Assembly (NCBI GenBank): GCA_042577045.1 | Contig: JBHPEK010000001.1 | Location: forward strand, 15,173-79,172 | Reading direction: 5' to 3' | DNA: 64,000 nt | Origin: Patescibacteria group bacterium | GTDB taxonomy: Bacteria > Patescibacteriota > Minisyncoccia > JAHISW01 > Tagabacteraceae | In this document: piece after piece, positions 1 through 64,000 of the stretch | Layout: each line of letters starts with the position of its first letter | How positions within the stretch are numbered: the first letter of the stretch is position 1 | The notes under the pieces: generated by a model | What the model was told of the DNA's origin: nothing | Seen by the model: only the letters and a program-made list of their open reading frames with translations | Databases searched by the model: none | Made by a program: the position numbers and the translations under genes

Positions 1-42
1 GCAGAAAACAAAGAAAATATCCAGGAAATTTTATTGGAATAA
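1..42 (+). CDS. 3' end of an unidentified CDS entering from upstream (ends ...NIQEILLE)
   Basis: Open frame from the window edge to TAA at 40-42; too short to identify. Confidence 0.3.
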   Translation, partial: AENKENIQEILLE

Positions 43-51
43 GGCCAGACC

Positions 52-80
52 CAACTATCGAGATCCGATCTCAATAGTTG
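52..80. repeat. TCSGA-centred palindromic element, class E (CAACTAT outer arms)
   Basis: caactatcgagaTCCGAtctcaatagttg; 14-nt arms with 1 mismatch, centre C at 66. Confidence 0.8.
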
Positions 81-196
81 AAAATAACTTTTTCTAATTT
101 ATAGCAACTTCTGCTCCAGAATACAATAGATAGTGAGTTCCAAACCCGCCCAAGGCGGATAAACTCCATCCCCACAGGTCACTACAAAAGCAAAAA

Positions 197-218
197 CCCC
201 GAGTGTTTCCACTGGGGG
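197..218 (-). terminator. Rho-independent terminator of CDS 287-601
   Basis: ccccgagtg/cactgggg stem with a T-run on the minus strand. Confidence 0.6.
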
Positions 219-286
219 TTTAGATTGTTACTCATTATTGAATCAACTCAGAATATTTCTCAATCACACTTTGGTCATTACTAGAC

Positions 287-601
287 CTAATCAAAACCAG
301 TTCTGGTGTACTGACATGTCTCCGTCTTCTTCCCAAAGTCTCTGGCAAGAGCGAAATCTTCTTTTATACCCGGCCAAAACATAATAGGCCAGGAAAATGA
401 AGCCAAGAGTCCACACATAACAGCCAACAAGGAAGTTGCTATATCGTTTATACCCGCCAACAGCGACTGCATGCCGAACGTAAACATCCCACACCATAAT
501 CCTTCCATACAAACTGCGATAACCGAAAAACTAATTGCCTGAAACCATGCACTCAGTTTTGTTTTAGGTGCTCCCTGCATTAAGTTGTAAACTACAATCA
601 T
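287..601 (-). CDS. small integral membrane protein, unknown function
   Basis: ORF 287-631; AAGGAGG lies 6 nt upstream of the internal ATG at 601; hydrophobic helices. Confidence 0.5.
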   Translation of the reverse strand: MIVVYNLMQGAPKTKLSAWFQAISFSVIAVCMEGLWCGMFTFGMQSLLAGINDIATSLLAVMCGLLASFSWPIMFWPGIKEDFALARDFGKKTETCQYTRTGFD

Positions 602-772
602 ATCATCCTCCTTTTCAATGTTCTTTTCCACCTCAAAAATACCACAACCACCATATTTGTCAAGAGGTAAGAAAACAGCCCGAAATAAGCTACTTTATCG
701 CCTCTTTCCTCACAGGTGACAGATTTATAGTCATAAATATTGAAGATGTTAGATTGGACTAGAAAACAAAAA

Positions 773-792
773 ACAGTCGCGAATGCGACTGT
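773..792. terminator. bidirectional stem-loop terminator
   Basis: acagtcgc/gcgactgt stem flanked by an A-run and a T-run. Confidence 0.6.
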
Positions 793-803
793 TTTAATTT
801 TAT

Positions 804-1025
804 TTACCCATAATGCGGGATGCTTCTTGTTTTTCCTGTCTGAACTTTTTCCCAAACGAGAGTCTCTCCTTCATCGCTACTCTTGTCTACCGCCATTCCG
901 AGTTTAGCGAATCTTATCAAAAGAGCAGTAACGTTTGTTTCTTCTTTTGCTGCGTGATCTTTAAGCGCTTCCATTAAATTATCGGGGAACATTGCATTTA
1001 CTCTCTTCAAAACATCAACCTCCAT
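804..1025 (-). CDS. putative ribbon-helix-helix (CopG/Arc-like) small protein
   Basis: N-terminal KRVNAMFPDNLMEALKDHAAKEETNVTALLIRFAKLG resembles an RHH fold; overlaps the upstream gene by 11 nt. Confidence 0.45.
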   Translation of the reverse strand: MEVDVLKRVNAMFPDNLMEALKDHAAKEETNVTALLIRFAKLGMAVDKSSDEGETLVWEKVQTGKTRSIPHYG

Positions 1026-1425
1026 CTTCCTTTTTCGGTGGCTTGTCGGCCTCGATGGCTGAGATTATTTTATCGACGATTTCAAGAGCTCTTTCAAAAT
1101 CTGGTTTATGTTTTTGCATTTCAACAACATATTGCCAAAACAGAGAATTTTTGTTGAAACGTCTAAATAGACCACAAACCTGCACACCATCGTTTTGTTT
1201 TTTGTTCATCGGACACTTAGTGCACCGATTTTCAGAACTGTAAACACCTTGCTTTATGTCCCTTTTTATAAATTCATGACAATAAGCACAAGGATCTGCA
1301 ACCTCAAGACCATCAAATCCGTCGTCATTAATAAACCTAATTCTTTGCGCTGTCTTCTCTCGAATTTTCTGCCATTTATCTAGTGAACTCTCCCAACCTT
1401 TTCTAGAAATTTTTAATTCGGTCAT
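1015..1425 (-). CDS. Cys-rich small protein, paralog B of a 3-member family (unknown function)
   Basis: AGGAG RBS; N-terminal RKGWES..KWQKI; CxxC...CxxCP...C; C-terminus nearly identical to paralog A. Confidence 0.7.
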   Translation of the reverse strand: MTELKISRKGWESSLDKWQKIREKTAQRIRFINDDGFDGLEVADPCAYCHEFIKRDIKQGVYSSENRCTKCPMNKKQNDGVQVCGLFRRFNKNSLFWQYVVEMQKHKPDFERALEIVDKIISAIEADKPPKKEDGG

Positions 1426-1491
1426 TTGCTGTCTCCTTTTTCAATATGCAATTTAAACCAAAAGTAGCACAGAATCATTTCGTCGTCAACA

Positions 1492-1524
1492 CACCTGCGT
1501 CGACGTCGGACGTCGACGCAGGTG
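1492..1524. repeat. TCSGA-centred palindromic element, class C (GCGTCGACG arms)
   Basis: Perfect 33-nt odd palindrome cacctgcgtcgacgtc-g-gacgtcgacgcaggtg. Confidence 0.9.
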
Positions 1525-1547
1525 AACAGATACCAAAAAAGTTCAAT

Positions 1548-1570
1548 CCATCGACATCGGATGTCGGGAT
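1548..1570. repeat. TCSGA-centred element, class A (CCATCGACA arms), degenerate right arm
   Basis: ccatcgacaTCGGAtgtcgggat. Confidence 0.7.
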
Positions 1571-1584
1571 TTAAAAACAAAAAA

Positions 1585-1602
1585 CCCCGAAGTGTATCGG
1601 GG
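1585..1602 (-). terminator. terminator of paralog A
   Basis: ccccga/tcgggg stem flanked by A/T runs. Confidence 0.65.
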
Positions 1603-1614
1603 GATTTTTTTATT

Positions 1615-1989
1615 TTACAACTCTTCCTTCGATGGTTCATCAGCCTCGATGGCAGAGATGATTTTATCGACGATTTCAAGAGCTTTTTCAAGATCGGGTT
1701 TATGTTTTTGCATTTCAACAACATATTGCCAAAATAAAGCGTTATTACCAGGAGTATCGAAATTGCTACAGACGTTCTGTTTGAACATGGGACACTCAAC
1801 ACAACACTTGTTGTCAAAAGAATAATCTCTTGTCTTAAACTCAGCACAATAACCACAAGGGTCTGCAACCCGAAGATCCGAAAAACCATCTCGGTTATTA
1901 AATGACTCCTTGTTAAAAGTCTTGGTTCGAATCTTCTGCCATTTCTGCCAAACACTCTCCCAACCCCTTCTGGAAATCTTTTCGGTCAT
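1615..1989 (-). CDS. Cys-rich small protein, paralog A
   Basis: GGAAGGAG RBS before the ATG at 1989 (MTEKISRRGWES...); same Cys pattern as paralogs B and C. Confidence 0.7.
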   Translation of the reverse strand: MTEKISRRGWESVWQKWQKIRTKTFNKESFNNRDGFSDLRVADPCGYCAEFKTRDYSFDNKCCVECPMFKQNVCSNFDTPGNNALFWQYVVEMQKHKPDLEKALEIVDKIISAIEADEPSKEEL

Positions 1990-2213
1990 TATGCACTCTC
2001 CTTCCAATATTTTATTTTGACTCCTTTTTCTTTGGCCAGTTTATCGTCAATAGACATTTCATATTGTTTTTTTAAACAATCTGGACAAATATTCAGACTC
2101 GTAGCATAATCACTCATTTCAACAGCAAAAATAACTATTCGTTTTCTTTTTTTCTTGCAACTCCGGCATTTTATACCAGAATCTACCTGTATTTGTATAG
2201 GAAATATATTCAT
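1989..2213 (-). CDS. small zinc-ribbon protein (CRSC...CPDC)
   Basis: GAGGAGG RBS before the ATG at 2213; its stop overlaps the start of paralog A (TAATG coupling). Confidence 0.5.
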   Translation of the reverse strand: MNIFPIQIQVDSGIKCRSCKKKRKRIVIFAVEMSDYATSLNICPDCLKKQYEMSIDDKLAKEKGVKIKYWKESA

Positions 2214-2288
2214 CTCGCACGCCTCCTCAATTGTCAAATACCTTTAATTTAAGCCAAAGATATCACGAGAAAGTAAGAAAGTCAAGTT

Positions 2289-2486
2289 TTATCTATGCTT
2301 GGGGACCACAAAGATAGCTACTATATAAGCAACTATTCCTGGCACAAAACCAGTAAGCCCAATCAACAGAATCCACAAAACCCGCAGAGCAACAGGATCT
2401 ACTTCAAAATATTCCCCCAAACCACCCAAGATACCCGCAAAGATTTTGTTTTTTTGACTTCGATATAATTTTTTATCTTTTATCAT
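2289..2486 (-). CDS. PspC-domain membrane protein
   Basis: LYRSQKNKIFAGILGGLGEYFEVDPVALRVLW followed by a TM helix, typical of the PspC domain. Confidence 0.7.
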   Translation of the reverse strand: MIKDKKLYRSQKNKIFAGILGGLGEYFEVDPVALRVLWILLIGLTGFVPGIVAYIVAIFVVPKHR

Positions 2487-2511
2487 GGTGTCTCTATGAT
2501 ATAATAAACTT

Positions 2512-3708
2512 ATGCATATTCCAACACCTAGAGATTATTTTTCAGGAAAAATATCACACGGGTTTGTTTCTCTTTATACCGGAAAAGTTCTAATGGGAAT
2601 TTCGGGTGCCCTTTTGGGTCTTTTTCTCCCAATTTTTTTATATGAATTGTTTAACAAAAACTTTGCGTACACGGCTCTTTATTTCGGAATTGGATATTTG
2701 GCCTATGCAATTTGTTTATTCTTCTTTGTCCGGTTTTTAAATAGTTTCGGATTTAGAAAAGCATTAAGAGTTAGCATTCTTTTTGGTACTGGATATTATG
2801 CCACTTTTTACTTTCTAAACGAAATCAACTGGCACTTCTTGCTACCATTGTTGCTAGTAATCCTTACTATTGATAGAATTCTCTATTGGTTGCCTTATCA
2901 TGTAGATTTTGCAAAATTTACTAGCAAGCGAAACCGAAGTAAACAACTAGGGGCACTGGGTGCAACAAGACAAATAGCTGGAATTTTTATTCCTCTTCTT
3001 TCTGGTTTTATTATTAGCAAATATGGATTTGACGTCGTTTTTATAATCGCAGCTATTCTTTATTTGTCCTCTGGTATTCCCTATTTAACACTTCCTAGAA
3101 CAAGAGAAAAATTTAGCTGGAACTATATAGAAACTCTTCAAAATTTAGTTTCCAAAAAGTATAGAAAACAAATGCTCGCTTTTGCCTCTGACGGAGCAGA
3201 GACTGGCATTGCTATGATTGTCTGGCCTATTTTTATGTACCAAATTCTAAATGGTGATTATTTAAAAGTTGGGGCAATCTCCACAATTATTATTGGAATT
3301 TCTGTTACTACTCAATTGATACTCGGAAAAAAACTTGACAAAAAAACAAGCAAAAGAAAAACATTAAAATTGGCTAGTTATTTTTCAGCAGTAGGTTGGA
3401 TTATAAAAGTATTTATCGCCACAACATTTCAAATATTTATTGTGGGGGCTTTCCACAATTTAATAAGAATATTTACCAGAATGCCTTTTGATGCTCTCAC
3501 ATACGAAATAGCCGCCGATGAAGGTCATTATGTCGATGAGTTTACTGTTTTGCACGAAATAGCAATTAGTATCGGGCGAATAATCACAATAAGCCTAGCA
3601 ATTGTGATTTCTATTTTCGCTAATATCGGTTGGGTTTTTCTTTTGGCGGCTATAGCCTCTATACTTTTAAATTTTCTCCGTCCCTCCCCCGAAGATATTT
3701 CTTCCTAA
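2512..3708 (+). CDS. polytopic membrane transporter, MFS-like
   Basis: About 12 hydrophobic segments; TATAAT at 2500-2505 lies 6 nt before the ATG. Confidence 0.55.
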   Translation: MHIPTPRDYFSGKISHGFVSLYTGKVLMGISGALLGLFLPIFLYELFNKNFAYTALYFGIGYLAYAICLFFFVRFLNSFGFRKALRVSILFGTGYYATFYFLNEINWHFLLPLLLVILTIDRILYWLPYHVDFAKFTSKRNRSKQLGALGATRQIAGIFIPLLSGFIISKYGFDVVFIIAAILYLSSGIPYLTLPRTREKFSWNYIETLQNLVSKKYRKQMLAFASDGAETGIAMIVWPIFMYQILNGDYLKVGAISTIIIGISVTTQLILGKKLDKKTSKRKTLKLASYFSAVGWIIKVFIATTFQIFIVGAFHNLIRIFTRMPFDALTYEIAADEGHYVDEFTVLHEIAISIGRIITISLAIVISIFANIGWVFLLAAIASILLNFLRPSPEDISS

Positions 3709-5998
3709 TCTCTGATTCCACTTCACTTAGTGGACGTCCGTATTTCACAGCGGAAGCCTCTTTAACTTCTGACGCCACTTCTGGGCTACCTTTTTCTGGG
3801 GGAATGGTTTGAATATTGAAGGGGCGAGAAGTTTCTCCGTTGACAAGAAGTTTGGCATAAGCGTGATAGTTTGAAATGTTCATTAAGTCTTCCTCTGAAA
3901 AAACTAACTCAAAGTTTTTACTTAGAAATTCAGCATCATCTTTGCCAATTCTAAAAACAACCATAGAACCCACATTTCCAAAAACCGCCTTCCTCGTCTC
4001 CTCTTCTATTTGAGAAATAAACTGGTGGGCAATGGTTAAGTTTAGGCGATATTTACGAGCTTCTGATAAAATTCTAGAAATAGAGCTAGTGGTAACATTT
4101 TGAAATTCATCTATATATAGATAGAAGTCTTTTCTTTCACTTTCTGCTAGATCAACCCGAGCCATAGCTGACATAAAAAGCTTACCAACGACAATCATAC
4201 CCAAAAGACTTGAATTGATTTCCCCAAGCCGACCTTTAGATAAATTGACCAAAAGGATTTTTTGATTATCAATTACTTCGCGAAAATTGAAAGAAGATTT
4301 TTCTTGAGAAATAATTGGCCTCATTATTTCGTTGGCCAAAAAAGTATCAAATTTACTTGTAATGTAAGGAGCCATATTGGCAAGAGCGGCTTCACCGCCA
4401 GCTTTTTCAGCTGACTCTTCCCAGAAATTATTCACAACAACGTTCTTACTTTTAGACAATTTAAGGCGACGAAACTCTTCGTCTACCAATACTCTAGATA
4501 TTTCCAAAAGGGTGTTTCCAGATTCAGGGTCTTCCATTACTAAAAGAGTGGCATTTCTGAAATATTGCTGGAACATTGGCCCTAAACCCTCTGGCGAATC
4601 TGCAAAAAGTTTCTGAAAAATTTCCAAAAGCTCGTTGACAATAAATGTTTTCTGCTCTGGATGCGCAGGGTCGTACTCCAGCATATTTAAACCAAACGGC
4701 CTCTTAACCTCACTTGGGTCAAAATAAATTACATCATCCCACCTCTCTTCTGGTATTTGACCTAAAATATCTTGAATGTCTGAACCGTGTGGATCTATAA
4801 AACAAATCCCACGACCATCTTTAATATCTTGAACAGCCATGTTTTTAAGGAGGGCCGACTTGCCAGTGCCTGTTTGGCCAATAGTATAGAGGTGTCGTCT
4901 ACGATCTTCGGGAGAAAGGTGAATTTCTGTTTCTACTCCTCGAAAATAATTTTTCCCAATTAGCGAACCTTCTTTTGACAGGTTGGGCGGAGCTTCGGTT
5001 TGCCTATCTTTCACATAGCCAGTTTTAGGAGCAAACAACCCCTGCGATGGAAAATGAAAAATACTAGTTAACTCCTCTGTGTTTAAAAATATAGCTTTGC
5101 TTTTATCAAAAAGACGATATGAAAAGTTGTAAAATAGGTTCTTCAAACTACGCCCCTTTAAGTCGTTAGTTACAAAAGAGTTCCCTTGAGTGGAGGAATA
5201 TTGAGAAAACATACTTTTAAGTTGAGTCAAAATTTCATTGGCTCGGTTTTTTGTTTGAGCAGAAACCACTAACCGAACATTGATAGACATTACTTGTTTA
5301 GATATTTTCTTTTCCAGGAGTCTTATTATTTCCGCCCTATTTTCTTTATCCAAAGGATTGGGGTCAATAAACTCTGGCTTTGGTTCAGAGTGAATTGTGC
5401 CGCCAGTAATAACTTTCAAAAATGACTTAGTAAGACTCTCTCCTCCCGCCAAGGATGTTTTAATGGGTTCGCCGGCGTTCAACAAGCTAATTGCTTTTTC
5501 GGCATCATGATTAAAAACGTTTTTACTTGGGTCTATTAGAATCTGCACAGCAGCTCCTTCTTCCTCTCTGTTTAGTTTGGAAAAGGCATTTGCGATAACC
5601 TCTAGGGGGTTGGCACTGAGGTCTTCATAAGTTTTGACTGGCAAAATAGCTTTAGTTCTTAGAGAAATAGTGGTGCCAAGATTTACACCTTTAGTTTTGA
5701 AAACATTGTAGTCTGTAGGTTCTTCGCGAATTTCAGCGTCAGGAAAAATGGAATAGACCTGTTTTTCAAAAAAGGAAACAAACTTTCTTGGCACAGCAGC
5801 GTAGAAATTGGTTTCGTTTTCTGTGGCTGGAGAAACAATTTCCAAAACAAAATAAGGCTGTAGCTCGGACATGCCGGAATAAAATTGTTCCATAACCACA
5901 ACCAGGTCCTTAAAAGATTTCTCATTGTCTTTTTTGGCAAAAGGGAAGCCAACCTCGAGAAGAACTAGGTCTAAAGATTTTTTAAGATTTGTTTTCAT
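3659..5998 (-). CDS. P-loop ATPase of TraG/TraD/VirD4 (coupling-protein-like, DUF87-type) architecture
   Basis: Walker A GQTGTGKS, Walker B FYLYIDEFQ, C-terminal TraD/TraG-like region. Confidence 0.6.
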   Translation of the reverse strand: MKTNLKKSLDLVLLEVGFPFAKKDNEKSFKDLVVVMEQFYSGMSELQPYFVLEIVSPATENETNFYAAVPRKFVSFFEKQVYSIFPDAEIREEPTDYNVFKTKGVNLGTTISLRTKAILPVKTYEDLSANPLEVIANAFSKLNREEEGAAVQILIDPSKNVFNHDAEKAISLLNAGEPIKTSLAGGESLTKSFLKVITGGTIHSEPKPEFIDPNPLDKENRAEIIRLLEKKISKQVMSINVRLVVSAQTKNRANEILTQLKSMFSQYSSTQGNSFVTNDLKGRSLKNLFYNFSYRLFDKSKAIFLNTEELTSIFHFPSQGLFAPKTGYVKDRQTEAPPNLSKEGSLIGKNYFRGVETEIHLSPEDRRRHLYTIGQTGTGKSALLKNMAVQDIKDGRGICFIDPHGSDIQDILGQIPEERWDDVIYFDPSEVKRPFGLNMLEYDPAHPEQKTFIVNELLEIFQKLFADSPEGLGPMFQQYFRNATLLVMEDPESGNTLLEISRVLVDEEFRRLKLSKSKNVVVNNFWEESAEKAGGEAALANMAPYITSKFDTFLANEIMRPIISQEKSSFNFREVIDNQKILLVNLSKGRLGEINSSLLGMIVVGKLFMSAMARVDLAESERKDFYLYIDEFQNVTTSSISRILSEARKYRLNLTIAHQFISQIEEETRKAVFGNVGSMVVFRIGKDDAEFLSKNFELVFSEEDLMNISNYHAYAKLLVNGETSRPFNIQTIPPEKGSPEVASEVKEASAVKYGRPLSEVESEIRKKYLRGRDGENLKV

Positions 5999-6326
5999 CT
6001 TGTAAACTTTTCACCAAATGATCATGGAATTCATCCATCAAAGATTCGGGTAGGTTTTTAGAAACCTTAATAGCATTTAAAATACCTTTTTCTTCTGCAA
6101 TAGAAAAAAGGCGCGAAATGGTTTCTTCTTTTTCTTTGTGACTACTATCTAAGATGTTCTTTTCCATCTCTTTTATTTGTTCTGGCGAATACTGATAATC
6201 TGGTGTGTAAATTTCTTCAGGAGTTAGTTGGGCGTGCTCGGTAACAATTTCTTGAGTATTTTCAGGTGAAGCTGTTATCTTTTCTTGCAACTGTGCCCTT
6301 TCCTGTTGTGGTGTAATTTTTTCCAT
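5982..6326 (-). CDS. acidic hypothetical protein, overlaps the ATPase start by 17 nt
   Basis: Intact ORF, translationally coupled arrangement. Confidence 0.5.
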   Translation of the reverse strand: MEKITPQQERAQLQEKITASPENTQEIVTEHAQLTPEEIYTPDYQYSPEQIKEMEKNILDSSHKEKEETISRLFSIAEEKGILNAIKVSKNLPESLMDEFHDHLVKSLQDENKS

Positions 6327-6423
6327 ACTTTTTATTTTATCACAAAATCCCCGCCCGCAATACCCTGTTGAAAAAAGGTATAGACAAGATAAAAAATATG
6401 ATATAATAAATCTGACGTTATTT

Positions 6424-8256
6424 ATGACTCAAAAAATTATAAATTTTTCCGCATTTGTTATTTTAGCCACCATGTTTGTGTTGTTAATTTCTTCTGCATG
6501 GAACGACTCAGCCACTATGGACGAATTGGCCCATATCCCCGCTGGATACTCTTACTTAACAGAGCAAGATTTTAGAATAAACCCAGAACACCCGCCTCTT
6601 ATCAAAGACCTCTCTGCAATTCCCCTTTTATTTCTAGATTTAAATTTCCCAGTAAACGACCCTTCTTGGTCCACGGCTATTAATGGCCAGTGGGACTTGG
6701 GGAGGATATTCATATATGAGTCGGGTAACAATGCCGACGATATTATAAAATTCTCGCGTCTCCCTATTATGTTTCTAGCAATTTTATTTGGCTGGATGCT
6801 TTTTAGATGGGCAAAAAGTTTGTATGGAGATAAAGTTGCCATTCTCACTCTTTTCCTTTTTGCCTTTTCTCCTACATTTCTGGCTCACTCTAGATATGTC
6901 ACCACGGACTTAGCGGCAGCCTTTGGCTTCTTTCTTGGTTTGGCGGCCTTCATTAATTGGATACAGAAAAATACCACAAAAAGCCTAGTTATCTGTGGTG
7001 TTGCTTTTGGAGTAGCTCAACTTCTTAAATTCTCTTTAGTAATTCTAGGGCCTATTTATATTATCTTGGGAGCACTTTGGGTGTTTTTAGTAAATTACGA
7101 AAAGTTTAGTTGGAGAAAATTTATCAAAGAGCAATTTATAATGCTTGGTAAAATTATCTTAATTGCTTTAATCGGTTTTGTAATTATTATCCCTTTCTAT
7201 ATATTCCACGTTTGGAACTATCCAGTAGAGCGACAAGTAAATGATATTTCGTTCATTTTGCACACCTTTAAGGTGCGATTTCTAGCTGACGCAGTTATTT
7301 GGCTTGCTGGATCAAGCTTAGTTGCGGTGCGTGCTTTGGCTGAATATTTGTTTGGAATTTTAATGGTAATGCAAAGAGCGGCCGGTGGAAACAATGTATT
7401 CCTTCTGGGAGAAGTCGCCAACAAAGGGTGGCCAATCTATTTCCCTCTTTTGTATTTGCTGAAAGAACATCTTGCTCTGCATATTCTAACTTTAATAGGA
7501 ATAATTTTTGGAATAAACAATATCAGAAAAAGTAATGAAAAAACTTTCAAAAATTTCTGTGGATGGTTACGAGAAAATTTTGCACTTACTGCTAGTTTTA
7601 TTTTTCTGGGAATTTATTGGTTACAAGCCATTACCAGTCCACTAAACATTGGAGTGCGACATGTTCTGCCCACCTTCCCTTTTATTTACCTGATTGTTTC
7701 TCGACAGACTATTCGGTGGATTAAGGAGTACGGCGTGGAAACGCCAAAAACTATCTTTGGATGGCTAAAAGAATTCTACCGGCTTTATATTCGACCAATT
7801 AAGCGCGGTTTACTTCTTATTCTTCTTTTAATTTGGATGCTTGCTTCGACAATTTTAAACTTCCCACACTATCTGTCCTACTTTAACGAGTTGGTTGCAG
7901 GTACGCCAAACGGATACAAAATTGCCGTTGACTCAAACTACGACTGGGGACAAGACCTATTGAGACTTCGTGACTATATTGAAGAAAACAACATAGAAAA
8001 CATTGCCATAGATTATTTTGGAGGTGGACACCCAAAATACTACCTAGGCGACAAAGCCCACATCTGGCACTCCAACTCTGGACACCCAATGGATCAGGGT
8101 ATTGAATGGCTAGCAGTGTCCCTAACATTCTTTCAAGAATCACGAGCAGAACCCGTGAAGGGATTTGTACGATTGCCAGCAGACACATTCCCTTGGCTAG
8201 ATGGTGCAGACTTTGTTACCAGAGCAGGGACCTCTATATTTATATATAGATTCTAA
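6424..8256 (+). CDS. GT-C glycosyltransferase (family 39, ArnT/PMT-like)
   Basis: N-terminal MDELAHIPAGYSY motif region, many TM helices, C-terminal soluble domain. Confidence 0.6.
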   Translation: MTQKIINFSAFVILATMFVLLISSAWNDSATMDELAHIPAGYSYLTEQDFRINPEHPPLIKDLSAIPLLFLDLNFPVNDPSWSTAINGQWDLGRIFIYESGNNADDIIKFSRLPIMFLAILFGWMLFRWAKSLYGDKVAILTLFLFAFSPTFLAHSRYVTTDLAAAFGFFLGLAAFINWIQKNTTKSLVICGVAFGVAQLLKFSLVILGPIYIILGALWVFLVNYEKFSWRKFIKEQFIMLGKIILIALIGFVIIIPFYIFHVWNYPVERQVNDISFILHTFKVRFLADAVIWLAGSSLVAVRALAEYLFGILMVMQRAAGGNNVFLLGEVANKGWPIYFPLLYLLKEHLALHILTLIGIIFGINNIRKSNEKTFKNFCGWLRENFALTASFIFLGIYWLQAITSPLNIGVRHVLPTFPFIYLIVSRQTIRWIKEYGVETPKTIFGWLKEFYRLYIRPIKRGLLLILLLIWMLASTILNFPHYLSYFNELVAGTPNGYKIAVDSNYDWGQDLLRLRDYIEENNIENIAIDYFGGGHPKYYLGDKAHIWHSNSGHPMDQGIEWLAVSLTFFQESRAEPVKGFVRLPADTFPWLDGADFVTRAGTSIFIYRF

Positions 8257-8276
8257 AATTTTTATCTTGCGAATCC

Positions 8277-8320
8277 TAAACTTAGCAAATACTTACGATC
8301 GTAAGTATTTGCTAAGTTTA
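8277..8320. repeat. perfect 44-nt even palindrome centred on ACGATCGT (family P)
   Basis: taaacttagcaaatacttacga|tcgtaagtatttgctaagttta. Confidence 0.9.
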
Positions 8321-8404
8321 CTTTTAGATAAGTCTATGCTTATATGTGTACAAGCATGTAGAAGCATTTTTTGAATCTTGACAACCAAATAAAGGAGACT
8401 TGAA

Positions 8405-8836
8405 ATGAAAAGATTGCCGTTTTTCTTGAGTTGGCTTATTTTTGAAAAAATACTTAAAAGACCGCCAGCTAAAGAGGCTGCGGCAAAGGTACGCCAGAGA
8501 ACCCTCTCATGGAACGAAACACATAAAAAGAACAAGTGTACCCATTGTGGCGGAGAAAAGCTACTTAATGCTGTTGGTGGCAATAACGGCCTCCTAAGCT
8601 TCCCCTACACTTTTTATAGGTGTGCAGATTGTGGTAATGAACAGAAAAAAAGTGGAAGATCTACAAGGGATTATTTTACTGAATTAAAAAAGAAGAGGCT
8701 AATAACAGATGATAGATCTCGTCAATACAGAATACTAACAGATGCTAGATCTTATCGATATAGAATACTAAGCGATGAACAATGGATTTATCTCGTGATT
8801 ATACTCATTCTTTTAGTTACATGGCTTTGTGTATAA
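8405..8836 (+). CDS. zinc-ribbon protein with C-terminal TM anchor and an internal tandem repeat
   Basis: CTHCGG...CADCG; AAGGAG RBS; duplicated SRQYRILTD/SYRYRILSD unit. Confidence 0.5.
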   Translation: MKRLPFFLSWLIFEKILKRPPAKEAAAKVRQRTLSWNETHKKNKCTHCGGEKLLNAVGGNNGLLSFPYTFYRCADCGNEQKKSGRSTRDYFTELKKKRLITDDRSRQYRILTDARSYRYRILSDEQWIYLVIILILLVTWLCV

Positions 8837-8852
8837 ACAACAAAAACAAAAA

Positions 8853-8867
8853 CCCCACTTAGTGGGG
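8853..8867. terminator. bidirectional terminator between convergent genes
   Basis: ccccac-tta-gtgggg flanked by A and T runs. Confidence 0.6.
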
Positions 8868-8872
8868 TTTTC

Positions 8873-9871
8873 TTATTCCAAGCTTGGTTGGAATAGATTA
8901 TTTAGTTTTACTTTATTTTGCTTCACAGCAACTATTTCATTTCCTTCAAAATAAACCTTGAGAGCCAAACCCTCCATGGTTTCTTCCGAAAAATTTTGAT
9001 CAAAAATAAAGTTCCCCAAACTATATGCGATCAAACCCCCATTATATGCCTCCACTTCCTGAATAACATGCGGGTGGTGACCAGCAACTACCTTCGCGCC
9101 AGCATCAATGGCCAAACGTGCTAATTCTTTCTGGCGGTCGTTAGAACTTTCTTCATACTCTTCACCGAAATGAATTGAAACTATCAAAATATCTACTTGC
9201 CGAGATGCATTTTTTATAATATTTTCAAAATTTTTATCTACTAGCGTAATGCCCGATTTGTTTTCCTTAACCGCAAACCAACCAGGGCCAACATCACTAA
9301 AACCCAAAAAACCAACTCGTACACCATCTCTTTCCACAACTTTCAAAAGAGCATCTTTTTTATTCACCCCACCACCAACAGGCCAAATATCATCATTTTT
9401 TAATCTAAAGATATTTTCTTCAAAAGCTTCGCGCCCCCAATCACCAGCATGGTTGTTGGCTACAGATAAAACATCAAAACCGGCATCAATCAGCGCCCTG
9501 AGGGCGTCTGGCTTGAAACGAAACGAATATAAATTCCCCTGATCTTTCCCAGAAACAGAAACAGGTCCCTCTAAATTGGCGAAGGAAATGTCAGCATTTT
9601 TGATAAAACCAGCCTCTTTGAAAACAGACGAAAAATCTCCATCGCTATATTTGTAAACAGAATTTTCCACATCCCTACTCATCATAATATCCCCCACCAA
9701 AAGAATTTCTAAATTGTTAAGATTGGAAAGAGAGGCCGTATTTAAATTATTAAAATAAATGAAAGAGGGTGCTTGAGAAAATTTATAAACACTTCCTGAA
9801 AAATAAAAAATAGCCAGAGGCATAAGAAACCCAATAATTAATGCCGAAAATATCCAAACTATATTTTTCAT
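8873..9871 (-). CDS. CapA-family (PGA_cap metallophosphoesterase-like) protein
   Basis: GDIMMSR, FANLEGP, ANNHAGDWG and HHPH motifs. Confidence 0.75.
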   Translation of the reverse strand: MKNIVWIFSALIIGFLMPLAIFYFSGSVYKFSQAPSFIYFNNLNTASLSNLNNLEILLVGDIMMSRDVENSVYKYSDGDFSSVFKEAGFIKNADISFANLEGPVSVSGKDQGNLYSFRFKPDALRALIDAGFDVLSVANNHAGDWGREAFEENIFRLKNDDIWPVGGGVNKKDALLKVVERDGVRVGFLGFSDVGPGWFAVKENKSGITLVDKNFENIIKNASRQVDILIVSIHFGEEYEESSNDRQKELARLAIDAGAKVVAGHHPHVIQEVEAYNGGLIAYSLGNFIFDQNFSEETMEGLALKVYFEGNEIVAVKQNKVKLNNLFQPSLE

Positions 9872-9893
9872 TTTACTTGTTACTTATCACTTG

Positions 9894-10712
9894 TTACTTA
9901 TTTTTAAAAAATATCTTATTACCAAAACGAAGGTCTACGTATTCAATCTCTGCCAAACTCCTAGAAACATCTTCTTTTAGAAAAACTTCTAAATTGTCAT
10001 ATAACAATTCTAGATTATCACGACTGTCAAATATTAAATACCAGCCTTCAAATTGATCACCTTCTTTCTCAGGATAAAGCTCAAAAACCTTTTCTGGCTT
10101 TAGGTAAATTTCTGAAACCCTAAAAACATCTGCTAGTTTGTCCTTAAAATTTAAAATATCCCTAAAATCATTTTCCTCAAGAAGATTTTCTCCTATTTGA
10201 GGTTGAATAGGACGGAAGTCAACAAACCGAACAAAAACCCCAGGAGAAAAAAGTGGAGACTCTTCAAAGATATAGCCCGTCCTATCCAAAAATGAACACT
10301 CTTTATCTTCGTTCAGTTCTGTACAAATAATTGCCACCGGAACCCTTTCCTCAACAACAACATCCAGCCCCGAAAAAAATTTTCTAGAAATTCTCAAACT
10401 TTTTAATTGGGAATACTTATCCAACAGAGCAGTTTGGGTTTTGTTTGCGGGAAAAGAAAAAATTCTGTTGTTAGGAATTACGAAAAAAGTTTTAGCACTT
10501 AAGGTTTTGTTGATTATCTCACCGAGCTCTTTCTCCCAAAAAGAACTGGCGCCAGTAAAAACAACTTCTTTAATTTTAAAATTGTCTAGAAAAAAAAGAA
10601 AGAAAATTACTCCAAATAAAAAGAGAACGACAAATAACCATAACAAAAAAGCGCGAAGAAAGAGTCTTTTCCTTTTCTTGCGTTTAGCAGATGATAAAAC
10701 GTTGCGAGACAC
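9894..10712 (-). CDS. FtsQ-like (POTRA) cell-division protein
   Basis: Basic N-terminus, single TM helix, then a POTRA-like IKEVVFTG region. Confidence 0.5.
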   Translation of the reverse strand: MSRNVLSSAKRKKRKRLFLRAFLLWLFVVLFLFGVIFFLFFLDNFKIKEVVFTGASSFWEKELGEIINKTLSAKTFFVIPNNRIFSFPANKTQTALLDKYSQLKSLRISRKFFSGLDVVVEERVPVAIICTELNEDKECSFLDRTGYIFEESPLFSPGVFVRFVDFRPIQPQIGENLLEENDFRDILNFKDKLADVFRVSEIYLKPEKVFELYPEKEGDQFEGWYLIFDSRDNLELLYDNLEVFLKEDVSRSLAEIEYVDLRFGNKIFFKNK

Positions 10713-10716
10713 AATG

Positions 10717-11985
10717 TTATTTCGGAGAAATTACATCTTGACCAACATATTTCTGCAAAACCTTAGGAACAACAACAGAACCGTCCTCCTGTTGGTTGTT
10801 TTCTAAGATAGAAATTAAAATTCTCGGTGTGGCAATTACGGTGTTATTCAATGAATGAACAAAAGAAGTCTCCCCCTCTGTATCTTTGTAGCGAATATTT
10901 AATCGTCTCGTCTGAAAATCATGAAAATAAGAAGCAGAGTGTGTTTCTCCATATTGTTTCCTACTAGGTATCCAGCATTCGATGTCATACTTTTTAACCT
11001 GACCCAAACCAAGATCTCCTCCACAGTTAACAACAACCCTGTAAGGAAGCTTCAGTTCTCTAACAATTCTTTCGGAATTATTAGTAATTTCTTCATGCCA
11101 TTTTACAGATTCTTGGTGGTCGGCCTTACATAAAATAATCTGTTCAACTTTCATAAATTCATGGAGACGGTAAAGACCTTTAGTGTCTTTACCGTGGCTT
11201 CCTACTTCTCTTCGATAACAAGGAGAAAAAGCAACATATTTTTTAGGAAGATCTTCCTCAAGTAAAACTTCGTTCAGATGATAACCCATCATAGGCACCT
11301 CGGCCGTACCAGCCAAATATAAATCATCTTGAGTTTGATAAATCTCATCTTTTCCTTGAGGAAGCCATCCTGTTCCCTTGAAGCTATCTTCCCTAGTGAG
11401 AGATGGCGCAACAAAAGGCACGAAGCCATCTTTCCTCATCTCGTCCATAGAAAACTGCCAAATAGCAAAAGAAAGAAGTACTGCCTCGTTTTTTAGAAAA
11501 TAACCCCTAAATCCCGAAACTTTGGTTCCTCTTTCAAAATCAGCCAAGTCTAGGTCTTTCATTATTTCAATATGGTCTTTTGGCTCAAAATTAAAATTCG
11601 GAATTTCGCCCCATTTCTTTTCTTCTTTATTGTCTTCATCAGAGTCTCCTTCCGGAACCGAAGGGTCTGGAATATTTGGCACCTCCAACATCAACATTTG
11701 CCATTTTTCTTGAATTTCCTTTAATTCTTTTTCACTCTGTGATAGTCTGTCTTTCAAAACTTTCATCTCGTTAATAAGACTTTGCCTTTTGTCCTCGTCT
11801 TCCATTGTGGAAATTTTTTCAGTTTCCGTGTTTTGTTCGGCACGTAATTTTTCTGTTTCTTGAATTAATTTTCGGCGAACATCGTCAACTTCTAGGAGCT
11901 TCTCGACATTAAAATCTACATGCTTTTTTCGCACAGCTTCTTTGACTAAATCCTTGTGTTCACGTATAAATTTAATATCTAACAT
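10717..11985 (-). CDS. serS: seryl-tRNA synthetase
   Basis: N-terminal coiled coil plus class II core (TAEVP, FRRE-like, GETHSASYFHDFQ). Confidence 0.95.
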   Translation of the reverse strand: MLDIKFIREHKDLVKEAVRKKHVDFNVEKLLEVDDVRRKLIQETEKLRAEQNTETEKISTMEDEDKRQSLINEMKVLKDRLSQSEKELKEIQEKWQMLMLEVPNIPDPSVPEGDSDEDNKEEKKWGEIPNFNFEPKDHIEIMKDLDLADFERGTKVSGFRGYFLKNEAVLLSFAIWQFSMDEMRKDGFVPFVAPSLTREDSFKGTGWLPQGKDEIYQTQDDLYLAGTAEVPMMGYHLNEVLLEEDLPKKYVAFSPCYRREVGSHGKDTKGLYRLHEFMKVEQIILCKADHQESVKWHEEITNNSERIVRELKLPYRVVVNCGGDLGLGQVKKYDIECWIPSRKQYGETHSASYFHDFQTRRLNIRYKDTEGETSFVHSLNNTVIATPRILISILENNQQEDGSVVVPKVLQKYVGQDVISPK

Positions 11986-12012
11986 ATTATATATGGTAAC
12001 AAATCAAAAAAA

Positions 12013-12028
12013 CCCACACAAGTGTGGG
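12013..12028 (-). terminator. terminator of 12044-12472; duplicated at 13136-13151
   Basis: cccaca/tgtggg stem with a T-run on the minus strand. Confidence 0.6.
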
Positions 12029-12043
12029 TTTTTGGTTTTCTTT

Positions 12044-12472
12044 TTATGGGCAAGTGCCAAACCTTAAAGGGAAACTAACGCAATCTAACTTCCCTTCTAA
12101 ATAATTGCAAACCATCTCCTTTACATAGCTTGCTAGGGGAATGGTAATAACTGCATCGCTGGTTGGAATAAGATAGAAATGTAAAACGGTAAAATCACGT
12201 TTTGTCTCCAAAAGACAGTACGACAGTACGTTGTCTCCTGGAACCACTTCTTTTTTCATAAAAAGCATTTCCGTTTCGTTTTCAAAAATTTTACACATCC
12301 CACGACTAGTGAGAACTTCTTCTATCGTTTTTGCGGGCTTTCTAAACTGCCCGAAAAAATAAAAGAACTCTCTCTTGTCTGTTTCATCATCCGGCAAACG
12401 GACTTTGAACAAGTAAGGAACCTTTTGCGTCTCGCCTACAATCTCTGGGTCTTTCATTGCCTTAAACTTCAT
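12044..12472 (-). CDS. hypothetical protein, FPLRFGTCP-terminus family, copy 1
   Basis: GGGAGG RBS before the ATG at 12472; paralog of 13167-13592. Confidence 0.65.
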   Translation of the reverse strand: MKFKAMKDPEIVGETQKVPYLFKVRLPDDETDKREFFYFFGQFRKPAKTIEEVLTSRGMCKIFENETEMLFMKKEVVPGDNVLSYCLLETKRDFTVLHFYLIPTSDAVITIPLASYVKEMVCNYLEGKLDCVSFPLRFGTCP

Positions 12473-12980
12473 TATTTTCCTCCCTTTCTTCAAGAAGTCT
12501 TGCCTCCTTGAGTTTAATTTCTTGTTTGTAAGTTTCAATTTCAGTAACTATTTTTTCTAAACTTGCCAGGTTGTATATCCTGTCTTTCCAACTAAGATAC
12601 TCCCCCAGCCATGTTTCTAGCTCAAAAGTATCTTTAGTTGTATTGGCCACTTTAATTAGGCCTCTTAGTTTTTTAGACATTGGAAAGTTTGGTGGAGTTA
12701 GTCTTTCAATTTCACGAAGCTTTTCAAAAGCATCTTTCATTATCCTCTCAAACTTTTGTTCAGGAAATTTTTCTTTCCACTGAATTGACTGGATAAGAGA
12801 CATGTAGCTAACAAACAAAATTACCGATATCAAAAAATTAGGCATAAACGACTTCACGGTGAGTAGAACAAAAATAACAAAAAAAAGAATGCTAACTAGA
12901 ATCAATGGCAACACTGCCCCCGGAAACTTACAGTAAAAACTTGCAAACAACGTTTTATGCCAGTTCAATTCTTTCTTCAT
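12462..12980 (-). CDS. membrane protein with C-terminal coiled coil
   Basis: Two TM helices; overlaps the downstream gene by 11 nt. Confidence 0.5.
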   Translation of the reverse strand: MKKELNWHKTLFASFYCKFPGAVLPLILVSILFFVIFVLLTVKSFMPNFLISVILFVSYMSLIQSIQWKEKFPEQKFERIMKDAFEKLREIERLTPPNFPMSKKLRGLIKVANTTKDTFELETWLGEYLSWKDRIYNLASLEKIVTEIETYKQEIKLKEARLLEEREENNEV

Positions 12981-13030
12981 CCTTGTACCCCCTTATACCC
13001 CTTTTTTCAATTAACTAACAATCTCCCGAC

Positions 13031-13059
13031 ATACTACCAGTCTTAGAGTATTTTGTCAA
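13031..13059 (-). promoter_or_regulatory. sigma70-like promoter (TTGACA-17-TAGTAT)
   Basis: Reverse complement reads TTGACAaaatactctaagactggTAGTAT. Confidence 0.5.
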
Positions 13060-13070
13060 CATATGTTTTT

Positions 13071-13095
13071 TCCATCGACATCCGATGTCGATGGA
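13071..13095. repeat. TCSGA-centred element, class A, perfect
   Basis: tccatcgacatc-c-gatgtcgatgga. Confidence 0.9.
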
Positions 13096-13135
13096 AATCT
13101 AAAAACTATCGGAAGAACAGTAAGCAATAAAAAAA

Positions 13136-13151
13136 CCCACACAAGTGTGGG
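13136..13151 (-). terminator. terminator of 13167-13592 (copy of 12013-12028)
   Basis: Identical cccacacaagtgtggg hairpin and flanks. Confidence 0.6.
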
Positions 13152-13166
13152 TTTTTGGTTTTCTTT

Positions 13167-13592
13167 TTACGGGCAAGTGCCAAATCTTAAAGGAAATTGA
13201 TGGCAGTCTAACTCTTCATCTAAGTGACTACAAACTGTACTCTGCACAAGATTTGCCAAATCACGTGTAATACAAGCGCCTCTCAACGGAATGAGATAGA
13301 AATGTGCCGTGGTAGACAGTTCTCCATTTTTTGCTTCCAAAAGACAAACCAACAAAACATTGTCTCCTGGTGTTTTCTCTTTTCTCATAAAAAGAATGTA
13401 ATCATCTTTTGAGAGGACTTTTCCTCCTCTCCGCTCAGCAATGATTCTGGCGACGGTTTCTGCATTTTCTGCAAACTGACCAAAAAAATAGAAAAGCTCT
13501 CTGGGATTATCTCCGACACACACCTTAAATAAATACGGATCCACCTCTCTTAGTATCTCTGGATTCTTCATTGCCTCTACGTTTGTTTCCAT
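13167..13592 (-). CDS. hypothetical protein, FPLRFGTCP-terminus family, copy 2
   Basis: GGGAGG RBS before the ATG at 13592; shares LFYFFGQF, PGDNVL, HFYLIP and FPLRFGTCP with copy 1. Confidence 0.65.
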   Translation of the reverse strand: METNVEAMKNPEILREVDPYLFKVCVGDNPRELFYFFGQFAENAETVARIIAERRGGKVLSKDDYILFMRKEKTPGDNVLLVCLLEAKNGELSTTAHFYLIPLRGACITRDLANLVQSTVCSHLDEELDCHQFPLRFGTCP

Positions 13593-13740
13593 TATTCCTC
13601 CCTCGGCCGTAGCCCGTCCTATGGGCGAGGCCCTCTTCAAAGTTATTTTCAAATATCAACTTGTAAGTAGATTGCCAGTTTCAAGTGATTTTGTCAACCA
13701 CAATTGAGTTGTCTCGATAATAAACATCGAGACTTGTTTA

Positions 13741-13767
13741 ATCCATCGACATCCGATGTCGATGGAT
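13741..13767. repeat. TCSGA-centred element, class A, perfect 27 nt
   Basis: atccatcgacatc-c-gatgtcgatggat, 12 nt downstream of the RAYT-1 stop. Confidence 0.9.
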
Positions 13768-13779
13768 CGATAAAAGCTA

Positions 13780-14493
13780 CTAATCTAAAACGATATCTCT
13801 TATCTTTTCTAAATCAATTTCAGACCACTCTCTCAAAAACTTCTCGTAGTCTTTCTTTCCCCTAAACTGATCTGTGATTATTTCTGTTCCGGATAAAATT
13901 AAATCTTCAAAATCGTCTTGTAGATAACTTTTCAAACTAGACCATGGGTATTTAATAAGTTCTTTCTTTTTTAAATTCCAACTTTTTAAATTCCCCCCTC
14001 TCCAGTCTTTGCTGTCAATAAAATCTAATGGGTTAAGATGGATATACAAAGAAAGATGAAGAAGATAATTATTTGAATCAATATGTTTTGCTTTAAAATT
14101 ACTTTCAAAAAGAGAACCTTTCCGTTCTTGTTTGGTGTTTATATATTTTGCAATTGAAATATTACTCTTACGAAGAAAAGTACTTATTCCACCCTCCGTT
14201 AATTCTTTTACCAAAAGGTGATAGTGATTCGGCATAATTGAATAAGCAACGACATCAACAAGTTTATCACCTCTCCATGCTATATCTACTGCTTTTCTTA
14301 AGCTTACATTTTTGTAATTTCTTAAATAATCAAACGCCTTACTTGATTCTGTTGAATTTGCCAACAAAAAACATTGAGTAAGTTTATTTGCATTCTCATA
14401 GTTCTCAAATTCCGGAATATTTAATATTGTTCTGCTGTAAACGTGATAATATTCTCCTGAAACAAATTGGTCTTTTCTTATCATAATATTCAT
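13780..14493 (-). CDS. HUH/Y1 tyrosine transposase, IS200/REP-associated (RAYT-like), copy 1
   Basis: MPNHYHLLV (HUH) and LYIHLNP (catalytic Tyr) about 60 aa apart. The longer ORF to 14607 only translates the upstream hairpin. Confidence 0.8.
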   Translation of the reverse strand: MNIMIRKDQFVSGEYYHVYSRTILNIPEFENYENANKLTQCFLLANSTESSKAFDYLRNYKNVSLRKAVDIAWRGDKLVDVVAYSIMPNHYHLLVKELTEGGISTFLRKSNISIAKYINTKQERKGSLFESNFKAKHIDSNNYLLHLSLYIHLNPLDFIDSKDWRGGNLKSWNLKKKELIKYPWSSLKSYLQDDFEDLILSGTEIITDQFRGKKDYEKFLREWSEIDLEKIRDIVLD

Positions 14494-14503
14494 AAGTCTA
14501 TCA

Positions 14504-14526
14504 CCATCGACATCGGAAGTCGATGG
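14504..14526. repeat. TCSGA-centred element, class A with a hybrid inner arm
   Basis: ccatcgacaTCGGAagtcgatgg; exact reverse complement of 15046-15068. Confidence 0.9.
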
Positions 14527-14621
14527 ATAAAGCTTGACTTGTTTAACGACTCGTGATAGAAATTGGTGGAATGAGTTTTTGACAATAAAATATAAAATGT
14601 AGAACAAGGAAAGGAGGCAAA

Positions 14622-15002
14622 ATGACAGAAATAAAGAAGATTTCCCGAGAAAATTGGGAAAGTTCTAGAGATAAGTGGGTTAAGATAGTTGAAAAAACAA
14701 AAAATCGTGAAAGATTTGTTCATCAACATGGTTTTCCCTATCTCCGAGCAAGTGGCAAATGCGGATATTGTTTTAATGTTTTTAGTTATTGCAAAAGTTG
14801 CCATCTTAACAAAACAAAAGTGGGAATAAGAAGTATTTGTGGTGATGTCTATTGGGGTGTTCCGAAGACTATTTTTTGGAAATACGTCAACGAAATGAGG
14901 AAATCGATCGAAGATCCCAATTCTGTTAATTGGGATACGGCAACGAAGTGGGCTCAGCAAATACTAGATGCGATTCTAGCAGACGAGCCCGAAAAAGAAT
15001 AA
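14622..15002 (+). CDS. Cys-rich small protein, paralog C
   Basis: GGAAAGGAGG RBS; MTEIKKISRENWES...; CGYC...CKSC...C; divergent from RAYT-1. Confidence 0.7.
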   Translation: MTEIKKISRENWESSRDKWVKIVEKTKNRERFVHQHGFPYLRASGKCGYCFNVFSYCKSCHLNKTKVGIRSICGDVYWGVPKTIFWKYVNEMRKSIEDPNSVNWDTATKWAQQILDAILADEPEKE

Positions 15003-15011
15003 AAACAAAAA

Positions 15012-15028
15012 CCCCGACGATGTCGGGG
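15012..15028 (+). terminator. terminator of paralog C
   Basis: ccccgac-gat-gtcgggg plus a T-run. Confidence 0.7.
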
Positions 15029-15045
15029 CTTTTTAATTTTTACCG

Positions 15046-15068
15046 CCATCGACTTCCGATGTCGATGG
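15046..15068. repeat. TCSGA-centred element, class A hybrid (inverted copy of 14504-14526)
   Basis: ccatcgactTCCGAtgtcgatgg. Confidence 0.9.
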
Positions 15069-15117
15069 AAATGGAAATAAATCCTCCGATATTTTTTGGG
15101 GGATTTTAGTTTTTGTT

Positions 15118-15145
15118 TTGACAAAAAATAATCTTAATCTAGAAT
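15118..15145 (+). promoter_or_regulatory. promoter TTGACA-16-TAGAAT, 7 nt before the dprA ATG (leaderless-type)
   Basis: ttgacaaaaaataatcttaatctagaat. Confidence 0.55.
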
Positions 15146-15152
15146 TAAGGTT

Positions 15153-16208
15153 ATGTCGAACGAACACATCTATGCCAATGCCTTAAATCAAAGTTTGCAT
15201 ATTGGCGCAGTGGGACTGGAAAAAATCAAAAAATATTTTGGTAGTTTTGAAAACGGATGGAAAGCATCTTTGAATGAACTTAAAAAAATTACTGGCGCGC
15301 ATAAATTAACTGAATTTAGAAATAATATTGACCCAAAAAAAGAATTTGAAACGTTAGAAAAAGAGGGTGTAAAAATTTTACTAAAAGAAGAATTCCCAGA
15401 AAAGCTAAGAGAAGTTTTTACTTCACCAGAAATTTTGTATATAAAAGGGAATTTACCAAAAGAATCCACCATTCATTTAACAATCGTTGGCCCTCGTAAA
15501 TTCTCAAACTATGGCAAAGAGGCATGTGAAAGAATAATCAGTGACTTGAAAGACCACAATATAGTAATAGTGAGTGGTTTAGCGCTTGGTATTGACGCCA
15601 TCGCCCACAGATCTGCCTTAGAAAACAAAATGCAAACTATTGCCGTCTTGGGAAACGGACTTAGTGACCAGGCGATGTATCCACAAGCAAACCTTAAACT
15701 ATCTAAAGAAATTGTTGCCCAGAACGGCTGTCTTGTTTCTGAATACGCCATGAACATGAAGGCTGCTCAATTTACATTTCCCCAAAGAAACAGAATTGCT
15801 GCCGGCTTGTCTCAAGGGACGTTGGTGATAGAGGCTGCCGAGAGAAGTGGCTCTCTGATCACGGCATTTTTGGCTTTAGAAAACAACCGAGAAGTATTTG
15901 CTATTCCCGGAGAGATTTTTGGAATAAACTCTAAGGGTACCAATAATTTATTAAAAATAGGCGCACTACCAGTTACCGAAGCTGGTGACATTCTTAAGGC
16001 CTTTGGAATAGATATTGATGAAGAAAAAGAAATAACAAACTTGACAATAGAAGAGAAAAGAATTATATCTGTACTTTACGAGCCATTAAACCGCGACGAA
16101 TTAATTAGAAAACTAAAAATGTCACCAGTGGAAATTAACCCTCAATTAATACAAATGGAAATAAAAGGTATTATAAAAGAAATCAATGGTAAAATATATA
16201 AGATTTAA
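15153..16208 (+). CDS. dprA: DNA processing protein DprA/Smf
   Basis: Rossmann-like core GLALGIDAIAHRSAL, PQRNRIAAGLS, plus a C-terminal winged helix. Confidence 0.9.
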   Translation: MSNEHIYANALNQSLHIGAVGLEKIKKYFGSFENGWKASLNELKKITGAHKLTEFRNNIDPKKEFETLEKEGVKILLKEEFPEKLREVFTSPEILYIKGNLPKESTIHLTIVGPRKFSNYGKEACERIISDLKDHNIVIVSGLALGIDAIAHRSALENKMQTIAVLGNGLSDQAMYPQANLKLSKEIVAQNGCLVSEYAMNMKAAQFTFPQRNRIAAGLSQGTLVIEAAERSGSLITAFLALENNREVFAIPGEIFGINSKGTNNLLKIGALPVTEAGDILKAFGIDIDEEKEITNLTIEEKRIISVLYEPLNRDELIRKLKMSPVEINPQLIQMEIKGIIKEINGKIYKI

Positions 16209-16213
16209 GAATT

Positions 16214-18325
16214 ATGAAGAGTTTAGTTATTGTAGAATCACCAACAAAAGCCAAAACTATTACCCGCTTCCTCGGGAAGGATTTCAAAGTGGAATCTAGT
16301 CTTGGGCACATGAGAGATTTACCGAAAGGTGAGCTTGGTGTGGATATAGAAAATAATTTTGAACCAAGATATGTTATTCCCAAAAAATCTCAAAAAAATG
16401 TAAACAAGCTAAAAAAGTTTGCCAAAGAATTTGACAAGATTATTTTAGCTACAGATGAAGACCGTGAAGGTGAAGCTATTGCTTGGCACCTACTAGAGGC
16501 ACTGGACCTCAAAAAACGAAAACCAGAAGAAATTGAAAGGATTGCATTTCATGAAATTACAAAAAGCGCTATTGAGAAAGCATTAGAAAACCCAAGGCCA
16601 ATGGATTTAAACCTTGTTGATGCTCAACAAGCCCGTAGAATTTTGGACAGATTAGTTGGCTACAAACTATCCCCTTTCTTATGGAAAAAATTAATGCGGG
16701 GATTGTCGGCTGGCCGAGTTCAATCGGTAGCCCTGCGTTTAATCATTGATAGAGAAAACGAAATAAGAAAATTTAAACCAGAGGATTATTGGTCTATTTC
16801 TGCCACTTTAATTTCTAAAAAACAAAAATTTCCTGCAGATTTAATTAAAATAGATGGTAAGCAAATTATCAAACCTGGAATTACTGATAAAAAAATAGCA
16901 GAAACAGCTTTGAAAGATTTAAAAGATGCTTCTTGGGCAATAGAATCTATAGAAAAGAAAAAACGAGAACAACAGCCCCGCCCACCATTTACCACCAGCA
17001 CCATCCAGCAAGCCGCACATAGCAACTTGTACTTCTCTGCCAAAAAGACAATGATGGTTGCCCAACAACTTTACGAAGGAATAAATCTAAAAAAAGAAGG
17101 AGGTGCATTGGGGCTAATTACCTACATGAGAACTGATTCATTTAGCGTTGCTCCATCGGCTGTTGAATCGGCAACAAAATACCTGAAAGACAACTTGGGC
17201 GAAAAATACACCCTAAGTAGTCCTCGTGTATTTAAAACAAAAAGTAAAGGCGCCCAAGAGGCACATGAAGCCATTAGGCCAACCCATCCAGAACTTAGTC
17301 CTGAATCTATTAAAGATGATTTGTCCGCCGATCAATTTAAACTGTATGATTTAATTTGGAGAAGGTTTATGGCAACTCAAATGCCAAATGCAATCTTCGA
17401 CAACACAACAATAAACACACTAGCTGGAAAATATTTATTTAGATCGCATGGATCAGTTTTAAAATTTGATGGTTTTCTGAAAATATATTTTACCCCGACC
17501 AAAGCGTCGGGGCCATCTAAAATGGAAGACAATATCTTGCCAGAGGTATCCAAGGAAGATGTTGTTTCTGCCAAAGAAGTAATATCTGAAGCGCATCAAA
17601 CTCAACCACCAGCAAGATACAACGATGCTTCTCTAGTTAAAATTCTTGAAAAACATGAAATTGGCCGACCTTCTACTTATGCTCAAATAATTTCCACTAT
17701 TCAAAGCAGAAATTATGTGGAAAAAGATGAAGCAAAAAGATTTATTCCTACCGAAATAGGCGAGAAAGTAAATAAAATAATGGTAGATCATTTCCCAGAT
17801 ATTGTGGATGTAGATTTTACAGCAGAACTGGAAGACAAACTAGATAAAGTTGCGGAAGGTAAAATTAAATACAAACCACTAATCAAAACATTCTATATTC
17901 CATTTGAGAAAAACCTAGAAGAAAAATACAAAACAGTAAAAGAAGAAGACCTAACAGAGGAAACTGATGAAGTTTGTGAAATATGTAGCAAGCCAATGAT
18001 AATTAAATACGGAAGATTTGGTAAATTTATGGCTTGCTCTGGTTTTCCAGATTGCAAAAACACTAAAAGTTTATCAGCAAAAGAGTTAAATATAAAATGT
18101 CCCCTTTGTAAAGAAAAAGGAGATGATGGCGATGTTATTTCTAGAAAAACAAAAAAGGGGAGGATATTTTTTGGATGTTCTGGCTGGCCAAAATGTAAAT
18201 TTGCCACTTGGAATAAACCAACTGGCGAACTGTGCCCAGAATGTAAAGAGCCAACCATGGAGATAAAGAATGAAATAAAATGCTCCAATAAAGAATGCAC
18301 CTACTCCATAGAAAAACCCCACTGA
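16214..18325 (+). CDS. topA: DNA topoisomerase I with C-terminal zinc ribbons
   Basis: TOPRIM (VIVESPTKAKTI, DEDREGE), active-site region ITYMRTDS, four Cys4 fingers. Confidence 0.95.
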   Translation: MKSLVIVESPTKAKTITRFLGKDFKVESSLGHMRDLPKGELGVDIENNFEPRYVIPKKSQKNVNKLKKFAKEFDKIILATDEDREGEAIAWHLLEALDLKKRKPEEIERIAFHEITKSAIEKALENPRPMDLNLVDAQQARRILDRLVGYKLSPFLWKKLMRGLSAGRVQSVALRLIIDRENEIRKFKPEDYWSISATLISKKQKFPADLIKIDGKQIIKPGITDKKIAETALKDLKDASWAIESIEKKKREQQPRPPFTTSTIQQAAHSNLYFSAKKTMMVAQQLYEGINLKKEGGALGLITYMRTDSFSVAPSAVESATKYLKDNLGEKYTLSSPRVFKTKSKGAQEAHEAIRPTHPELSPESIKDDLSADQFKLYDLIWRRFMATQMPNAIFDNTTINTLAGKYLFRSHGSVLKFDGFLKIYFTPTKASGPSKMEDNILPEVSKEDVVSAKEVISEAHQTQPPARYNDASLVKILEKHEIGRPSTYAQIISTIQSRNYVEKDEAKRFIPTEIGEKVNKIMVDHFPDIVDVDFTAELEDKLDKVAEGKIKYKPLIKTFYIPFEKNLEEKYKTVKEEDLTEETDEVCEICSKPMIIKYGRFGKFMACSGFPDCKNTKSLSAKELNIKCPLCKEKGDDGDVISRKTKKGRIFFGCSGWPKCKFATWNKPTGELCPECKEPTMEIKNEIKCSNKECTYSIEKPH

Positions 18326-18344
18326 ATAAAATAAATTTAACATT

Positions 18345-18380
18345 TTTAGCATTTACTTACGATCGTAAGTAAATGCTAAA
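18345..18380. repeat. perfect 36-nt palindrome centred on ACGATCGT (family P)
   Basis: tttagcatttacttacga|tcgtaagtaaatgctaaa. Confidence 0.9.
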
Positions 18381-18400
18381 TTTTAATAAATTTTAAAACG

Positions 18401-18434
18401 TCCTACATTTGCTACGACCGTGACAAATGTGGGA
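18401..18434. repeat. imperfect family P palindrome (centre ACGACCGT)
   Basis: tcctacatttg...caaatgtggga arms. Confidence 0.6.
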
Positions 18435-18438
18435 CACT

Positions 18439-18472
18439 TATACACTTACCAACGATCGTAGATAAGTGTATA
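18439..18472. repeat. family P palindrome (centre AACGATCGTA)
   Basis: tatacactta...taagtgtata arms. Confidence 0.75.
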
Positions 18473-18496
18473 GAATAATAAAAATAAAAAAGAAAA

Positions 18497-18522
18497 CCGC
18501 CCGCGATTAAATCGGGGCGGGT
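18497..18522. terminator. GC-rich stem-loop, probably a bidirectional terminator
   Basis: accgcccgcg...cggggcgggt flanked by A and T runs. Confidence 0.5.
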
Positions 18523-18576
18523 TTTTAATTTTAGCTCTGAAAGATTTATGGTCCGAAGTCCCTGCCGGCAGGCAGG

Positions 18577-19284
18577 CTACCTACTACCGCACGAGGCGGA
18601 ACCCCACCGCGAACACGAAGCGCCAGCATAGTGCCAGTCGAGCACAGGACAACCCTCGTCTAGGTGGAGGCAGAGTGCGCGGTCAGACAACCCATAGCAA
18701 GATCCAGTAGCGTCCATATGATGATCAGGTCTATCGTGGATTCCGATAGCGATCACTTCTGTGTCAGTGAGACAGCTTTGGCCCTCTTTCTTGATCAGTT
18801 TCTCTGCCTTTTCAGGTGATTCGCCTAGCCTAGCTTCTCCGTTTTCCACATCATAAATCCAATAAGGCCTTTTCGGAACATCCACCACGTCGGTGATTTC
18901 GGTCGGATCCATGTGAGTAAATCCAGTCTTTTCGCCGTTCTTCACCATTGGCATTTGGTTGTAGATAGTCATGTAGATTCGGGGAACGACTGAAAGGATT
19001 GAAATGTTACCTTCGCCGAATGTCATCTCCCTGGCTCTTGAAAGAACCGCATCCTTTTGATCTGCTAGCATTTCCACGATTGCTCCGGGACATCCGCAAT
19101 CTTTCCATCTCTGGATTTGCGCATCAAACAGCTCTTCCAATTGTTTACGTCTAGCCTTTTTAGCCTCGGCGAGTAGCATGCCCTTGGCATTCCGAATCGC
19201 TTCTTCAATATTCGTGGTGGTGTAGATGTTTCGGAAAAGCGATACTAACTCGTCTGCCAGTTGATCTGTAGAAAGTTTATTCAT
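18577..19284 (-). CDS. hypothetical protein, GC-rich gene, Cys-rich C-terminus
   Basis: GGAGGT RBS 7 nt before the ATG at 19284; composition clearly GC-richer than its neighbours. Confidence 0.6.
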   Translation of the reverse strand: MNKLSTDQLADELVSLFRNIYTTTNIEEAIRNAKGMLLAEAKKARRKQLEELFDAQIQRWKDCGCPGAIVEMLADQKDAVLSRAREMTFGEGNISILSVVPRIYMTIYNQMPMVKNGEKTGFTHMDPTEITDVVDVPKRPYWIYDVENGEARLGESPEKAEKLIKKEGQSCLTDTEVIAIGIHDRPDHHMDATGSCYGLSDRALCLHLDEGCPVLDWHYAGASCSRWGSASCGSR

Positions 19285-19326
19285 AATTCTTACCTCCGTT
19301 TCTTTGTAAAGGGTTTTCATTTCTAT

Positions 19327-20403
19327 CTAATAATCCAATGTTTCGGTTATGTGGTATAACCCATCGTAGTTTCTTCCTGCTCCCCAAAGTTTATAATATA
19401 AACGAGCCATATTAGTTTCCGACAGATTCAATTTTTTTCTCTCCTGATTTATCGCTTCCAGAAGTTTTCCAATAGCCAAAACAGTTGCCAGACGTATTTG
19501 AATCTCCAAAGGAAAATTTTCCTCTATCTCCTCTCCCATCGAAATTTTATTCCGCAGAAATGGAGAATATTTAAAAATCTCTAAAATATATAAAATTTTC
19601 GGTAAAACACAATCGGCAACGACACTTAGACTTTCAACGTCTTTGATTTGTGGTAATGTGTCGCTACTTTGCGCCCTGCCATAATATTCTAGAAGAAAAA
19701 GAAGTGCTTTTTTGTGAAATGGAAGCCAATTGTCATATCTGGTACGATCTAGACTACGTTTATCATAATATGCTCCTGGAAAATCTTCCACCAGACGCTC
19801 ACAAATGCCATTGCCACCATCAAAACACCTATAATTTGCCTCTTTAAAAAGATTCGCAAATTGACCATTATATTTAGAAATTAAAACCCTGGCAATGTTT
19901 TTCCAAATTTGCATTCGTTTTTCAAGCAAAGGTAAATTCGAATCAACATTAAAAATTTCTCTCATTTGACTAATTTTAATGCCGTGCAAAAAATAAGGAT
20001 CTAATAGTGGAATTTTCTTTTCTATAATGGCTCTGGTGACACAGGCAGACACTCCGAAAGCACCTGTCCATTTTTTATCTTTCCAATTCGTATAAAATTT
20101 TATACTTCCTATTCCTGGCTCTTTGTGATATGCATTTATTGCCGTAACAATTCCCAACCATTGAATAAAATCGTCGTCATCGTGTGGATACTGCACTGGC
20201 TCTCTCCACTCAGGAATTTCAAAATCTTCCTCTGCCCATTGCTTGGCACGCTCCTCAAGTTTCTGCTTTTTTATTTTGACATGTCCGACAGCAACAAATT
20301 CATCGTCTTCATAAAAGCTTCTTGGGCTCGGCAACTGGTAAACACCAGTTCTGTTTTTGCGATTTTCAAAATAGCCAACAACCTTCTCATACCACGGATT
20401 CAT
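19327..20403 (-). CDS. queuosine-salvage family protein (DUF2419/Qng1-like)
   Basis: Recalled family pattern: FHKKALLFL, VADCVLPKIL..., EIQIRLATVLA, C-terminal YHITETLDY. Confidence 0.6.
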   Translation of the reverse strand: MNPWYEKVVGYFENRKNRTGVYQLPSPRSFYEDDEFVAVGHVKIKKQKLEERAKQWAEEDFEIPEWREPVQYPHDDDDFIQWLGIVTAINAYHKEPGIGSIKFYTNWKDKKWTGAFGVSACVTRAIIEKKIPLLDPYFLHGIKISQMREIFNVDSNLPLLEKRMQIWKNIARVLISKYNGQFANLFKEANYRCFDGGNGICERLVEDFPGAYYDKRSLDRTRYDNWLPFHKKALLFLLEYYGRAQSSDTLPQIKDVESLSVVADCVLPKILYILEIFKYSPFLRNKISMGEEIEENFPLEIQIRLATVLAIGKLLEAINQERKKLNLSETNMARLYYKLWGAGRNYDGLYHITETLDY

Positions 20404-20457
20404 TTTTTTGTCCTCCTTGTTAAAGATTTATTCTGGGTTTACTATACATATATTAGT

Positions 20458-22170
20458 ATGATTTGGCAAGACTATAAAGAAAAACTACCAAAAGAATATG
20501 CCGAGAAAGACCTGGCTGTAATTGAGCAGGCTTTTGACTTTGCATCCGAAATACACGAAGAAGAAAAAAGGCTTACGGGAGAAAAATATATTTACCACCC
20601 TGCTGAAGTTTCGCTAAATGTTGCAAAGTTAAAATTGGGAGCATCTTCTGTGGCCACTGCACTTCTTCATGACACATACGAAACAGACAATACTGTTCTA
20701 AAAAAAATCCGCAAAAAATTTGGCTCAGAAATTAGTTTTCTGGTAGATGGACTGAGCAAGGTAGACAAAGTAGAATATCAAGGAATAGAAAGAAGCGCTG
20801 AGTCCACAAGAAAAATGTTTATGGCCATGGCCCAGGATATCCGTGTGGTCATTATCAAACTTCATGATCGGCTTCACAATTTAAAAACTCTTCACGTCTA
20901 TTCTGAAGAAAAGCAAAAAAGAATAGCTATGGAAACATTAGAAATCTATGCACCCGTAGCAGATCGACTTGGTATGGGGGATTTGAAACTGCAATTGGAA
21001 GACTCTGCATTCGAATATGCTTACCCAAAAGAATATGCTTTTATTGTTCACGAAACGAAAGAAAAAGTTTCTGAGCGACAAAAATATCTTATAAAAAAAG
21101 TAATTCCTACGATTGAAAGAGAGTTAAAAAGAACAAATATTAAGACCATAGAAATAAAATATCGCGCAAAACACTATTATAGTTTATGGAAAAAACTTCT
21201 AAGGTATAACATGGACTGGTTTTCAATCTATGATCTTCTTGCCGTTCGAATTATTGTTAACTCCCTCGAAGACTGTTACATAACATTGGGGATTCTCCAC
21301 AAACTATGGAAACCACTGCCGGGAAGGATAAAAGATTACATATCCCTACCAAAACAAAATGGTTACAAAAGTTTACACACAACAGTTTTTTGTATTGATA
21401 ACAAAATTACAGAATTTCAGATACGAACTGAGGAGATGCACAAAGAAGCAGAATCTGGAATTGCTGCTCATTGGATATATAAAACTGGAGACAAAGACCT
21501 ACAAAAAGATCTAAAAAAGTTTGAATGGATAAAACAGCTTCAAGACTGGCAAAAAAGACTACACAAAGAAACCAAAAGTAAGGATTTTCTGGAATTTCTA
21601 AAAATTGACTTTTTTAAAGATAGGGTCTTCGTTTTAACCCCAAGAGGAGACATCATTGATCTACCAGAAGGAGCAACCCCATTAGACTTTGCCTATCACA
21701 TTCACACTGACGTTGGTAATTCTATTATAGGAGCCAAAGTTAATCACCACATAGTTCCTCTGTCTTATAAATTAATCTCTGGAGATATGGTAGAAGTGTC
21801 TTCTCAAAAAAACAAAAAACCAAGTCTAAAATCCCTAGAACACGCCACAACTTCTATCGCCAGAAATCACATTAAGTCTAGTTTAAAAAAACAAGGATTA
21901 ATTAGCGGGATTGAAAACACCCCAAGGCCATTGAGGTGCGACCTAAGCATAATTACAATCAATAAGGCAGATTTAATAAAAGAGATCGTTGCTGTTTTAT
22001 CTTCTTTTCGAATAAAAATTAGGAGCATACTTCCCAAAGAATCCGGCAGTAATTATCTAGAATTTTATGTAAGCTTTACTCCCAGAAATAAAAATCAAGT
22101 GGAAAGGGTAGTTACCCGATTAAAAACCATAAAAGGCGTAGAAGAAATTATACCAAACCTAAAAAACTAG
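20458..22170 (+). CDS. rel: RelA/SpoT-family (p)ppGpp synthetase/hydrolase
   Basis: HD domain, synthetase core (RIKDYISLPKQNGYKSLHT), TGS and ACT-like C-terminus. The ORF extension to 20125 overlaps the divergent gene and is rejected. Confidence 0.9.
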   Translation: MIWQDYKEKLPKEYAEKDLAVIEQAFDFASEIHEEEKRLTGEKYIYHPAEVSLNVAKLKLGASSVATALLHDTYETDNTVLKKIRKKFGSEISFLVDGLSKVDKVEYQGIERSAESTRKMFMAMAQDIRVVIIKLHDRLHNLKTLHVYSEEKQKRIAMETLEIYAPVADRLGMGDLKLQLEDSAFEYAYPKEYAFIVHETKEKVSERQKYLIKKVIPTIERELKRTNIKTIEIKYRAKHYYSLWKKLLRYNMDWFSIYDLLAVRIIVNSLEDCYITLGILHKLWKPLPGRIKDYISLPKQNGYKSLHTTVFCIDNKITEFQIRTEEMHKEAESGIAAHWIYKTGDKDLQKDLKKFEWIKQLQDWQKRLHKETKSKDFLEFLKIDFFKDRVFVLTPRGDIIDLPEGATPLDFAYHIHTDVGNSIIGAKVNHHIVPLSYKLISGDMVEVSSQKNKKPSLKSLEHATTSIARNHIKSSLKKQGLISGIENTPRPLRCDLSIITINKADLIKEIVAVLSSFRIKIRSILPKESGSNYLEFYVSFTPRNKNQVERVVTRLKTIKGVEEIIPNLKN

Positions 22171-23087
22171 ATACTAAAATTACTTAGCCAACTTTTATTT
22201 TCTTTGACCTCCTCTACACTATCTTGAATTGGTTCAGAAATTGTAGCCACACCAACCTTTGATAAAAAGTTTTTCAACTCCTCTTCCGAAAAAAATTCTA
22301 TAGAAATTTTCTTACCAGAAGCCTTCTTCTCAACGAAAACTCTAGTCCCTAAAGCATCAGAAAGTCTTTTCTGAAGATCATCTGCTCCTGAATCTTGTTG
22401 TACCTCCGGTTGTAAAACAGAATTTTGATGATTTTTTACAATTTCTCTAGAAAGCGCTTCGGCTTCTCGAACCGTCATCTTTCTGTAAATTATTTCTTTG
22501 TATAGATTTAATTGTTTATCCTTCTCTTTCGTTAAGCTTAAAAGTGGGCGAGTATGGCCTTCAGCAATTAACCCTTGTTGCAAACCATCTTGAATCTCTT
22601 GAGGAAGAGACAACAATCTAATTGTGTTTGAAACGAAGACCCTACTTTTTCCCATTTTGATACCAATCTCATGGTGTCTCATTTTAAAATCATTTACCAA
22701 CTGCTTGAAAGCAATGGCTCTTTCAATAGCACTTAAATCTTCTCTCTGAATGTTTTCTATAAGAGCAAGCTCTAATTTTACTTTTTCAGAAGGCTCTTCT
22801 CTGATAATTACAGGCACTTGGCTTAACCCAGCAAGCTGGGAAGCCCTCCACCTTCTTTCTCCCGCAATAAGCTCATATTCAACAACTGTACCAGTGGGAA
22901 CTTCTCTTTCTTGACGAATTACAACAAGTGGTTGTAAAACTCCATACTGCCTGATAGAATCAGAAAGTTCTTTTAGGGCATCTTCATTGAAAACGCGACG
23001 AGGTTGCATGGAATTTGGTCTGATTTTCTCAACCTCAACCCAAAACACTCCACTCTCTTTTCTTATTCTTGGTAGTTCTGTTGACAT
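22167..23087 (-). CDS. parB: ParB/Spo0J partition protein
   Basis: QPRRVF, GERRWRAS and HTH region; TATAAT 7 nt before the ATG at 23087. Confidence 0.85.
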   Translation of the reverse strand: MSTELPRIRKESGVFWVEVEKIRPNSMQPRRVFNEDALKELSDSIRQYGVLQPLVVIRQEREVPTGTVVEYELIAGERRWRASQLAGLSQVPVIIREEPSEKVKLELALIENIQREDLSAIERAIAFKQLVNDFKMRHHEIGIKMGKSRVFVSNTIRLLSLPQEIQDGLQQGLIAEGHTRPLLSLTKEKDKQLNLYKEIIYRKMTVREAEALSREIVKNHQNSVLQPEVQQDSGADDLQKRLSDALGTRVFVEKKASGKKISIEFFSEEELKNFLSKVGVATISEPIQDSVEEVKENKSWLSNFSI

Positions 23088-23130
23088 TATGTTTATTATA
23101 CAGAAATTGACTTTAGTATGCAAATTTTTG

Positions 23131-23212
23131 TGCCGTCGGTGGGAGTCGAACCCACATGAGTTGCCTCACACGATTTTGAGTCGTGCGCGTATACCAGTTC
23201 CGCCACGACGGC
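23131..23212 (-). tRNA. tRNA-Leu (CAA)
   Basis: Cloverleaf folded by hand; anticodon loop CTCAAAA; long variable arm; GGTTCGACTCC T-arm. Confidence 0.9.
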
Positions 23213-23236
23213 ATATATTAAAATTATAACAGTTTT

Positions 23237-24136
23237 TTATTTTTCACTAAACAAATCAGTGGTTAAGTATTTTTCTCCCTTGTCTGGAAAAATGACAACC
23301 ATTACTCCCGATTTAATTTTCTTGGCCATTTCCATCGCAGCATACATAGCCGCTCCGCTACTCATTCCAACAAAAATTCCTTCTTTTTTAATGATTTGTC
23401 TCGTTGTTTCAAATGCAGTCTCTGTTTCAACCATAATTGTTTCATCAATTTCTGAAGGGTCATAAATTGAGGGCACTAGTGCTTCTTCCATGTTTTTTAA
23501 TCCTTGTATGTAATGACCCTTAACTGGATGCGCGCAAATAATTTTTATTTTGGGATTGTTTTCTTTAAGGGCTTTCCCCACTCCCATGATTGTGCCGGAT
23601 GTTCCTATTGCAGAAACAAAATAATCAATTTTACCATTTGTTTGTTTCCAAATTTCTTCACCCGTTGTTTTATAGTGTGTAATCTTGTTATATTTGTTTG
23701 AAAACTGATCTGGCATAAAATATTTTTTAGGACTTGCCTTAACAAGATCTCTTGCCTTAATTATTGCACCGTCAGTTCCCAATTTTGCATCTGTCAACGT
23801 AATCTTTGCGCCAAAAGCTTCAATCATTTTTACTCTTTCGATAGAGACTGCTTTGCTCATAATAATCTCCACACCATACCCCTTTAATGCCCCTATCATT
23901 GCTAACCCAATACCCGTATTTCCAGACGTTGGTTCAATTATTGTTTTTCCCTTTACCAACGAGCCGTCTGCTTCTGCTTGCTCAATCATTTTCAATGCTA
24001 TTCTGTCTTTTATGCTACCAGTTGGATTATTTCCTTCAATTTTAGCGTAAATAGTAACATTTTTGTTTGGATTTAATTTATTTATCCTAACAAGAGGAGT
24101 ATTTCCAATGGTCTGTAATATATTTTCGTATATCAT
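23237..24136 (-). CDS. cysK: cysteine synthase (O-acetylserine sulfhydrylase)
   Basis: PLP lysine motif NPTGSIKDRIA; GNTG; GTSGT. Confidence 0.85.
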   Translation of the reverse strand: MIYENILQTIGNTPLVRINKLNPNKNVTIYAKIEGNNPTGSIKDRIALKMIEQAEADGSLVKGKTIIEPTSGNTGIGLAMIGALKGYGVEIIMSKAVSIERVKMIEAFGAKITLTDAKLGTDGAIIKARDLVKASPKKYFMPDQFSNKYNKITHYKTTGEEIWKQTNGKIDYFVSAIGTSGTIMGVGKALKENNPKIKIICAHPVKGHYIQGLKNMEEALVPSIYDPSEIDETIMVETETAFETTRQIIKKEGIFVGMSSGAAMYAAMEMAKKIKSGVMVVIFPDKGEKYLTTDLFSEK

Positions 24137-24209
24137 AATTGATATTGTATAACGTTTACGAGTATCCGAAGTTTTTGCCTCGCTTCTTTATTGTAATATA
24201 AATGGAAAA

Positions 24210-24232
24210 AAGGGCATAGTAGATATGCCCTT
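24210..24232 (-). terminator. terminator of 24265-24678
   Basis: aagggcat...atgccctt with a T-run on the minus strand. Confidence 0.6.
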
Positions 24233-24264
24233 ATAGTTACAGGTGTACTCATTTTGTTAAAGAG

Positions 24265-24678
24265 CTATATTTCATCTTCAGTAAACACTTTAATATTATT
24301 CTTTTTTAGAATTTTAGCAAATACGCCATCACCGTCAATTAATTTTCCAGAAAAAGTGCCATCATAGACCTTGCCAGAACCACAAGATGGAGATTTTGAT
24401 TTTATAATTGCTTCATCGCAATTTGCAAATAACGCAATTTTTAATGCTTCTTTTGCCCCTCTTTCGAATTGAGTGGTAACATCTTCTCCTGTTTTTGTAA
24501 AAACTTTATCTTTCTTTTGTTCAGCAGGAGTTCTTGGTGTTGTTAATCCACCCAATTGTTCTGGGCAGACAGGAATTGCTTTACCTTGTTTAACTAACTC
24601 AACAACTTTCTGGCAAGGTCTTGCATCATCATCCCACCTACATTTTATTCCTGCTAAACAGGCACTGACAATTTTCAT
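24265..24678 (-). CDS. DUF523 family protein (TudS-like Fe-S thiouracil desulfidase family)
   Basis: MKIVSACLAGIKCRWDDD N-terminus and conserved Cys pattern. Confidence 0.65.
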   Translation of the reverse strand: MKIVSACLAGIKCRWDDDARPCQKVVELVKQGKAIPVCPEQLGGLTTPRTPAEQKKDKVFTKTGEDVTTQFERGAKEALKIALFANCDEAIIKSKSPSCGSGKVYDGTFSGKLIDGDGVFAKILKKNNIKVFTEDEI

Positions 24679-24827
24679 AATAATTAAGACGAAATTAATT
24701 GATATTTAAAGTGTTCGCAAAGAGAGGCTCCGAGTAATATTGCACCTAACGTTTCGGTATATCTGATATTTTGCAGAACGTAGATTCTACAAAGGACCGT
24801 CCTTTGTAACAATTAGATGGTACTCGC

Positions 24828-25523
24828 TCACCCAACAACTGCCTCTACTTCTGCTACTTTATTTTTTATCTCTAATATTTTCGAAAGTTCGGGAAACAAT
24901 GTGCCATTTTGCAATCCCATAAGTAAGTCGTCTAAGCAAGAAAATTCGGGATAGGGGTGTAGGTCATAAATTTTTCCTTCAAATTCCACGCCATTCAAAA
25001 TAATTGGCAACTCATCAAGCACATATGAAGATAATTTTTCTAACTTACTTAAAGCTAATCCACTTGCTCTTGAGCCTAAATTCTCTTGAACTATCTTTAT
25101 TATAAAATCATGGAATTGATTATTTTGTTTAAATTCATTAAGAAAAATTTTGATTTTGTCTTTATAATATTGAGACTTTTTTACGTCATCCCACCTGCCA
25201 ATTTTAATAAAAGATTGTTTTTCCTTTGGCAAGCTACGCACTATTTCTTCTATAGACTTTTCAATTTCCATGCCCTTTCTTAATGTAACTTGTAATGCTC
25301 TTTCAGAACTATAACCATCAAAAACTTCGTAGTTTATCGCGTGGACTGTATCTGCTATCAGAACCAAAACATCATCTTTGGTATTTTCTAAAGCCCAGCG
25401 AAGATATGCTCTTATGTTTTCTTTAGAAAAATATTTATTCCCCAAACTTATGCCCACAAAAATATTAAACTTTTTTGATTTAATATCTTGTTCCGTACAA
25501 TTCAAGAAAGACTTGATTATCAT
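24828..25523 (-). CDS. tRNA-dependent cyclodipeptide synthase (CDPS, AlbC family)
   Basis: VGISLGNKYFSKENIRAYLRWA matches recalled AlbC IGISAGNSYFSQKNTVMLLQWA (catalytic Ser). YVLDELP matches YVLAEAP (Tyr/Glu). About 230 aa, the family size. Confidence 0.75.
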   Translation of the reverse strand: MIIKSFLNCTEQDIKSKKFNIFVGISLGNKYFSKENIRAYLRWALENTKDDVLVLIADTVHAINYEVFDGYSSERALQVTLRKGMEIEKSIEEIVRSLPKEKQSFIKIGRWDDVKKSQYYKDKIKIFLNEFKQNNQFHDFIIKIVQENLGSRASGLALSKLEKLSSYVLDELPIILNGVEFEGKIYDLHPYPEFSCLDDLLMGLQNGTLFPELSKILEIKNKVAEVEAVVG

Positions 25524-25562
25524 ATAATGTTACTATACAGTAGTGTAAAAATAACTCAAATT

Positions 25563-25593
25563 ATGAAATATTTTATCATTACATACGGCTGTG
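25563..25593 (+). pseudogene. orphan copy of the miaB 5' end (MKYFIITYGC...)
   Basis: 27 of 31 nt identical to 26471-26501, then diverges into a GC-rich hairpin. Confidence 0.6.
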
Positions 25594-25603
25594 TTTTCAA
25601 CTC

Positions 25604-25650
25604 CCCGCCCGCCACCGCAAGCATGAGCTTGCTCAGGCGTTGCGAGCGGG
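25604..25650. repeat. GC-rich nested hairpin element
   Basis: cccgcccgc...gcgagcggg outer stem, gcaagc-atga-gcttgc inner stem. Confidence 0.6.
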
Positions 25651-25697
25651 CCACCCTGGGCACAAAATAAAAATCAAATTAAAATTAAACAAAATAC

Positions 25698-25727
25698 ACC
25701 ACTTATCCACGATCGTAAGTAAGTGGT
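25698..25727. repeat. family P palindrome (centre ACGATCGT), imperfect
   Basis: accactta-tcc-acgatcgt-aag-taagtggt. Confidence 0.7.
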
Positions 25728-25871
25728 ATTATGTATTGTGTTTTTATTTCTAACATTGCTAGTTTGGAAAAACACCGAACTGAAAACTAAACCACTTATC
25801 CCGTGTTATGTGATGTAACCAGAAATTTCTTTTCCTTATTATTCTTTTTTCGATAATTTATTTTAGGGCTT

Positions 25872-26276
25872 TCAACGACTACAATATTCAACTAAATCAG
25901 AACTATCAGAACCAGTTTCGCATATGTTGTTTTCTTGAGAAACAATGCTCACATTCCATTCATTATCTTTTTTTGTTAGTAGATAATTAAAACCACCAAT
26001 TTTTACAACACTATGTTTGTCATCAAGATCAACAACAAAATAAGATGTTACTGGCAAGCATTCTGATATATTATATTTTTCACAGTACACACTAATTTTC
26101 TGAATAATTTTTGTGATTTCATTAGATTGTTCCACAGATTGCAGGCTTGATTTTTGCCATACGTAAACTCCACCGCCAACAACTACGGCAGTTACTATTA
26201 CAGCGATGATTGTTATCCAAATATGCTTCGAGCTTTGGACAGGCCCATTTGATTGAGGAATGTTTTGTTCGTTCAT
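25872..26276 (-). CDS. membrane-anchored hypothetical protein
   Basis: Single N-terminal TM helix (IWITIIAVIVTAVVVGGGVYVW), four Cys in the ectodomain. Confidence 0.5.
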   Translation of the reverse strand: MNEQNIPQSNGPVQSSKHIWITIIAVIVTAVVVGGGVYVWQKSSLQSVEQSNEITKIIQKISVYCEKYNISECLPVTSYFVVDLDDKHSVVKIGGFNYLLTKKDNEWNVSIVSQENNICETGSDSSDLVEYCSR

Positions 26277-26461
26277 ATGTATTTAGATTAAATTATTTCC
26301 TTACCAAGATAATATCACAAACCATAGTCGACCTTAAACAAATTGCCAAAAAAATCTTAAAAAAATAATAAAGAAATTTCTGGCTATTTCATATAGTTCG
26401 TTATTATACATACTATTACTTATACTGTATCACTTTGTAATTGGTGATACAATGTAATACA

Positions 26462-28498
26462 ATGTCAACCATGAAATATCACATCATCACATACGGCTGT
26501 GGAGCCAATCATGCCGATTCAGAAAGGATCGAAGCGAAGCTTCACGCACTTGGACACACAAAAGCCGCCAACAAGAAGGTGGCTAATTTGATAGTGATTA
26601 ATTCTTGCTCGGTGCGCAAGTCAGCTATGGATCGTCTTTATGCACAAATAAACAAACTAAAAACCAAGAAAAAGAAAGTAATTTTGGCAGGATGCATCTT
26701 AGAAAAAGACCTAAAAAATTTGAAAGACAAGGTAAGTGAAGTTTGGCACCCAGATGAGTACTTCGACTTAATGCCAATTTATGCAGATGAAGTTGGTGTG
26801 TCTGTCCCCATTATGACGGGGTGCAACAACTTTTGCACATATTGTGCTGTTCCTTACACCCGTGGACGAGAAAAATCTCGCCCAGCAAAAGATATTGTCG
26901 ATGAAATAAAGAAACTTGTGGCAAGCCCCGCCGGGCGGGATAAAAAAGAAATTTGGCTATTGGGTCAAAACGTAAACAGTTACCGATCTGGTAAAACAAA
27001 CTTTCCAAAACTTTTACAGAAAATAGATAAAATACCCGGCAAGTTTTGGGTTCGTTTTATTTCCCCACACCCAAAAGACTTCTCGATTGAATTAATAAAA
27101 ACAATTAAAAAATGTGAAAAAATTACTGAATACATAAACGTGCCTGTTCAGTCTGGAGACAATGAAATACTAAAAAGAATGAATAGAAACTACACGCGCG
27201 AACACTATATAAAACTTGTAAACAGAATTAGAAAAGAAATACCAGACGCATCTATATCCACAGATACCATTGTTGGCTTCCCTGGGGAAACAAAAAAACA
27301 ATTCTTGAATACTAAAGATTTATACAAAAAATTAAAATTTGATATGGCATTTCTAGCTGAATACTCTCCTCGTCCGGGGACTTTTTCAGCAATGATGATG
27401 AAAGACAACGTAAGCCATACCGAAAAAGAAAAACGAAAAAAAGAACTAAATGACATTTTAACCAAAACTGCACTAGAGAATAATAAAAAATATATTGGAA
27501 AAACAGTAGAAGTTTTAAATGGACGAACTCGCACCAATAAGCTGGTTACCCTACACGATACCGAGTATCGTGTAGGGCCAAGTGAATTCTTGAATGTAAA
27601 AATTACAGGAGCTGAATCTTGGAGACTAAAAGGGGAAATTGTTAAAAAAATAGTAGTTGTGCTTGGGCCTACTGCTTCTGGAAAAAGTGGTTTAGCTGTT
27701 GAGATAGCTCAAAAATTCCCTTCTGAGATTATCTCTGCAGATTCTAGACAAATTTACAAAGGAATGAATATCGGTAGTGGAAAAATAACAAAAAAGGAAA
27801 TGAAAGGAATAAAACATCATCTTCTTAACATAGTTAGCCCAAGAAAAATATATTCGGCAGGAGAATTCAAAAAAGAAGCTCAAAAATGTATCGAAGGAAT
27901 ATTGAAACAAGACAAAACGCCTATCATTTGTGGTGGAACAGGTTTTTATATCAACTCGCTTTTGGGTGGAAACATTGCCGAAGTAGAACCAGATTGGAAC
28001 TTGAGAAAAAAACTTGAGGAAAAAACTACAAAACAACTTTTTGGCCAACTGAAAAAACTAAAACCCCAAAGAGCAAAAAATATTGATTCCCAAAACAAAC
28101 GCCGACTAATACGGGCTATTGAAATAGCCAAATCTGCATCGAAGTCGGACTTCGACGCAATATCGAAGTCCGACTTCGATGTGTTGTATTTAGGAATTAA
28201 AAAAGACGGAGAAAAGCTAAAAAAAATAATTGATAAGAGGGTGGACGAAATGATTGAAGAAGGATTAGAAAAGGAAGTAAAAAAACTTGTTAAAAAATAT
28301 GGGTGGACGAAGACTTTAAAAAATACAATTGGATACCAAGAATGGAAAGAAGACAATTCAGAAGAAAAGATAAAGGCCCATTCACACCAATACGCAAAAA
28401 GACAAATAACTTGGTTTAAGAAATATGCACCGAAAACACACTGGCTTGGCAACAAAAAAGAAGCATTAAAATTAGTAAGAAACTTTTTAAAGAATTAA
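26462..28498 (+). CDS. miaB-miaA: fused MiaB (radical SAM methylthiotransferase) - MiaA (tRNA dimethylallyltransferase)
   Basis: UPF0004 N-domain, CNNFCTYC radical SAM cluster and TRAM domain, followed by a P-loop GPTASGKS and ADSRQIYKGMNIGS. Start is at 26462 or 26471. Confidence 0.85.
   Translation: MSTMKYHIITYGCGANHADSERIEAKLHALGHTKAANKKVANLIVINSCSVRKSAMDRLYAQINKLKTKKKKVILAGCILEKDLKNLKDKVSEVWHPDEYFDLMPIYADEVGVSVPIMTGCNNFCTYCAVPYTRGREKSRPAKDIVDEIKKLVASPAGRDKKEIWLLGQNVNSYRSGKTNFPKLLQKIDKIPGKFWVRFISPHPKDFSIELIKTIKKCEKITEYINVPVQSGDNEILKRMNRNYTREHYIKLVNRIRKEIPDASISTDTIVGFPGETKKQFLNTKDLYKKLKFDMAFLAEYSPRPGTFSAMMMKDNVSHTEKEKRKKELNDILTKTALENNKKYIGKTVEVLNGRTRTNKLVTLHDTEYRVGPSEFLNVKITGAESWRLKGEIVKKIVVVLGPTASGKSGLAVEIAQKFPSEIISADSRQIYKGMNIGSGKITKKEMKGIKHHLLNIVSPRKIYSAGEFKKEAQKCIEGILKQDKTPIICGGTGFYINSLLGGNIAEVEPDWNLRKKLEEKTTKQLFGQLKKLKPQRAKNIDSQNKRRLIRAIEIAKSASKSDFDAISKSDFDVLYLGIKKDGEKLKKIIDKRVDEMIEEGLEKEVKKLVKKYGWTKTLKNTIGYQEWKEDNSEEKIKAHSHQYAKRQITWFKKYAPKTHWLGNKKEALKLVRNFLKN
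28136..28158. repeat. TCSGA-centred element, class D, inside the miaA part (in frame)
   Basis: gcatcgaagtc-g-gacttcgacgc. Confidence 0.8.
28160..28182. repeat. TCSGA-centred element, class D, inverted partner, in frame
   Basis: atatcgaagtc-c-gacttcgatgt; with 28136-28158 it encodes SKSDFDAISKSDFD. Confidence 0.8.
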
Positions 28499-28502
28499 TT
28501 TT

Positions 28503-29627
28503 TTATTGAGAGATTGAGTTGGCCAGCTGATAAGCTTTTATCTTTGTGTCTTTGGCTTCATTGTAATATCCATTAAATTCTTCTTCCCCCATAAAAGCCA
28601 CTGCCTTCTTAAAACTCTTAATGGCATCATTGAATAAATCTGCTGACCGAATAATACTATCTACTGTGCCCGAAAAACCAGATGGTGTTCTTTTGGCTCT
28701 TAAGTCTTCTGTATTACTTTTTGCTTCATCAAACAAAACCTTAGCTTGACCCAAATAAAGAGATGGGGTCAATTCATTTTCTTCATCTATTTCAGAAATA
28801 GTATCATTGAGATATCCATTTCCTCTTTTTAACATCTCAACATAAACATCCACTTCGTTGTAAAACTTATCCAGCCTTTCTTTATCGGCAACAATGGCAA
28901 GCTCTTTTGCTTTCTGTTGTTCCAACTCAAGTTGAGATTGCGTGTTGGCAATGCTGTTTTGTGTTTGGTACAACTCTTGTTTCGTTGATTTAAGTTGGTC
29001 TTCGGTATTTTGCTTCTGGGAAGCAGTTTGTTGGAGTTGAGATTCAGCCTGCTGACGAGCAGATTTTTCTTCAACAATAGATTTGCGTAAATCTGTAATT
29101 TCACCTGCCGTTTCAGACTCAGACTGATTGACAAGATCTAAGGCACCCTGATAAAGCTTTTGTGCTTCTTTATAAAATTTAAACTCTGAATTATTTATAG
29201 CTTCACTATCTTTCAGTAAAACTGCGACATCAAACCACTCTTCGTTTTCTGATGCGGTTTTTGCCTTAAAATAGTTCTCTTCAGCAATCAAAAGTTTTTT
29301 TGTCTTTTCAACCTGAAAACTAATATTAGAATCTTCGGGTTCTCTTTCCTTCATCTTGTCATACAAAACTAAGGCTGCAGAATAATTACCATTTTCAAAT
29401 TCAAAAGAGGCATTTTTTACTAACTTATTGAAACTGGCTTTTTGAAACACGCCATAAGCACCAACAGCACTAGCTGAAAAAAGAAACAAAACAACTGCTG
29501 AAACAATTATTGTTTTCTTTTTTCCTTTTTGAGGCTTGTCTTGGGATTTGGGAATTTTCGGCTCTTCATGAAAAATAGGCTTGTCTACCTTAGGTGGTTC
29601 TGGTTTTTTAAAAATTATTCCATCCAT
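28503..29627 (-). CDS. membrane-anchored coiled-coil hypothetical protein
   Basis: TM helix near residue 40, Q/E-rich coiled coil. Confidence 0.55.
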   Translation of the reverse strand: MDGIIFKKPEPPKVDKPIFHEEPKIPKSQDKPQKGKKKTIIVSAVVLFLFSASAVGAYGVFQKASFNKLVKNASFEFENGNYSAALVLYDKMKEREPEDSNISFQVEKTKKLLIAEENYFKAKTASENEEWFDVAVLLKDSEAINNSEFKFYKEAQKLYQGALDLVNQSESETAGEITDLRKSIVEEKSARQQAESQLQQTASQKQNTEDQLKSTKQELYQTQNSIANTQSQLELEQQKAKELAIVADKERLDKFYNEVDVYVEMLKRGNGYLNDTISEIDEENELTPSLYLGQAKVLFDEAKSNTEDLRAKRTPSGFSGTVDSIIRSADLFNDAIKSFKKAVAFMGEEEFNGYYNEAKDTKIKAYQLANSISQ

Positions 29628-29690
29628 TACTTTTTATTATACCCCTTCAACATTATTTAGGGCAAGTAAAAAAATAACCCACTTAGTGGG

Positions 29691-30131
29691 TTATTTTAAG
29701 ATTAAGCGATAATATCCATATCGTTTCCTAAATCCTGCCTTTTCATACATTGCTCTAGCGGGTATCCTGCCTGACTCACTTATTAAATCTATGCAGTAAG
29801 CCTTTCTTCTCTTGGCCTCATCTATCAATGCTTGGACTATTCTTTTTCCTAGACCTTTTCCTCGATGGTTTTCATCGACAACTACGTCTTCAATAACTCC
29901 AGTCTTTCGGATAAGGGTTTCTTTGAAATAAATACTACCCATACCAACAATGTGCTTTTTATGAAAAACAACGCATATTTCCACATCTTGTTGTCTTAAC
30001 TTGCGGTGCAAGTCCTGTGGCCAAAGTTTTTTGGCGCTTTTGCTTAATTGTTTAAGCAAGCTGTTTATGTCTGCCAAACTGTTTTCTGGTATTGAAGATT
30101 TAAAAGATTTAGTGATTATCTCCGTTTTCAT
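29691..30131 (-). CDS. GNAT-family N-acetyltransferase
   Basis: Acetyl-CoA motif VVVDENHRGKGLGKRIVQALI. Confidence 0.8.
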   Translation of the reverse strand: MKTEIITKSFKSSIPENSLADINSLLKQLSKSAKKLWPQDLHRKLRQQDVEICVVFHKKHIVGMGSIYFKETLIRKTGVIEDVVVDENHRGKGLGKRIVQALIDEAKRRKAYCIDLISESGRIPARAMYEKAGFRKRYGYYRLILK

Positions 30132-30291
30132 AAAGAACCTCCCCTTTTTCTTATTCTGTGCGAATTATATATAATATTGCAAAAAAGTCAATCAAAAATA
30201 TACTCTATAAAACAAATGTCCTAAATCTGTGTTGTAAGAACCGAGTCCCTAAATATTGCCTTTTTTGCTATAATAATATATATTAATTTAC

Positions 30292-30453
30292 ATGTCCCAA
30301 GATAAACTAATCAAAATGCTTTGCGGTGATTGTAAGAGAATCAATTACTGGACAAGAAAAAATAAGAAAAAAGTTGAGCGGAAAATAGAACTCAAGAAAT
30401 TTTGTAAATGGTGCAAGAAGCGCACTATCCACAAGGAAGGAAAGAAGAAATAA
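30292..30453 (+). CDS. rpmG: 50S ribosomal protein L33 (53 aa; below the ORF-track cutoff)
   Basis: MSQDKLIKMLCGDCKRINYWTRKNKKKVERKIELKKFCKWCKKRTIHKEGKKK; rpmG followed by tRNA-Trp synteny. Confidence 0.85.
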   Translation: MSQDKLIKMLCGDCKRINYWTRKNKKKVERKIELKKFCKWCKKRTIHKEGKKK

Positions 30454-30477
30454 AACACCGCTCAAAGAGGCGGTGTT
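30454..30477 (+). terminator. rpmG terminator
   Basis: aacaccgc...gcggtgtt plus T residues. Confidence 0.65.
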
Positions 30478-30517
30478 TTATTAAACATAGAAAAATAATA
30501 TAATATAAAGAGCAATT

Positions 30518-30588
30518 GCGGGATTAGTTAAGTGGTATAATAATGGTCTCCAAAACCATGGTCGGGGGTTCGATTCCCTCATCCCGTG
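30518..30588 (+). tRNA. tRNA-Trp (CCA)
   Basis: Hand-folded cloverleaf; anticodon loop CTCCAAA; GGTTCGATTCC T-arm. Confidence 0.9.
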
Positions 30589-30642
30589 CACGAAACTTGA
30601 CTACTAAATGGTTAAGGGTCTATGATTTAACAATACAAAAAC

Positions 30643-30727
30643 GCATGGGTGGCAGAGTGGTTAAATGCAACAGTCTGTAAAACTGTCGTCCTAACGGGCT
30701 ACGGGGGTTCGAATCCCTCCCCATGCA
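30643..30727 (+). tRNA. tRNA-Tyr (GTA)
   Basis: Anticodon loop CTGTAAA, long variable arm, GGTTCGAATCC T-arm; TTGACT-18-TATGAT promoter upstream. Confidence 0.9.
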
Positions 30728-30734
30728 CACAAAA

Positions 30735-33401
30735 TTATTTAGCTATTGTTTTAGCAGGTTTTTTGGCTGGTGCTCTCTTCTTTTTGGGTATTCCGTCAAT
30801 AATTAATTCTCCCTTCTGTACCTTTACGGTAACTGCATCACCACTAGAGATTTTACCAGAAATAATAAGTTCGGCAACAACATTAAGAATTTTATTTTGA
30901 ATAAGACGTTTTAATGGTCTTGCCCCATATTGAATACTAAAACCTTTCTGTGCTAGATAGGTCAATGCCTCAGCAGAAACCTTTAGCTTTACCCCCCTAT
31001 CGTGCATTCTTTCTTCAATTTCTTTAATTTGAATTTTAACAATATCTTTCAAGTTATCTTCAGTTAACCGATTGAAAACAATTACCTCGTCTAATCTGTT
31101 CAAAAACTCGGGTCTAAACTTGGCCTCTAGGGATTTATAAATTTTTTCCTTCAAGTTTTGTTCTTTATTTGTTTGCTCTGGTCCTGTTGAAAAACCAATT
31201 TTAGAAATTTTCTTGGCAAATTCTGAACCAACATTTGAAGTCATAATAAGAATTGTGTTCTTGAAATTCACATGCCTACCTTTTGAATCCGTTAAACGTC
31301 CGTTGTCTAACACTTGAAGCATAATGTTGAAAACTTCTGGATGTGCTTTCTCTATCTCGTCAAAAAGAACAACGGAATAAGGTCTGTGCCTAATAATCTC
31401 CGTCAACTGCCCTCCTTCATCGTGGCCAACATATCCGGGAGGAGAACCAATAAGTTTAGAAATAGCGTGTTTCTCCATATATTCAGACATATCTACTCGA
31501 ACAAGCGATTTTTCATCATTAAACATTAAATTGGCCAGAACACGCGCCAATTCTGTTTTCCCAACACCGGTTGGACCCAAAAACATAAATGAACCAATTG
31601 GACGTTCCATATCAGAAATACCAGCGCGAGAACGCCTAATGGCCTGAGCTATCTTTGTAATCGCCACATCTTGACCAACAATATGTTTTTTTAGCGATGT
31701 TTCTACCTGAAGGAGTTTTTGAGCTTCTGTTTCCAACATCTTGCTAACCGGAACCCCTGTCCAACGGGAAACAACATCGGCAATTTCTTCTTCGGTAATT
31801 TCTTCTTTCAGAACTCTTCTTAAAATTTGTAACTTTTTAAGACGATTTTCTTTTTTACGTAATTCACCTTCAGTCTGAGGAATGTTTGCATAACGAATTT
31901 CGGCAACCCTGGTAAGATTACCCCTTCTTTCTTCATTGTCGGCCTCGAGACGCATCACTTCTAAATTACTCTTCAATTGTCTAATGTCTGTGATGGTTTC
32001 TTTTTCGTTTTTCCATTTCAATTCTAGGGCCGAAATTTGTTCTTTTAAGTCGTCAATTTGCTTGTCTATCTTTTTTATTTTTGTTTTAGATTTTATGTCA
32101 GATTTTAGCGACTCTTTTTCAATTTCAAGATTCCTAATCTCTTTATGCACTTTTTCTAACTCCTTGGGCATGCTGTCGAGATCAAGTCTAAGAGCTGAAG
32201 CAGATTCGTCGATAAGATCAATCGCTTTGTCTGGCAAAAATCTATCCGTGATATATCTACTTGAAAGATGTACCGCCGATTTAATTGCAGTATCTGTAAT
32301 CCGCACTCCGTGGTGCAATTCATATTTTTCTTTAATTCCTCTTAAGATGGCGATTGTATCATCTTGAGACGGCTCCTCAACAAATATTGGCTGAAAACGC
32401 CTAGTAAGCGCTCCGTCTTTTTCGATATGTTTTTGATATTCCTTAAGAGTGGTAGCACCCACCGCACGAAGCTCTCCTCTGGCTAATGCTGGTTTTAAAA
32501 GATTGGAGGCGTCAATAGCTCCTTCAGCACCACCGGCGCCAACTAACGTATGAAGCTCATCGATAAAAAGAACCACCCTTCCTTTGGCCCGCTCTATCTC
32601 CCGCATAACAGTTTTCAATCTTTCTTCAAACTCTCCACGATATTTAGTACCAGCAACCAAGGAGCCAATATCAAGCGCAATAACCTCTTTTTCTTTTAGA
32701 GACTCTGGCACATTGCCTTGAGCAATTCTTTGACTCAAGCCTTCAACAACAGCTGTTTTTCCAACACCTGCTTCGCCAATTAAAACCGGATTGTTTTTGG
32801 TGCGCCTAGATAAAATCTGCATAATACGCCTGATCTCGTCATCTCGCCCAATAATTGGATCTAATTTATCTTCGCGCGCCATTTTAGTAAGGTTTCTAGA
32901 ATATTTTTCCAAAACCTTCAATCCACTTTTTTCAGTAACATCGTGAACTTGTTCACTACCGCCCAGATTCTTTAAAATATCTAAAACTTTTTCTTTGTCA
33001 ACTCTGAGCTTGTTTAAAACTTCTTTTGCTCGAGAAGAAACTTCGCAAAGACCAAGCAAAAGGTGTTCGGTGGAAATATAGTTGTTTCCAATTGACTTGG
33101 AAGCGTTAAACGATGCCTCTACAACGCGACCCAGGTCTGGAGTTAAGTAAACTTGTTGAGTCGACATAACGACGTTTGGATTGCCAATATCTTCAAGTTC
33201 TTCCAAAACCGAATCGGTTAAAAAATTTATATCAACTTCTAATTTATCAAAAATAGACAAAACGACGCCATCGTCCTGCAAAATAAGCGCAGCTAAAAGA
33301 TGGAGTGTGTCTATTTGGCTTTGCCCTCGTTCCATGGCTAGCTCATGTGCTTTGCGAATGGCTTCTTGAGCCTTTTGTGTAAAATTTGAAAATGGTAACA
33401 T
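30735..33401 (-). CDS. clpB: ClpB disaggregase
   Basis: Clp N-domain, two AAA+ modules ([16 protein letters not shown]), long middle coiled coil. Confidence 0.95.
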
Positions 33402-33410
33402 AGATATATT

Positions 33411-34697
33411 TTACAAGTTTTCTGGCTTTTCGTCAAGGGAAGTAATTATTGTCTGCTCTTGTCTATCCCTCAAGAATTTAATAGAAATTTCACGCCCCAC
33501 ACGTACGTTGGCAATAATCTCTGCTAAGATGTTACTTTTATCTACTCTTTGACCATTAAATTCTAAAATAATATCTCCTTCTTGAAAACCCGCTTTATCT
33601 GCTGGGCTGTCTTTTATTACTGCTGGTTCGCCATTAGGGCCTTTGATTAGAACTACGCCATAGTTTATGTCAGCTTCTATACCTAATTCTTTCTTTACGC
33701 TATCTGTGATTAGGGTGTAACGAACACCAAAATAAGCCTCTCTAATTTCTCCAAATTCTTTTAGGTCACTAATATTTTTCTTAGCGATATTTATAGGTAA
33801 AGCAAATCCCACATTTTCAGCTCCTTGGGCAACTGCCGTATTTATGCCAATCACCTTACCTTCCAAATCTAAAAGTGGCCCGCCAGAATTTCCTGGATTT
33901 ACAGCAGCATCAGTTTGAATAATTCTTTGTAGTTTTTCTGAACCAAAAGACCCAGTGGCCACAACTGTTCTGTCTATCCCCGAAACAATGCCAATAGAAA
34001 CTGTGTTTTGGAATTCTCCCAAAGTGTTGCCAATAGCAATTACCGTCTGCCCTACTTTAATTTTATCTGAATTGGCAAAAGGAATATGGTTAAACTTCTC
34101 ACCTTCCTCGGGCTTAATTTTTAAAACAGCCAGATCTTGAAATGGATCTAGGGCCATTACTATGGCTGGTAAACTTCTACCGTCGTTCATAACAATGGTG
34201 TATTCCGCCTTTTGATCTGCAACAACATGTTTATTTGTTAGAAGGTATCCGTCTTCAGAAACAAAGAAACCAGTACCGCTAGAAATTTCTACTCTTTCGG
34301 TTCCTTTTTGGCGGTATTGAGGCACCTGCATTTCAGGCAAGAAACCTGGTGGAAATATGTTATTAAAGAATTCATCTTCTTGAAACGGGTTTATGAAATA
34401 TTGTTCAATTACTGGAATATCTTTTGATGCCACCACACTAACTACTGCCGAAGTATAATTTTCTACAATATTAACTATCAAATCTTCTTGGGTAACGATA
34501 ACCACGTCCGCAGTTGTTTTTCCAGAGTCCAAAGAAACCGTTTCAATCGTTTTTTCAATAACTCGGCTAACTGTTTGCGTAATAGGAGCAGGCGCTTGGG
34601 TAACCAAAGTAGCCGTAACAATACCCGTAAAAACAGATGTTACAAAACTGACCAAAAGAACCAGAAGAATAAATTGTGAGCGCGTTAACTGTTCCAC
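33411..34697 (-). CDS. htrA: HtrA/DegP-family serine protease with PDZ domain
   Basis: TNKHV, DLAVLK, GNSGGPL triad context; C-terminal PDZ; GTG start. Confidence 0.9.
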   Translation of the reverse strand: MEQLTRSQFILLVLLVSFVTSVFTGIVTATLVTQAPAPITQTVSRVIEKTIETVSLDSGKTTADVVIVTQEDLIVNIVENYTSAVVSVVASKDIPVIEQYFINPFQEDEFFNNIFPPGFLPEMQVPQYRQKGTERVEISSGTGFFVSEDGYLLTNKHVVADQKAEYTIVMNDGRSLPAIVMALDPFQDLAVLKIKPEEGEKFNHIPFANSDKIKVGQTVIAIGNTLGEFQNTVSIGIVSGIDRTVVATGSFGSEKLQRIIQTDAAVNPGNSGGPLLDLEGKVIGINTAVAQGAENVGFALPINIAKKNISDLKEFGEIREAYFGVRYTLITDSVKKELGIEADINYGVVLIKGPNGEPAVIKDSPADKAGFQEGDIILEFNGQRVDKSNILAEIIANVRVGREISIKFLRDRQEQTIITSLDEKPENL

Positions 34698-34786
34698 TTG
34701 ACTTTTTATATAATTATGTTAGTATAAACATAGACTATCATTCTCTTTTACAAAATTATATCACAAAAAAAGTTGGAGGTGAAGAA

Positions 34787-35305
34787 ATGAAAACAGGAAA
34801 CGGAATGGTAAGTGGGGTTTGCATTGGGTTTGAGGACAAGAATAATCCAACGATTATTCTTGTCAAAAATGCTGATGGCAAAAAACCGGAAAAATATGGT
34901 TTACCAGGCGGTATAATTGAAAATAACGATAGAAGTGTAACAAGAGCCCTCTATCGCGAATGGGAAGAAGAAGTTGAAAAACCAGATCCAATCTTCGGAT
35001 TAATCTTTCTTACAGAATGTGGATGCGAAATAATTCGGAACGAAGGAACAGAAAGAGAGCATGAGTGGTATTTATTTGCAATTGAAGATCAATTGCAAAC
35101 CTTGCGAAACCACGGAATGCCCGGAGAAACTGAGGCGCCAGAAAGAATTTTTCTTCACAATGTCATCTACCTAGAAGATTTTCCAATCTTCTATTCACAC
35201 CTTAAAGGCATACTTGCTGTTCTAGAAAAAATGGCAGCATGTGCGCCACACGTGCCTGAGTTATCTTTCCTCGCAAGAGACTTGCGAGGAAAGATTGAAA
35301 GATGA
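34787..35305 (+). CDS. NUDIX hydrolase
   Basis: Nudix box GLPGGIIENNDRSVTRALYREWEEEV; GGAGGT RBS. Confidence 0.7.
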   Translation: MKTGNGMVSGVCIGFEDKNNPTIILVKNADGKKPEKYGLPGGIIENNDRSVTRALYREWEEEVEKPDPIFGLIFLTECGCEIIRNEGTEREHEWYLFAIEDQLQTLRNHGMPGETEAPERIFLHNVIYLEDFPIFYSHLKGILAVLEKMAACAPHVPELSFLARDLRGKIER

Positions 35306-35320
35306 AAAAGCAAAATCAAA

Positions 35321-35348
35321 AGGACCGGAGTTTATCCCGGTCTTTTTT
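35321..35348 (+). terminator. terminator of the NUDIX gene
   Basis: aggaccgg...ccggtct plus TTTTTT. Confidence 0.7.
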
Positions 35349-35372
35349 GTTTGTTTTATTGGCCAATTCTTC

Positions 35373-35421
35373 ATCTGTGTACTGAGAGAGATGTTGTCTC
35401 TCTCAGGAGCTTCCAACAGAT
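35373..35421. repeat. composite palindrome: class B outer arms with nested CTGAGAGAGA inner arms
   Basis: atctgtgtactgagagagatgttgtctctctcaggagcttccaacagat; 6 nt downstream of the RAYT-2 stop. Confidence 0.8.
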
Positions 35422-35427
35422 ACCAAA

Positions 35428-36081
35428 TTATTCTATTATGAACTCTTTTATGTCTTCGAACCTGCTCTTACTTTTGGTTTTGCAGCTTTTTAGAAATTCT
35501 TCATATTCGTCGTAATTTTTTAAAGGAGTCCATTTGTATTCTTCAAGAAATTTTTTTGCCTTACGCCAATCTTTTAAGCCCTCCTCTTTCCACCTAGGCT
35601 CAAAAAGATCTAGCGGGTTTAGATAAATATATTGTTTTAAATAATTTAAATATTCATCTTTATCTATTAGAACTGCCTTGAACTTTCCCTGAAACAAAAC
35701 TCCACTTCTCTCATATTTTTGATTAAAATAATTAGTGTAGCCAGTTCCCAGTTTTTGCATAAAACTGGAAATTCCGCCATCTTCCAATTGTTCAAGAATT
35801 AAATGAAAATGATTAGGCATTAAACAAGAGCCATAAAATTTAACTACGGACTCTCTGTCCTCTTTTTTTACTATGTGGGAAGTCGGACTTCCCACAGATA
35901 CCGCTCCTTCGCTAACACTTATACGACGAAACAGATTAATAGAAGAGTTCTTATCATTAAAATCTCTTAAGCTAAAAAGGAAGCGATGGTAGTCTTTGTC
36001 GTCCATAAAAACCTTACGTTTGTCTGTCCCACGGTTAAAAACGTGATAAAAATGGTTATTTGCAAATTGAGGTTTTTTCAT
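35428..36081 (-). CDS. HUH/Y1 tyrosine transposase, IS200/RAYT-like, copy 2
   Basis: MPNHFHLIL (HUH), QYIYLNP (Tyr). Start is at 36081 (MKKPQF...) or 36108. Confidence 0.8.
   Translation of the reverse strand: MKKPQFANNHFYHVFNRGTDKRKVFMDDKDYHRFLFSLRDFNDKNSSINLFRRISVSEGAVSVGSPTSHIVKKEDRESVVKFYGSCLMPNHFHLILEQLEDGGISSFMQKLGTGYTNYFNQKYERSGVLFQGKFKAVLIDKDEYLNYLKQYIYLNPLDLFEPRWKEEGLKDWRKAKKFLEEYKWTPLKNYDEYEEFLKSCKTKSKSRFEDIKEFIIE
35874..35896. repeat. class B element inside the RAYT-2 CDS (in frame, encodes VGSPTSH)
   Basis: tgtgggaagtc-g-gacttcccaca followed by gatacc. Confidence 0.85.
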
Positions 36082-36107
36082 TACTTTTATTATATATACA
36101 TATTTCA

Positions 36108-36134
36108 TCTGTGGGAAGTCCGACTTCCCACAGA
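36108..36134. repeat. TCSGA-centred element, class B, perfect 27 nt
   Basis: tctgtgggaagtc-c-gacttcccacaga. Confidence 0.9.
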
Positions 36135-36156
36135 AAAGGTTAGTTTTTTAGTGGAA

Positions 36157-36579
36157 TTATTTTTGGGTGTTTTTGTTGTGTGATTTCTTTTGATAGTTTT
36201 TGATAGTTTCTTTGAATGCTTGATCGGCTAAGACAGAGCAGTGGATTTTAATTTCCGGCAGACCACCAAGTTCATTCATAATGTCTTTTGGTGTAATTTT
36301 TAAAGCTTCGTCTATACTTTTTCCAATCACCATTTCTGAAAAAACAGACGTAGAAGCAATAGCCGAAGCGCACCCAAATGTACGCCACTTGAAATCTTTG
36401 ATTTTGTCTCCCTCAAACTTAATCCACATCTTCATCACATCACCACACGCTGGCGAACCCACCTCACCTTCTGCATCAAATTCTCCCGATTTGGGGTCCA
36501 CCAAAAGAACATTTTGTGGATTAAAAAAATGTTTTTTTACTGTTTCGCTATATTGCCAATCTAGGCCATCCTTTATCAT
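36157..36579 (-). CDS. nifU: NifU/IscU-type Fe-S cluster scaffold
   Basis: GSPACGDVM, FGCASAIASTS, HCSVLA motifs. Confidence 0.85.
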   Translation of the reverse strand: MIKDGLDWQYSETVKKHFFNPQNVLLVDPKSGEFDAEGEVGSPACGDVMKMWIKFEGDKIKDFKWRTFGCASAIASTSVFSEMVIGKSIDEALKITPKDIMNELGGLPEIKIHCSVLADQAFKETIKNYQKKSHNKNTQK

Positions 36580-36580
36580 A

Positions 36581-37801
36581 TTATTTTATGGAAGAAATAT
36601 TTTTTAATTTGTTAATAATATCTGGAAGAACTTTCAAAACATAATCTATGTCTTCTTTTGTGTTTTCCTTTCCCAAGCTGAACCGAACCGAACCATGCAC
36701 GTGCTCATGGCATCGGCCAATCGCTTTTATAACGTGTGAGGGTTCTAAACTATCCGAACTACACGCCGAACCGGTTGAGGAGGCTATTCCTTTGGCATCA
36801 AGGTATAAAATAATAGATTCGCCCTCTACTCCATGAAAAGAAATATTTATATTATTTGGAAGTCGGGCGTCTAAAGATCCGTTAATTTTGGAGTCGGGAA
36901 AAGTTTTTGAAAGATTTTCTATAAAATAATTACGCAATTCAATAAGACGAGCAGATTCTTTTTCTCTTTCCTTTTGGGCAACCTCTAGCGCCTCAGCAAA
37001 GCCAACAATGGCAGGAATATTTTCTGTTCCTGGACGAAGACCAGATTCTTGCCCACCACCGTAAAGTATTGGCTCAATTTTTAATCCTCTCTTTTTGTAA
37101 AGGCACCCAACTCCTTTGGGCCCATAAATTTTAGAACCGTTTAAAGACATTAGATCTATTCCCAACTTGGCAACATTTAAATCTAGAAAGGACGGGGTTT
37201 GAATAGCGTCGGTATGAAAATATGGTGTTTCAACTCCGTGTTCTTTTCGATGAGCACGAATTATTTTAGCAATCCTAGAGATTGGTTGAATGGTTCCTAT
37301 TTCATTATTGGCATACATAATAGAAACCAAGATCGTCTCTTTTCGAAGTTCTTTTTTTAATTCTTCTAAATCCACCAGTCCATCTTTATCTACATCTAAA
37401 TAACTAACTTCGAATCCCTCTTTCTCAAGTTTCTCGCAAGCATGAAGGACCGCGTGATGTTCTATACTGGAAGTAATGATATGTGGGAAGTTGGACTTCG
37501 CACGCTTGTTGTGGGAAGTCCTGAGAGAGATCTGATCTCTCTCAGTGCCCACAGAACCAAAAATGGCCAGATTGTCACTCTCAGTACCACTAGAAGTAAA
37601 AATAATTTCGTCTGGACGTGCACTCAAAATTTCGGACACTTTATGTCGAGCGTCAGAGATGGCTTTTTTGGCAACTCGACCCTCCTCATAAATTGAAGAG
37701 GCATTTCCAAAATCCACAGACCAAAAAGGCTCCATTGCCTTTTTAACAGCTGGATCTAGTTGGGTAGTTGCTGCATGATCTAAATATATTCTTTTCATCA
37801 T
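36581..37801 (-). CDS. nifS: cysteine desulfurase (NifS/IscS) carrying an in-frame repeat insertion
   Basis: GTESDN, PLP Lys region SLNGSKIYGPKG, catalytic SSTGSACSS. Confidence 0.9.
   Translation of the reverse strand: MMKRIYLDHAATTQLDPAVKKAMEPFWSVDFGNASSIYEEGRVAKKAISDARHKVSEILSARPDEIIFTSSGTESDNLAIFGSVGTERDQISLRTSHNKRAKSNFPHIITSSIEHHAVLHACEKLEKEGFEVSYLDVDKDGLVDLEELKKELRKETILVSIMYANNEIGTIQPISRIAKIIRAHRKEHGVETPYFHTDAIQTPSFLDLNVAKLGIDLMSLNGSKIYGPKGVGCLYKKRGLKIEPILYGGGQESGLRPGTENIPAIVGFAEALEVAQKEREKESARLIELRNYFIENLSKTFPDSKINGSLDARLPNNINISFHGVEGESIILYLDAKGIASSTGSACSSDSLEPSHVIKAIGRCHEHVHGSVRFSLGKENTKEDIDYVLKVLPDIINKLKNISSIK
37482..37504. repeat. degenerate class B element inside nifS
   Basis: tgtgggaagtTggacttcGcacG. 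Confidence 0.7.
37510..37553. repeat. composite class B/inner-arm element inside nifS
   Basis: tgtgggaagtcctgagagagatctgatctctctcagtgcccaca. Confidence 0.85.
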
Positions 37802-38877
37802 AAATTTCTATAAAGTTTAAGCCACTTAATAGTTTTTTTCAAGCCCAAAACATTTCTAAAATATCGAAAAAATATAAGATGGCGTAAAAATTTTGCAAAC
37901 AATCCCTTTAACTTTAAAAAACCAAAATCAATAAAAATATCATTTCCGCCAAAATCAACTATATAAAAACTTTTATTTTCTTTATAGTTTGAAATTTTTT
38001 GATTGTTAATCTTCTTTTTTAGTGCTCTGGCAATATATTTTCCTTGGTGAATTGCCGATTGCGCCGTTGGCGCTTTTATAAGAAAAACGTTTTTGTATTT
38101 TTTAAGACGAAGGGTGCTGCTTGTTTCTTTAAACTCCTCAATTAGGTGGTTCTGTTTCTTTCCAGTTGCCCAAACTAAAACATCCTCAAGGTCTTCTTTT
38201 TCAATCTGGCTTTTTGTAAAAATTTCAACATTCATTTTTTCAAAAATATTTAATGCAGTTTCGCGAATCCAAGACGAAGAAGATGGCAAAATTTTGCTAC
38301 CAATTTCAAAAAGTTTAAAATGTATTAAATCACGCGGGTGTGAATGCGCAACAGAAAGATTGCGTACATAATGATGCAAGCTAGCTATTAACTCACACCC
38401 AACCAAACCAGCTCCAGCTACCACAATGTCTATCTTTTCCTTCTTAGCTTTTTGTTTCAAAATCTCTTCAATTTTTGTCTTAATCCTCAAAACATCTTCC
38501 AAAGATGAAAATGATGAGTTTGGAAATTGTGGCTCGGCGCCAGTCGCCAAAACAAGATAATCGTAGTCTACAACTTTTTTGTTCTTCAAATTAATTTTAT
38601 TTTGATTGGGTAAAAATTTAACAACTTTGTTTTTTAGAAAAGTTATTTTTTTATTTCCAAATATGTCTTCGAATTTTATGGCAACTACTTGGAAAACTTT
38701 AGAAACATCCAAAATAGAAGACGTGGCCCTAAAAAATGCAGGCGTAAAAAGATGATAGTTGTTTTTATCAACCAAAACTACTTCAAATTCTTTGGGGGCG
38801 ATTTTTAAAATGTGTTTGGCAACTGCCAGACCAGCAAAACCACCACCCACTATAACAAGTTTCTTTTTTTTCTTCAT
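37798..38877 (-). CDS. FAD/NAD(P)-dependent oxidoreductase (NDH-2 / pyridine nucleotide-disulfide type)
   Basis: Two dinucleotide folds: VIVGGGFAGLA and VVAGAGLVGCE. Confidence 0.6.
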   Translation of the reverse strand: MKKKKKLVIVGGGFAGLAVAKHILKIAPKEFEVVLVDKNNYHLFTPAFFRATSSILDVSKVFQVVAIKFEDIFGNKKITFLKNKVVKFLPNQNKINLKNKKVVDYDYLVLATGAEPQFPNSSFSSLEDVLRIKTKIEEILKQKAKKEKIDIVVAGAGLVGCELIASLHHYVRNLSVAHSHPRDLIHFKLFEIGSKILPSSSSWIRETALNIFEKMNVEIFTKSQIEKEDLEDVLVWATGKKQNHLIEEFKETSSTLRLKKYKNVFLIKAPTAQSAIHQGKYIARALKKKINNQKISNYKENKSFYIVDFGGNDIFIDFGFLKLKGLFAKFLRHLIFFRYFRNVLGLKKTIKWLKLYRNL

Positions 38878-39467
38878 TTTTTATTCAAATTTTTTAAATA
38901 AGATTGCCTATGCAAGGTGCTTGTGCCATGTTTTTTAATCATTTTATAGTGCAATTTGGTGCCATATCCCTTGTGGCAATCAAAATAATAATCAGAATAA
39001 ATTTTATGTAGTCTTTGCATTTTTTTATCTCGATAAACCTTAGCGACAATAGAAGCAGCCGAGATAATAGGAATTTTTTCATCGCCTTTTATAATTGTTT
39101 TTTGGTTATAGTTCTTTGGAGCTTTGAGTCGCCCATCTAGCAAAACTAAATCTGGTTTTTTAGGAAGTCTACGTAATGTCCTGGCAATTGCCAATCTAGT
39201 TGCTCGTTGAATGCCAATCTTATCTATAACTTGAGGGCCCACCATAGCCACCTTGTATTCAAAATTATTATTTAAAACCTCCAGCCACTCACCTCTTTGT
39301 TTGGCGCTAAATTTCTTGGAATCGCGAATTCCTTTCAAAGAATTATGTATTAAGTATTTAGAATTAAGTATTTGTTTGCGATTTGCTGTAGCAACAACAG
39401 CTGCGACAGATATAGGCCCAGCCAACGGCCCTCTTCCTGCTTCATCGATACCAACTATTGTATACAT
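38874..39467 (-). CDS. rnhB: ribonuclease HII
   Basis: GIDEAGRGPLAGP, SKKFS, ASIVAK motifs. Confidence 0.9.
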   Translation of the reverse strand: MYTIVGIDEAGRGPLAGPISVAAVVATANRKQILNSKYLIHNSLKGIRDSKKFSAKQRGEWLEVLNNNFEYKVAMVGPQVIDKIGIQRATRLAIARTLRRLPKKPDLVLLDGRLKAPKNYNQKTIIKGDEKIPIISAASIVAKVYRDKKMQRLHKIYSDYYFDCHKGYGTKLHYKMIKKHGTSTLHRQSYLKNLNKK

Positions 39468-39501
39468 ATAAAAATAATATCACTTTTAGGCAAAAAAATC
39501 A

Positions 39502-39523
39502 GGCGGTGTATAAATACACCGCC
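39502..39523. terminator. bidirectional-type terminator
   Basis: ggcggtgta-taaa-tacaccgcc flanked by A7 and T6. Confidence 0.7.
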
Positions 39524-39543
39524 CTTTTTTGGTTACCCGCGGG

Positions 39544-40341
39544 TTATCCTTTGGGCTCTTCTTCGGTAATGTAACAAGTGTCACGGAAGCAGAACTTGGG
39601 CTCGCCGACAAAAATGATCTTGCCGGTGCCGTCGGAATAGTCTGGCACTTCAGAAAAGTGATTTTCCTCTAAAGTGATTATTCCACCGTCTAAATCCAAA
39701 CCATAGGGTGTGGAAATATACCAATGGTCTTCAACTTCGATCATCACTCGAACATTGATAGCGGTGATGGGTAGATATGCCCAAAAGTTTAGAGAACCAT
39801 TTTCGGCATAGGCCGTACCATCGAAGAGGACTTCCAATTCGTCGTCGTCATCTGCGACGACTTTGACCCGGTAGTTATCGCTATTGTCCGGAATACCACT
39901 GTCAAATCCAAAGTAGTATCCCCAACCTTCCACCATAATAAATTCCGGCGCTGGTTCTTCGGTAATCTCATCGGCAGTGACCGTCACTTCCCGATTAAAA
40001 GTAAAAGTGGTGTTGTAATCATGGTCAACACCGTACATTTCCACCCAGTACTCACCAGCCGGTATGCCGGGAAAGTTGAGAGAGATTTTACCGTTTTCAT
40101 CCTTTTCTCGCCAGAAATATTTATAATACATATCTGGTGACGTTGGATAAAAACTGACATTGACAGCTACTGTTGCTTCTTTTAGCTGATCAATACGATC
40201 TGCAATGTTGAAGCCACTTCCGCCTCCACTGCCTCCGCCTCCATCTACGGGAGTGAGAGTAACGGTTTCGGAAAAAACTGCGGGAACTGAAAGGAATAAA
40301 ACAGCGAAGATAATCGCCAAAATGTTGGTCAACTTTCTCAT
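39544..40341 (-). CDS. secreted hypothetical protein (GC-rich island)
   Basis: Signal peptide, Gly-rich linker; ATGA overlap with the upstream gene. Confidence 0.55.
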   Translation of the reverse strand: MRKLTNILAIIFAVLFLSVPAVFSETVTLTPVDGGGGSGGGSGFNIADRIDQLKEATVAVNVSFYPTSPDMYYKYFWREKDENGKISLNFPGIPAGEYWVEMYGVDHDYNTTFTFNREVTVTADEITEEPAPEFIMVEGWGYYFGFDSGIPDNSDNYRVKVVADDDDELEVLFDGTAYAENGSLNFWAYLPITAINVRVMIEVEDHWYISTPYGLDLDGGIITLEENHFSEVPDYSDGTGKIIFVGEPKFCFRDTCYITEEEPKG

Positions 40342-40574
40342 GAGCTGGTACCTCCTTTTTCCTTACTGGTTGAAAAATCTATGACGCCGAAATTGACGCC
40401 ACCGGTTTTTGGTTTAATGTTTAATTTTTCTAAATCCGCCGGAGCGGGCTCCTCGTAACTAAACGTGGCTCTTTCGTAAGTTTCATTCTGAATTGGTCGG
40501 GTCTTCAATGCAGCCAAGACAGAAAAGATAACAAGTAAAATCCCTAGAAATAAAACGGTAGATGATTTCTTCAA
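40338..40574 (-). CDS. small membrane-anchored protein (TTG start)
   Basis: AAGGAGG RBS 7 nt upstream of the TTG; N-terminal TM helix. Confidence 0.5.
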   Translation of the reverse strand: MKKSSTVLFLGILLVIFSVLAALKTRPIQNETYERATFSYEEPAPADLEKLNIKPKTGGVNFGVIDFSTSKEKGGTSS

Positions 40575-40630
40575 AATAAACCTCCTTTTTCATAAATTAT
40601 TGTCAAAAATCACTATTTAAATTTAACTAC

Positions 40631-40658
40631 ATTCTAACATATCACTCAAATCTGTCAA
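40631..40658 (-). promoter_or_regulatory. promoter TTGACA-16-TAGAAT
   Basis: Reverse complement reads TTGACAgatttgagtgatatgtTAGAAT. Confidence 0.5.
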
Positions 40659-40672
40659 GTGGCAAAAAGATA

Positions 40673-40697
40673 CCCCAGAATGCAATACATTCTGGGG
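40673..40697 (-). terminator. terminator of the PEP-CTERM gene; near-identical copy at 41553-41577
   Basis: ccccagaatg...attctgggg. Confidence 0.65.
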
Positions 40698-40704
40698 ATT
40701 ACTT

Positions 40705-41415
40705 TTATTTACTATGTGAAAAACGTTTCCTGCTGACTCCTGCCAACCCCAACAATCCGACACCGAAAAGCACCATTGTTGCCGGTTCTGGAATCGGATC
40801 TGAAGGATTCGAGGTCTGAATAAAATCAAATGCCATGGTTGAGCCGGCTGGTGACAAAATTGTAAGCGCTACCCTATCTGCGGAATTGAAGTTTACACCG
40901 GAATAGTCACCAAATGCGAACGGAAAAGCAAGAGTCGTTCCACCTGGAGATGAAGATAAGACCTGCGACATAATTCCAGAGACAGCACCGTCGAAGGCCT
41001 CAATGGAAACCGTTCCATCTGTTGCGCCAAAATTGAAAGCTTCCAGATAAAACCCGTCGTCACTGGGAGTTGAAGCAAGATCAAAATCTGTAAAACCATC
41101 CCATGTAAAAATCGCCGTACTTGCCACACCTGCTTCATTTGAAATTGTTGCTAATCCTCCACTTACGGAAAGCGTTGAATCCTCAAACATGGGGCTAAAA
41201 ACTGCAGAAGTTACTTCAAGGCTCATGTCTCTGTCGGTCCCGATAATATCATCTATATCTATATCAACGACGTTAAGGGTTGTCGCTCCTCCACCCAAAG
41301 AATCTGACACAGACCCAACATCATCGAAAGAATCGATAAGGGTTGCTCGCGAAACAGGCACCACAAAAAGAAACAGAATTATCACTACAAACATTACCGC
41401 AATTCTTGCTTTCAT
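40705..41415 (-). CDS. PEP-CTERM-anchored secreted protein
   Basis: Signal peptide; C-terminal PIPEPATMVLFGVGLLGLAGVSRKR (PEP motif, TM helix, basic tail). Confidence 0.75.
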   Translation of the reverse strand: MKARIAVMFVVIILFLFVVPVSRATLIDSFDDVGSVSDSLGGGATTLNVVDIDIDDIIGTDRDMSLEVTSAVFSPMFEDSTLSVSGGLATISNEAGVASTAIFTWDGFTDFDLASTPSDDGFYLEAFNFGATDGTVSIEAFDGAVSGIMSQVLSSSPGGTTLAFPFAFGDYSGVNFNSADRVALTILSPAGSTMAFDFIQTSNPSDPIPEPATMVLFGVGLLGLAGVSRKRFSHSK

Positions 41416-41512
41416 TTTTTCTCCTTTTCAAAGAAAACCGCGCAGAGCGCAGAGTTATTAATTTGTACTTCGAGAGCACCTTAGCAAACCTTTGACAATT
41501 TGTCAACTGCTT

Positions 41513-41539
41513 TCTGTGGGAAGTCCGACTTCCCACAGA
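41513..41539. repeat. TCSGA-centred element, class B, perfect
   Basis: tctgtgggaagtc-c-gacttcccacaga followed by tacaaaaaa. Confidence 0.9.
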
Positions 41540-41552
41540 TACAAAAAACTAT

Positions 41553-41577
41553 CCCCAGAATGCAGAACATTCTGGGG
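41553..41577 (-). terminator. terminator of 41645-42007
   Basis: ccccagaatg...attctgggg. Confidence 0.65.
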
Positions 41578-41644
41578 GTTTGTGTGGGGCCCAGCTTAGC
41601 TGGGGATTTTTGTTAAACGAAGGAGACAGGCGATCCGGAATGTA

Positions 41645-42007
41645 TCATATAGCGGATCGGGGCCGGTGGGCGATGGCGTTTCGATGATCGGCATGATCTG
41701 TGGGACCAGGGATCGATGTCTTCAATACAATGTCACCATGTCCGTTGACCGGATTGGGACCGCCGCTTCCATGGGCATTTGTAAAATACAGGATTAAGTT
41801 CGAACTGGGGCCAACCGTTGGCGCCAGGGTCTGGGTGCCGGCAATGACGGTTCCGTCATCCGATCCGATGATGCTTTTATCGATAAAATTGGGGATCGTG
41901 GATGCGGAAGCCGGAGTGGCGATAAGGCATAACGCCAGCAATAATCCAAAAATAATGGGAATGGCCATGGGTCGAAAACGCACTTGCCGGTGGGTCGGTG
42001 TTCTCAT
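41645..42007 (-). CDS. secreted hypothetical protein (GC-rich)
   Basis: AAGGAGG 6 nt before the ATG at 42007; signal peptide ending ATPASA. Confidence 0.5.
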   Translation of the reverse strand: MRTPTHRQVRFRPMAIPIIFGLLLALCLIATPASASTIPNFIDKSIIGSDDGTVIAGTQTLAPTVGPSSNLILYFTNAHGSGGPNPVNGHGDIVLKTSIPGPTDHADHRNAIAHRPRSAI

Positions 42008-42139
42008 AGAAAACCTCCTTGTTTTGGTTGTCAATCCGTGCCAATTTGCACGTCATAAACATACTAACAAATATAAAAAATAATGTCAATAGCCCACTTT
42101 TTGCACCTCGGATTAATTTAAAGTAGAATTAAGATAATT

Positions 42140-45100
42140 ATGTCTTTTGTTCATCTGCACAATCATTCTCACTATTCCCTCTTAGACGGTCTAACCAAGA
42201 TTGATGAGCTTGTTAATGAGGCAATAGAAAACAAAATGCCCGCAGTAGCATTAACAGACCATGGAAACATGCACGGCGTTATTGAGTTTTACAAAAAAGC
42301 AACGAAGGCGGGTATAAAACCAATCCTCGGATTTGAAGCATACATCTCTCCTCGCTCTATGCATCAAAAGGAAGCACACATTGATGCTAAGCCGTTTCAC
42401 TTTTTGCTTCTAGCCAAAAACAGGGATGGATATAAAAATTTACTAAAACTGGTCAGCAAAGGACACACTGAAGGTTTTTATTATAAGCCAAGAATAGACA
42501 AGGAAACTCTGGCCGAATATTCTCAAGGGCTTATTGGGTCTACCGCCTGTATGGGAGGAGAAATTCCTCGTCTCCTTTTAAGCGACAAATATGAGCAAGC
42601 CAAAAAAATTGCTTTGGAGTATCAAGATATTTTTGGAAAAGATTCTTTCTTTCTTGAAATTCAACACCACCCCAGTATTCCAAATTATGAAATAGTAAAT
42701 AGAAAAATGATTCAGCTTTCTAAGGAGACTGGTATCCCCCTTATTGCAACTCAAGATACTCATTACTTAAAAAAGGATGATGCTCAAGCACAAGATGCCC
42801 TAGTCGCCATCCAAACAAACTCCCTCGTAAACGACACCAATAGACTAACAATGAAAGACGATGATTATTCTTTTAGAAGCACTGCCGAAATGAAAAGTCT
42901 TTTCAAGGAGACACCTGAAGCAATAAAAAATACTTTAAAGATTGCCGAGATGTGTGCCACAAAACTGAAACTTGGCGAGTGGATATTTCCCAACTTTGAA
43001 GTTCCAGAAAACAAAACAGCAGAATCATATCTTCAACAATTGACAACACAAGGACTGAAAGAAAAAAATATAAAAACGACAAAAAAAATGAAAGAACGGA
43101 TAGATTATGAACTTGGCATCATCAATAAAAAAGGATACGCACCGTACTTTTTAATTATTGCTGATTTTGTTAACGAAGCAAAAAAAAGAAGAATTGTGAC
43201 AAATACCCGTGGATCCGCGGCGGGTTCATTTGTTTCCTACCTTATTGGAATTAGCGATGTTGACCCATTAGAATATGGTTTGCCTTTTGAAAGATTCTTG
43301 AATCCTCTGCGCCCCTCTTTGCCAGATGTTGATATGGATTTTGCCGATGACAGGCGCGATGAAATTATTGAATATGCCAAGGAAAAATATGGTTACGATA
43401 AAGTGGCTCAAATTGGCACATTTGGAACAATGATGGCCCGAGGCTCTGTGCGTGATGTAACACGAGTACTAAACCACGGCTACAGCACCGGAGACCGTTT
43501 GTCTAAAATGATCCCTCTCGGATCACAGGGTTTCCCAATGAGCATCAAACTGGCTATGGAGATGAATTCGGAGCTTAGTGACGCTTACGAAAAAGAAGAA
43601 AAAACAAAAGAGATCTTGGATTTGGCCCAAAAAATTGAAGGATCTGCAAGACATGTTTCTGTTCACGCGGCAGGAGTAGTAATTAGCCCCATTCCTTTAA
43701 CTAACTTTGTACCACTACAACAAGAGTCGCGAGGAGACAAAATTATCACCCAATTTGATATGCATGCTGTTGAAGATACTGGTCTGGTACAAATGGATTT
43801 TTTGGGAATACGAAACCTAGCTATCTTGGGACGCGCAATAGAACTTATAGAAAAAACGCGAAAAGAGAAAGTTGACTTAAATAAAGTACCCATTGATGAC
43901 AAAAAAAGTTTTGAACTCCTCGCGCGCGGTGAAACCATCGGATTATTTCAATTGGGTGGCAGTGGAATGACTCGATACTTGAAAGAATTAAAACCAACTT
44001 GTATTACCGACATCATGGCCATGATTGCTCTTTTTAGGCCTGGACCGATGGCCAACATTCCAACCTATATAAAAAGGAAGCAGGGCAAGGAACCCGTTAC
44101 TTACCTAGATCCCCGACTAGAAAAAATATTAGACAAAACCTACGGAGTTGTTACATATCAGGACGATGTTTTGTTTATTGCCATGGAATTAGCCGGCTAT
44201 AACTGGGAAACAGTAGATAAGTTTAGAAAAGCAATCGGTAAAAAAATTCCAGCCGAGATGGATAAACAAGAAAAAATATTTATCAAAGGATGCCAAGAAC
44301 AGGGTGGACTTTCCGAGCGAAAGGCAAATCAGTTATGGAAACTATTCGACCCATTTAAGGGCTATGGATTTAACAAAGCGCACGCTGCTAGCTATGGCAT
44401 GGTTGCCTACCAAACAGCGTATCTTAAAGCAAACTACCCTGGTGAATTTATGACCGCTGTTCTATCTGCAGAAGCTGGCGACATGGAAAAAATGTTTGAA
44501 ATAATGAACGAGTGTAAAAGAATGAAAATAAAAGTTTTACCACCAGACATAAACGAAAGTTTTAAAGACTTCACTTTGGTAGAAAATAATATTCGTTTTG
44601 GCTTACAAGCCATAAAAAATGTAGGAGAAAATGTAGTTAAAAGTATCATAGACGAAAGGAAAGAAAATGGAAAGTTTGTCTCCATAGAAGATTTGCTAGA
44701 CCGAGTACGGTCTAAAGACCTAAACAAAAAATCTTTAGAGTCCTTAATAAAAGCTGGTGCTTTTGATGAATTTGAAGAAAGGAACACGCTACTTTCAAGT
44801 CTAGAAAAAATTTTGGAATACCACAAAGAAGCAAAAAATGGTAAGAACTCTAGCCAGTCCTCCCTCTTCAGTTTGGCAGAAAAAGAAATAGAACTTTCAG
44901 GACTTAAGATGGAAAAAGCCGAAAAAATGAAGGACGAAGAAAGACTAAAGTGGGAAAAAGAACTTTTAGGGCTTTACATTTCCGGACACCCTCTTGATAA
45001 ATACAGAAACAAAATGGCAAACGCCAAGATAAATATTGCTACCATCAAAAAACTTGGCGACCAAACCCCCGTTATGTTTATGGCTATGACCGAACAAATT

Positions 45101-45313
45101 AGAACCATTATGACCAAAAAGGGAGATCAAATGGCTTTTGTAAGGCTTTTAGACCTAAATGAAAATATAGAAATGGTTGTTTTCCCTCGTACTTTTGGAA
45201 TGTACGGCAGATTTTTAGAAGAAGATAAATGTGTTATAGTAAATGGGAAGGTTAGTACTCGCAACAGTGAAATGAGTATAATCTGTGAGGAAATAAAAGA
45301 GTTTAATATCTAG
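42140..45313 (+). CDS. dnaE: DNA polymerase III alpha subunit
   Basis: PHP domain HLHNHSHYSLLDG, polymerase core, OB fold at the C-terminus. Confidence 0.95.
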   Translation: MSFVHLHNHSHYSLLDGLTKIDELVNEAIENKMPAVALTDHGNMHGVIEFYKKATKAGIKPILGFEAYISPRSMHQKEAHIDAKPFHFLLLAKNRDGYKNLLKLVSKGHTEGFYYKPRIDKETLAEYSQGLIGSTACMGGEIPRLLLSDKYEQAKKIALEYQDIFGKDSFFLEIQHHPSIPNYEIVNRKMIQLSKETGIPLIATQDTHYLKKDDAQAQDALVAIQTNSLVNDTNRLTMKDDDYSFRSTAEMKSLFKETPEAIKNTLKIAEMCATKLKLGEWIFPNFEVPENKTAESYLQQLTTQGLKEKNIKTTKKMKERIDYELGIINKKGYAPYFLIIADFVNEAKKRRIVTNTRGSAAGSFVSYLIGISDVDPLEYGLPFERFLNPLRPSLPDVDMDFADDRRDEIIEYAKEKYGYDKVAQIGTFGTMMARGSVRDVTRVLNHGYSTGDRLSKMIPLGSQGFPMSIKLAMEMNSELSDAYEKEEKTKEILDLAQKIEGSARHVSVHAAGVVISPIPLTNFVPLQQESRGDKIITQFDMHAVEDTGLVQMDFLGIRNLAILGRAIELIEKTRKEKVDLNKVPIDDKKSFELLARGETIGLFQLGGSGMTRYLKELKPTCITDIMAMIALFRPGPMANIPTYIKRKQGKEPVTYLDPRLEKILDKTYGVVTYQDDVLFIAMELAGYNWETVDKFRKAIGKKIPAEMDKQEKIFIKGCQEQGGLSERKANQLWKLFDPFKGYGFNKAHAASYGMVAYQTAYLKANYPGEFMTAVLSAEAGDMEKMFEIMNECKRMKIKVLPPDINESFKDFTLVENNIRFGLQAIKNVGENVVKSIIDERKENGKFVSIEDLLDRVRSKDLNKKSLESLIKAGAFDEFEERNTLLSSLEKILEYHKEAKNGKNSSQSSLFSLAEKEIELSGLKMEKAEKMKDEERLKWEKELLGLYISGHPLDKYRNKMANAKINIATIKKLGDQTPVMFMAMTEQIRTIMTKKGDQMAFVRLLDLNENIEMVVFPRTFGMYGRFLEEDKCVIVNGKVSTRNSEMSIICEEIKEFNI

Positions 45314-45346
45314 GTATTTAGTATAAAGTATTAAGAATTAAGTATC

Positions 45347-46558
45347 ATGGACGACAAAAAACAAGATCATATAAAAATTGGGAAAGAACTGGGTCTTTTT
45401 GTGCAAAGTGACGTAGTGGGTCGTGGTTTACCACTACTCACCCCCAAGGGTGCAACTATTAAGCGAGTCTTGCGACGTTTTATTGAAGACGAAGAAATAA
45501 AAAGGGGCTATCAATATACTGAAACCCCAGTTATGGCCAAAACCGAACTTTATAAAATTTCTGGACACATTGATCACTTCCGAAAAGATATGTTTATTTT
45601 TGATGTCGACGGCGAAGAAATAGCACTAAGACCGATGACTTGCCCTCATCAATTTATGATTTACAAGTCTAAGCCGAGAAGTTATCGCGATCTACCAATA
45701 AAATATGCCGAGGTGGCCAATCTTTTTAGAAAAGAACAAAGTGGCGAACTGCATGGATTAATACGAACTTGGCAATTTACTTTAGCCGACGCACACATCA
45801 TTTGCACACCGGAGCAAGTCGAAAAAGAATTTGAAGAGGTTTTGGGTTTAATTAAGTATGTAATGGAAGCGTTGGGCTTTGAAGACTATTGGTACAGATT
45901 TTCAAAATGGGATCCTAAAAATAAAGAAAAATATATAGATAATGTAGAAGCTTGGGAAAATTCACAAAAGATGATGAAAGGTATTCTAGACAAAATGAAA
46001 TTGGATTACGTAGAGGCCGAGGGAGAAGCAGCTCACTACGGACCAAAGCTAGACTTCCAAATGAAAAATGTTCACGGCAAAGAAGATACTATTTTCACGG
46101 TGCAAATAGATTTTGCTTTACCAGAAAGATTTGATATGACATATGAAGGAAGTGATGGACAGAAACACAGACCCATGATAATTCACCGCTCGGCTATTGG
46201 AGCATTGGAGCGCACTATGGCAATGCTACTTGAAAAATATGAGGGCGCGTTGCCTGTATGGCTTTCGTCTATTCAAGCAAAAGTTGTTCCTATTGGTGAA
46301 AAGGTAAATGAATATGGCGAAAAGATTTTAAAAGAACTTAGAGAAGCTGGTATCCGCGCTGAAATTGATTTAGATAATGAAACCCTTGGTAAAAAAATAG
46401 TAAATGCTCAAAAAGAAAAAATCCCCTACATTTTAATTGTGGGAGAGAAAGAAGAAAAAGACAATTTAATTGCTATACGATCGAGAGACGGAGACGAAGG
46501 GACAATGAAGGTGTCAGAACTTGTAGAAAAAATACAAAAAAACTACCCCGCATCCTAA
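45347..46558 (+). CDS. thrS: threonyl-tRNA synthetase, catalytic core plus anticodon-binding domain only
   Basis: Class II motifs (RPMTCPHQ, FRKEQSGELHGLIRTWQFT, HRSAIG). 403 aa with no TGS or editing domains. Confidence 0.9.
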   Translation: MDDKKQDHIKIGKELGLFVQSDVVGRGLPLLTPKGATIKRVLRRFIEDEEIKRGYQYTETPVMAKTELYKISGHIDHFRKDMFIFDVDGEEIALRPMTCPHQFMIYKSKPRSYRDLPIKYAEVANLFRKEQSGELHGLIRTWQFTLADAHIICTPEQVEKEFEEVLGLIKYVMEALGFEDYWYRFSKWDPKNKEKYIDNVEAWENSQKMMKGILDKMKLDYVEAEGEAAHYGPKLDFQMKNVHGKEDTIFTVQIDFALPERFDMTYEGSDGQKHRPMIIHRSAIGALERTMAMLLEKYEGALPVWLSSIQAKVVPIGEKVNEYGEKILKELREAGIRAEIDLDNETLGKKIVNAQKEKIPYILIVGEKEEKDNLIAIRSRDGDEGTMKVSELVEKIQKNYPAS

Positions 46559-46567
46559 GATGTGGGG
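46546..46567 (+). terminator. thrS terminator overlapping the stop codon
   Basis: ccccgcatc-ctaa-gatgtgggg plus T6. Confidence 0.7.
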
Positions 46568-46579
46568 TTTTTTGCTTAT

Positions 46580-46804
46580 TTAAAAGAAATACATAATTGG
46601 AGAAACAAGAATTTTTCCAAATAGTTCCATGAACCAACCTAAACCCCAAAAAATAAAACCAAAAACAACAATCATCACTAATGTGCAAAAAAAGCGAGCA
46701 ATCGGATTTTCAATTTCCACTTCGTTTATACTAATTCCGCCATTAACTGTACCGAAAAATAATAGGACGCACCACAAAACCAAACCAACAATTATTTCCA
46801 ACAT
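46580..46804 (-). CDS. small two-TM membrane protein
   Basis: Hydrophobic ORF with a GGAGGA-type RBS region upstream. Confidence 0.45.
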   Translation of the reverse strand: MLEIIVGLVLWCVLLFFGTVNGGISINEVEIENPIARFFCTLVMIVVFGFIFWGLGWFMELFGKILVSPIMYFF

Positions 46805-46883
46805 ATCTAATCCTCCTTTGCTCTTTGCTATCTAAAACATTTATACCATCCCCCTTCACCCTCCGTCAACCCAAATATTTTTC

Positions 46884-46931
46884 ATCTGTGGGAAGTCCTG
46901 AGAGAGATAGTATCTCTCTCAGGACACAGAT
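46884..46931. repeat. composite class B/inner-arm palindrome
   Basis: atctgtgggaagtcctgagagagatagtatctctctcaggacacagat followed by accaaaaaa. Confidence 0.85.
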
Positions 46932-46944
46932 ACCAAAAAACACC

Positions 46945-46984
46945 CTCCCACTATGAAAACCTTACTTGGTTTTCATGGTGGGAG
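46945..46984. repeat. 17-bp-stem hairpin of another arm type
   Basis: ctcccactatgaaaacc-ttactt-ggttttcatggtgggag (1 mismatch). Confidence 0.75.
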
Positions 46985-47008
46985 TCGAAATATGCCTTAG
47001 TTTCAACT

Positions 47009-47031
47009 ACGTCGACGTCCGACGTCGACGT
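47009..47031. repeat. TCSGA-centred element, class C, perfect
   Basis: acgtcgacgtc-c-gacgtcgacgt, preceded by tttcaact. Confidence 0.9.
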
Positions 47032-47036
47032 TTATA

Positions 47037-47056
47037 CGACATCGGATGTCGATGGA
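47037..47056. repeat. class A element with truncated left arm
   Basis: cgacaTCGGAtgtcgatgga. Confidence 0.7.
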
Positions 47057-47071
47057 TTTAAAAACAAAAAA

Positions 47072-47095
47072 CCCCTGCTTCGCTAAAAACAGGGG
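47072..47095 (-). terminator. terminator of 47141-47755
   Basis: cccctg...cagggg flanked by A/T runs. Confidence 0.6.
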
Positions 47096-47140
47096 TTTTG
47101 GGTTTTAATTAAGTGACCAAGGACAAAGTGTCCAAGAAAG

Positions 47141-47755
47141 CTACTTGCGACGAACAAAAACCCAGCGACCATCACCACCCCAGACACCGCCAGGATCGCC
47201 ATAGAGGGCGTGCAGCCAAAGACCGACACCGTCGTGCTCCACAAGGAAGACATCGAGATCACCATCCGAGCCAGCTATTGGCTTCATGGCAATTCGAAGC
47301 CAATCACCTTTGGGTTGATCTCTGTACTGCAATCGCAGTTGAGGGCCACCCTCGGCAGGACATGGTTCCCAACCACGACTCTTGCCTCCTTCAAAGACCT
47401 CTTGTGTCGTAGCACGATCTTTGTCGGTTAACTGTTTTGTTGTGGCTACAACGAGTTCAATTTCAGTTTCAACTGGACTGACTTCAATCTTTTTCAAGAT
47501 GTCGTCAGCCCGGTTGCTAACACGAAAGCCATGATTAAGAGCTTTACGAATTGCATTGGTAGAACCATATGTGCCGAGTTTGATGGTTTTCCAAGTCGGG
47601 AAGTCTACAAATCGACCCTCAATTGCATCCTGAAGATGTTTTTGAAGCATTTCTGGACTAAATGAATAACCACCTTTTTGCCGAAGTTGTCGACCAATTT
47701 CAAATAACTGACCCGTGATACTTTCGTACATTTCGCCTGCGACATTTTGTGCCAT
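47141..47755 (-). CDS. hypothetical protein, strongly GC-rich gene
   Basis: Intact 204-aa ORF; a hand count of a 60-nt sample gave about 60% GC against about 37% in topA. Confidence 0.6.
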   Translation of the reverse strand: MAQNVAGEMYESITGQLFEIGRQLRQKGGYSFSPEMLQKHLQDAIEGRFVDFPTWKTIKLGTYGSTNAIRKALNHGFRVSNRADDILKKIEVSPVETEIELVVATTKQLTDKDRATTQEVFEGGKSRGWEPCPAEGGPQLRLQYRDQPKGDWLRIAMKPIAGSDGDLDVFLVEHDGVGLWLHALYGDPGGVWGGDGRWVFVRRK

Positions 47756-47880
47756 GACGACCTCCTTATTATTTGAAAATTCCTGAATCCGTCAGTGCGG
47801 TTTCTTTGAACAATTCAAAGAACTAACTGCCTACACAATACCACCTACCACCAAGTCTGTCAATCGCAGATACAAAAAAG

Positions 47881-47935
47881 CCGGCTGGGGAGGTACGATA
47901 GAGGCTATTTTTACTCTATAATACCTCCCAGCCGG
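47881..47935 (-). terminator. gyrB terminator, long stem with an internal hairpin
   Basis: ccggctggggaggta...tacctcccagccgg with T6 on the minus strand. Confidence 0.65.
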
Positions 47936-47957
47936 TGATTAAAGCTTAATTATATAC

Positions 47958-50072
47958 TTACGCGTCTAGGTTTTCAACTGCCTTGGCGTGAGTCTGAATA
48001 AAGAGTTTCCTTGGTGCCACCTCTTTGCCCATCAAGACATCAAATGTTTTATTTGCTTCAGACACATCTTCAACTGTGACTTGCTTCAAAACTCTCCTTT
48101 CTGGATCCATAGTAGTTTCCCACAATTGCCCCGGATTCATTTCTCCAAGACCCTTGTATCTCTGAATTCTAATTCCTTTGAGTTTGTTTTCGTCTGCCTT
48201 TGCTTCATCAATCCCGACGTCCGCCTTCGGCGAAGTCGAGGACTCACGATTTTGTTCCTCCAGCTCTTCTGGAGACAAAATCGGAGCTTCCTTTTTCCTC
48301 AACTTCTTCTCCTTGAGCATCTTTTCCACAATCTTATCTTTCCCCTCGTCATCATAGGCATATTCAATTGTTTTTCCAGACTGAACTTTATAGAGAGGTG
48401 GATTGGCAATATAAAGATAGCCCCTGTTTATAATTTCTGGGAAATATCTAAAAAACAAAGTGAGATAAAGTGCTTTAATGTGAGCACCGTCTACATCGGC
48501 ATCGGTAGCAATAATTATCCTGTGATAACGAATCTTTTCAATATCAAAATCATCTGAGACAGCTGTGCCCAGCGCAGTAATTAAAATTTTAATCTTGTCG
48601 GATTGGAGCGCTTTGTCCAATCGTGATTTCTCGATGTTTAAAATTTTACCAAACAAAGGCAAAATGGCTTGAAACCCTCTATCTCTAGCCTGCTTACAAC
48701 TACCGCCGGCACTATCACCCTCGACAATAAAAAGTTCAGAATCTTCTGGATTTTTATTTCGACAATCCGCCAACTTACCCGGAAGAGTTAGGCCGTCTAG
48801 GGCACCTTTTCTAAGAACACTTTCTTTGGCAGCTTTAGCTGCTTTTCTGGCACGCAGGGCCAAGGAAACTTTCTCGATAATTGCTCTGGCGTCTTTAGGG
48901 TTTTCTTCAAGAAAATAAGAAAATGCATCACTAAAAATACTTTCCGTCGCTGTGCGGGCTTCGGGGTTACCTAGTTTTGCTTTTGTTTGCCCCTCAAATT
49001 GTGGCTCTCTTAATTTAATAGAGATAATGGTGGTTAACCCTTCTCGTACATCGTCGCCGGTAAAATTGTCATCGGAATCTTTAATTAATCCATTTTTTCT
49101 ACCATAATCATTTAATGTCCTAGTTAGAGCTGTCCTAAACCCTGTAATATGCATTCCCCCTTCTGGAGTATAAATATTATTTGCAAAACCCATTTCTCTA
49201 GCCTTAAGATCATCTACGTACTGAAGCGCCACTTCCACCAAAATCTGCTGTTTCTCGTCCTCTTTAGAAACATAAAAGATACTTTGATGTTGAGCTTCTA
49301 ATCCTTTATTTAAATAAGAAACATATGAATGTATGCCACCTTCAAAATAAAAAGTGTGGCTCTTGTGCAAGTTTTCATCTTTTTCCCTGTGATCACGAAC
49401 AGCGATTTTAATTCCTTTTACCAAGTATGCTTGCTGACGCAAGTGTCGCAAAACTCTTTTCCATTCATAGTCTGGAATTTTTTTATCTTCCCCCAAAAAA
49501 ATTTCTTTATCGGGAACAAATGTAATAGACGTACCTGAACCACTACACTTGGAGCCTTTTTTAACTTTGGACTTGGGTTTACCTTGTTGATATTCTTGCG
49601 ACCAAAGAAAGCCATCTCGACAAATTTCGGCTGTAAGATCTTTAGACAAAGCATTCACCACAGAAACACCCACTCCATGTAAGCCTCCAGAAATTTTATA
49701 AGAATCACCACCAAACTTACCCCCAGCATGAAGAGTGGTCATCACTGTTTCTAGCGCAGAAACCTTTGTTTGTTTATGTATGTCTACTGGTATTCCTCGG
49801 CCATCATCTACGACTTGCACCTTATGGTCTGGTAAAAATGTAATAGAAATGTTTTTGGCATGACCCGCCATGGCTTCATCTATAGAGTTGTCTACCACTT
49901 CCCATACCAAGTGATGAAGGCCATCTATACCTGTGGAACCAATATACATACCGGGGCGCTTTCTAACTGGGTCAAGACCCTCTAAAACATAGATGTCTTT
50001 TGCCCCATAACTTACTTCTTTTTTTGCTTGTCCCGACTTTTTTTTCGATGTTATTTTTTTCGGACTTGCCAT
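47958..50072 (-). CDS. gyrB: DNA gyrase subunit B
   Basis: GHKL ATPase (GLHHLVWEVVDNSIDE), TOPRIM (EGDSAGG), QRYKGLGEM. Confidence 0.95.
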   Translation of the reverse strand: MASPKKITSKKKSGQAKKEVSYGAKDIYVLEGLDPVRKRPGMYIGSTGIDGLHHLVWEVVDNSIDEAMAGHAKNISITFLPDHKVQVVDDGRGIPVDIHKQTKVSALETVMTTLHAGGKFGGDSYKISGGLHGVGVSVVNALSKDLTAEICRDGFLWSQEYQQGKPKSKVKKGSKCSGSGTSITFVPDKEIFLGEDKKIPDYEWKRVLRHLRQQAYLVKGIKIAVRDHREKDENLHKSHTFYFEGGIHSYVSYLNKGLEAQHQSIFYVSKEDEKQQILVEVALQYVDDLKAREMGFANNIYTPEGGMHITGFRTALTRTLNDYGRKNGLIKDSDDNFTGDDVREGLTTIISIKLREPQFEGQTKAKLGNPEARTATESIFSDAFSYFLEENPKDARAIIEKVSLALRARKAAKAAKESVLRKGALDGLTLPGKLADCRNKNPEDSELFIVEGDSAGGSCKQARDRGFQAILPLFGKILNIEKSRLDKALQSDKIKILITALGTAVSDDFDIEKIRYHRIIIATDADVDGAHIKALYLTLFFRYFPEIINRGYLYIANPPLYKVQSGKTIEYAYDDEGKDKIVEKMLKEKKLRKKEAPILSPEELEEQNRESSTSPKADVGIDEAKADENKLKGIRIQRYKGLGEMNPGQLWETTMDPERRVLKQVTVEDVSEANKTFDVLMGKEVAPRKLFIQTHAKAVENLDA
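48215..48238. repeat. probable degenerate TCSGA-type element with a nested mini-hairpin inside gyrB
   Basis: cgacgtc-c-gccttcggc-gaagtcg, within a C-terminal insertion (SSTSPKADVGIDEA). Confidence 0.45.
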
Positions 50073-51970
50073 GATATATTTTGTTCTAAAGCGCCAATAA
50101 TTTTTTCCATAATTTCATTAACTTCTTTGTCGGTTAGTGTTTTTTCAAAACTCTGAAAAATCAACCGAAATGCTAAACTTTTTTTATCTTCATCTGGCGG
50201 AGAATATTCATCAAACAAATCTGTATCCACTAAAAATTCTCCAGCAGTATTTTCAATAATATCCATTACTTCAACAATTTGTATGTCTTTGGGAACAAAA
50301 AGAGAAACGTCTCGTATAATTGCCGGAAACTTTGAAAATGGTTTGTATTCAAAATTAGCCATTTCATGGTTCTGAATTTCTGGTAATTCCAAATTATCTC
50401 CTGTTAGCTCAATGATTCTGTCCATATCACATTCAAAAACATAAACGTCTGACTTAATGCATTCATTGAACTCGTCCACATCGGCAATGCCCAATCTATT
50501 CAGAAGCTCTGCTACAGCACCTTTTATTTTTTGAATATTTTCTTTTTTGTTTTTTCTATTATCTATGGTTATGGCAAGATGCAATTTCTCACCTAAATTT
50601 TTATCAAAAACTTTTCCAATTTCAAATAATTTTACATCATCGAAATTCTTAAAATTTTCTGCAACGTTTAATCTCAACCCTTGTAGCAAATTCATTCTTA
50701 GATATTTTTTGTCTGATGCAATAGGATTTTTTAATTCTACTTGACCTGTTTTTTCAAAAGAATAGTTGTAAACTTCTGTAAGGCCCATGTCAGCCAAAAT
50801 ACCTTTTACTAAATTAGAATAAAAATACTCCTCATTTCTTTCCCCGAGAAGAAGAGACTCCTTTGGTATTTCAGACTTTATATTTTCATATCCATATATT
50901 CTAGCAATCTCCTCTATAAGATCTTCTTTAATATTTATATCTAATCGCCATTTGGACGGACTGACGACAAACTTACCAGACTTATTTTCCACGTCAAAAC
51001 CTAAATTATTTAAAATTTTATTTATCTCATCTTCAGAAATCTTTATGCCAAGTAACTTTTCGACATCCTCTTTTGTAAAAGAAATGCTTGATAAGCTGGG
51101 CTTTTTTGAACAAATGTCAATATTCTCCTCAGCTACTTCCCCACCTGCTATTTCCTGTATTAAATTAGCCACCCTATTTATGGCCACTTCTGGCAAAAAC
51201 ATGGAAACACCATGCTCAAAACGATAAGAGGCATCAGTAACAATACCAATCTTTCTAGACGCTTTGCGTATACTAATTGGGTCAAAAACAGCTGATTCAA
51301 TAACTATGTCCTTTGTTTCTTCTGTTATTTCTGCTTTCTTACCACCTTTTATACCAGCAACTGCCAAAGGATCTTTATCGTCAGCAATAAGTAAAACCGT
51401 TTCATCTAGTACTGGATTCTGGTCATCTAGGGTAGTCAACTTTTCTCCTTTCTCTGCCAGACGGACAATTATTTTCTGACCTCCTAGTTTTTTTAAATCA
51501 AAGGCATGAAGAGGTTGACCAGTTTCCAGCATGACGTAGTTGGCAATGTCTACGATGTTGTTGATAGGCTTCTGGCCAATAGCCTCAAGTCTTTCTTTTA
51601 TCCAGTCTGGAGATGAATTAACTTTCACATTTTTAATAAGTAGTGCCATGTAGCGTGGACATGAGTCTGGCTCCTGAACTTCAAGTGTAAGATTGTCGTT
51701 TGTTTTTTCAGATATAATATTTTCTAAACTAAATTTTGGCTCAACAATTTTTTGGTCAATAAGAACTGCCACTTCTCTAGATATGCCTAAGTGGGAAGAG
51801 CAATCCCCAGCACGATTGGGTAAAATATCCAAATCCAAAATAGTGTCGTTTCCAACTTTTTCTTTTGTCTCAACCTCGAAGCTATGCATAATAAAAAGCT
51901 CAGCCAGTTTTTCTGGATTTGGCAGAGGTTTATCAAAATAAGATTGTATCCAATTGTAACTAAACTTCAT
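50051..51970 (-). CDS. pheT: phenylalanyl-tRNA synthetase beta subunit (short form)
   Basis: B3/4, B5 and C-terminal FDX-ACB-like domains; adjacent to pheS. Confidence 0.9.
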   Translation of the reverse strand: MKFSYNWIQSYFDKPLPNPEKLAELFIMHSFEVETKEKVGNDTILDLDILPNRAGDCSSHLGISREVAVLIDQKIVEPKFSLENIISEKTNDNLTLEVQEPDSCPRYMALLIKNVKVNSSPDWIKERLEAIGQKPINNIVDIANYVMLETGQPLHAFDLKKLGGQKIIVRLAEKGEKLTTLDDQNPVLDETVLLIADDKDPLAVAGIKGGKKAEITEETKDIVIESAVFDPISIRKASRKIGIVTDASYRFEHGVSMFLPEVAINRVANLIQEIAGGEVAEENIDICSKKPSLSSISFTKEDVEKLLGIKISEDEINKILNNLGFDVENKSGKFVVSPSKWRLDINIKEDLIEEIARIYGYENIKSEIPKESLLLGERNEEYFYSNLVKGILADMGLTEVYNYSFEKTGQVELKNPIASDKKYLRMNLLQGLRLNVAENFKNFDDVKLFEIGKVFDKNLGEKLHLAITIDNRKNKKENIQKIKGAVAELLNRLGIADVDEFNECIKSDVYVFECDMDRIIELTGDNLELPEIQNHEMANFEYKPFSKFPAIIRDVSLFVPKDIQIVEVMDIIENTAGEFLVDTDLFDEYSPPDEDKKSLAFRLIFQSFEKTLTDKEVNEIMEKIIGALEQNISWQVRKK

Positions 51971-51971
51971 T

Positions 51972-52682
51972 TTAAAATTGATTTAAAAACCTTAAGTCAT
52001 TTCCGTAGAATAATCTAAGGTCTTCTATTTTATATTTAATCATTGCCATGCGCTCTATGCCGGCACCAAAAGCAAAACCTTGATACTTGTTTGAATCTAC
52101 GCCAGCATTTTTTAAAACTTGAGGATGCACCATGCCTGCTCCAAGAATCTCAAGCCACTCGCCCTTTAGTTTTAAGTCTGCCTCAATCCCTGGCTCAACA
52201 AATGGAAAATAACCCGGACGAAACCTTACTTCGATATCATCATCTTTAAAAAATTTCTTAAAAAATTCTTCTAGTATTCCTTTGAGGTGAGCCATGGTAA
52301 TATCCTTCCCAATCATTAGCCCTTCTAGCTGATAGAACTGGAAACCGTGAGTCCTATCCGTGGCTTCATATCGATAACATCTTCCTGGTACAACAATACC
52401 AAAAGGTGGCTGATTTTTTGTATCCTCCATAAAGCGTGCTTGCATTGGTGAGGTGTGAGTACGTAAAAGATTGCCATTTTTTAGCCAAAATGTGTCCCAC
52501 GCATCTCGAGCAGGATGATCTTTTGGTATGTTTAAAGCATCAAAGTTGTAGTATTCTGTCTCCATTTCAGACCCTAAAACCACCTCAAAACCCATTGACT
52601 GAAAAATGTCCGTCATTTGACGTGTAACTTGAGTTAGGGGGTGTAAATGACCCTTATTCTTAGCCGTGGTTAGTTCTTTCAT
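51972..52682 (-). CDS. pheS: phenylalanyl-tRNA synthetase alpha subunit, catalytic core only (236 aa)
   Basis: [29 protein letters not shown] motifs. Confidence 0.9.
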
Positions 52683-52728
52683 CTTGTCTAAATTATAGCA
52701 AAAAAACAGCCTAAAAACAAGTAAAAAA

Positions 52729-52742
52729 CCCCTTTTGGGGGG
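52729..52742 (-). terminator. short terminator after the 864-aa gene
   Basis: cccc-tttt-gggg flanked by A/T runs. Confidence 0.5.
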
Positions 52743-52756
52743 TTTTGTTTTATATA

Positions 52757-55351
52757 TTATTTTTCGTTTAATTTCTCTTCAATTTGGTCAAAAGACTCTA
52801 TTTCTAGAAGCATTCTGAATGCTTTTTTTGAGCCAAATCTTTTCACAAAATCTATCATTAGGGGTATGTTTGCACTATACCTTAAGCCGATAATTGCCTT
52901 TGCCGAATTGATGGGCATCATAATCTCAGCAGGATGAACACTTTCAATTTCTGCTAAGAAATTTAACTTTCCAATATCATCATAAGCGACCATTGGATCG
53001 AGAGGATCATACCCCAAAGAAATTAGATGATTCATTACCGGAACTTCATCTTCTTCGTTGTTAATGGTCTGATCGTAAATCATACCATACTGGGCAAGAT
53101 ACATGTTTAACTCATATCCCATAACAGTGTATCCTGGATCCGCAAGGTCTAAATAAATTTGAGCCTGCTTTCCTCTCCGTTCTAATCTGGATTTCATTGA
53201 AATAAGATATTCTGCTTTACGGTTTTCGCCATAACGCCTGTCTGGCAAGTTCTCCAAAAACTTCCGCATAGCATAAAGTGAGTATACTTCCGCCATTGTC
53301 TCTACAATATTAGAAAGCTCTTGCATGTGGTCCTTAAGCGTTTCCTCTATTTTTTCAAGTTCGGAAATATCGGATGAGGTACTTAGAACGTTTATGGTAT
53401 CCGTTGCCAGTTTAGCCGTAGTTGAATATTCAATTGGTATACTTTTTAAAACATCGGCATTTATATATCCATCTTCCTCAATTTCAAAGTCGCTGTTGGC
53501 GATGGCATTGTACAATCCGTTTTTACGCATATCATTTGGAAGTTTTCCTTCACCCAAAGACAAAACAATATACACCCTTAAGGCTTCTATCAAGAATTGC
53601 CGACGTGTTTTACCTTTTGTGATAACCCCCTTGATTCTCCTGTTGGTAATTTCGTCAATATCAAGAATTCCTTCTTTTAAATATTTGATCGCTAAGTCAC
53701 AAAGAAACACAGCGACTGAAGAAAACACATCTCTCCAAATCAACCGAGAGCCAATCTGTGTAGCGTGAACCATTTCATGAAAATCAACTTGCAGACTTTG
53801 TAGTTTCTGAGCAAATTGATCGGTACTTTCAATGCCAGTATCTCTGGCTTCAATTATGCTGACTGGCGGGTCGAAAAACATAAAAAAGGGATCTGATTCC
53901 ATGACAAAACACACGCCAACATTTTTTCTAACATATAAATCTAGAAATCTTGCATCATATTGTTCTAACAAGTCTTCCATGGTTGCTTCACAGTCTAGCT
54001 TTGAGACTGTTTCACTTATGATTTTTATGCCGCCATCCTTAATTTTTGCTAGATACGAAATTGGTGAGATAGAATTAGCATAGCCTGTTCCCCCTTCCTC
54101 AAAAGAGGCGTAAGAAACTGGAGAAGGTTTTTTACCTGTAACCATGGCCATGAAACGAGACAGAGCCGGAACAAAGTTTTTATTGCCCTTGTGTAACGCT
54201 TTATAAATCTCTTCTCTTGTTAAAGATTCTTTTTCTGGTGTTTCTGAAATGTCTCTAAAACAAAGATTCTCACCGAAATAATCGTTTATTACCTTTGAGA
54301 CCTGATAAGGAATCCCCAGAGAAAAAAGTTTCTGATCTAGGCTCAAAAAAGGAGCCTTGGAAAAATTTAGATCTATAAGGAATCCCGCCATTTCACCTTC
54401 GGTGATAAAAAAAGCACCCAGTGATTTGGCAAAATTATTTTTGAGATTCTCAAGATCACTTTTGAAACTTTGGACAGTGAGAATATATTTTTCGTATGGA
54501 ATAGCTGTTTTCTTTTTGTCGGGTAAGTCCAGAAGAACTAGGTCGGACAAGAGATTGGCATTATATTTTATACCACGGGCTACTTTCATAACGGCCGTTA
54601 TTTCTTCACCAATCATATCTGAAAACAAAAAACTGGCACCAATGAAAGTCAGTTTTTCTAGTATCGCATGAAAACGCAAAATTTGTTCAAAAACTAAATC
54701 TTGCTCGTCTACCTGCATCTTCATTAGTAAACCCTCAATAGAAACCAAGCTGTGCATTAGGGCACGTAATGCCCCCGCCTCCGCGGTAAAACCAAACCCC
54801 TCAACAACTTTGGAAATATTAATCCCTAGAAAAGCATACATTCTAATAATTCGAAGATGTTTTCTGGCATATTTAGCTGAATACTCTTCTATGCGAGAAT
54901 TGTAATTCCTAATCATAAAAAACTGGGACTCGATGGCTTCCACCACCCGCTCCATAACTGCTAGGCAAAGATCTTCAAAGTCTACCTGTCCACTTACATC
55001 TTTTAGCGCCATAAATTCTTGCTCTGGCAAAAAATCTGACAAGGCATCATCGCTTAAAAAATCATCTTCGGGGAAAACTATGCCATTTCTTCTATAAATA
55101 TCTTTGGCGACAATAACCATAGTAGCTAAAATAACCATTATAGAAAATAAACGAGTGTCTACTAGTCTTTCTATAAAATAGGCATTAGGGGTTACAAAAT
55201 GAACGTTTTTTAATTCTTGGTCCATCTTGTCTGTGGGAATCTGTTTCAGCAACTCAATAACTAAATCATTTGCCTGTTTTACAGCACTATAAATTGGAAA
55301 GCCAAACCTCTTGGTTTGCTTAATCAGTCTCTTCTCTTCGTTGCTTTTCAT
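52757..55351 (-). CDS. large hypothetical protein with a single HExxH motif (putative metallopeptidase-like)
   Basis: GGAGGTG RBS; [10 protein letters not shown] at about residue 540; no other recognisable domain. Confidence 0.65.
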
Positions 55352-55460
55352 TCAACACCTCCATATATATGAAATTATCAAAAATCTTTAATCTTTACTC
55401 TAGCTTTAATTTACCACAACAAAAAAACCCGTCAATTAACGATGTGCTATAATAAATATA

Positions 55461-55754
55461 ATGAAAAAAGACGATTTAAAAGAATATCGATATGAGAACA
55501 GGATAAAAAAAGATCCAAAAGCCTGCCCTTGCTACAAAACAAACGCTCCGTGTCATAAGATAGAAAATTTGAATTGTTTTCTGTGTTATTGTCCAGAGTA
55601 TGACACATCTAAAAAAGAAGGTGGCTGTAAGAGAAACAGCCCTGATGGCAAATGGTTCTACCACGAAAAATTACCCAAAGGAAAAATTTGGGACTGCTCC
55701 GACTGCACCTACCCGCACGAGGAGAAGAATATAGAAAAGTACTTGAAAAAGTAG
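55461..55754 (+). CDS. cysteine-rich small domain protein (PF04071-like)
   Basis: CPC...CH...LNCFLCYCPEYD...C...CSDCTYPH pattern. Confidence 0.55.
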   Translation: MKKDDLKEYRYENRIKKDPKACPCYKTNAPCHKIENLNCFLCYCPEYDTSKKEGGCKRNSPDGKWFYHEKLPKGKIWDCSDCTYPHEEKNIEKYLKK

Positions 55755-55809
55755 ACATGTTTTGCTAGTCTTTGGCTAAACAACAGCTATTTGAAAAAGA
55801 GGAGGCAAA

Positions 55810-55992
55810 ATGGCGAAAATTACAGGTATTGAAAAGGTGCTTATTAGGGCAATAATTACTACGGTTATTTTATTAATCTTAACATTTACTACATGCAACA
55901 AGGTTATTGAGGAAGGTGGTGGAATTAGTGAAATAGCGGTAAGTGTGGGCAAAGAAGTGAAAGATATCCAAAAAAGAATCAACGAAGAATAA
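55810..55992 (+). CDS. small membrane protein
   Basis: AGAGGAGG RBS, one TM helix, terminator follows. Confidence 0.45.
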   Translation: MAKITGIEKVLIRAIITTVILLILTFTTCNKVIEEGGGISEIAVSVGKEVKDIQKRINEE

Positions 55993-56001
55993 AAACTAAA
56001 A

Positions 56002-56017
56002 ACACCCTTAAGGGTGT
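56002..56017 (+). terminator. terminator
   Basis: acaccc-ttaa-gggtgt plus T7. Confidence 0.7.
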
Positions 56018-56030
56018 TTTTTTATTTCCT

Positions 56031-56059
56031 CAACTATGGAGGTCTAACCTCCATAGTTG
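56031..56059. repeat. class E element (CAACTAT arms), centre TCTAA
   Basis: caactatggagg-tctaa-cctccatagttg. Confidence 0.9.
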
Positions 56060-56069
56060 GTTGTGGGCA

Positions 56070-56098
56070 GTTGCTACGACGTCGGACTTCGTAGCAAC
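56070..56098. repeat. hairpin with a chimeric C/D TCSGA core
   Basis: gttgctacga-cgtcggact-tcgtagcaac. Confidence 0.85.
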
Positions 56099-56171
56099 GT
56101 AGCAAAAAGTCAAAATCGCTAGTTGGTTTTTGGTTATTGAAATGATGCAGTCGGGTCAATATTTCCTCAAC

Positions 56172-56196
56172 TGCGTCGACGTCCGACGTCGACGCA
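56172..56196. repeat. TCSGA-centred element, class C, perfect
   Basis: tgcgtcgacgtc-c-gacgtcgacgca. Confidence 0.9.
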
Positions 56197-56224
56197 AAAG
56201 TCAAAATCGCTAGTTTGGTTTACT

Positions 56225-56815
56225 TCAATAGCTCCCGGAGGTCCGACCTCCGGGAGGACAAAACCCCAAGTCTTTTGCATAACGATCTACAGAATATTTA
56301 CCATCATACATATTTGCAACATAATCGTATTCTTGCTGATTATTTATATCGATAGTTTTTTTAAGAATACTTTGGATACCAATGTCACCAATTAATTCTT
56401 GTTTATCAATATCAAAAGCAATAGAGTGTATTGTAAGCGGAACCCCCGACAGAAAATTCAAAATATCTGGTTCTAATCCTCGTTCTTGTATGGAATGGAT
56501 ATTGTCTAACGGTATTAAATCGATATCAATACTGTCGTTGTTTAATTTAAGATTTCCATGCTTATTTTCGATAGCTTTCCAGTCTTCTGGCAACACCAAA
56601 TCTTTTGTTGCTTTTTCTATGACAAAATCAAAATCCTTTGTAGATATTTTTAACCCATAAAGACCGCTTGCTATTGTTTTATATACAGCACCACCAATGA
56701 GCCATATTTTGCCTTTACAATTTTTTCTTGCAACTTCTAAGGCCAAATGATAGGCGGTATCATCTCGCAAAGCTGTTTGAAGAATATCTCTCAATTTATT
56801 TTTTTCCATGTTCAC
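56225..56815 (-). CDS. putative Pol-beta-superfamily nucleotidyltransferase
   Basis: WLIGGAVYK...DFDFVIE resembles the GG..(R/K)...DxD NTase motif. The last 10 codons are encoded by a palindromic element. Confidence 0.5.
   Translation of the reverse strand: MNMEKNKLRDILQTALRDDTAYHLALEVARKNCKGKIWLIGGAVYKTIASGLYGLKISTKDFDFVIEKATKDLVLPEDWKAIENKHGNLKLNNDSIDIDLIPLDNIHSIQERGLEPDILNFLSGVPLTIHSIAFDIDKQELIGDIGIQSILKKTIDINNQQEYDYVANMYDGKYSVDRYAKDLGFCPPGGRTSGSY
56232..56256. repeat. TCSGA-centred element, class F, perfect; forms the 3' end of CDS 56225-56815
   Basis: ctcccggaggtc-c-gacctccgggag (encodes PPGGRTSGS). Confidence 0.9.
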
Positions 56816-56833
56816 TCATCTTCCCATCAAAAA

Positions 56834-56851
56834 ACACCTTTAGCAAGGTGT
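56834..56851 (-). terminator. terminator of 56926-57120
   Basis: acacctt-tagc-aaggtgt with A/T runs. Confidence 0.6.
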
Positions 56852-56925
56852 TTTTACGGACAGTTAGTTGCTTTTCGGAAACCGGCATCTTCGACCTTTT
56901 TTTAAAAGTTTAATTAGTAAAGAAG

Positions 56926-57120
56926 TCAAGAATGTTTTCGGCTTTTTTTTGTCTCCTTTTTATAAAGTTCTGTATATCCGCATTTTTTACAAATTAGAGT
57001 TACGAACCTTAAACTTTGGATATTAAAAAGTTTGGTCCAAAAACCTCCTACTACCCTCAATTGACCAGTCTCAAATTCAGTATTTTCACATTTGTTACAT
57101 TTATAATCTATTTTTTCCAT
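56926..57120 (-). CDS. zinc-ribbon protein (DUF2082-like)
   Basis: CNKCENTEF...CKKCGYTELY. Confidence 0.5.
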   Translation of the reverse strand: MEKIDYKCNKCENTEFETGQLRVVGGFWTKLFNIQSLRFVTLICKKCGYTELYKKETKKSRKHS

Positions 57121-57126
57121 GTGGGT

Positions 57127-57330
57127 TTATTGTAAGTAAGTGATGTAGACTATGATGCCGTCTACAATGATACCGGCGATGCCGACGAGAAGTAAAATGA
57201 TGAGAGACCACCTAGGAAGTGGTTTTTTTGTTTTTAACCCCCAGATAGCTAAGATGATAAAAAAGGTGAAGACAAAAATACCGAAGATGTCGAAAAACTC
57301 TGGACGAATTATGTTTAGTATTGTTTTCAT
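57127..57330 (-). CDS. small two-TM membrane protein
   Basis: Hydrophobic 67-aa ORF, 6 nt upstream of the zinc-ribbon gene. Confidence 0.45.
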   Translation of the reverse strand: MKTILNIIRPEFFDIFGIFVFTFFIILAIWGLKTKKPLPRWSLIILLLVGIAGIIVDGIIVYITYLQ

Positions 57331-57378
57331 AATTCTATTTTACCATAACTATTGAATTGGTTCGATGCCACTCGATAA

Positions 57379-57405
57379 CTGCGTCGACGTCCGACGTCGA
57401 CGCAG
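57379..57405. repeat. TCSGA-centred element, class C, perfect 27 nt
   Basis: ctgcgtcgacgtc-c-gacgtcgacgcag. Confidence 0.9.
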
Positions 57406-57438
57406 AAGGAAGCCGAAGCTTTCGCTCCGGCTTCCTTC
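57405..57438. repeat. adjacent GC-rich hairpin
   Basis: gaaggaagccg...cggcttccttc. Confidence 0.7.
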
Positions 57439-57601
57439 TTTCTATGCACTTTAGGGGAACAGGTTAGAACCTGTTTGAAGGCGATGTTTAACCCTGTGAA
57501 TGATGATTTATTACGCCTTAGAAATGCTGTAAGGCGCTGATAAAGAACGGTTTGTTATCTTTGTATATGTACACAATGTTCATGATGTTCATGAAAATGA
57601 A

Positions 57602-57632
57602 AAGACCTAATATATGCCATAAATTAGGTCTT
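57602..57632. terminator. bidirectional terminator downstream of the radical SAM gene
   Basis: aagacctaat...attaggtctt flanked by A and T runs. Confidence 0.65.
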
Positions 57633-57664
57633 TTTTTATCTTGTAGATCAAGGAAATAAGAGCT

Positions 57665-58690
57665 CTATTTACCAATCAATGCTTCTATTGGATGATCTAT
57701 CATGTATGCTGTCGTATTATGGCATGTGGAGTAACACAATTTAGTACACCATCTTTTAGTTTCTTCAATTTCCAACTTTCTTTTTTTAAAAAAGTCTTTG
57801 CCCATTGCCAAAACATTCATTCTATAGGGCTTCAGGCCAGTACATAATTGTATAGAACCATCATAGTCAACGGAAAACGAATATTTACCAGCCATACAAT
57901 TCCATTCAAGGTCACCATATACGAATCCTTTCATACCCTTGAAATAAGAGTATGGATCCATAATTTGTGCACCTTTCCTTTTTAGTTCTATTATCTCGTT
58001 AACGACCTTAATAAGCTTCTGTTTGGATTCTTCACTGTTAAAAAACAAAGACTCATCATCTGCTATGTTCCCATCAACTGATCTACAAATATAACCGATG
58101 GTTAGTGGAATCTTATTTTTGTCGTTGATTTGCTCGATTGTCTTAACCACTGTGGCAAGATTTTTGTTTGTTAAAACTATATGTGTCTTGAGACCAAATC
58201 CATATTTTTCCCGATATTTTAGAAGTAAATCAAGAACTTTTTTACTTCTGACGTAATCCTTTCTTGATTCATTAAACTCCAAAAGACTGTCTACTGATAA
58301 TTCGATATAATCCACACCTGTTTCTACAATTCTTTTTATATAATCTTCATTGAGCAAAGTCCCATTTGTAGTAAAATATGAAAAAATTCGCTTATCTACA
58401 GAATATTTTAAAATCTCACAAAAATCTTTTCTTAAAGTAGGCTCGCCACCAAAAAAAGCAATAGCCCTTATCCCCAAAGAATACAGTTTATCAATGATTT
58501 TTTTAATTTCTTTGGTAGAAATATCTTTTTTTGTATTATCTTTAACATGGCAATAATCGCAGTTCAGGTTGCATTTTCTGGTTAGGTAAAAATGAACCCA
58601 TAACGGCGTTTCAGATATTCTGGATTTTATAGTGGCCGGTAAACAACCTTTAGTGACTTTTAAAGATTTTTTCAATGATAAATATGTCAT
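57665..58690 (-). CDS. radical SAM enzyme with a SPASM-like C-terminal Cys cluster
   Basis: CNLNCDYCH; GGEPTL; C-terminal WNCMAG...CTGL...CTKLCYSTCH. Confidence 0.85.
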   Translation of the reverse strand: MTYLSLKKSLKVTKGCLPATIKSRISETPLWVHFYLTRKCNLNCDYCHVKDNTKKDISTKEIKKIIDKLYSLGIRAIAFFGGEPTLRKDFCEILKYSVDKRIFSYFTTNGTLLNEDYIKRIVETGVDYIELSVDSLLEFNESRKDYVRSKKVLDLLLKYREKYGFGLKTHIVLTNKNLATVVKTIEQINDKNKIPLTIGYICRSVDGNIADDESLFFNSEESKQKLIKVVNEIIELKRKGAQIMDPYSYFKGMKGFVYGDLEWNCMAGKYSFSVDYDGSIQLCTGLKPYRMNVLAMGKDFFKKRKLEIEETKRWCTKLCYSTCHNTTAYMIDHPIEALIGK

Positions 58691-58740
58691 AATATACTCT
58701 AATCCTTTCTCGTGAATTGTGAAAGATTCTTCTCTAATAA

Positions 58741-58768
58741 ACTATAGAGATTTTTTGGATTTTGTCAA
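58741..58768 (-). promoter_or_regulatory. promoter TTGACA-16-TATAGT for the radical SAM gene
   Basis: Reverse complement reads TTGACAaaatccaaaaaatctcTATAGT. Confidence 0.45.
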
Positions 58769-58860
58769 GCATATCAAAACTGAGTATTTTTAAGTTAGAA
58801 CCTCCGAGATTTGTGAAATCTAAATACTTCTAGTGTGGCTAGAGCGCAAAAAGTTCCCTA

Positions 58861-58883
58861 TTGTGCGAGTACGGGGAATCGAA
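58861..58883 (-). pseudogene. 23-nt copy of the tRNA-Gly 3' end (T-arm 3' half, acceptor, 3 trailing nt)
   Basis: ttgtgcgagtacggggaatcgaa is identical to 59001-59023. Confidence 0.85.
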
Positions 58884-58944
58884 TCTTACAGATTCTGTGC
58901 AGCGTTTGGCTCGCAAAGCGAGCTCAAACCGCTTTTCGATTCCC
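58873..58944. repeat. foldback built on the tRNA fragment with an inner 13-bp hairpin
   Basis: gggaatcgaa (58874-58883) pairs with ttcgattccc (58935-58944); inner stem at 58901-58933. Confidence 0.7.
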
Positions 58945-58972
58945 TCACATATCTTATTCAAGACAAAAATAA

Positions 58973-58989
58973 AGCAACATTAAGTTGCT
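58973..58989 (-). terminator. terminator after tRNA-Gly
   Basis: agcaac-ttaat-gttgct followed by ttatttttg on the minus strand. Confidence 0.6.
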
Positions 58990-59003
58990 CCATTTTTGTC
59001 TTG

Positions 59004-59074
59004 TGCGAGTACGGGGAATCGAACCCCGGTTTCGAGCTTGGGAAGCTCACGTCATGCCACTAAACTATACTCGC
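59004..59074 (-). tRNA. tRNA-Gly (CCC)
   Basis: Hand-folded cloverleaf; anticodon loop TTCCCAA; GGTTCGATTCC T-arm. Confidence 0.9.
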
Positions 59075-59083
59075 TAATGTATT

Positions 59084-59164
59084 CCACTAAATCCCGACGC
59101 TCCACTTTGCGGAGGTCGAGGACCCTCGATTTCGCCTCTGGCGAACATCGGGGCTATACTCGCT
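59084..59164 (-). pseudogene. 19-nt copy of the tRNA-Gly 5' end split by a 62-nt structured insertion
   Basis: ccactaaa (59084-59091) plus ctatactcgct (59154-59164) are contiguous in the real tRNA at 59057-59075. Confidence 0.75.
59092..59153 (-). repeat. 62-nt GC-rich insertion predicted to fold as a four-way junction
   Basis: Outer stem cccgacg/catcggg plus three hairpins; two mismatches become G-U pairs only on the minus strand. Confidence 0.55.
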
Positions 59165-59210
59165 TGTTTTAATAATAACTTAATTACTCAAAACACGAAA
59201 ATACATACCC

Positions 59211-59238
59211 TTGACAAATAAATAAAGTTAGGTATAAT
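59211..59238 (+). promoter_or_regulatory. consensus promoter TTGACA-16-TATAAT
   Basis: ttgacaaataaataaagttaggtataat. Confidence 0.6.
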
Positions 59239-59296
59239 AGAAACAGACCTTAAGTTTTGAAAACTGAAAATTTTAACCAAGAAAAGGAGCTTCCAA

Positions 59297-59911
59297 ATGG
59301 TAAAACGACTTGTATTAATCGCGTTGGTATTGGTATTTACATTGGCAATCACCCACCCCGCCATGGCAGGTAAACGAGGATCTACTGGATGGAATCTGAC
59401 AAAAAAGGGAGCTGGATTTATGGCCGGTTTTGCCGCCGGTAAACTGATCGGCCACAACGGTGGACATGAGGTAGCATCGTGGCTAACAGGATCTAGGCTA
59501 GACTGGTCTGCACCGGCCAGCGGAGACTGGAGACCTCAATGGCACCTAAATGAAAATGATCGCCAAAAAAGACAACTGGTTCTCTTCGGTGGTTTTGCAG
59601 AACAAATCCTTTCAACCGAGATTATTCTCGGTTGGGGCAAAATCCCCAAAGACAATCCCTTTGTCTTGGGATGGTTAGCATGGAACTTCGTGGAACCGAT
59701 AGTATATACAGTACTCCACGAAACACGTGACGGTGGATACTGCGACCTGGCACTCCTAGAGGAAGTAGGAGTAAATGCCCATCTGGTAGAAGCGGGTCTT
59801 CTGGCCCACGTCGCAATTTCCGCGTTTCGGCTCTACAAAAACCCAGGTTTTCCGGTTTTTGTTAAAGTAACCTCCAAAGAAATTGGAATTTTCTTTGGAA
59901 AAAGATTTTAG
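59297..59911 (+). CDS. secreted/membrane hypothetical protein, GC-rich gene
   Basis: AAGGAG RBS, signal peptide ending HPAMA. Confidence 0.55.
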   Translation: MVKRLVLIALVLVFTLAITHPAMAGKRGSTGWNLTKKGAGFMAGFAAGKLIGHNGGHEVASWLTGSRLDWSAPASGDWRPQWHLNENDRQKRQLVLFGGFAEQILSTEIILGWGKIPKDNPFVLGWLAWNFVEPIVYTVLHETRDGGYCDLALLEEVGVNAHLVEAGLLAHVAISAFRLYKNPGFPVFVKVTSKEIGIFFGKRF

Positions 59912-59918
59912 AAAAAAG

Positions 59919-59962
59919 CCCCCCGCCAACATTCTTCTCCGAAGAGAAGTTTGGGCGGGGGG
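59919..59962. terminator. long GC-rich stem-loop between convergent genes
   Basis: ccccccgcc...ggcgggggg with an inner ttcttctc/gagaag stem. Confidence 0.6.
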
Positions 59963-60358
59963 TTAAAATTTTATCAATTCCCAGACTTTTTTGAAGAAGC
60001 TCTCCTCCTTCGCTAAAACTTCGGAGGACAAGTCTTTTCCTTCTTCCTCCTCGTTTTTATCTATAATTATGACGTAGTCCTCTCCCGGTTTTTTCACTTG
60101 AAATTTCTTACGCAACTCCTTCTCTATCCCTTCATCTGTTCTTAATTTCCCAATATTGGCCCCTAGATCATTTTTCCTGCCCTCCATATCTTTTATTTCT
60201 TCCTTAACTAAATCATTTCTTAAAGAGGCCTGTCTGCTTCTTGTGTATATTTTATATAAAGAAACCGAATACATTACCACTACAACTAAGCAGATGGCAA
60301 AAACTGGTCGAGAAAAAAGTATTTTATTTAATCTATTTTTTTGTTTTAATTCTCTCAT
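59963..60358 (-). CDS. FtsB/DivIC-like septum formation initiator
   Basis: N-terminal TM helix, then a coiled coil and a KKPGEDYVII tail. Confidence 0.55.
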   Translation of the reverse strand: MRELKQKNRLNKILFSRPVFAICLVVVVMYSVSLYKIYTRSRQASLRNDLVKEEIKDMEGRKNDLGANIGKLRTDEGIEKELRKKFQVKKPGEDYVIIIDKNEEEEGKDLSSEVLAKEESFFKKVWELIKF

Positions 60359-60377
60359 CGGTTATAATAGATATAGT

Positions 60378-60488
60378 ATGTATTTATCTAAACGTGGCAA
60401 AAAATTAAACAGGGCTGTTTGGATTTTCATCAGTATTTTGGCAATCATCGGAATGGTGGGTTACCTCATTGTACCACTTTTCTACTAA
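60378..60488 (+). CDS. possible 36-aa membrane peptide
   Basis: TATAAT at 60363-60368; MYLSKRGKKLNRAVWIFISILAIIGMVGYLIVPLFY. Confidence 0.35.
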   Translation: MYLSKRGKKLNRAVWIFISILAIIGMVGYLIVPLFY

Positions 60489-62311
60489 TCATTTCCTCCA
60501 CCCTGAATCATCTTCAAGAACACGTCGTGGGGAACATCTACCCGGCCGTGTTTGCTTAATTTTTTCTTCCCCTTTTTCTGCTTCTCTCGCACTTTCATTT
60601 TTCTAGTTATGTCTCCACCATATAGACCAGCGGTGACATCTTTTTTAAGAGCAGATATTTTTTGAGCAGCAATAATGCGCCCATTTGCTTTCACTTGGAT
60701 TTTAATCACAAACAGCGCTCTTGGCAAAAACCTCTTTAATTTCTCGGCTAAATTTTTTGCATCCCTTTGCATATCTTTTTTGGCAATCATTTTTGAAAAT
60801 GCTGGAATGACCTCTTCATTTAAAAGAACTTCTAAGCGAGTAAGTTCCCCCCTTCTATCTTCCATAATTTGATAACTAAAAGACGCATATCCAGACGTAG
60901 CACTTTTTAATTCTTCAAAAAAATTGTTCATCATTTCGCGTAGGGGCATTTGGGCTTTTAAAACAAATCTCTTCTGCTCACCAAATCCTTCTGTATCTCC
61001 CACCATGGCATCTCGTCTTTTTAAGACTTGCATAACTTCTCCCAACTTATCAAAAGGAGTTATAATTTTTACTTCAACCCATGGTTCGAGAATTTTATCT
61101 ATTTGAAAATGTTCAGGAAAAAGCGCTGCTGAATAAATCTCTTTTTTATTGCCATTTTTATCTTCTATTTTGTAAACCACGCTGGGAGTAGCAACCACAA
61201 CAGCAAGCTTAAACTCACGCTTTAGGCGTTCCACAATAATTTCAAGATGGAGCATTCCTAAAAAACCACAACGAAATCCACGCCCCAAAACACCACTTTC
61301 CTCTTCTTCAAAATCTAAAGAGCTGTCTGAAAGCTTCAATCTTTCTAACGACTGTTTTAAGTCCGTAAAATCGTCTTGAGACTCTGGGTATATACTAGCC
61401 CAAACAACTGGCGCGGGTTGTTTATATCCCTTTAGCGCCCCCAAGGTACTACCTTTGGAAAGAAGTGTATCTCCAACAGAGGCAACACCTGCCTCTTTAA
61501 CATTCGTTACAACATATCCAATTTCTCCTGTTTTTAGATCTGGAGTTTCTAGGGGGGTGGGGCTAAGAATGCCAATTTCCCCAACTGTAAAATTTAGACC
61601 AGCTTGATGTAAAAATACCTTATCACCTTTTTTGATTTGGCCATCTGTGCATCGTACATATAAAATAATACCTTTGTGAGGTGAATACTCGAAATCAAAA
61701 ACCAAACCCCTGAATCCACACGACACCGAGTTTCGTGTATCTACACGAAACTCGGTGTCGTGTGGGTGTGGAGGTGGGATACGAGAAATAATTTCTTTGA
61801 GCAGGGCCTCTACGCCTTCCCCTGTTTTAGCTGATACTTCTAAAATATCTTTTTCCTCGCAAGACAAAATTTCCAAAATTTCTTGTTTCGTCTCTGGGGT
61901 CTGTGCATTCGGACTATCTATCTTGTTAATAACGGGAACTATGGTTAACCCCAACTCTTTTGCCATTTCTAAGTTACTAATTGTTTGCGCTTGAACTCCT
62001 TGAGTGGCATCTACTAAAAGTACTGCCCCCTCAACAGCCTTAAGAGAACGCGACACCTCGTAAGAAAAATCTATATGTCCTGGAGTATCAATCAAATTGA
62101 GTTGATACCCCTCAAAACTCATTCGGACTGGTTGCATTTTTATGGTAATACCTCTTTCTCTCTCTAACTCCATTTGATCTAAAACTTGTTCTTTCATTTT
62201 TCTCTTCTCTATGGTCGCAGTCAATTCCAAGAACCGATCAGCCAAAGTTGACTTACCGTGGTCAATATGCGCAATAATACTAAAATTTCTAATATTGTTT
62301 TTTTCTTGCAT
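60485..62311 (-). CDS. lepA: translation elongation factor 4 (LepA) carrying an in-frame palindrome
   Basis: G-domain AHIDHGKST, DTPGH, NKID; LepA-specific C-terminus. Confidence 0.95.
   Translation of the reverse strand: MQEKNNIRNFSIIAHIDHGKSTLADRFLELTATIEKRKMKEQVLDQMELERERGITIKMQPVRMSFEGYQLNLIDTPGHIDFSYEVSRSLKAVEGAVLLVDATQGVQAQTISNLEMAKELGLTIVPVINKIDSPNAQTPETKQEILEILSCEEKDILEVSAKTGEGVEALLKEIISRIPPPHPHDTEFRVDTRNSVSCGFRGLVFDFEYSPHKGIILYVRCTDGQIKKGDKVFLHQAGLNFTVGEIGILSPTPLETPDLKTGEIGYVVTNVKEAGVASVGDTLLSKGSTLGALKGYKQPAPVVWASIYPESQDDFTDLKQSLERLKLSDSSLDFEEEESGVLGRGFRCGFLGMLHLEIIVERLKREFKLAVVVATPSVVYKIEDKNGNKKEIYSAALFPEHFQIDKILEPWVEVKIITPFDKLGEVMQVLKRRDAMVGDTEGFGEQKRFVLKAQMPLREMMNNFFEELKSATSGYASFSYQIMEDRRGELTRLEVLLNEEVIPAFSKMIAKKDMQRDAKNLAEKLKRFLPRALFVIKIQVKANGRIIAAQKISALKKDVTAGLYGGDITRKMKVREKQKKGKKKLSKHGRVDVPHDVFLKMIQGGGND
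61716..61765. repeat. perfect 22-bp-arm inverted repeat inside lepA
   Basis: ccacacgacaccgagtttcgtg-tatcta-cacgaaactcggtgtcgtgtgg. Confidence 0.9.
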
Positions 62312-62385
62312 ATTTATTCCTCGTGTTTTACTCTATAATTAGAGCAGAAAAACGGCTCTTTCACAAATAAAATGGAGGTGGCGTA

Positions 62386-62973
62386 ATGAAAAAAGGACGT
62401 ATACATTTAAATATACTTTTATTATTTTCTCTGTTTTTAATGTTTGGTTGTCAAACGATATTACTTCCAGTTTCCCAAAACACCATCACCTCTCCGTTCA
62501 AAAGCTATAAAGAAGCAGGAGATGTTTATATCTATGAGATACAGGAAGGAAAGACAACTGGAGAAGAACTAACGATACTTGGCATGGGCCACACCAGTCC
62601 AAATGTAGAAACATGGGACCACATAACTGTGGAAAAAATGTTTATGCATAATCCGAACATAAGGTTTGAAGACTTGCGAGAAAATGTTCAGACGTTTCTT
62701 AATGCAAAAAACAGAGGATTGGCTCTTAAAATCAGTTTCGGAGAGACAAAGAAAAAGTCAAAAGGAAACGTAATTCTCCATTTTTTAAATCTTTTAAGGA
62801 TCGAAAAAACAAGCGGATGGAACTTTGAAGGACTTATTTTGCTGGTAGACAATGTAGTCGTTTACAAACTCATGCCGCCAAAAGGAATTGTCTTTATTGA
62901 CAAAGAAACCGTCAAAAGAACTCCGCTAGGACCTCTTACAAATATTTCAGACGTTCCTCGCATATTTCCATAA
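62386..62973 (+). CDS. lipoprotein, unknown function
   Basis: Signal peptide with lipobox LMFGC; GGAGGTGG RBS. Confidence 0.6.
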   Translation: MKKGRIHLNILLLFSLFLMFGCQTILLPVSQNTITSPFKSYKEAGDVYIYEIQEGKTTGEELTILGMGHTSPNVETWDHITVEKMFMHNPNIRFEDLRENVQTFLNAKNRGLALKISFGETKKKSKGNVILHFLNLLRIEKTSGWNFEGLILLVDNVVVYKLMPPKGIVFIDKETVKRTPLGPLTNISDVPRIFP

Positions 62974-62979
62974 ACAAAA

Positions 62980-62995
62980 CCCCACCCTTGTGGGG
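62980..62995 (+). terminator. terminator
   Basis: ccccac-cctt-gtgggg plus T6. Confidence 0.7.
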
Positions 62996-63017
62996 TTTTT
63001 TATTTTATGATAACTCC

Positions 63018-63044
63018 TCTGTGGGAAGTCGGACTTCCCACAGA
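63018..63044. repeat. TCSGA-centred element, class B, perfect
   Basis: tctgtgggaagtc-g-gacttcccacaga followed by tac. Confidence 0.9.
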
Positions 63045-63053
63045 TACTGGACA

Positions 63054-64000
63054 CTATGGTAATTCCTCGGGCTCGGGTTTGGCAACTACTTCTGTGTTGT
63101 CCCTAAGAATTGACGCAGATAGGAATTTCTTTTTAAAAGACTTTGTAAGGTCTATTAACTCTTCGTTTTTAAATAATCTCAAAACCAAGAAGCCCGCAAA
63201 AAGAGCTATGGTGCCAGCCAAAAACCCCTGCATAAAAATTCCTAGAAAAGTATCTAAATTGAAAAAACACGAGAATATTTGCAATCCAAAATAAGCCACC
63301 AAACCAACAACCAATGTGGCAATTTTTATTTGGATTAAAGATTTTTTGAAAAAGTGAGTAATTTTACCAAACTCTTTCTGAAAGAAATAATACAAAAGAA
63401 AAAAGTTTAAAATGGTACCCAAAGAAAACGCTAAAGGAAGGGCCAATACAGAAACACCTACCACATCGTCTACTCTTAAAAGACCACTAAAGAAGTTTTG
63501 AACATCTGTAGAATATTTAAAATAAAAAAGAAATCCTACAGAAAAAATTATAATAAAAATAGAAGAAATAATATTTAAAATAAGTGGTAACTTTGTTTTA
63601 CCTGCGGCATAAAAAGCACGCACCAAAAGAAGAATTAGTCCTTGGGCAAACAAGGAAAGAGCAAAAAGAGCCAAAGAAGCAGCCGTAAGGCGAGTATCTG
63701 TCCACGTAAAAGCTCCGGAACCCAAAACCACTCGAACAATCTGCGCTCGTAAAATAATAAAAAGAACTGTTGCTGGTAAAAGCCAAAATAAGATATGTCG
63801 AAACGAAGAAACTACCAAAGAAAGAAATCTCTCTTTTTCTTTTTGCAAGTGGCTTTTAGCAAGAGAAGGAAAAGCAGCTACACTATAACTTAGGGCAATT
63901 ACACCCAAAGGAATTGCCTGTAAGTTGGAGGCCAAATTGAAAACTGTAATACTTCCTGCTGTCAAAACTGAGGCTAACGCTGTAACCACAGTTAAAACAA
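63054..64000 (-). CDS. murJ: lipid II flippase MurJ/MviN, C-terminal part (continues past the window end)
   Basis: Polytopic; LLVRAFYAAGKTKLP motif typical of MurJ; frame is open to the window edge. Confidence 0.8.
   Translation of the reverse strand, partial: VLTVVTALASVLTAGSITVFNLASNLQAIPLGVIALSYSVAAFPSLAKSHLQKEKERFLSLVVSSFRHILFWLLPATVLFIILRAQIVRVVLGSGAFTWTDTRLTAASLALFALSLFAQGLILLLVRAFYAAGKTKLPLILNIISSIFIIIFSVGFLFYFKYSTDVQNFFSGLLRVDDVVGVSVLALPLAFSLGTILNFFLLYYFFQKEFGKITHFFKKSLIQIKIATLVVGLVAYFGLQIFSCFFNLDTFLGIFMQGFLAGTIALFAGFLVLRLFKNEELIDLTKSFKKKFLSASILRDNTEVVAKPEPEELP

Follow-up and report, generated by a model that had tools for sequence, protein, structure and literature searches.

Three copies of a short dispersed palindrome in a metagenome-assembled genome of an uncultured member of the Patescibacteria group carry a second palindrome exactly at their symmetry centre. 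The copies lie in a contiguous stretch of 64,000 nucleotides (nt), termed here the window, which has a G+C content of ∼37% and whose proteins have Patescibacteria group entries as their database matches. At each of the three sites, a 25-nt palindrome of the form CTGAGAGAGAT-N3-ATCTCTCTCAG replaces the central base of a repeat termed class B, and one outer arm of the class B repeat is shortened. A preliminary description of this DNA had claimed both the central position and the partial deletion of one outer arm in each copy, and both observations stand, the central position being borne out by the junctions and by a plain orthologue of one composite at locus L030. The explanation favored here, which has about an even chance of being correct, is that nesting took place once or rarely, and was followed by copying between resident class B repeats via their identical arms and then by decay of one arm.

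A search for perfect hairpins in the window reveals several odd-length palindrome classes with a common tip, TC-S-GA, and, besides classes A to D, a few single-copy palindrome types. The classes and some of their copies are as follows.

Class A repeat, CCATCGACATC-S-GATGTCGATGG, with further copies at 13069, 15046 and 47033
Class B repeat, TCTGTGGGAAGTC-S-GACTTCCCACAGA, with plain copies at 35874, 36108, 41513 and 63018
Class C repeat, GCGTCGACGTC-S-GACGTCGACGC
Class D repeat, ATCGAAGTC-S-GACTTCGAT
41513..41539, no strand assigned, plain class B repeat
63018..63044, no strand assigned, plain class B repeat
28137..28181, plus strand, two tandem class D repeats in frame in a miaB-miaA fusion gene, encoding SKSDFD twice

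Palindromes centred on TCSGA, counted where at least 8 of 11 stem pairs are formed, number 18 in the window against 1.5 expected in random sequence of the same composition, and the TCSGA tip is invariant in all of the window's repeat classes. The repeat architecture consists of a 5′ GTAT-CTG foot, a stem of 11-14 bp and the TC-S-GA tip. The foot, as (G)GTAT-CTG, is conserved in the class B lineage and its relatives; class A is without such a tag. Repeat copies are also found intergenically and, in frame, inside protein loops. The first of the two class D copies at 28137-28181 has an A.C mismatch at position 9.

Conserved genes with in-frame repeats comprise MiaB-MiaA (SKSDFD twice in the window, and SVGGPTSN at ∼2747-2775 of locus L027) and a cysteine desulfurase (37482-37553 of the window); a repeat at 9654-9676 of L011 is, judged by coordinates, in frame in GlmS. 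The central base in classes A to F, both in the window and in orthologous repeats of L007, L011, L014, L017 and L030, is C or G in every case, A and T being absent there. Orthologous sites may switch between the two: the codon is CCG (Pro) or CGG (Arg) in the in-gene copy of the transposase gene described below, and the second cysteine desulfurase repeat has a central G in one orthologue and a central C in the other. As the arms are symmetric, such a switch is indistinguishable from inversion of the whole palindrome.

Other palindromic sequences are present as well. Perfect palindromes without a loop, with ACTTACGATCGTAAGT as their core and arms of up to 22 bp (8277-8320, 18345-18380 and 25700-25728), form a family of their own that is unrelated to the TCSGA classes. 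At 61716-61765, inside the open reading frame (ORF) at 60485-62311, lies a perfect palindrome with 24-bp arms, CCACACGACACCGAGTTTCGTGTA-TC-TACACGAAACTCGGTGTCGTGTGG. Two mosaic clusters, at 1492-1600 and 46884-47100, have their modules in a common order (ACAGATACCAAAAAA foot, class C, class A, GGATTTAAAAACAAAAAACCCC, terminator) and resemble the enterobacterial BIMEs, which are mosaic repeat clusters.

The window encodes two RAYT-like Y1 transposases, and each gene is flanked by repeats of its own class.

35428..36108, minus strand, RAYT-B, Y1 transposase with HUH motif NHFHL and a YxxxNP motif, class B flanks
36108..36134, no strand assigned, class B repeat at the 5′ end of RAYT-B
35874..35896, minus strand, class B repeat in frame inside RAYT-B, encoding VGSPTSH
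13780..14493, minus strand, RAYT-A, RAYT-like Y1 transposase, class A flanks
13741..13767, no strand assigned, perfect class A repeat at the 3′ end of RAYT-A
14504..14526, no strand assigned, class A′ repeat at the 5′ end of RAYT-A, CCATCGACATC-G-GAAGTCGATGG, mismatched (A.A) at stem position 3 alone
15046..15068, no strand assigned, the 23-mer of 14504 in reverse complement; with 14504 it flanks a 519-nt segment holding a cysteine-rich ORF

Both proteins pass the PF01797 cut-off of 23 bits (RAYT-B with 36.1 bits and RAYT-A with 28.4 bits), and the RAYT alignment has NHFHL/NHYHL and Y(I)(Y/H)LNP as invariant motifs. The sole NCBIfam family matched by either is REP_Tyr_transpos (NF047646), at 36-40 bits and thus under its 80-bit cut-off. 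The RAYT-B protein is 100% identical to one NCBI entry, and a sequence search of the Protein Data Bank with RAYT-B returned no match. The flanking repeats are 36108 and the composite at 35373 for RAYT-B, with class B found elsewhere at 41513 and 63018, and 14504 and 13741 for RAYT-A, with the same class elsewhere at 13069, 15046 and 47033. Since the two RAYT-like Y1 genes each have their own flanking palindromes, the window represents a REP/RAYT-type system in a Patescibacteria genome. A whole element in several near-identical copies, as in the IS200/IS605 family, was not found: only the short palindromes are repeated, RAYT-A and RAYT-B are 34% identical, and a third RAYT-like protein (P0122), encoded on the same source contig outside the window, is 72% identical to RAYT-A. 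With P0122, the genome has at least three RAYT-like genes.

The system shares with known REP/RAYT systems (REPtrons) the Y1 HUH genes flanked by palindromes of their own class, the dispersed, mostly intergenic location of the palindromes and their mosaic clusters, the presence of several classes per genome, each with its own RAYT, and a short conserved motif before the hairpin (PMC8266576). It differs in that the 5′ motif is GTAT-CTG and not GTAG, so that neither a GTAG nor a GTGG foot is present, and in that all window classes have the TC-S-GA tip in common. The window proteins also score below the threshold of the curated RAYT model and have no sequence match to solved structures, and the host group is new; a full-text literature search for REPs in connection with Patescibacteria returned nothing relevant.

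The repeat inside RAYT-B is situated upstream of the HUH motif, whereas the in-gene repeats of RAYT subclass 2.4 are situated between the HUH and Tyr motifs (PMC6006769). Homologues of RAYT-B with 70-78% identity display palindrome-encoded peptides at the same place (VGDPISH, VGNPISH and VGNRISH), and the in-gene repeat of each homologue matches the variant of its own genome (L007 10184-10210, L014 10184-10210 and L017 5286-5316). The cysteine-rich small ORF at 14622-15002, which is bracketed by the inverted class A′ copies (14504-15068), has two paralogues, at 1015-1425 and 1615-2007, that adjoin class C and class A repeats; the ORF has no Pfam match. The spacer between DprA and RAYT is 82 nt in the syntenic locus L027 and ∼660 nt in the window, so the bracketed segment with the cysteine-rich ORF looks like an insertion. 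The small ORF beside the RAYT gene of L007 is unrelated to the cysteine-rich ORF, and the NUDIX genes that adjoin RAYT-B in the window and the RAYT gene in L014 are not orthologous.

The composites and their inner palindromes are located as follows.

35373..35421, no strand assigned, composite 1, in the place of the 3′ flanking repeat of RAYT-B, with the stop codon of that gene 7 nt upstream
35382..35406, no strand assigned, inner palindrome of composite 1, CTGAGAGAGA-TGTTG-TCTCTCTCAG
37510..37553, minus strand, composite 2, in frame in a cysteine desulfurase gene, encoding VGTERDQISLRTSH
37521..37545, no strand assigned, inner palindrome of composite 2, CTGAGAGAGATC-T-GATCTCTCTCAG
37482..37504, minus strand, degenerate class B copy adjoining composite 2, in frame (RAKSNFPH), orthologous to a perfect copy in L030
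46884..46931, no strand assigned, composite 3, intergenic, in a mosaic repeat cluster between two convergent terminators
46898..46922, no strand assigned, inner palindrome of composite 3, CTGAGAGAGATA-G-TATCTCTCTCAG

The inner pattern CTGAGAGAGA-N5-TCTCTCTCAG occurs at these three positions with 0 chance matches expected, and a search of the rest of the window, even with 3 mismatches allowed, found no further occurrence and hence no solitary copy. The tips of the three inner palindromes differ. In 46884 and 37510, the inner element begins directly after an intact class B arm (..GGGAAGTC/CTGAGAG..), and the right junction of 46884 reads ..CTCTCAG/GAC.. As plain class B is TCTGTGGGAAGTC-S-GACTTCCCACAGA, the 25-mer occupies the place of the central base. 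A REP-type palindrome is thus found recurrently, in three window copies, at the symmetry centre of a longer palindrome.

The lesions of the outer arms can be read from the sequences. Composite 46884 consists of ATCTGTGGGAAGTC, an intact class B left arm, then CTGAGAGAGATAGTATCTCTCTCAG, and then GAC-----ACAGAT, a right arm without TTCCC. In composite 35373, it is the left arm that is affected; it reads ATCTGT-----GTA and is without GGGAA. Composite 37510 has an intact left arm and the right arm TGCCCACAGA; on the coding strand, AAGTC is replaced by CA in one arm, a net loss of 3 nt. Each of the three composites is predicted to fold, as single-stranded DNA, into a two-tier hairpin with an outer stem of 6-7 bp, a one-sided bulge of 5 nt, an inner stem of 10-13 bp and a loop of ∼3 nt. 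The predicted energies, -11.7 to -17.8 kcal/mol, are well below those of shuffled sequence; the fold of 46884 has the value of -17.8 kcal/mol (z -5.8).

Several other identities for the composites were considered. They are not terminators, as one copy is located within a coding region and the neighbouring genes are equipped with terminators of their own, and they are not an assembly artefact, as a sequencing read is longer than the elements and no two of the three copies are the same. An Rfam search of the window recovered only four tRNAs and no family at the composites. Scans of genome and metagenome collections for the inner palindrome gave six matches (in Atribacteria, Prevotella and others), none of them with class B arms, and these are regarded as unrelated hairpins for that reason. 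Nor do the composites have the layout of a REPIN: the composite half, ATCTGTGGGAAGTCCTGAGAGAGAT, is not itself a REP-like palindrome, and on inspection only its 4-nt ends pair.

The cysteine desulfurase gene provides a site at which nested and plain forms can be compared directly. The window protein, with composite 37510, has 14 extra residues in the loop concerned relative to a solved homologue. In the nearest available cysteine desulfurases, the same position is occupied by VGSPTSH (P0242), VGGRTSH (P0243) and VGSPTSN (P0244). The DNA encoding P0242 (L030) has at the same codons a plain class B repeat, GTGGGAAGTC-C-GACTTCCCAC, and after it another class B copy, which is perfect; the window has GTGGG(CA)-CTGAGAGAGATCAGATCTCTCTCAG-GACTTCCCAC, followed by the degenerate class B copy. 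The repeats of P0243 and P0244 are plain too, and more distant homologues are without any such segment. Relative to the plain L030 site, composite 37510 shows a net gain of 21 nt (24 added, and 3 lost from one arm), so that the reading frame is kept. This plain and nested pair at one orthologous site locates the extra DNA at the central nucleotide. The cysteine desulfurase homologues vary from 384 to 458 residues in length, partly owing to such repeat segments.

A second composite site has plain counterparts as well: the 3′ flanking repeat of the RAYT gene is composite in the window and plain in L007, L014, L017 and L020. Together with the cysteine desulfurase site, these plain repeats in relatives indicate that at least two of the composite sites were formerly occupied by resident plain repeats.

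The relatives, which were reached via the RAYT-B homologues of 70-78% identity, also provide information on the origin of the inner palindrome. RAYT genes flanked by their own repeats are found in L007, L011, L014, L017 and L020, and a RAYT-A homologue with the same layout in L022. The palindromes that flank RAYT-B homologues have a common outer part, (G)TATCTG...CAGATA, and an inner half that varies by genome: GGAAGTT in L007, GGATATC in L011, and both TGGACATC and TGGATATC in L014. In L017, the stand-alone repeats flanking the RAYT gene are GTAT-CTGAGCGACATC-S-GATGTCGCTCAG. The arm of the inner palindrome, CTGAGAGAGATC, matches the L017 arm CTGAGCGACATC at 10 of 12 positions, a closer match than to any window class, and one that rests partly on features generic to the superfamily (CTG..ATC). 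The inner element has, moreover, 12-bp arms and one central base, which is the architecture of the free-standing repeats. On this resemblance and architecture, the inner palindrome is a repeat of the same superfamily, and a repeat nested in a repeat is a fair description of the composites. The repeats flanking the RAYT gene in L020 (1248-1285 and 2017-2049, and the same in L021) show partial arm duplications, GACTTCCC[GCAAACTTCCC]ACAGAG and [TCTGTG]TCTGTGGGATATC, which show that arm rearrangements of the slippage type are a frequent feature of the family.

Repeats embedded in other palindromes have already been described: GTAG-15 of Anabaena variabilis, GTAG-23 of Thermomicrobium roseum and CGTC-1 of Halothiobacillus neapolitanus (Di Nocera et al., 2013, PMC3733652). 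As in the composites, a repeat occupies the middle of a longer palindrome. Some of those species have no copy of the outer palindrome that lacks the insert (PMC3733652), whereas the outer palindrome here is RAYT-associated and abundant in plain form, the inner element is never alone in the window, and an orthologous plain site exists for comparison. Insertion sequences that target REPs (IS1397, ISKpn1, IS621, ISPpu9/10 and others) likewise insert at one fixed position of the REP (PMC1525189). These are complete insertion sequences that encode DDE or DEDD transposases of their own; the insert here is a palindrome of 25 nt that has no coding capacity and lacks a target duplication. The in-frame copies, which have as hosts the cysteine desulfurase, MiaB-MiaA and the RAYT itself, are comparable to Rickettsia palindromic elements and to intragenic REPs, which are also in frame in loops of conserved proteins (PMC3733652, PMC6006769), but at 21-45 nt the window repeats are much shorter than the Rickettsia elements.

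The question of whether the three composites arose independently can be approached by comparison of the copies. Composite 35373 aligns with the reverse complement of 46884 at 43 of 49 positions with one 1-nt gap (score 36), and with 46884 in direct orientation only with two gaps of 5-6 nt (score 25). In the inverted alignment, both copies read ATCTGT-----GT(A/C)CTGAGAG and have the same 5-nt deletion, located 3 nt from the junction. As there is only one base of microhomology at the deletion, two identical independent deletions are unlikely, and the common arm deletion points to a common composite ancestor or donor. Judged from these alignments, 35373 and 46884 are not independent events. The foot ACAGATACC, complementary to the conserved GGTAT tag, is on the same side in both copies; with the inverted match, this places the interior in inverted orientation relative to the tag. 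The arm lesion of 37510 differs from that of the other two, and a second independent nesting event behind this copy is possible. Descent from one composite, the finding that the preliminary description had itself named as contrary to its proposal, is thus seen for 35373 and 46884 by way of their common deletion, with 37510 set apart by its different lesion.

In the explanation favored here, a 25-nt palindrome of the same superfamily would have replaced the base at the centre of a class B repeat, which would yield the two-tier hairpin. This nesting event probably occurred once or rarely. The hairpin tip is the only single-stranded part of the repeat and the only one that can accept an insert without destruction of the stem. 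The nested form may then have spread to other resident class B repeats by copying, probably conversion, through the identical 14-bp outer arms. As these arms are palindromic, a donor would be able to pair in either orientation, and pairing in either orientation would leave the same arm deletion in two copies with opposite orientation relative to the GGTAT foot. The deletions in one arm, which probably came last, break up what is otherwise a 26-bp perfect palindrome. The mechanism by which REPs spread is still unresolved (PMC8266576).

The preliminary description had read several other copies as halves of different classes joined at the centre, and had seen in them, and in the composites, the product of cleavage and strand exchange at the TCSGA tip. 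Two of the copies in question, besides 14504 and 15046, are the following.

56070..56098, no strand assigned, GTTGCTACGACGTC-G-GACTTCGTAGCAAC, 14-bp stem with one C.T mismatch at position 4
48215..48238, minus strand, weak imperfect hairpin inside gyrB, an unconvincing member of the family

Copies 14504 and 15046, said to join class A outer arms to a class B/D-like inner half, differ from class A by the single base of their A.A mismatch. The odd arm, GAAGTC, is a class B/D left-arm sequence found in the right arm, and the copies are therefore not a left half of A joined to a right half of B/D. Their core, CGACATCGGAAGTCG, recurs in L017 within an inverted doublet (1871-1917), and its presence in another genome shows that the variant is an inherited subtype. 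The RAYT-A homologue of L022 has one asymmetric repeat on both flanks. The supposed C/D hybrid at 56070-56098 is a stem with one mismatch, and the C/D-like halves at 48215-48238 fold no better than shuffled sequence (z -1.07). Stem mismatches across the window are at positions 3, 4, 7, 9 and 10 from the centre; they scatter along the arms and are not confined to a central junction. Since any change in one arm makes the two halves differ, the argument from a junction at the centre is circular. The chimeras of the window are ordinary mismatch variants or intermediates of compensatory change that have themselves been copied.

The in-gene repeats of two relatives bear on the same point. In L014, this repeat has a G.T pair and is intermediate between the two flanking variants of its genome, which is the usual path of compensatory change. 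In L017, the in-gene repeat combines two classes, with a left arm of the TCTGTTGG class and a right arm of the CTGAGCG class, and is a true half-element chimera. Both classes have identical inner 13 nt, and the junction therefore cannot be placed. A comparison at strain level, of 16 locus pairs from near-identical assemblies, revealed no gain, loss or flip of a repeat.

The rival explanation that survives best is that of the preliminary description, whereby a Y1/RAYT protein repeatedly and independently inserts a mobile inner palindrome into the class B TC-S-GA tip and exchanges halves by the same reaction; it is considered rather unlikely. Placement of the inner palindrome exactly at the central base, with identical junctions wherever these are intact, is in accord with such a reaction, and so are the two sites that were resident plain repeats, as targeted insertion predicts, and the differing tips of the inner palindromes; yet independent insertion does not predict the identical 5-nt deletion, 3 nt from the junction, in 35373 and 46884, and a solitary donor copy is absent from the window. 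The exchange of halves can point to one true chimera, the L017 in-gene copy, but the inner 13 nt common to its two classes prevent placement of its junction at the centre, and the chimeras of the window itself are scattered single mismatches, one of them inherited across genomes. The TCSGA tip is invariant in all classes, but its predicted loop is only ∼3 nt.

The preliminary description cited as precedent the rolling-circle HUH Rep proteins, which nick hairpin loops and belong to the same enzyme superfamily. In rolling-circle Rep origins, the conserved nick site is exposed in a loop several bases long; the conserved feature here is the TC-S-GA tip with its small predicted loop. The nearest characterized relatives of the window proteins, TnpA-REP and IS608 TnpA, also differ from the Rep proteins in that they cut at the foot of the hairpin. 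Characterized REP-associated transposases cut at a CT or CA dinucleotide on the 5′ or 3′ side of the hairpin, with the site selected by a 5′ tetranucleotide as in IS608, and foot cutting applies to characterized RAYTs and IS200/IS605 transposases alike (PMC8266576). A CT is present in the conserved foot (ATCT/G). The kinship of the copies, the scattered mismatches and the foot-cutting RAYTs together argue against tip cleavage and strand exchange as the source of the composites and chimeras. Tip cleavage by Y1 proteins in the founding event is possible, and nothing in the data requires it. The more general proposal that RAYT-like enzymes of Patescibacteria use the exposed TC-S-GA tip of one repeat hairpin as the site of integration for another repeat is regarded as quite unlikely. 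Were it true, the hairpin tip would be both recognition element and integration target, a new target choice for Y1 transposases, and tip integration would explain the diversification of repeat classes and their clustering.

In another scheme, the long two-tier hairpin would be ancestral, and plain class B, in principle also the plain repeat of L030, would have been formed by precise central deletion, with no insertion at all. Loss of the centre is a general tendency of long palindromes. Central deletion of inverted dimers has been proposed as the origin of ‘double-foot’ repeats (PMC6006769), and among the four NifS sequences with the repeat, insertion and deletion are equally parsimonious provided that the three plain sequences are a clade. 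All relatives examined, however, have plain forms as a rule, and so do all three RAYT-associated positions; each deletion would have had to leave exactly one base, C or G, behind, and the inner palindrome resembles an independent class of stand-alone repeats. Such an origin is very unlikely. Formation of the composites with no mobile insert, either by inverted repeat dimerization as in REPINs or by stepwise growth of the tip through template switching in replication, is likewise very unlikely: a real inverted dimer of ‘nested’ appearance does exist in a relative (L017 1871-1917, two inverted copies of ACCGACATCGGAAGTCGGT that fit a REPIN layout, -24.6 kcal/mol, z -7.1), L020 has arm duplications, and orthologous sites have now C, now G at the centre, in line with what loop inversion predicts, but the half-unit ATCTGTGGGAAGTCCTGAGAGAGAT is not a repeat-like palindrome and the inner 25-mer has the 12-bp arms and single central base of a free-standing repeat.

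Nesting once or rarely, followed by copying between resident repeats, remains the preferred reading, and the data point to ordinary repeat dynamics (copying, conversion and arm decay) and not to a new enzymatic reaction. The natural pair formed by L030 and the window illustrates that such pairs can reveal the entry point of new repeat DNA. The findings also extend REP/RAYT systems to the Patescibacteria. The genomes of these bacteria are very small, yet many repeats are tolerated, including in-frame copies in essential genes.

Follow-up and report, generated by a model that had tools for sequence, protein, structure and literature searches.

A perfect in-frame palindrome in a Patescibacteria lepA gene, probably an intragenic REP-type element

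The lepA palindrome and its host gene

The window analysed here is a 64-kb stretch of the Patescibacteria contig JBHPEK010000001.1 (GCA_042577045.1), and all coordinates are window positions. It carries a lepA gene with a palindrome inside the reading frame:

60485-62311, minus strand: lepA (elongation factor 4), 608 aa, with Pfam domains GTP_EFTU, EFG_III, EFG_C and LepA_C
61716-61765: lepA palindrome, 50 nt, CCACACGACACCGAGTTTCGTGTA-TC-TACACGAAACTCGGTGTCGTGTGG, two imperfect hairpin units in inverted orientation, encoding PHDTEFRVDTRNSVSCG in lepA
61716-61739: unit 1 (one arm), an imperfect hairpin when taken alone (ACACGA-c-AC CGA GT-t-TCGTGT), as read from the sequence and from the comparison with 27549-27577
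61742-61765: unit 2 (second arm), 24 nt or 8 codons long and identical to unit 1 in reverse complement

The repeat search returned 61716-61765 as a perfect palindrome, with 24-nt arms (61716-61739 and 61742-61765) that were 100% complementary around a 2-nt centre. An earlier note on this DNA had described 22-nt arms around tatcta; these are the same 50 nt, but the arms reach 2 nt further inwards and are 24 nt each. Its peptide, P-H-D-T-E-F-R-V-D-T-R-N-S-V-S-C-G in frame in lepA, agreed with our translation, and its statement that the centre is other than TCSGA was also confirmed, with AC-CGA-GT as the centre of the arm. The internal c/t mismatch of unit 1 was compensated in the long hairpin only. 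The 22-mer arm had no chance match in 100 shuffles, and the longest perfect stem was 24 bp in the lepA palindrome versus 14 bp at most after dinucleotide shuffling of the window (30 shuffles). As DNA, the hairpin had a predicted energy of -29.8 kcal/mol (z = -11.7), with a single 23-bp stem and a 4-nt loop as the MFE fold, and as RNA in a 90-nt context the prediction was -51 kcal/mol (z = -8.4). The terminator scan made no call for the hairpin, so we rejected its reading as an intrinsic terminator. The view of the earlier note that the hairpin should act on replication, transcription or mRNA structure is an expectation.

The insert lies in the linker that joins the G domain and domain II of LepA (about residues 183-199), flanked by the conserved blocks IPPP and LVFD, where the earlier note had placed it. 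The segment from IPPP to the domain II strand was 11 residues longer than in T. thermophilus EF4 (5imq), and the linker stretch had 37 residues versus the usual 25-28 in 120 Patescibacteria homologs. About 10 residues are added by the palindrome. The comparison with related genomes that had been proposed as a check found the closest LepA orthologs without the insert and its palindrome-encoded residues. In the AlphaFold model, residues 186-196 had pLDDT below 50, within a coil (178-200) between well-modelled domains, and the insert is accordingly modelled as a low-confidence coil in a variable, flexible linker. A search with the palindrome-encoded peptides, as a 66-aa chimera of both open frames, returned 0 proteins at E ≤ 10 among 5.8 billion.

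Palindrome families and RAYT-like genes of the window

Perfect palindromes with a stem of 11 bp or more numbered 31 in the window versus 0.33 in shuffles, and they formed families of 2-4 copies with differing flanks. Hairpin repeats occurred about once per 3 kb, and the short palindromic repeats were G+C-rich in an A+T-rich genome. The classes, the two RAYT-like transposase genes and a relative of the lepA arm were located as follows:

35428-36108, minus strand: RAYT-like Y1 (HUH) transposase gene 1, motifs NHFHLI and YIYLNP, likely start at 36081
36108-36134: class B REP, TCTGTGGGAAGTC-C-GACTTCCCACAGA, directly upstream of RAYT gene 1
35874-35896: class B REP inside RAYT gene 1, in frame, encoding VSVGSPTSHI
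35370-35425: class-B-like arms with a class D hairpin (35382-35406) nested at the centre, right after the RAYT gene 1 stop
41513-41539 and 63018-63044: further class B copies
13783-14493, minus strand: RAYT-like Y1 transposase gene 2, motifs NHYHLL/YIHLNP
13741-13767: class C REP, ATCCATCGACATC-C-GATGTCGATGGAT, just past the RAYT gene 2 stop codon
about 14504-14526 (upstream of the RAYT gene 2 ATG), 13069-13097 and about 15046-15068: further class C copies
1492-1524, 47009-47031, 56172-56196 and 57379-57405: class A REP-like palindromes
46895-46925: class D copy
37521-37545: class D hairpin enclosed by class-B-like arms, within the reading frame of an IscS-like cysteine desulfurase
28137-28181: class E inverted doublet, ATCGAAGTC-G-GACTTCGA(7 nt)TCGAAGTC-C-GACTTCGAT, in frame in the miaA part of the miaB-miaA ORF
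56232-56256: class F
40673-40697 and 41553-41577: class G
27549-27577: single unit related to the lepA arm, CCCTACACGATAC-CGA-GTATCGTGTAGGG, perfect stem of 13 bp, within the reading frame of the miaB-miaA ORF (miaB part)

Both transposase genes scored above the gathering cut-off of 23 for PF01797 (Y1_Tnp), with 35.9 bits for RAYT-1 and 28.4 bits for RAYT-2, and the E-values of the two genes were 9.5e-9 and 1.9e-6. The sole NCBIfam match of RAYT-1, the one gene that this score covers, was NF047646 (REP-associated tyrosine transposase) at 35.7 bits, below the cut-off of 80. RAYT-2 is a paralog; in tblastn its identity to RAYT-1 and to RAYT-1 homologs was 30-40%. A PDB sequence search with RAYT-1 gave nothing significant. 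The flanking REPs recur elsewhere in the window (class B for RAYT-1, class C for RAYT-2), so that each RAYT-like gene is flanked by its own REP class, which is the known REP/RAYT arrangement. The palindrome within RAYT gene 1 was kept in homologs, with covarying residues. RAYT loci in other Patescibacteria had genome-specific flanking palindromes with the common centre (A/G)TC-S-GA(T/C), found on both sides of the RAYT homolog in two loci (L134, L135) and upstream only in a third (L133).

The lepA palindrome is not the only one of the window within a reading frame. The palindrome of the IscS-like protein adds about 10 residues (GTERDQISLR) compared with solved homologs and is a clear insertion, and the class E doublet at 28137-28181 is a dimer built like the lepA element. 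The class D stems (GAGAGAGAT/ATCTCTCTC) have what we take to be a resemblance to the SMRTbell adapter stem, but we rejected a PacBio adapter remnant because the stem order was opposite, the loops were 3-5 nt, and the copies lay in frame in continuous genes. No Rfam family covered the palindromes.

Of 22 positions, the miaB unit had 19 in common with one lepA arm, and it is read in the same frame (HDTEYRV versus HDTEFRV), so the arm, which had been called unrelated to classes A-F, is not wholly without relatives in the window. The miaB unit was almost length-neutral against MiaB structures and overlapped conserved RVG residues, and for these reasons it is no clean insertion. Since each arm forms an imperfect hairpin on its own and miaB contains a single unit akin to it, the lepA element is built like an inverted REP dimer (REPIN). 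Within the 64-kb window this unit type was present at two loci only, lepA and miaB. A scan with ACACGANACCGAGTNTCGTGTA over a genome contig collection to which the source genome does not belong gave 1 chance match, in Saccharopolyspora, and a degenerate arm pattern gave 13 scattered matches in a viral collection, which was not above our estimate for chance alone.

Related palindromes in other lepA genes

Two distant Patescibacteria (L001 and L002) had lepA palindromes in the identical linker and frame (TEF...NSVS), and the lepA palindromes of the window, L001 and L002 had the core A-C-S-G-A-G-T-T-T-C in common. The L001 and L002 palindromes belong to a GAAAC-type family, AGAAACCGAGTTTCT-loop-AGAAACTCGGTTTCT, with at least 120 metagenome loci that had unrelated flanks and neighbour genes. 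The doublet of this family is (T)AGAAACCGAGTTTCT-(3-6 nt)-AGAAACTCGGTTTCT(A), and membership was defined by the arms AGAAAC-SGA-GTTTCT and AGAAAC-TCS-GTTTCT with 0-14 nt between them. The lepA element of the window is like the family in its core ACCGAGTTTC...GAAACTCGGT, in its inverted-dimer architecture and in having members in the lepA linker and frame. However, it lies outside the family by the pattern, with only the 10-nt core in common; its outer stem is GAcAC/GTgTC versus GAAAC/GTTTC, and beyond this it adds an apical stem, GTGTA-GA-TACAC, and differs in its basal stem, CCACACG/CGTGTGG. A search for GAAACNNNGTTTC in the 64-kb window found no copy.

At one locus (L093) a Y1_Tnp gene was flanked on both sides by GAAAC-type copies, and a RAYT homolog was found at 3 of the 120 GAAAC-type loci, among the matches listed. 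The 118 ORFs next to GAAAC-type copies matched 127 Pfam families, none of which was dominant, and we did not find transposase enrichment among these neighbours. Members also lay in frame in Patescibacteria-like genes, namely a Wzy_C/TPR protein and a ComF-like phosphoribosyltransferase. A HEARO RNA (Rfam) was seen near one metagenome copy, at L119 only. A loose doublet pattern found only unrelated tandem direct repeats in phage contigs of the viral collection, and the string GAAACCGAGTTTC was not found in the literature searched.

Other insertions in the LepA linker were not palindromic (L004, z = -1.1) or weakly so (L005, z = -2.0), and a peptide-level feasibility test for a palindromic linker picked out P0001, P0027, P0032 and P0059 only. 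P0044 and P0070, relatives of L001 and L002 in the same clade that lack the insert, have no TEF in the linker, so TEF came with the element in that clade.

Origin and meaning of the lepA palindrome

The most likely reading of the lepA palindrome is that it is one of the many small mobile palindromes of this genome. We consider it probable, at roughly 0.6, that it is an intragenic REP-type element made of two inverted hairpin units of about 22-24 nt, 2 nt apart, in the architecture of a REPIN (REP dimer). The earlier note had left the choice between a further element type and an independent foldback, and the further type is the better supported of the two, by the palindrome families, the two palindrome-flanked Y1 genes, the miaB relative and the dispersed family with members in lepA linkers. 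We infer that the lepA copy was mobilised. A RAYT-type enzyme would excise and insert the unit or the dimer as a single-stranded DNA hairpin during replication, and one copy would have landed in the LepA linker. We propose that this copy persists because the frame was kept, the frame has no stop codon, and the encoded surface loop would leave the protein undisturbed. Several findings weigh against the REPIN reading: the unit type at two loci only, window RAYT genes neither of which is flanked by it, a centre of AC-CGA-GT versus the TCSGA of the RAYT-flanking classes, a place outside the GAAAC-type pattern, and a peptide with no other in-frame copy in the protein database of 5.8 billion entries.

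A local inverted duplication would need no transposase: template switching or foldback in replication or repair would have copied a stretch of the lepA linker as its adjacent reverse complement, and the duplicated stretch may itself be one inserted hairpin unit. The right arm has the length of exactly 8 codons (24 nt), and without it the PPP-FRG spacing is 10 residues, which is normal in related LepAs; x-E-F is native to many LepA linkers (KTEF in P0078, for example), no second copy of the window-type doublet turned up in the protein database, and the miaB unit replaces sequence of native length and adds none, as templated conversion would. But such a duplication leaves the hairpin of the arm itself and its 19/22 likeness to the miaB unit unexplained. 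In the L001/L002 clade the motif arrived with the element, as the TEF-free linkers of P0044 and P0070 indicate, the elements there match a family at at least 120 unrelated loci, and the genome studied here plainly holds copy-generating palindrome families and RAYTs, so we regard a transposase-free duplication as unlikely, if still credible.

The hairpin might instead be a structural element specific to lepA, vertically inherited with its symmetry under selection, and acting in mRNA or DNA through interdomain translational pausing, mRNA stability or a protein-binding site. Related hairpins in the identical linker and frame of three lineages would fit this, as would the compensatory differences that keep the pairing (CGA/TCG versus GGA/TCC, GAcAC/GTgTC versus GAAAC/GTTTC), the very stable predicted RNA hairpin, and the precedent of the REP in the RAYT gene, a conserved palindrome with covarying residues. 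Such selection is nevertheless very unlikely: the closest relatives in both clades have no hairpin, about 100 of 120 homologs have a short linker, L004 has a decayed remnant, the same element type is dispersed over unrelated intergenic and genic sites, and the terminator scan passed over the hairpin. Assemblers can be confused by palindromes, and an artefact of the metagenome assembly, by a chimeric or foldback join, would be a further explanation. This is hardly credible here, because LepA homology runs on in frame at either side and the site is mid-contig (88 kb); moreover, independent assemblies from other projects have related palindromes in the same linker, and dozens of similar window palindromes also sit in continuous genes.

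The REPIN-type reading has close parallels in known systems. Like REPs and REPINs (PMC3337134; PMC3116915, Bertels & Rainey 2011), the window elements are short imperfect palindromic units whose inverted pairs form one long hairpin, with several repeat families per genome and with Y1 HUH transposase genes flanked by their own repeat class (REPtrons). The 24-nt lepA arms are in the usual unit size, an imperfect palindrome of about 20-40 nt. A RAYT gene flanked by the same repeat type was found for the GAAAC-type family (L093) and not for the lepA unit. REPs are typically extragenic, whereas the lepA copy lies in frame, inside a conserved translation GTPase gene and in a host of the Patescibacteria (CPR); intragenic REPs are documented exceptions, and REP dimers with units 1-2 bp apart and REPtrons specific to one repeat are also on record (PMC3733652, Di Nocera et al. 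2013). The same study describes 1-2 bp dimers, and ORF copies that encode loop or linker residues, in Opitutus terrae, Rickettsia conorii and others (PMC3733652); its supplements contained neither the peptides nor the motif. Unlike GTAG- or CGTC-tagged REPs, the RAYT-flanking classes are centred on (A/G)TC-S-GA(T/C) and have no unpaired GTAG or CGTC tag. One lepA unit has GTAG at its inner end (CGTGTAGA, coding strand), and so does the miaB unit at its end (CGTGTAGGG); both times it is within the stem, and the opposite strand reads GTAT.

Ogata and colleagues reportedly described the Rickettsia palindromic elements (RPE) in 2000, and the classical RPE-1 is said to be about 100-150 bp and to add 30-50 residues. 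The lepA element is like RPE as a palindromic repeat in frame in a conserved gene of a small A+T-rich genome, translated as an extra surface segment, and is set apart by that description with its 50 nt and about 10 residues, and is probably unrelated to RPE in sequence. RPE-4 and RPE-6 have been equated with CGTC REPs (PMC3733652), which have no associated transposase, whereas the genome of the window has REP-flanked RAYTs. In IS200/IS605 elements or their MITEs (PATEs), the unit goes in 3' of a short target sequence and has distinct subterminal hairpins at its left and right ends, unlike the single symmetric hairpin in lepA, which has no recognisable left or right end. Coding palindromes of Nematomorpha mitochondrial genes and template-switch palindromes are also perfect inverted repeats in coding sequence with both arms translated, but those of Nematomorpha reach 284 bp in organelle genomes and have no dispersed families with an associated transposase (PMC6649704).

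Thus, REPs inside genes are of a known kind from other bacteria, and what appears new here is the phylum Patescibacteria; an earlier REP/RAYT report for Patescibacteria (CPR) was not found in the literature searched. A streamlined and very small CPR/Patescibacteria genome still holds dense mobile hairpins and at least two repeat-specific tyrosine transposase genes, and the hairpins are tolerated in frame in conserved genes (lepA, miaB, miaA and an iscS-like gene) and also in a transposase gene. Such inserts lengthen and distort phylogenetic marker proteins, and in coding DNA and mRNA they form hairpins of very high stability; they can also be mistaken for assembly errors. REPIN-type hairpins in Patescibacteria might also be more than tolerated junk, with the LepA linker as a preferred, recurrent landing site and the symmetry within genes long kept by a process specific to hairpins, a proposal that we hold to be quite unlikely. 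If it were true, the candidate process would be RAYT action or arm-to-arm conversion, the clearest case would be the conserved, covarying REP in the RAYT frame, which could be an autoregulatory or recognition site, and "coding REPINs" would be persistent replicators within essential genes of minimal genomes. Since hairpins recur in the LepA linker of separate lineages, this site could gauge REP mobility and persistence in unculturable organisms.

Structure of the lepA palindrome and its place in LepA

60485-62311, minus strand: lepA, 608 aa, all LepA domains present
61716-61765: perfect palindrome inside lepA

The repeat search showed that the palindrome consists of two 24-nt arms (61716-61739 and 61742-61765), which are 100% complementary and 2 nt apart, and these are the same 50 nt that the earlier note had described as 22-nt arms around tatcta. 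The longest perfect stem was 24 bp, compared with at most 14 bp in 30 dinucleotide-shuffled versions of the window, and the 22-mer had 0 chance matches in 100 shuffles. As a single strand the element forms one hairpin with a DNA energy of -29.8 kcal/mol (z = -11.7), and as RNA in 90-nt context it reached -51 kcal/mol (z = -8.4); its G+C content was 54% against about 36% for the window. Each arm alone is an imperfect hairpin, ACACGA-c-AC CGA GT-t-TCGTGT, whose c/t mismatch becomes a perfect pair only when arm pairs with arm, so the element is an inverted dimer of one unit and not a direct repeat. The same logic is found in REPINs, which are two REPs in inverted orientation (PMC3337134). The centre differs from TCSGA (S is C or G), as had been noted before. 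The arm had been called unrelated to classes A-F; it is not wholly unrelated to the rest of the window, since the copy search found a lone unit at 27549-27577, CCCTACACGATAC-CGA-GTATCGTGTAGGG, that agrees with an arm at 19/22 positions and keeps its reading frame (HDTEYRV). No further related unit was found within the 64-kb window.

The palindrome is translated in frame as PHDTEFRVDTRNSVSCG, in agreement with its earlier placement, and the window LepA is identical to NCBI MFC1756610.1, [quoted passage not shown], from an 88-kb contig. Compared with T. thermophilus EF4 (5imq), it has 11 extra residues between IPPP, where the G domain ends, and the strand that opens domain II, and this linker stretch has 37 residues instead of the usual 25-28 (120 Patescibacteria homologs). 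The comparison with relatives that had been proposed showed that the nearest homologs in the neighbour-joining tree (P0007, P0016, P0005 and others, about 70% identical) lack the insert and all have the short form. In an AlphaFold2 model (60-sequence alignment, mean pLDDT 83.7), residues 186-196 had pLDDT below 50 within a coil (178-200) that is flanked by a confidently modelled helix (167-177) and strand (201-210). Other insertions of 5-21 residues were found at the same place in about 20 of the 120 homologs, so the linker clearly tolerates additions. In the protein database search, no other protein carried the peptides encoded by the lepA element.

Palindrome classes and REP-flanked transposases

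Perfect palindromes in the window numbered 45 at a minimum stem of 9 bp, 31 at 11 bp and 18 at 13 bp, while the shuffles gave 4.6, 0.33 and 0.07. The G+C-rich members group into families of 2-4 copies, which have identical arms and unrelated flanks.

G+C-rich palindrome classes and positions of their copies
Class A, GCGTCGACGTC-S-GACGTCGACGC: 1492, 47009, 56172, 57379
Class B, TCTGTGGGAAGTC-S-GACTTCCCACAGA: 35874, 36108, 41513, 63018
Class C, CCATCGACATC-S-GATGTCGATGG: 13069, 13741, 14508, 15050
Class D, CTGAGAGAGAT-N3-5-ATCTCTCTCAG: 35382, 37521, 46895
Class E, ATCGAAGTC-S-GACTTCGAT: inverted doublet 28137-28181

Every class-D copy is nested at the exact midpoint of class-B-like arms (35370-35425, 37505-37560, 46880-46940), which suggests that class D is an insertion into the loop of a pre-existing palindrome. 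The class-D stem resembles the PacBio SMRTbell adapter stem, with different order and context. Separate from these classes is a family of A+T-rich, perfect or near-perfect palindromes centred on CGATCG (8277-8320, 18345-18380, 18439-18472), all intergenic, of which TAAACTTAGCAAATACTTACGA|TCGTAAGTATTTGCTAAGTTTA (44 nt) is an example. Copies of the G+C-rich classes are mostly intergenic, and several are in frame within recognisable genes, among them one of two Y1 transposase genes.

26441-28498, plus strand: ORF with in-frame palindromes in its miaB and miaA parts
36581-37807: IscS-like cysteine desulfurase with in-frame palindrome
35428-36108, minus strand: transposase gene RAYT-1 with in-frame palindrome (Pfam Y1_Tnp, E = 9.5e-9)
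13783-14493, minus strand: its paralog RAYT-2 (Y1_Tnp, E = 1.9e-6)

Relative to solved homologs, the copy in the IscS-like gene adds about 10 residues as a clean insertion, and the miaB and miaA copies leave the net length unchanged, here against distant solved homologs. In the ORF at 26441-28498, MiaB (UPF0004 and Radical_SAM, residues ~11-401) is fused directly to MiaA (IPPT, ~402-680), an apparent bifunctional tRNA-A37 modification protein with two in-frame palindromes.

In NCBIfam, RAYT-1 matched only “REP-associated tyrosine transposase”, with 35.7 bits where the cut-off is 80, and its HUH and Tyr motifs are NHFHLI and YIYLNP. A class-B palindrome lies immediately upstream, a second copy is in frame inside the gene (35874-35896), and class-B-like arms with nested class D follow right past the stop codon. 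RAYT-2 is flanked by class C, 15 nt before the ATG (~14504-14526) and just past the stop (13741-13767), with more copies on each side (13069-13097, ~15046-15068). RAYT-1 with class B and RAYT-2 with class C thus make two REPtron-like units in the 64-kb window, and the repeat class differs between them. A RAYT gene that has its own REPs on its flanks corresponds to a REPtron, and “repeat-specific REPtrons” have been described in genomes with several REP families (PMC3733652).

The RAYT-like family had 2,881 homologs at E ≤ 1e-5, and the named ones among the matches listed were all Patescibacteria or unclassified bacterial records, annotated “transposase”. At three homolog loci, the flanking palindromes have the centre (A/G)TC-S-GA(T/C) as in the window, with genome-specific arms.

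Palindromes flanking RAYT homologs
L133, TATCTGTGGGATATC-C-GATATCCCACAGATA: upstream
L134, TATCTGTTGGACATC-G-GATGTCCAACAGATA and a close variant: upstream and downstream
L135, TGAGCGACATC-C-GATGTCGCTCA: both sides, identical

All three genes also contain internal perfect or near-perfect copies of their own flanking REP. Homologs 55-78% identical to RAYT-1 keep the peptide (V/E)-G-x-(P/R)-x-S-x at the internal palindrome, and its residues covary as reverse-complementary codons (S..T, N..I, D..I, Y..I, H..M). The residue pairs were compatible with a perfect palindrome in 42/59 homologs, whereas 2,000 shuffles averaged 20 and never exceeded 31. Given this covariation, the class-B palindrome inside RAYT-1 is not a random insert. 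In L133, from a sister genome, there are two LAGLIDADG endonuclease ORFs (3641-4162, 5061-5504) upstream of the RAYT homolog, at a distance of a few kb; they may be within rRNA introns.

The LepA linker in other lineages and the GAAAC-type doublet

Two LepA homologs (L001, L002), about 62% identical and in another clade of the tree, also carry an insert in this linker, and its peptide is again TEF...NSVS. The earlier note had considered that such a peptide might be shared without nucleotide symmetry, but the DNA is palindromic in both, in the same frame: GAAACCGAGTTTC-TAAAACCCA-GAAACTCGGTTTC in L001 and AACTTGGAAACGGAGTTTCCAAGT-GG-AAACTCCGTTTCCAAGTT (21-bp arms) in L002. The three lepA elements have the common core ACSGAGTTTC...GAAACTCSGT, and their differences come in pairs that preserve arm complementarity (CGA/TCG vs GGA/TCC; GAcAC/GTgTC vs GAAAC/GTTTC). 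Within the L001/L002 clade, P0044 and P0070 are without the insert, P0103 (locus L004) has a decayed remnant, and P0059 (L005) has a different G+C-rich, weakly hairpin-like insert, so that the distribution requires at least two gains, or one old gain and many losses. The P0059 insert, ASLREALRAGG, is encoded by an imperfect hairpin at L005 3080-3118, CCCGCCTCGCTACGC-GAA-GCGTTGCGGGCGGG (z = -2.0), unrelated in sequence to the other lepA elements; it is a second hint of different hairpin families landing in this linker.

A metagenome scan for GAAACSGAGTTTC-N(0-14)-GAAACTCSGTTTC, with 24 bases fixed and 2 more restricted (calculated chance far below one match per 10^13 bases), found at least 120 loci (L013-L132) with the wider consensus (T)AGAAACCGAGTTTCT-[3-6 nt]-AGAAACTCGGTTTCT(A). 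The contigs range from 37 to 68% G+C, and some carry 2-6 copies; L087 has 6 in tandem with a 12-16-nt spacer. None of the matches listed among these loci is in lepA. The flanks are mostly unrelated, and the 118 adjoining ORFs matched 127 different Pfam families, none dominant. Copies are mostly intergenic, with some in frame on low-G+C contigs: in a Wzy_C/TPR membrane protein as ETEFPLVRNSVS (L072, L075; the same peptide in a long ORF of L111), and in another frame in a ComF-like phosphoribosyltransferase (L018). The 15-nt arm has no stop codon in any frame. L093 has a Y1_Tnp gene (264-830, minus strand) with a doublet on both sides (225-257, 848-880): 7 nt separate the end of one doublet from the downstream end of the ORF, and 18 nt separate the start of the second from the upstream end. 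In at least one organism, therefore, the GAAAC-type family, which occupies lepA in L001/L002, supplies the REPs of a REPtron. The literature search found no published description of the doublet sequence.

L075 (also L072), which carries the in-frame Wzy_C/TPR doublet, also has a RAYT homolog flanked by ATATAACGACGTC-C-GACGTCGTTATAT palindromes (6727-6775, 6803-6835, 7512-7548), including a nested one with 24-bp arms. In L119, about 100 nt separate a HEARO RNA (IscB-associated RNA; 397-652, minus strand, 110.8 bits) from a doublet (753-783), and six loci have the common flank TTTGCACGATTTC... on that side; there may be a link between the GAAAC-type hairpin and IS200/IS605-type elements.

Origin of the lepA element

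We favour, with a probability of about 0.6, an intragenic, REPIN-like REP dimer with its own unit type. The analysis established how the element is built, that it is inserted when compared with orthologs and that it lies in a disordered linker; it also established the repeat families, the RAYTs with REPs on their flanks, and the association with a RAYT of the related family, with which the element shares a 10-nt core. Weak points of this reading are that the window has a single other related unit, that neither RAYT-1 nor RAYT-2, the two RAYTs of the window, carries the lepA unit type in its flanks, that the centre is not TCSGA, and that the database search gave no other protein with the encoded peptides. 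The earlier note had left the choice between a further element type and a foldback; the former, as an own-type REP dimer, is now the best reading, and foldback or local duplication stays a rival, although a rather unlikely one. A local inverted duplication would fit the right arm of exactly 8 codons, the normal linker length without that arm, and the x-E-F native to many LepA linkers, but it does not account for why the arm is a hairpin and resembles the miaB unit, nor for the L001/L002 elements, and the insert-free relatives of L001/L002 have no TEF in the linker. Both could also be combined, with a single unit inserted first and later doubled. A selected, lepA-specific structure is improbable: covarying REPs within RAYT genes (42/59 vs 20) mean that palindrome conservation is possible in coding sequence here, but the element is absent in the closest relatives and decayed in L004. 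An assembly artefact is very unlikely.

REP dimers only 1-2 bp apart are known from Opitutus terrae, Rickettsia conorii and other species, and REP dimers within ORFs encode 20-30 residues, for which the authors suggest a location in “flexible linkers or loops” (PMC3733652). Earlier work thus already covers REPs within genes, closely spaced REP dimers and REPtrons (PMC3733652, PMC3116915). What appears new within the literature searched is REP/RAYT in the phylum Patescibacteria, TCSGA-centred REP classes with repeat-specific RAYT paralogs, a REP conserved within the RAYT reading frame, the repeated occurrence of hairpins in the LepA linker, and the very broad GAAAC-type family. For the REP dimer reading, a RAYT would move the lepA unit as a single-stranded hairpin, and the lepA copy would owe its persistence to being in frame, free of stops and harmless for LepA. 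The host genome carries an active-looking REP/RAYT system.
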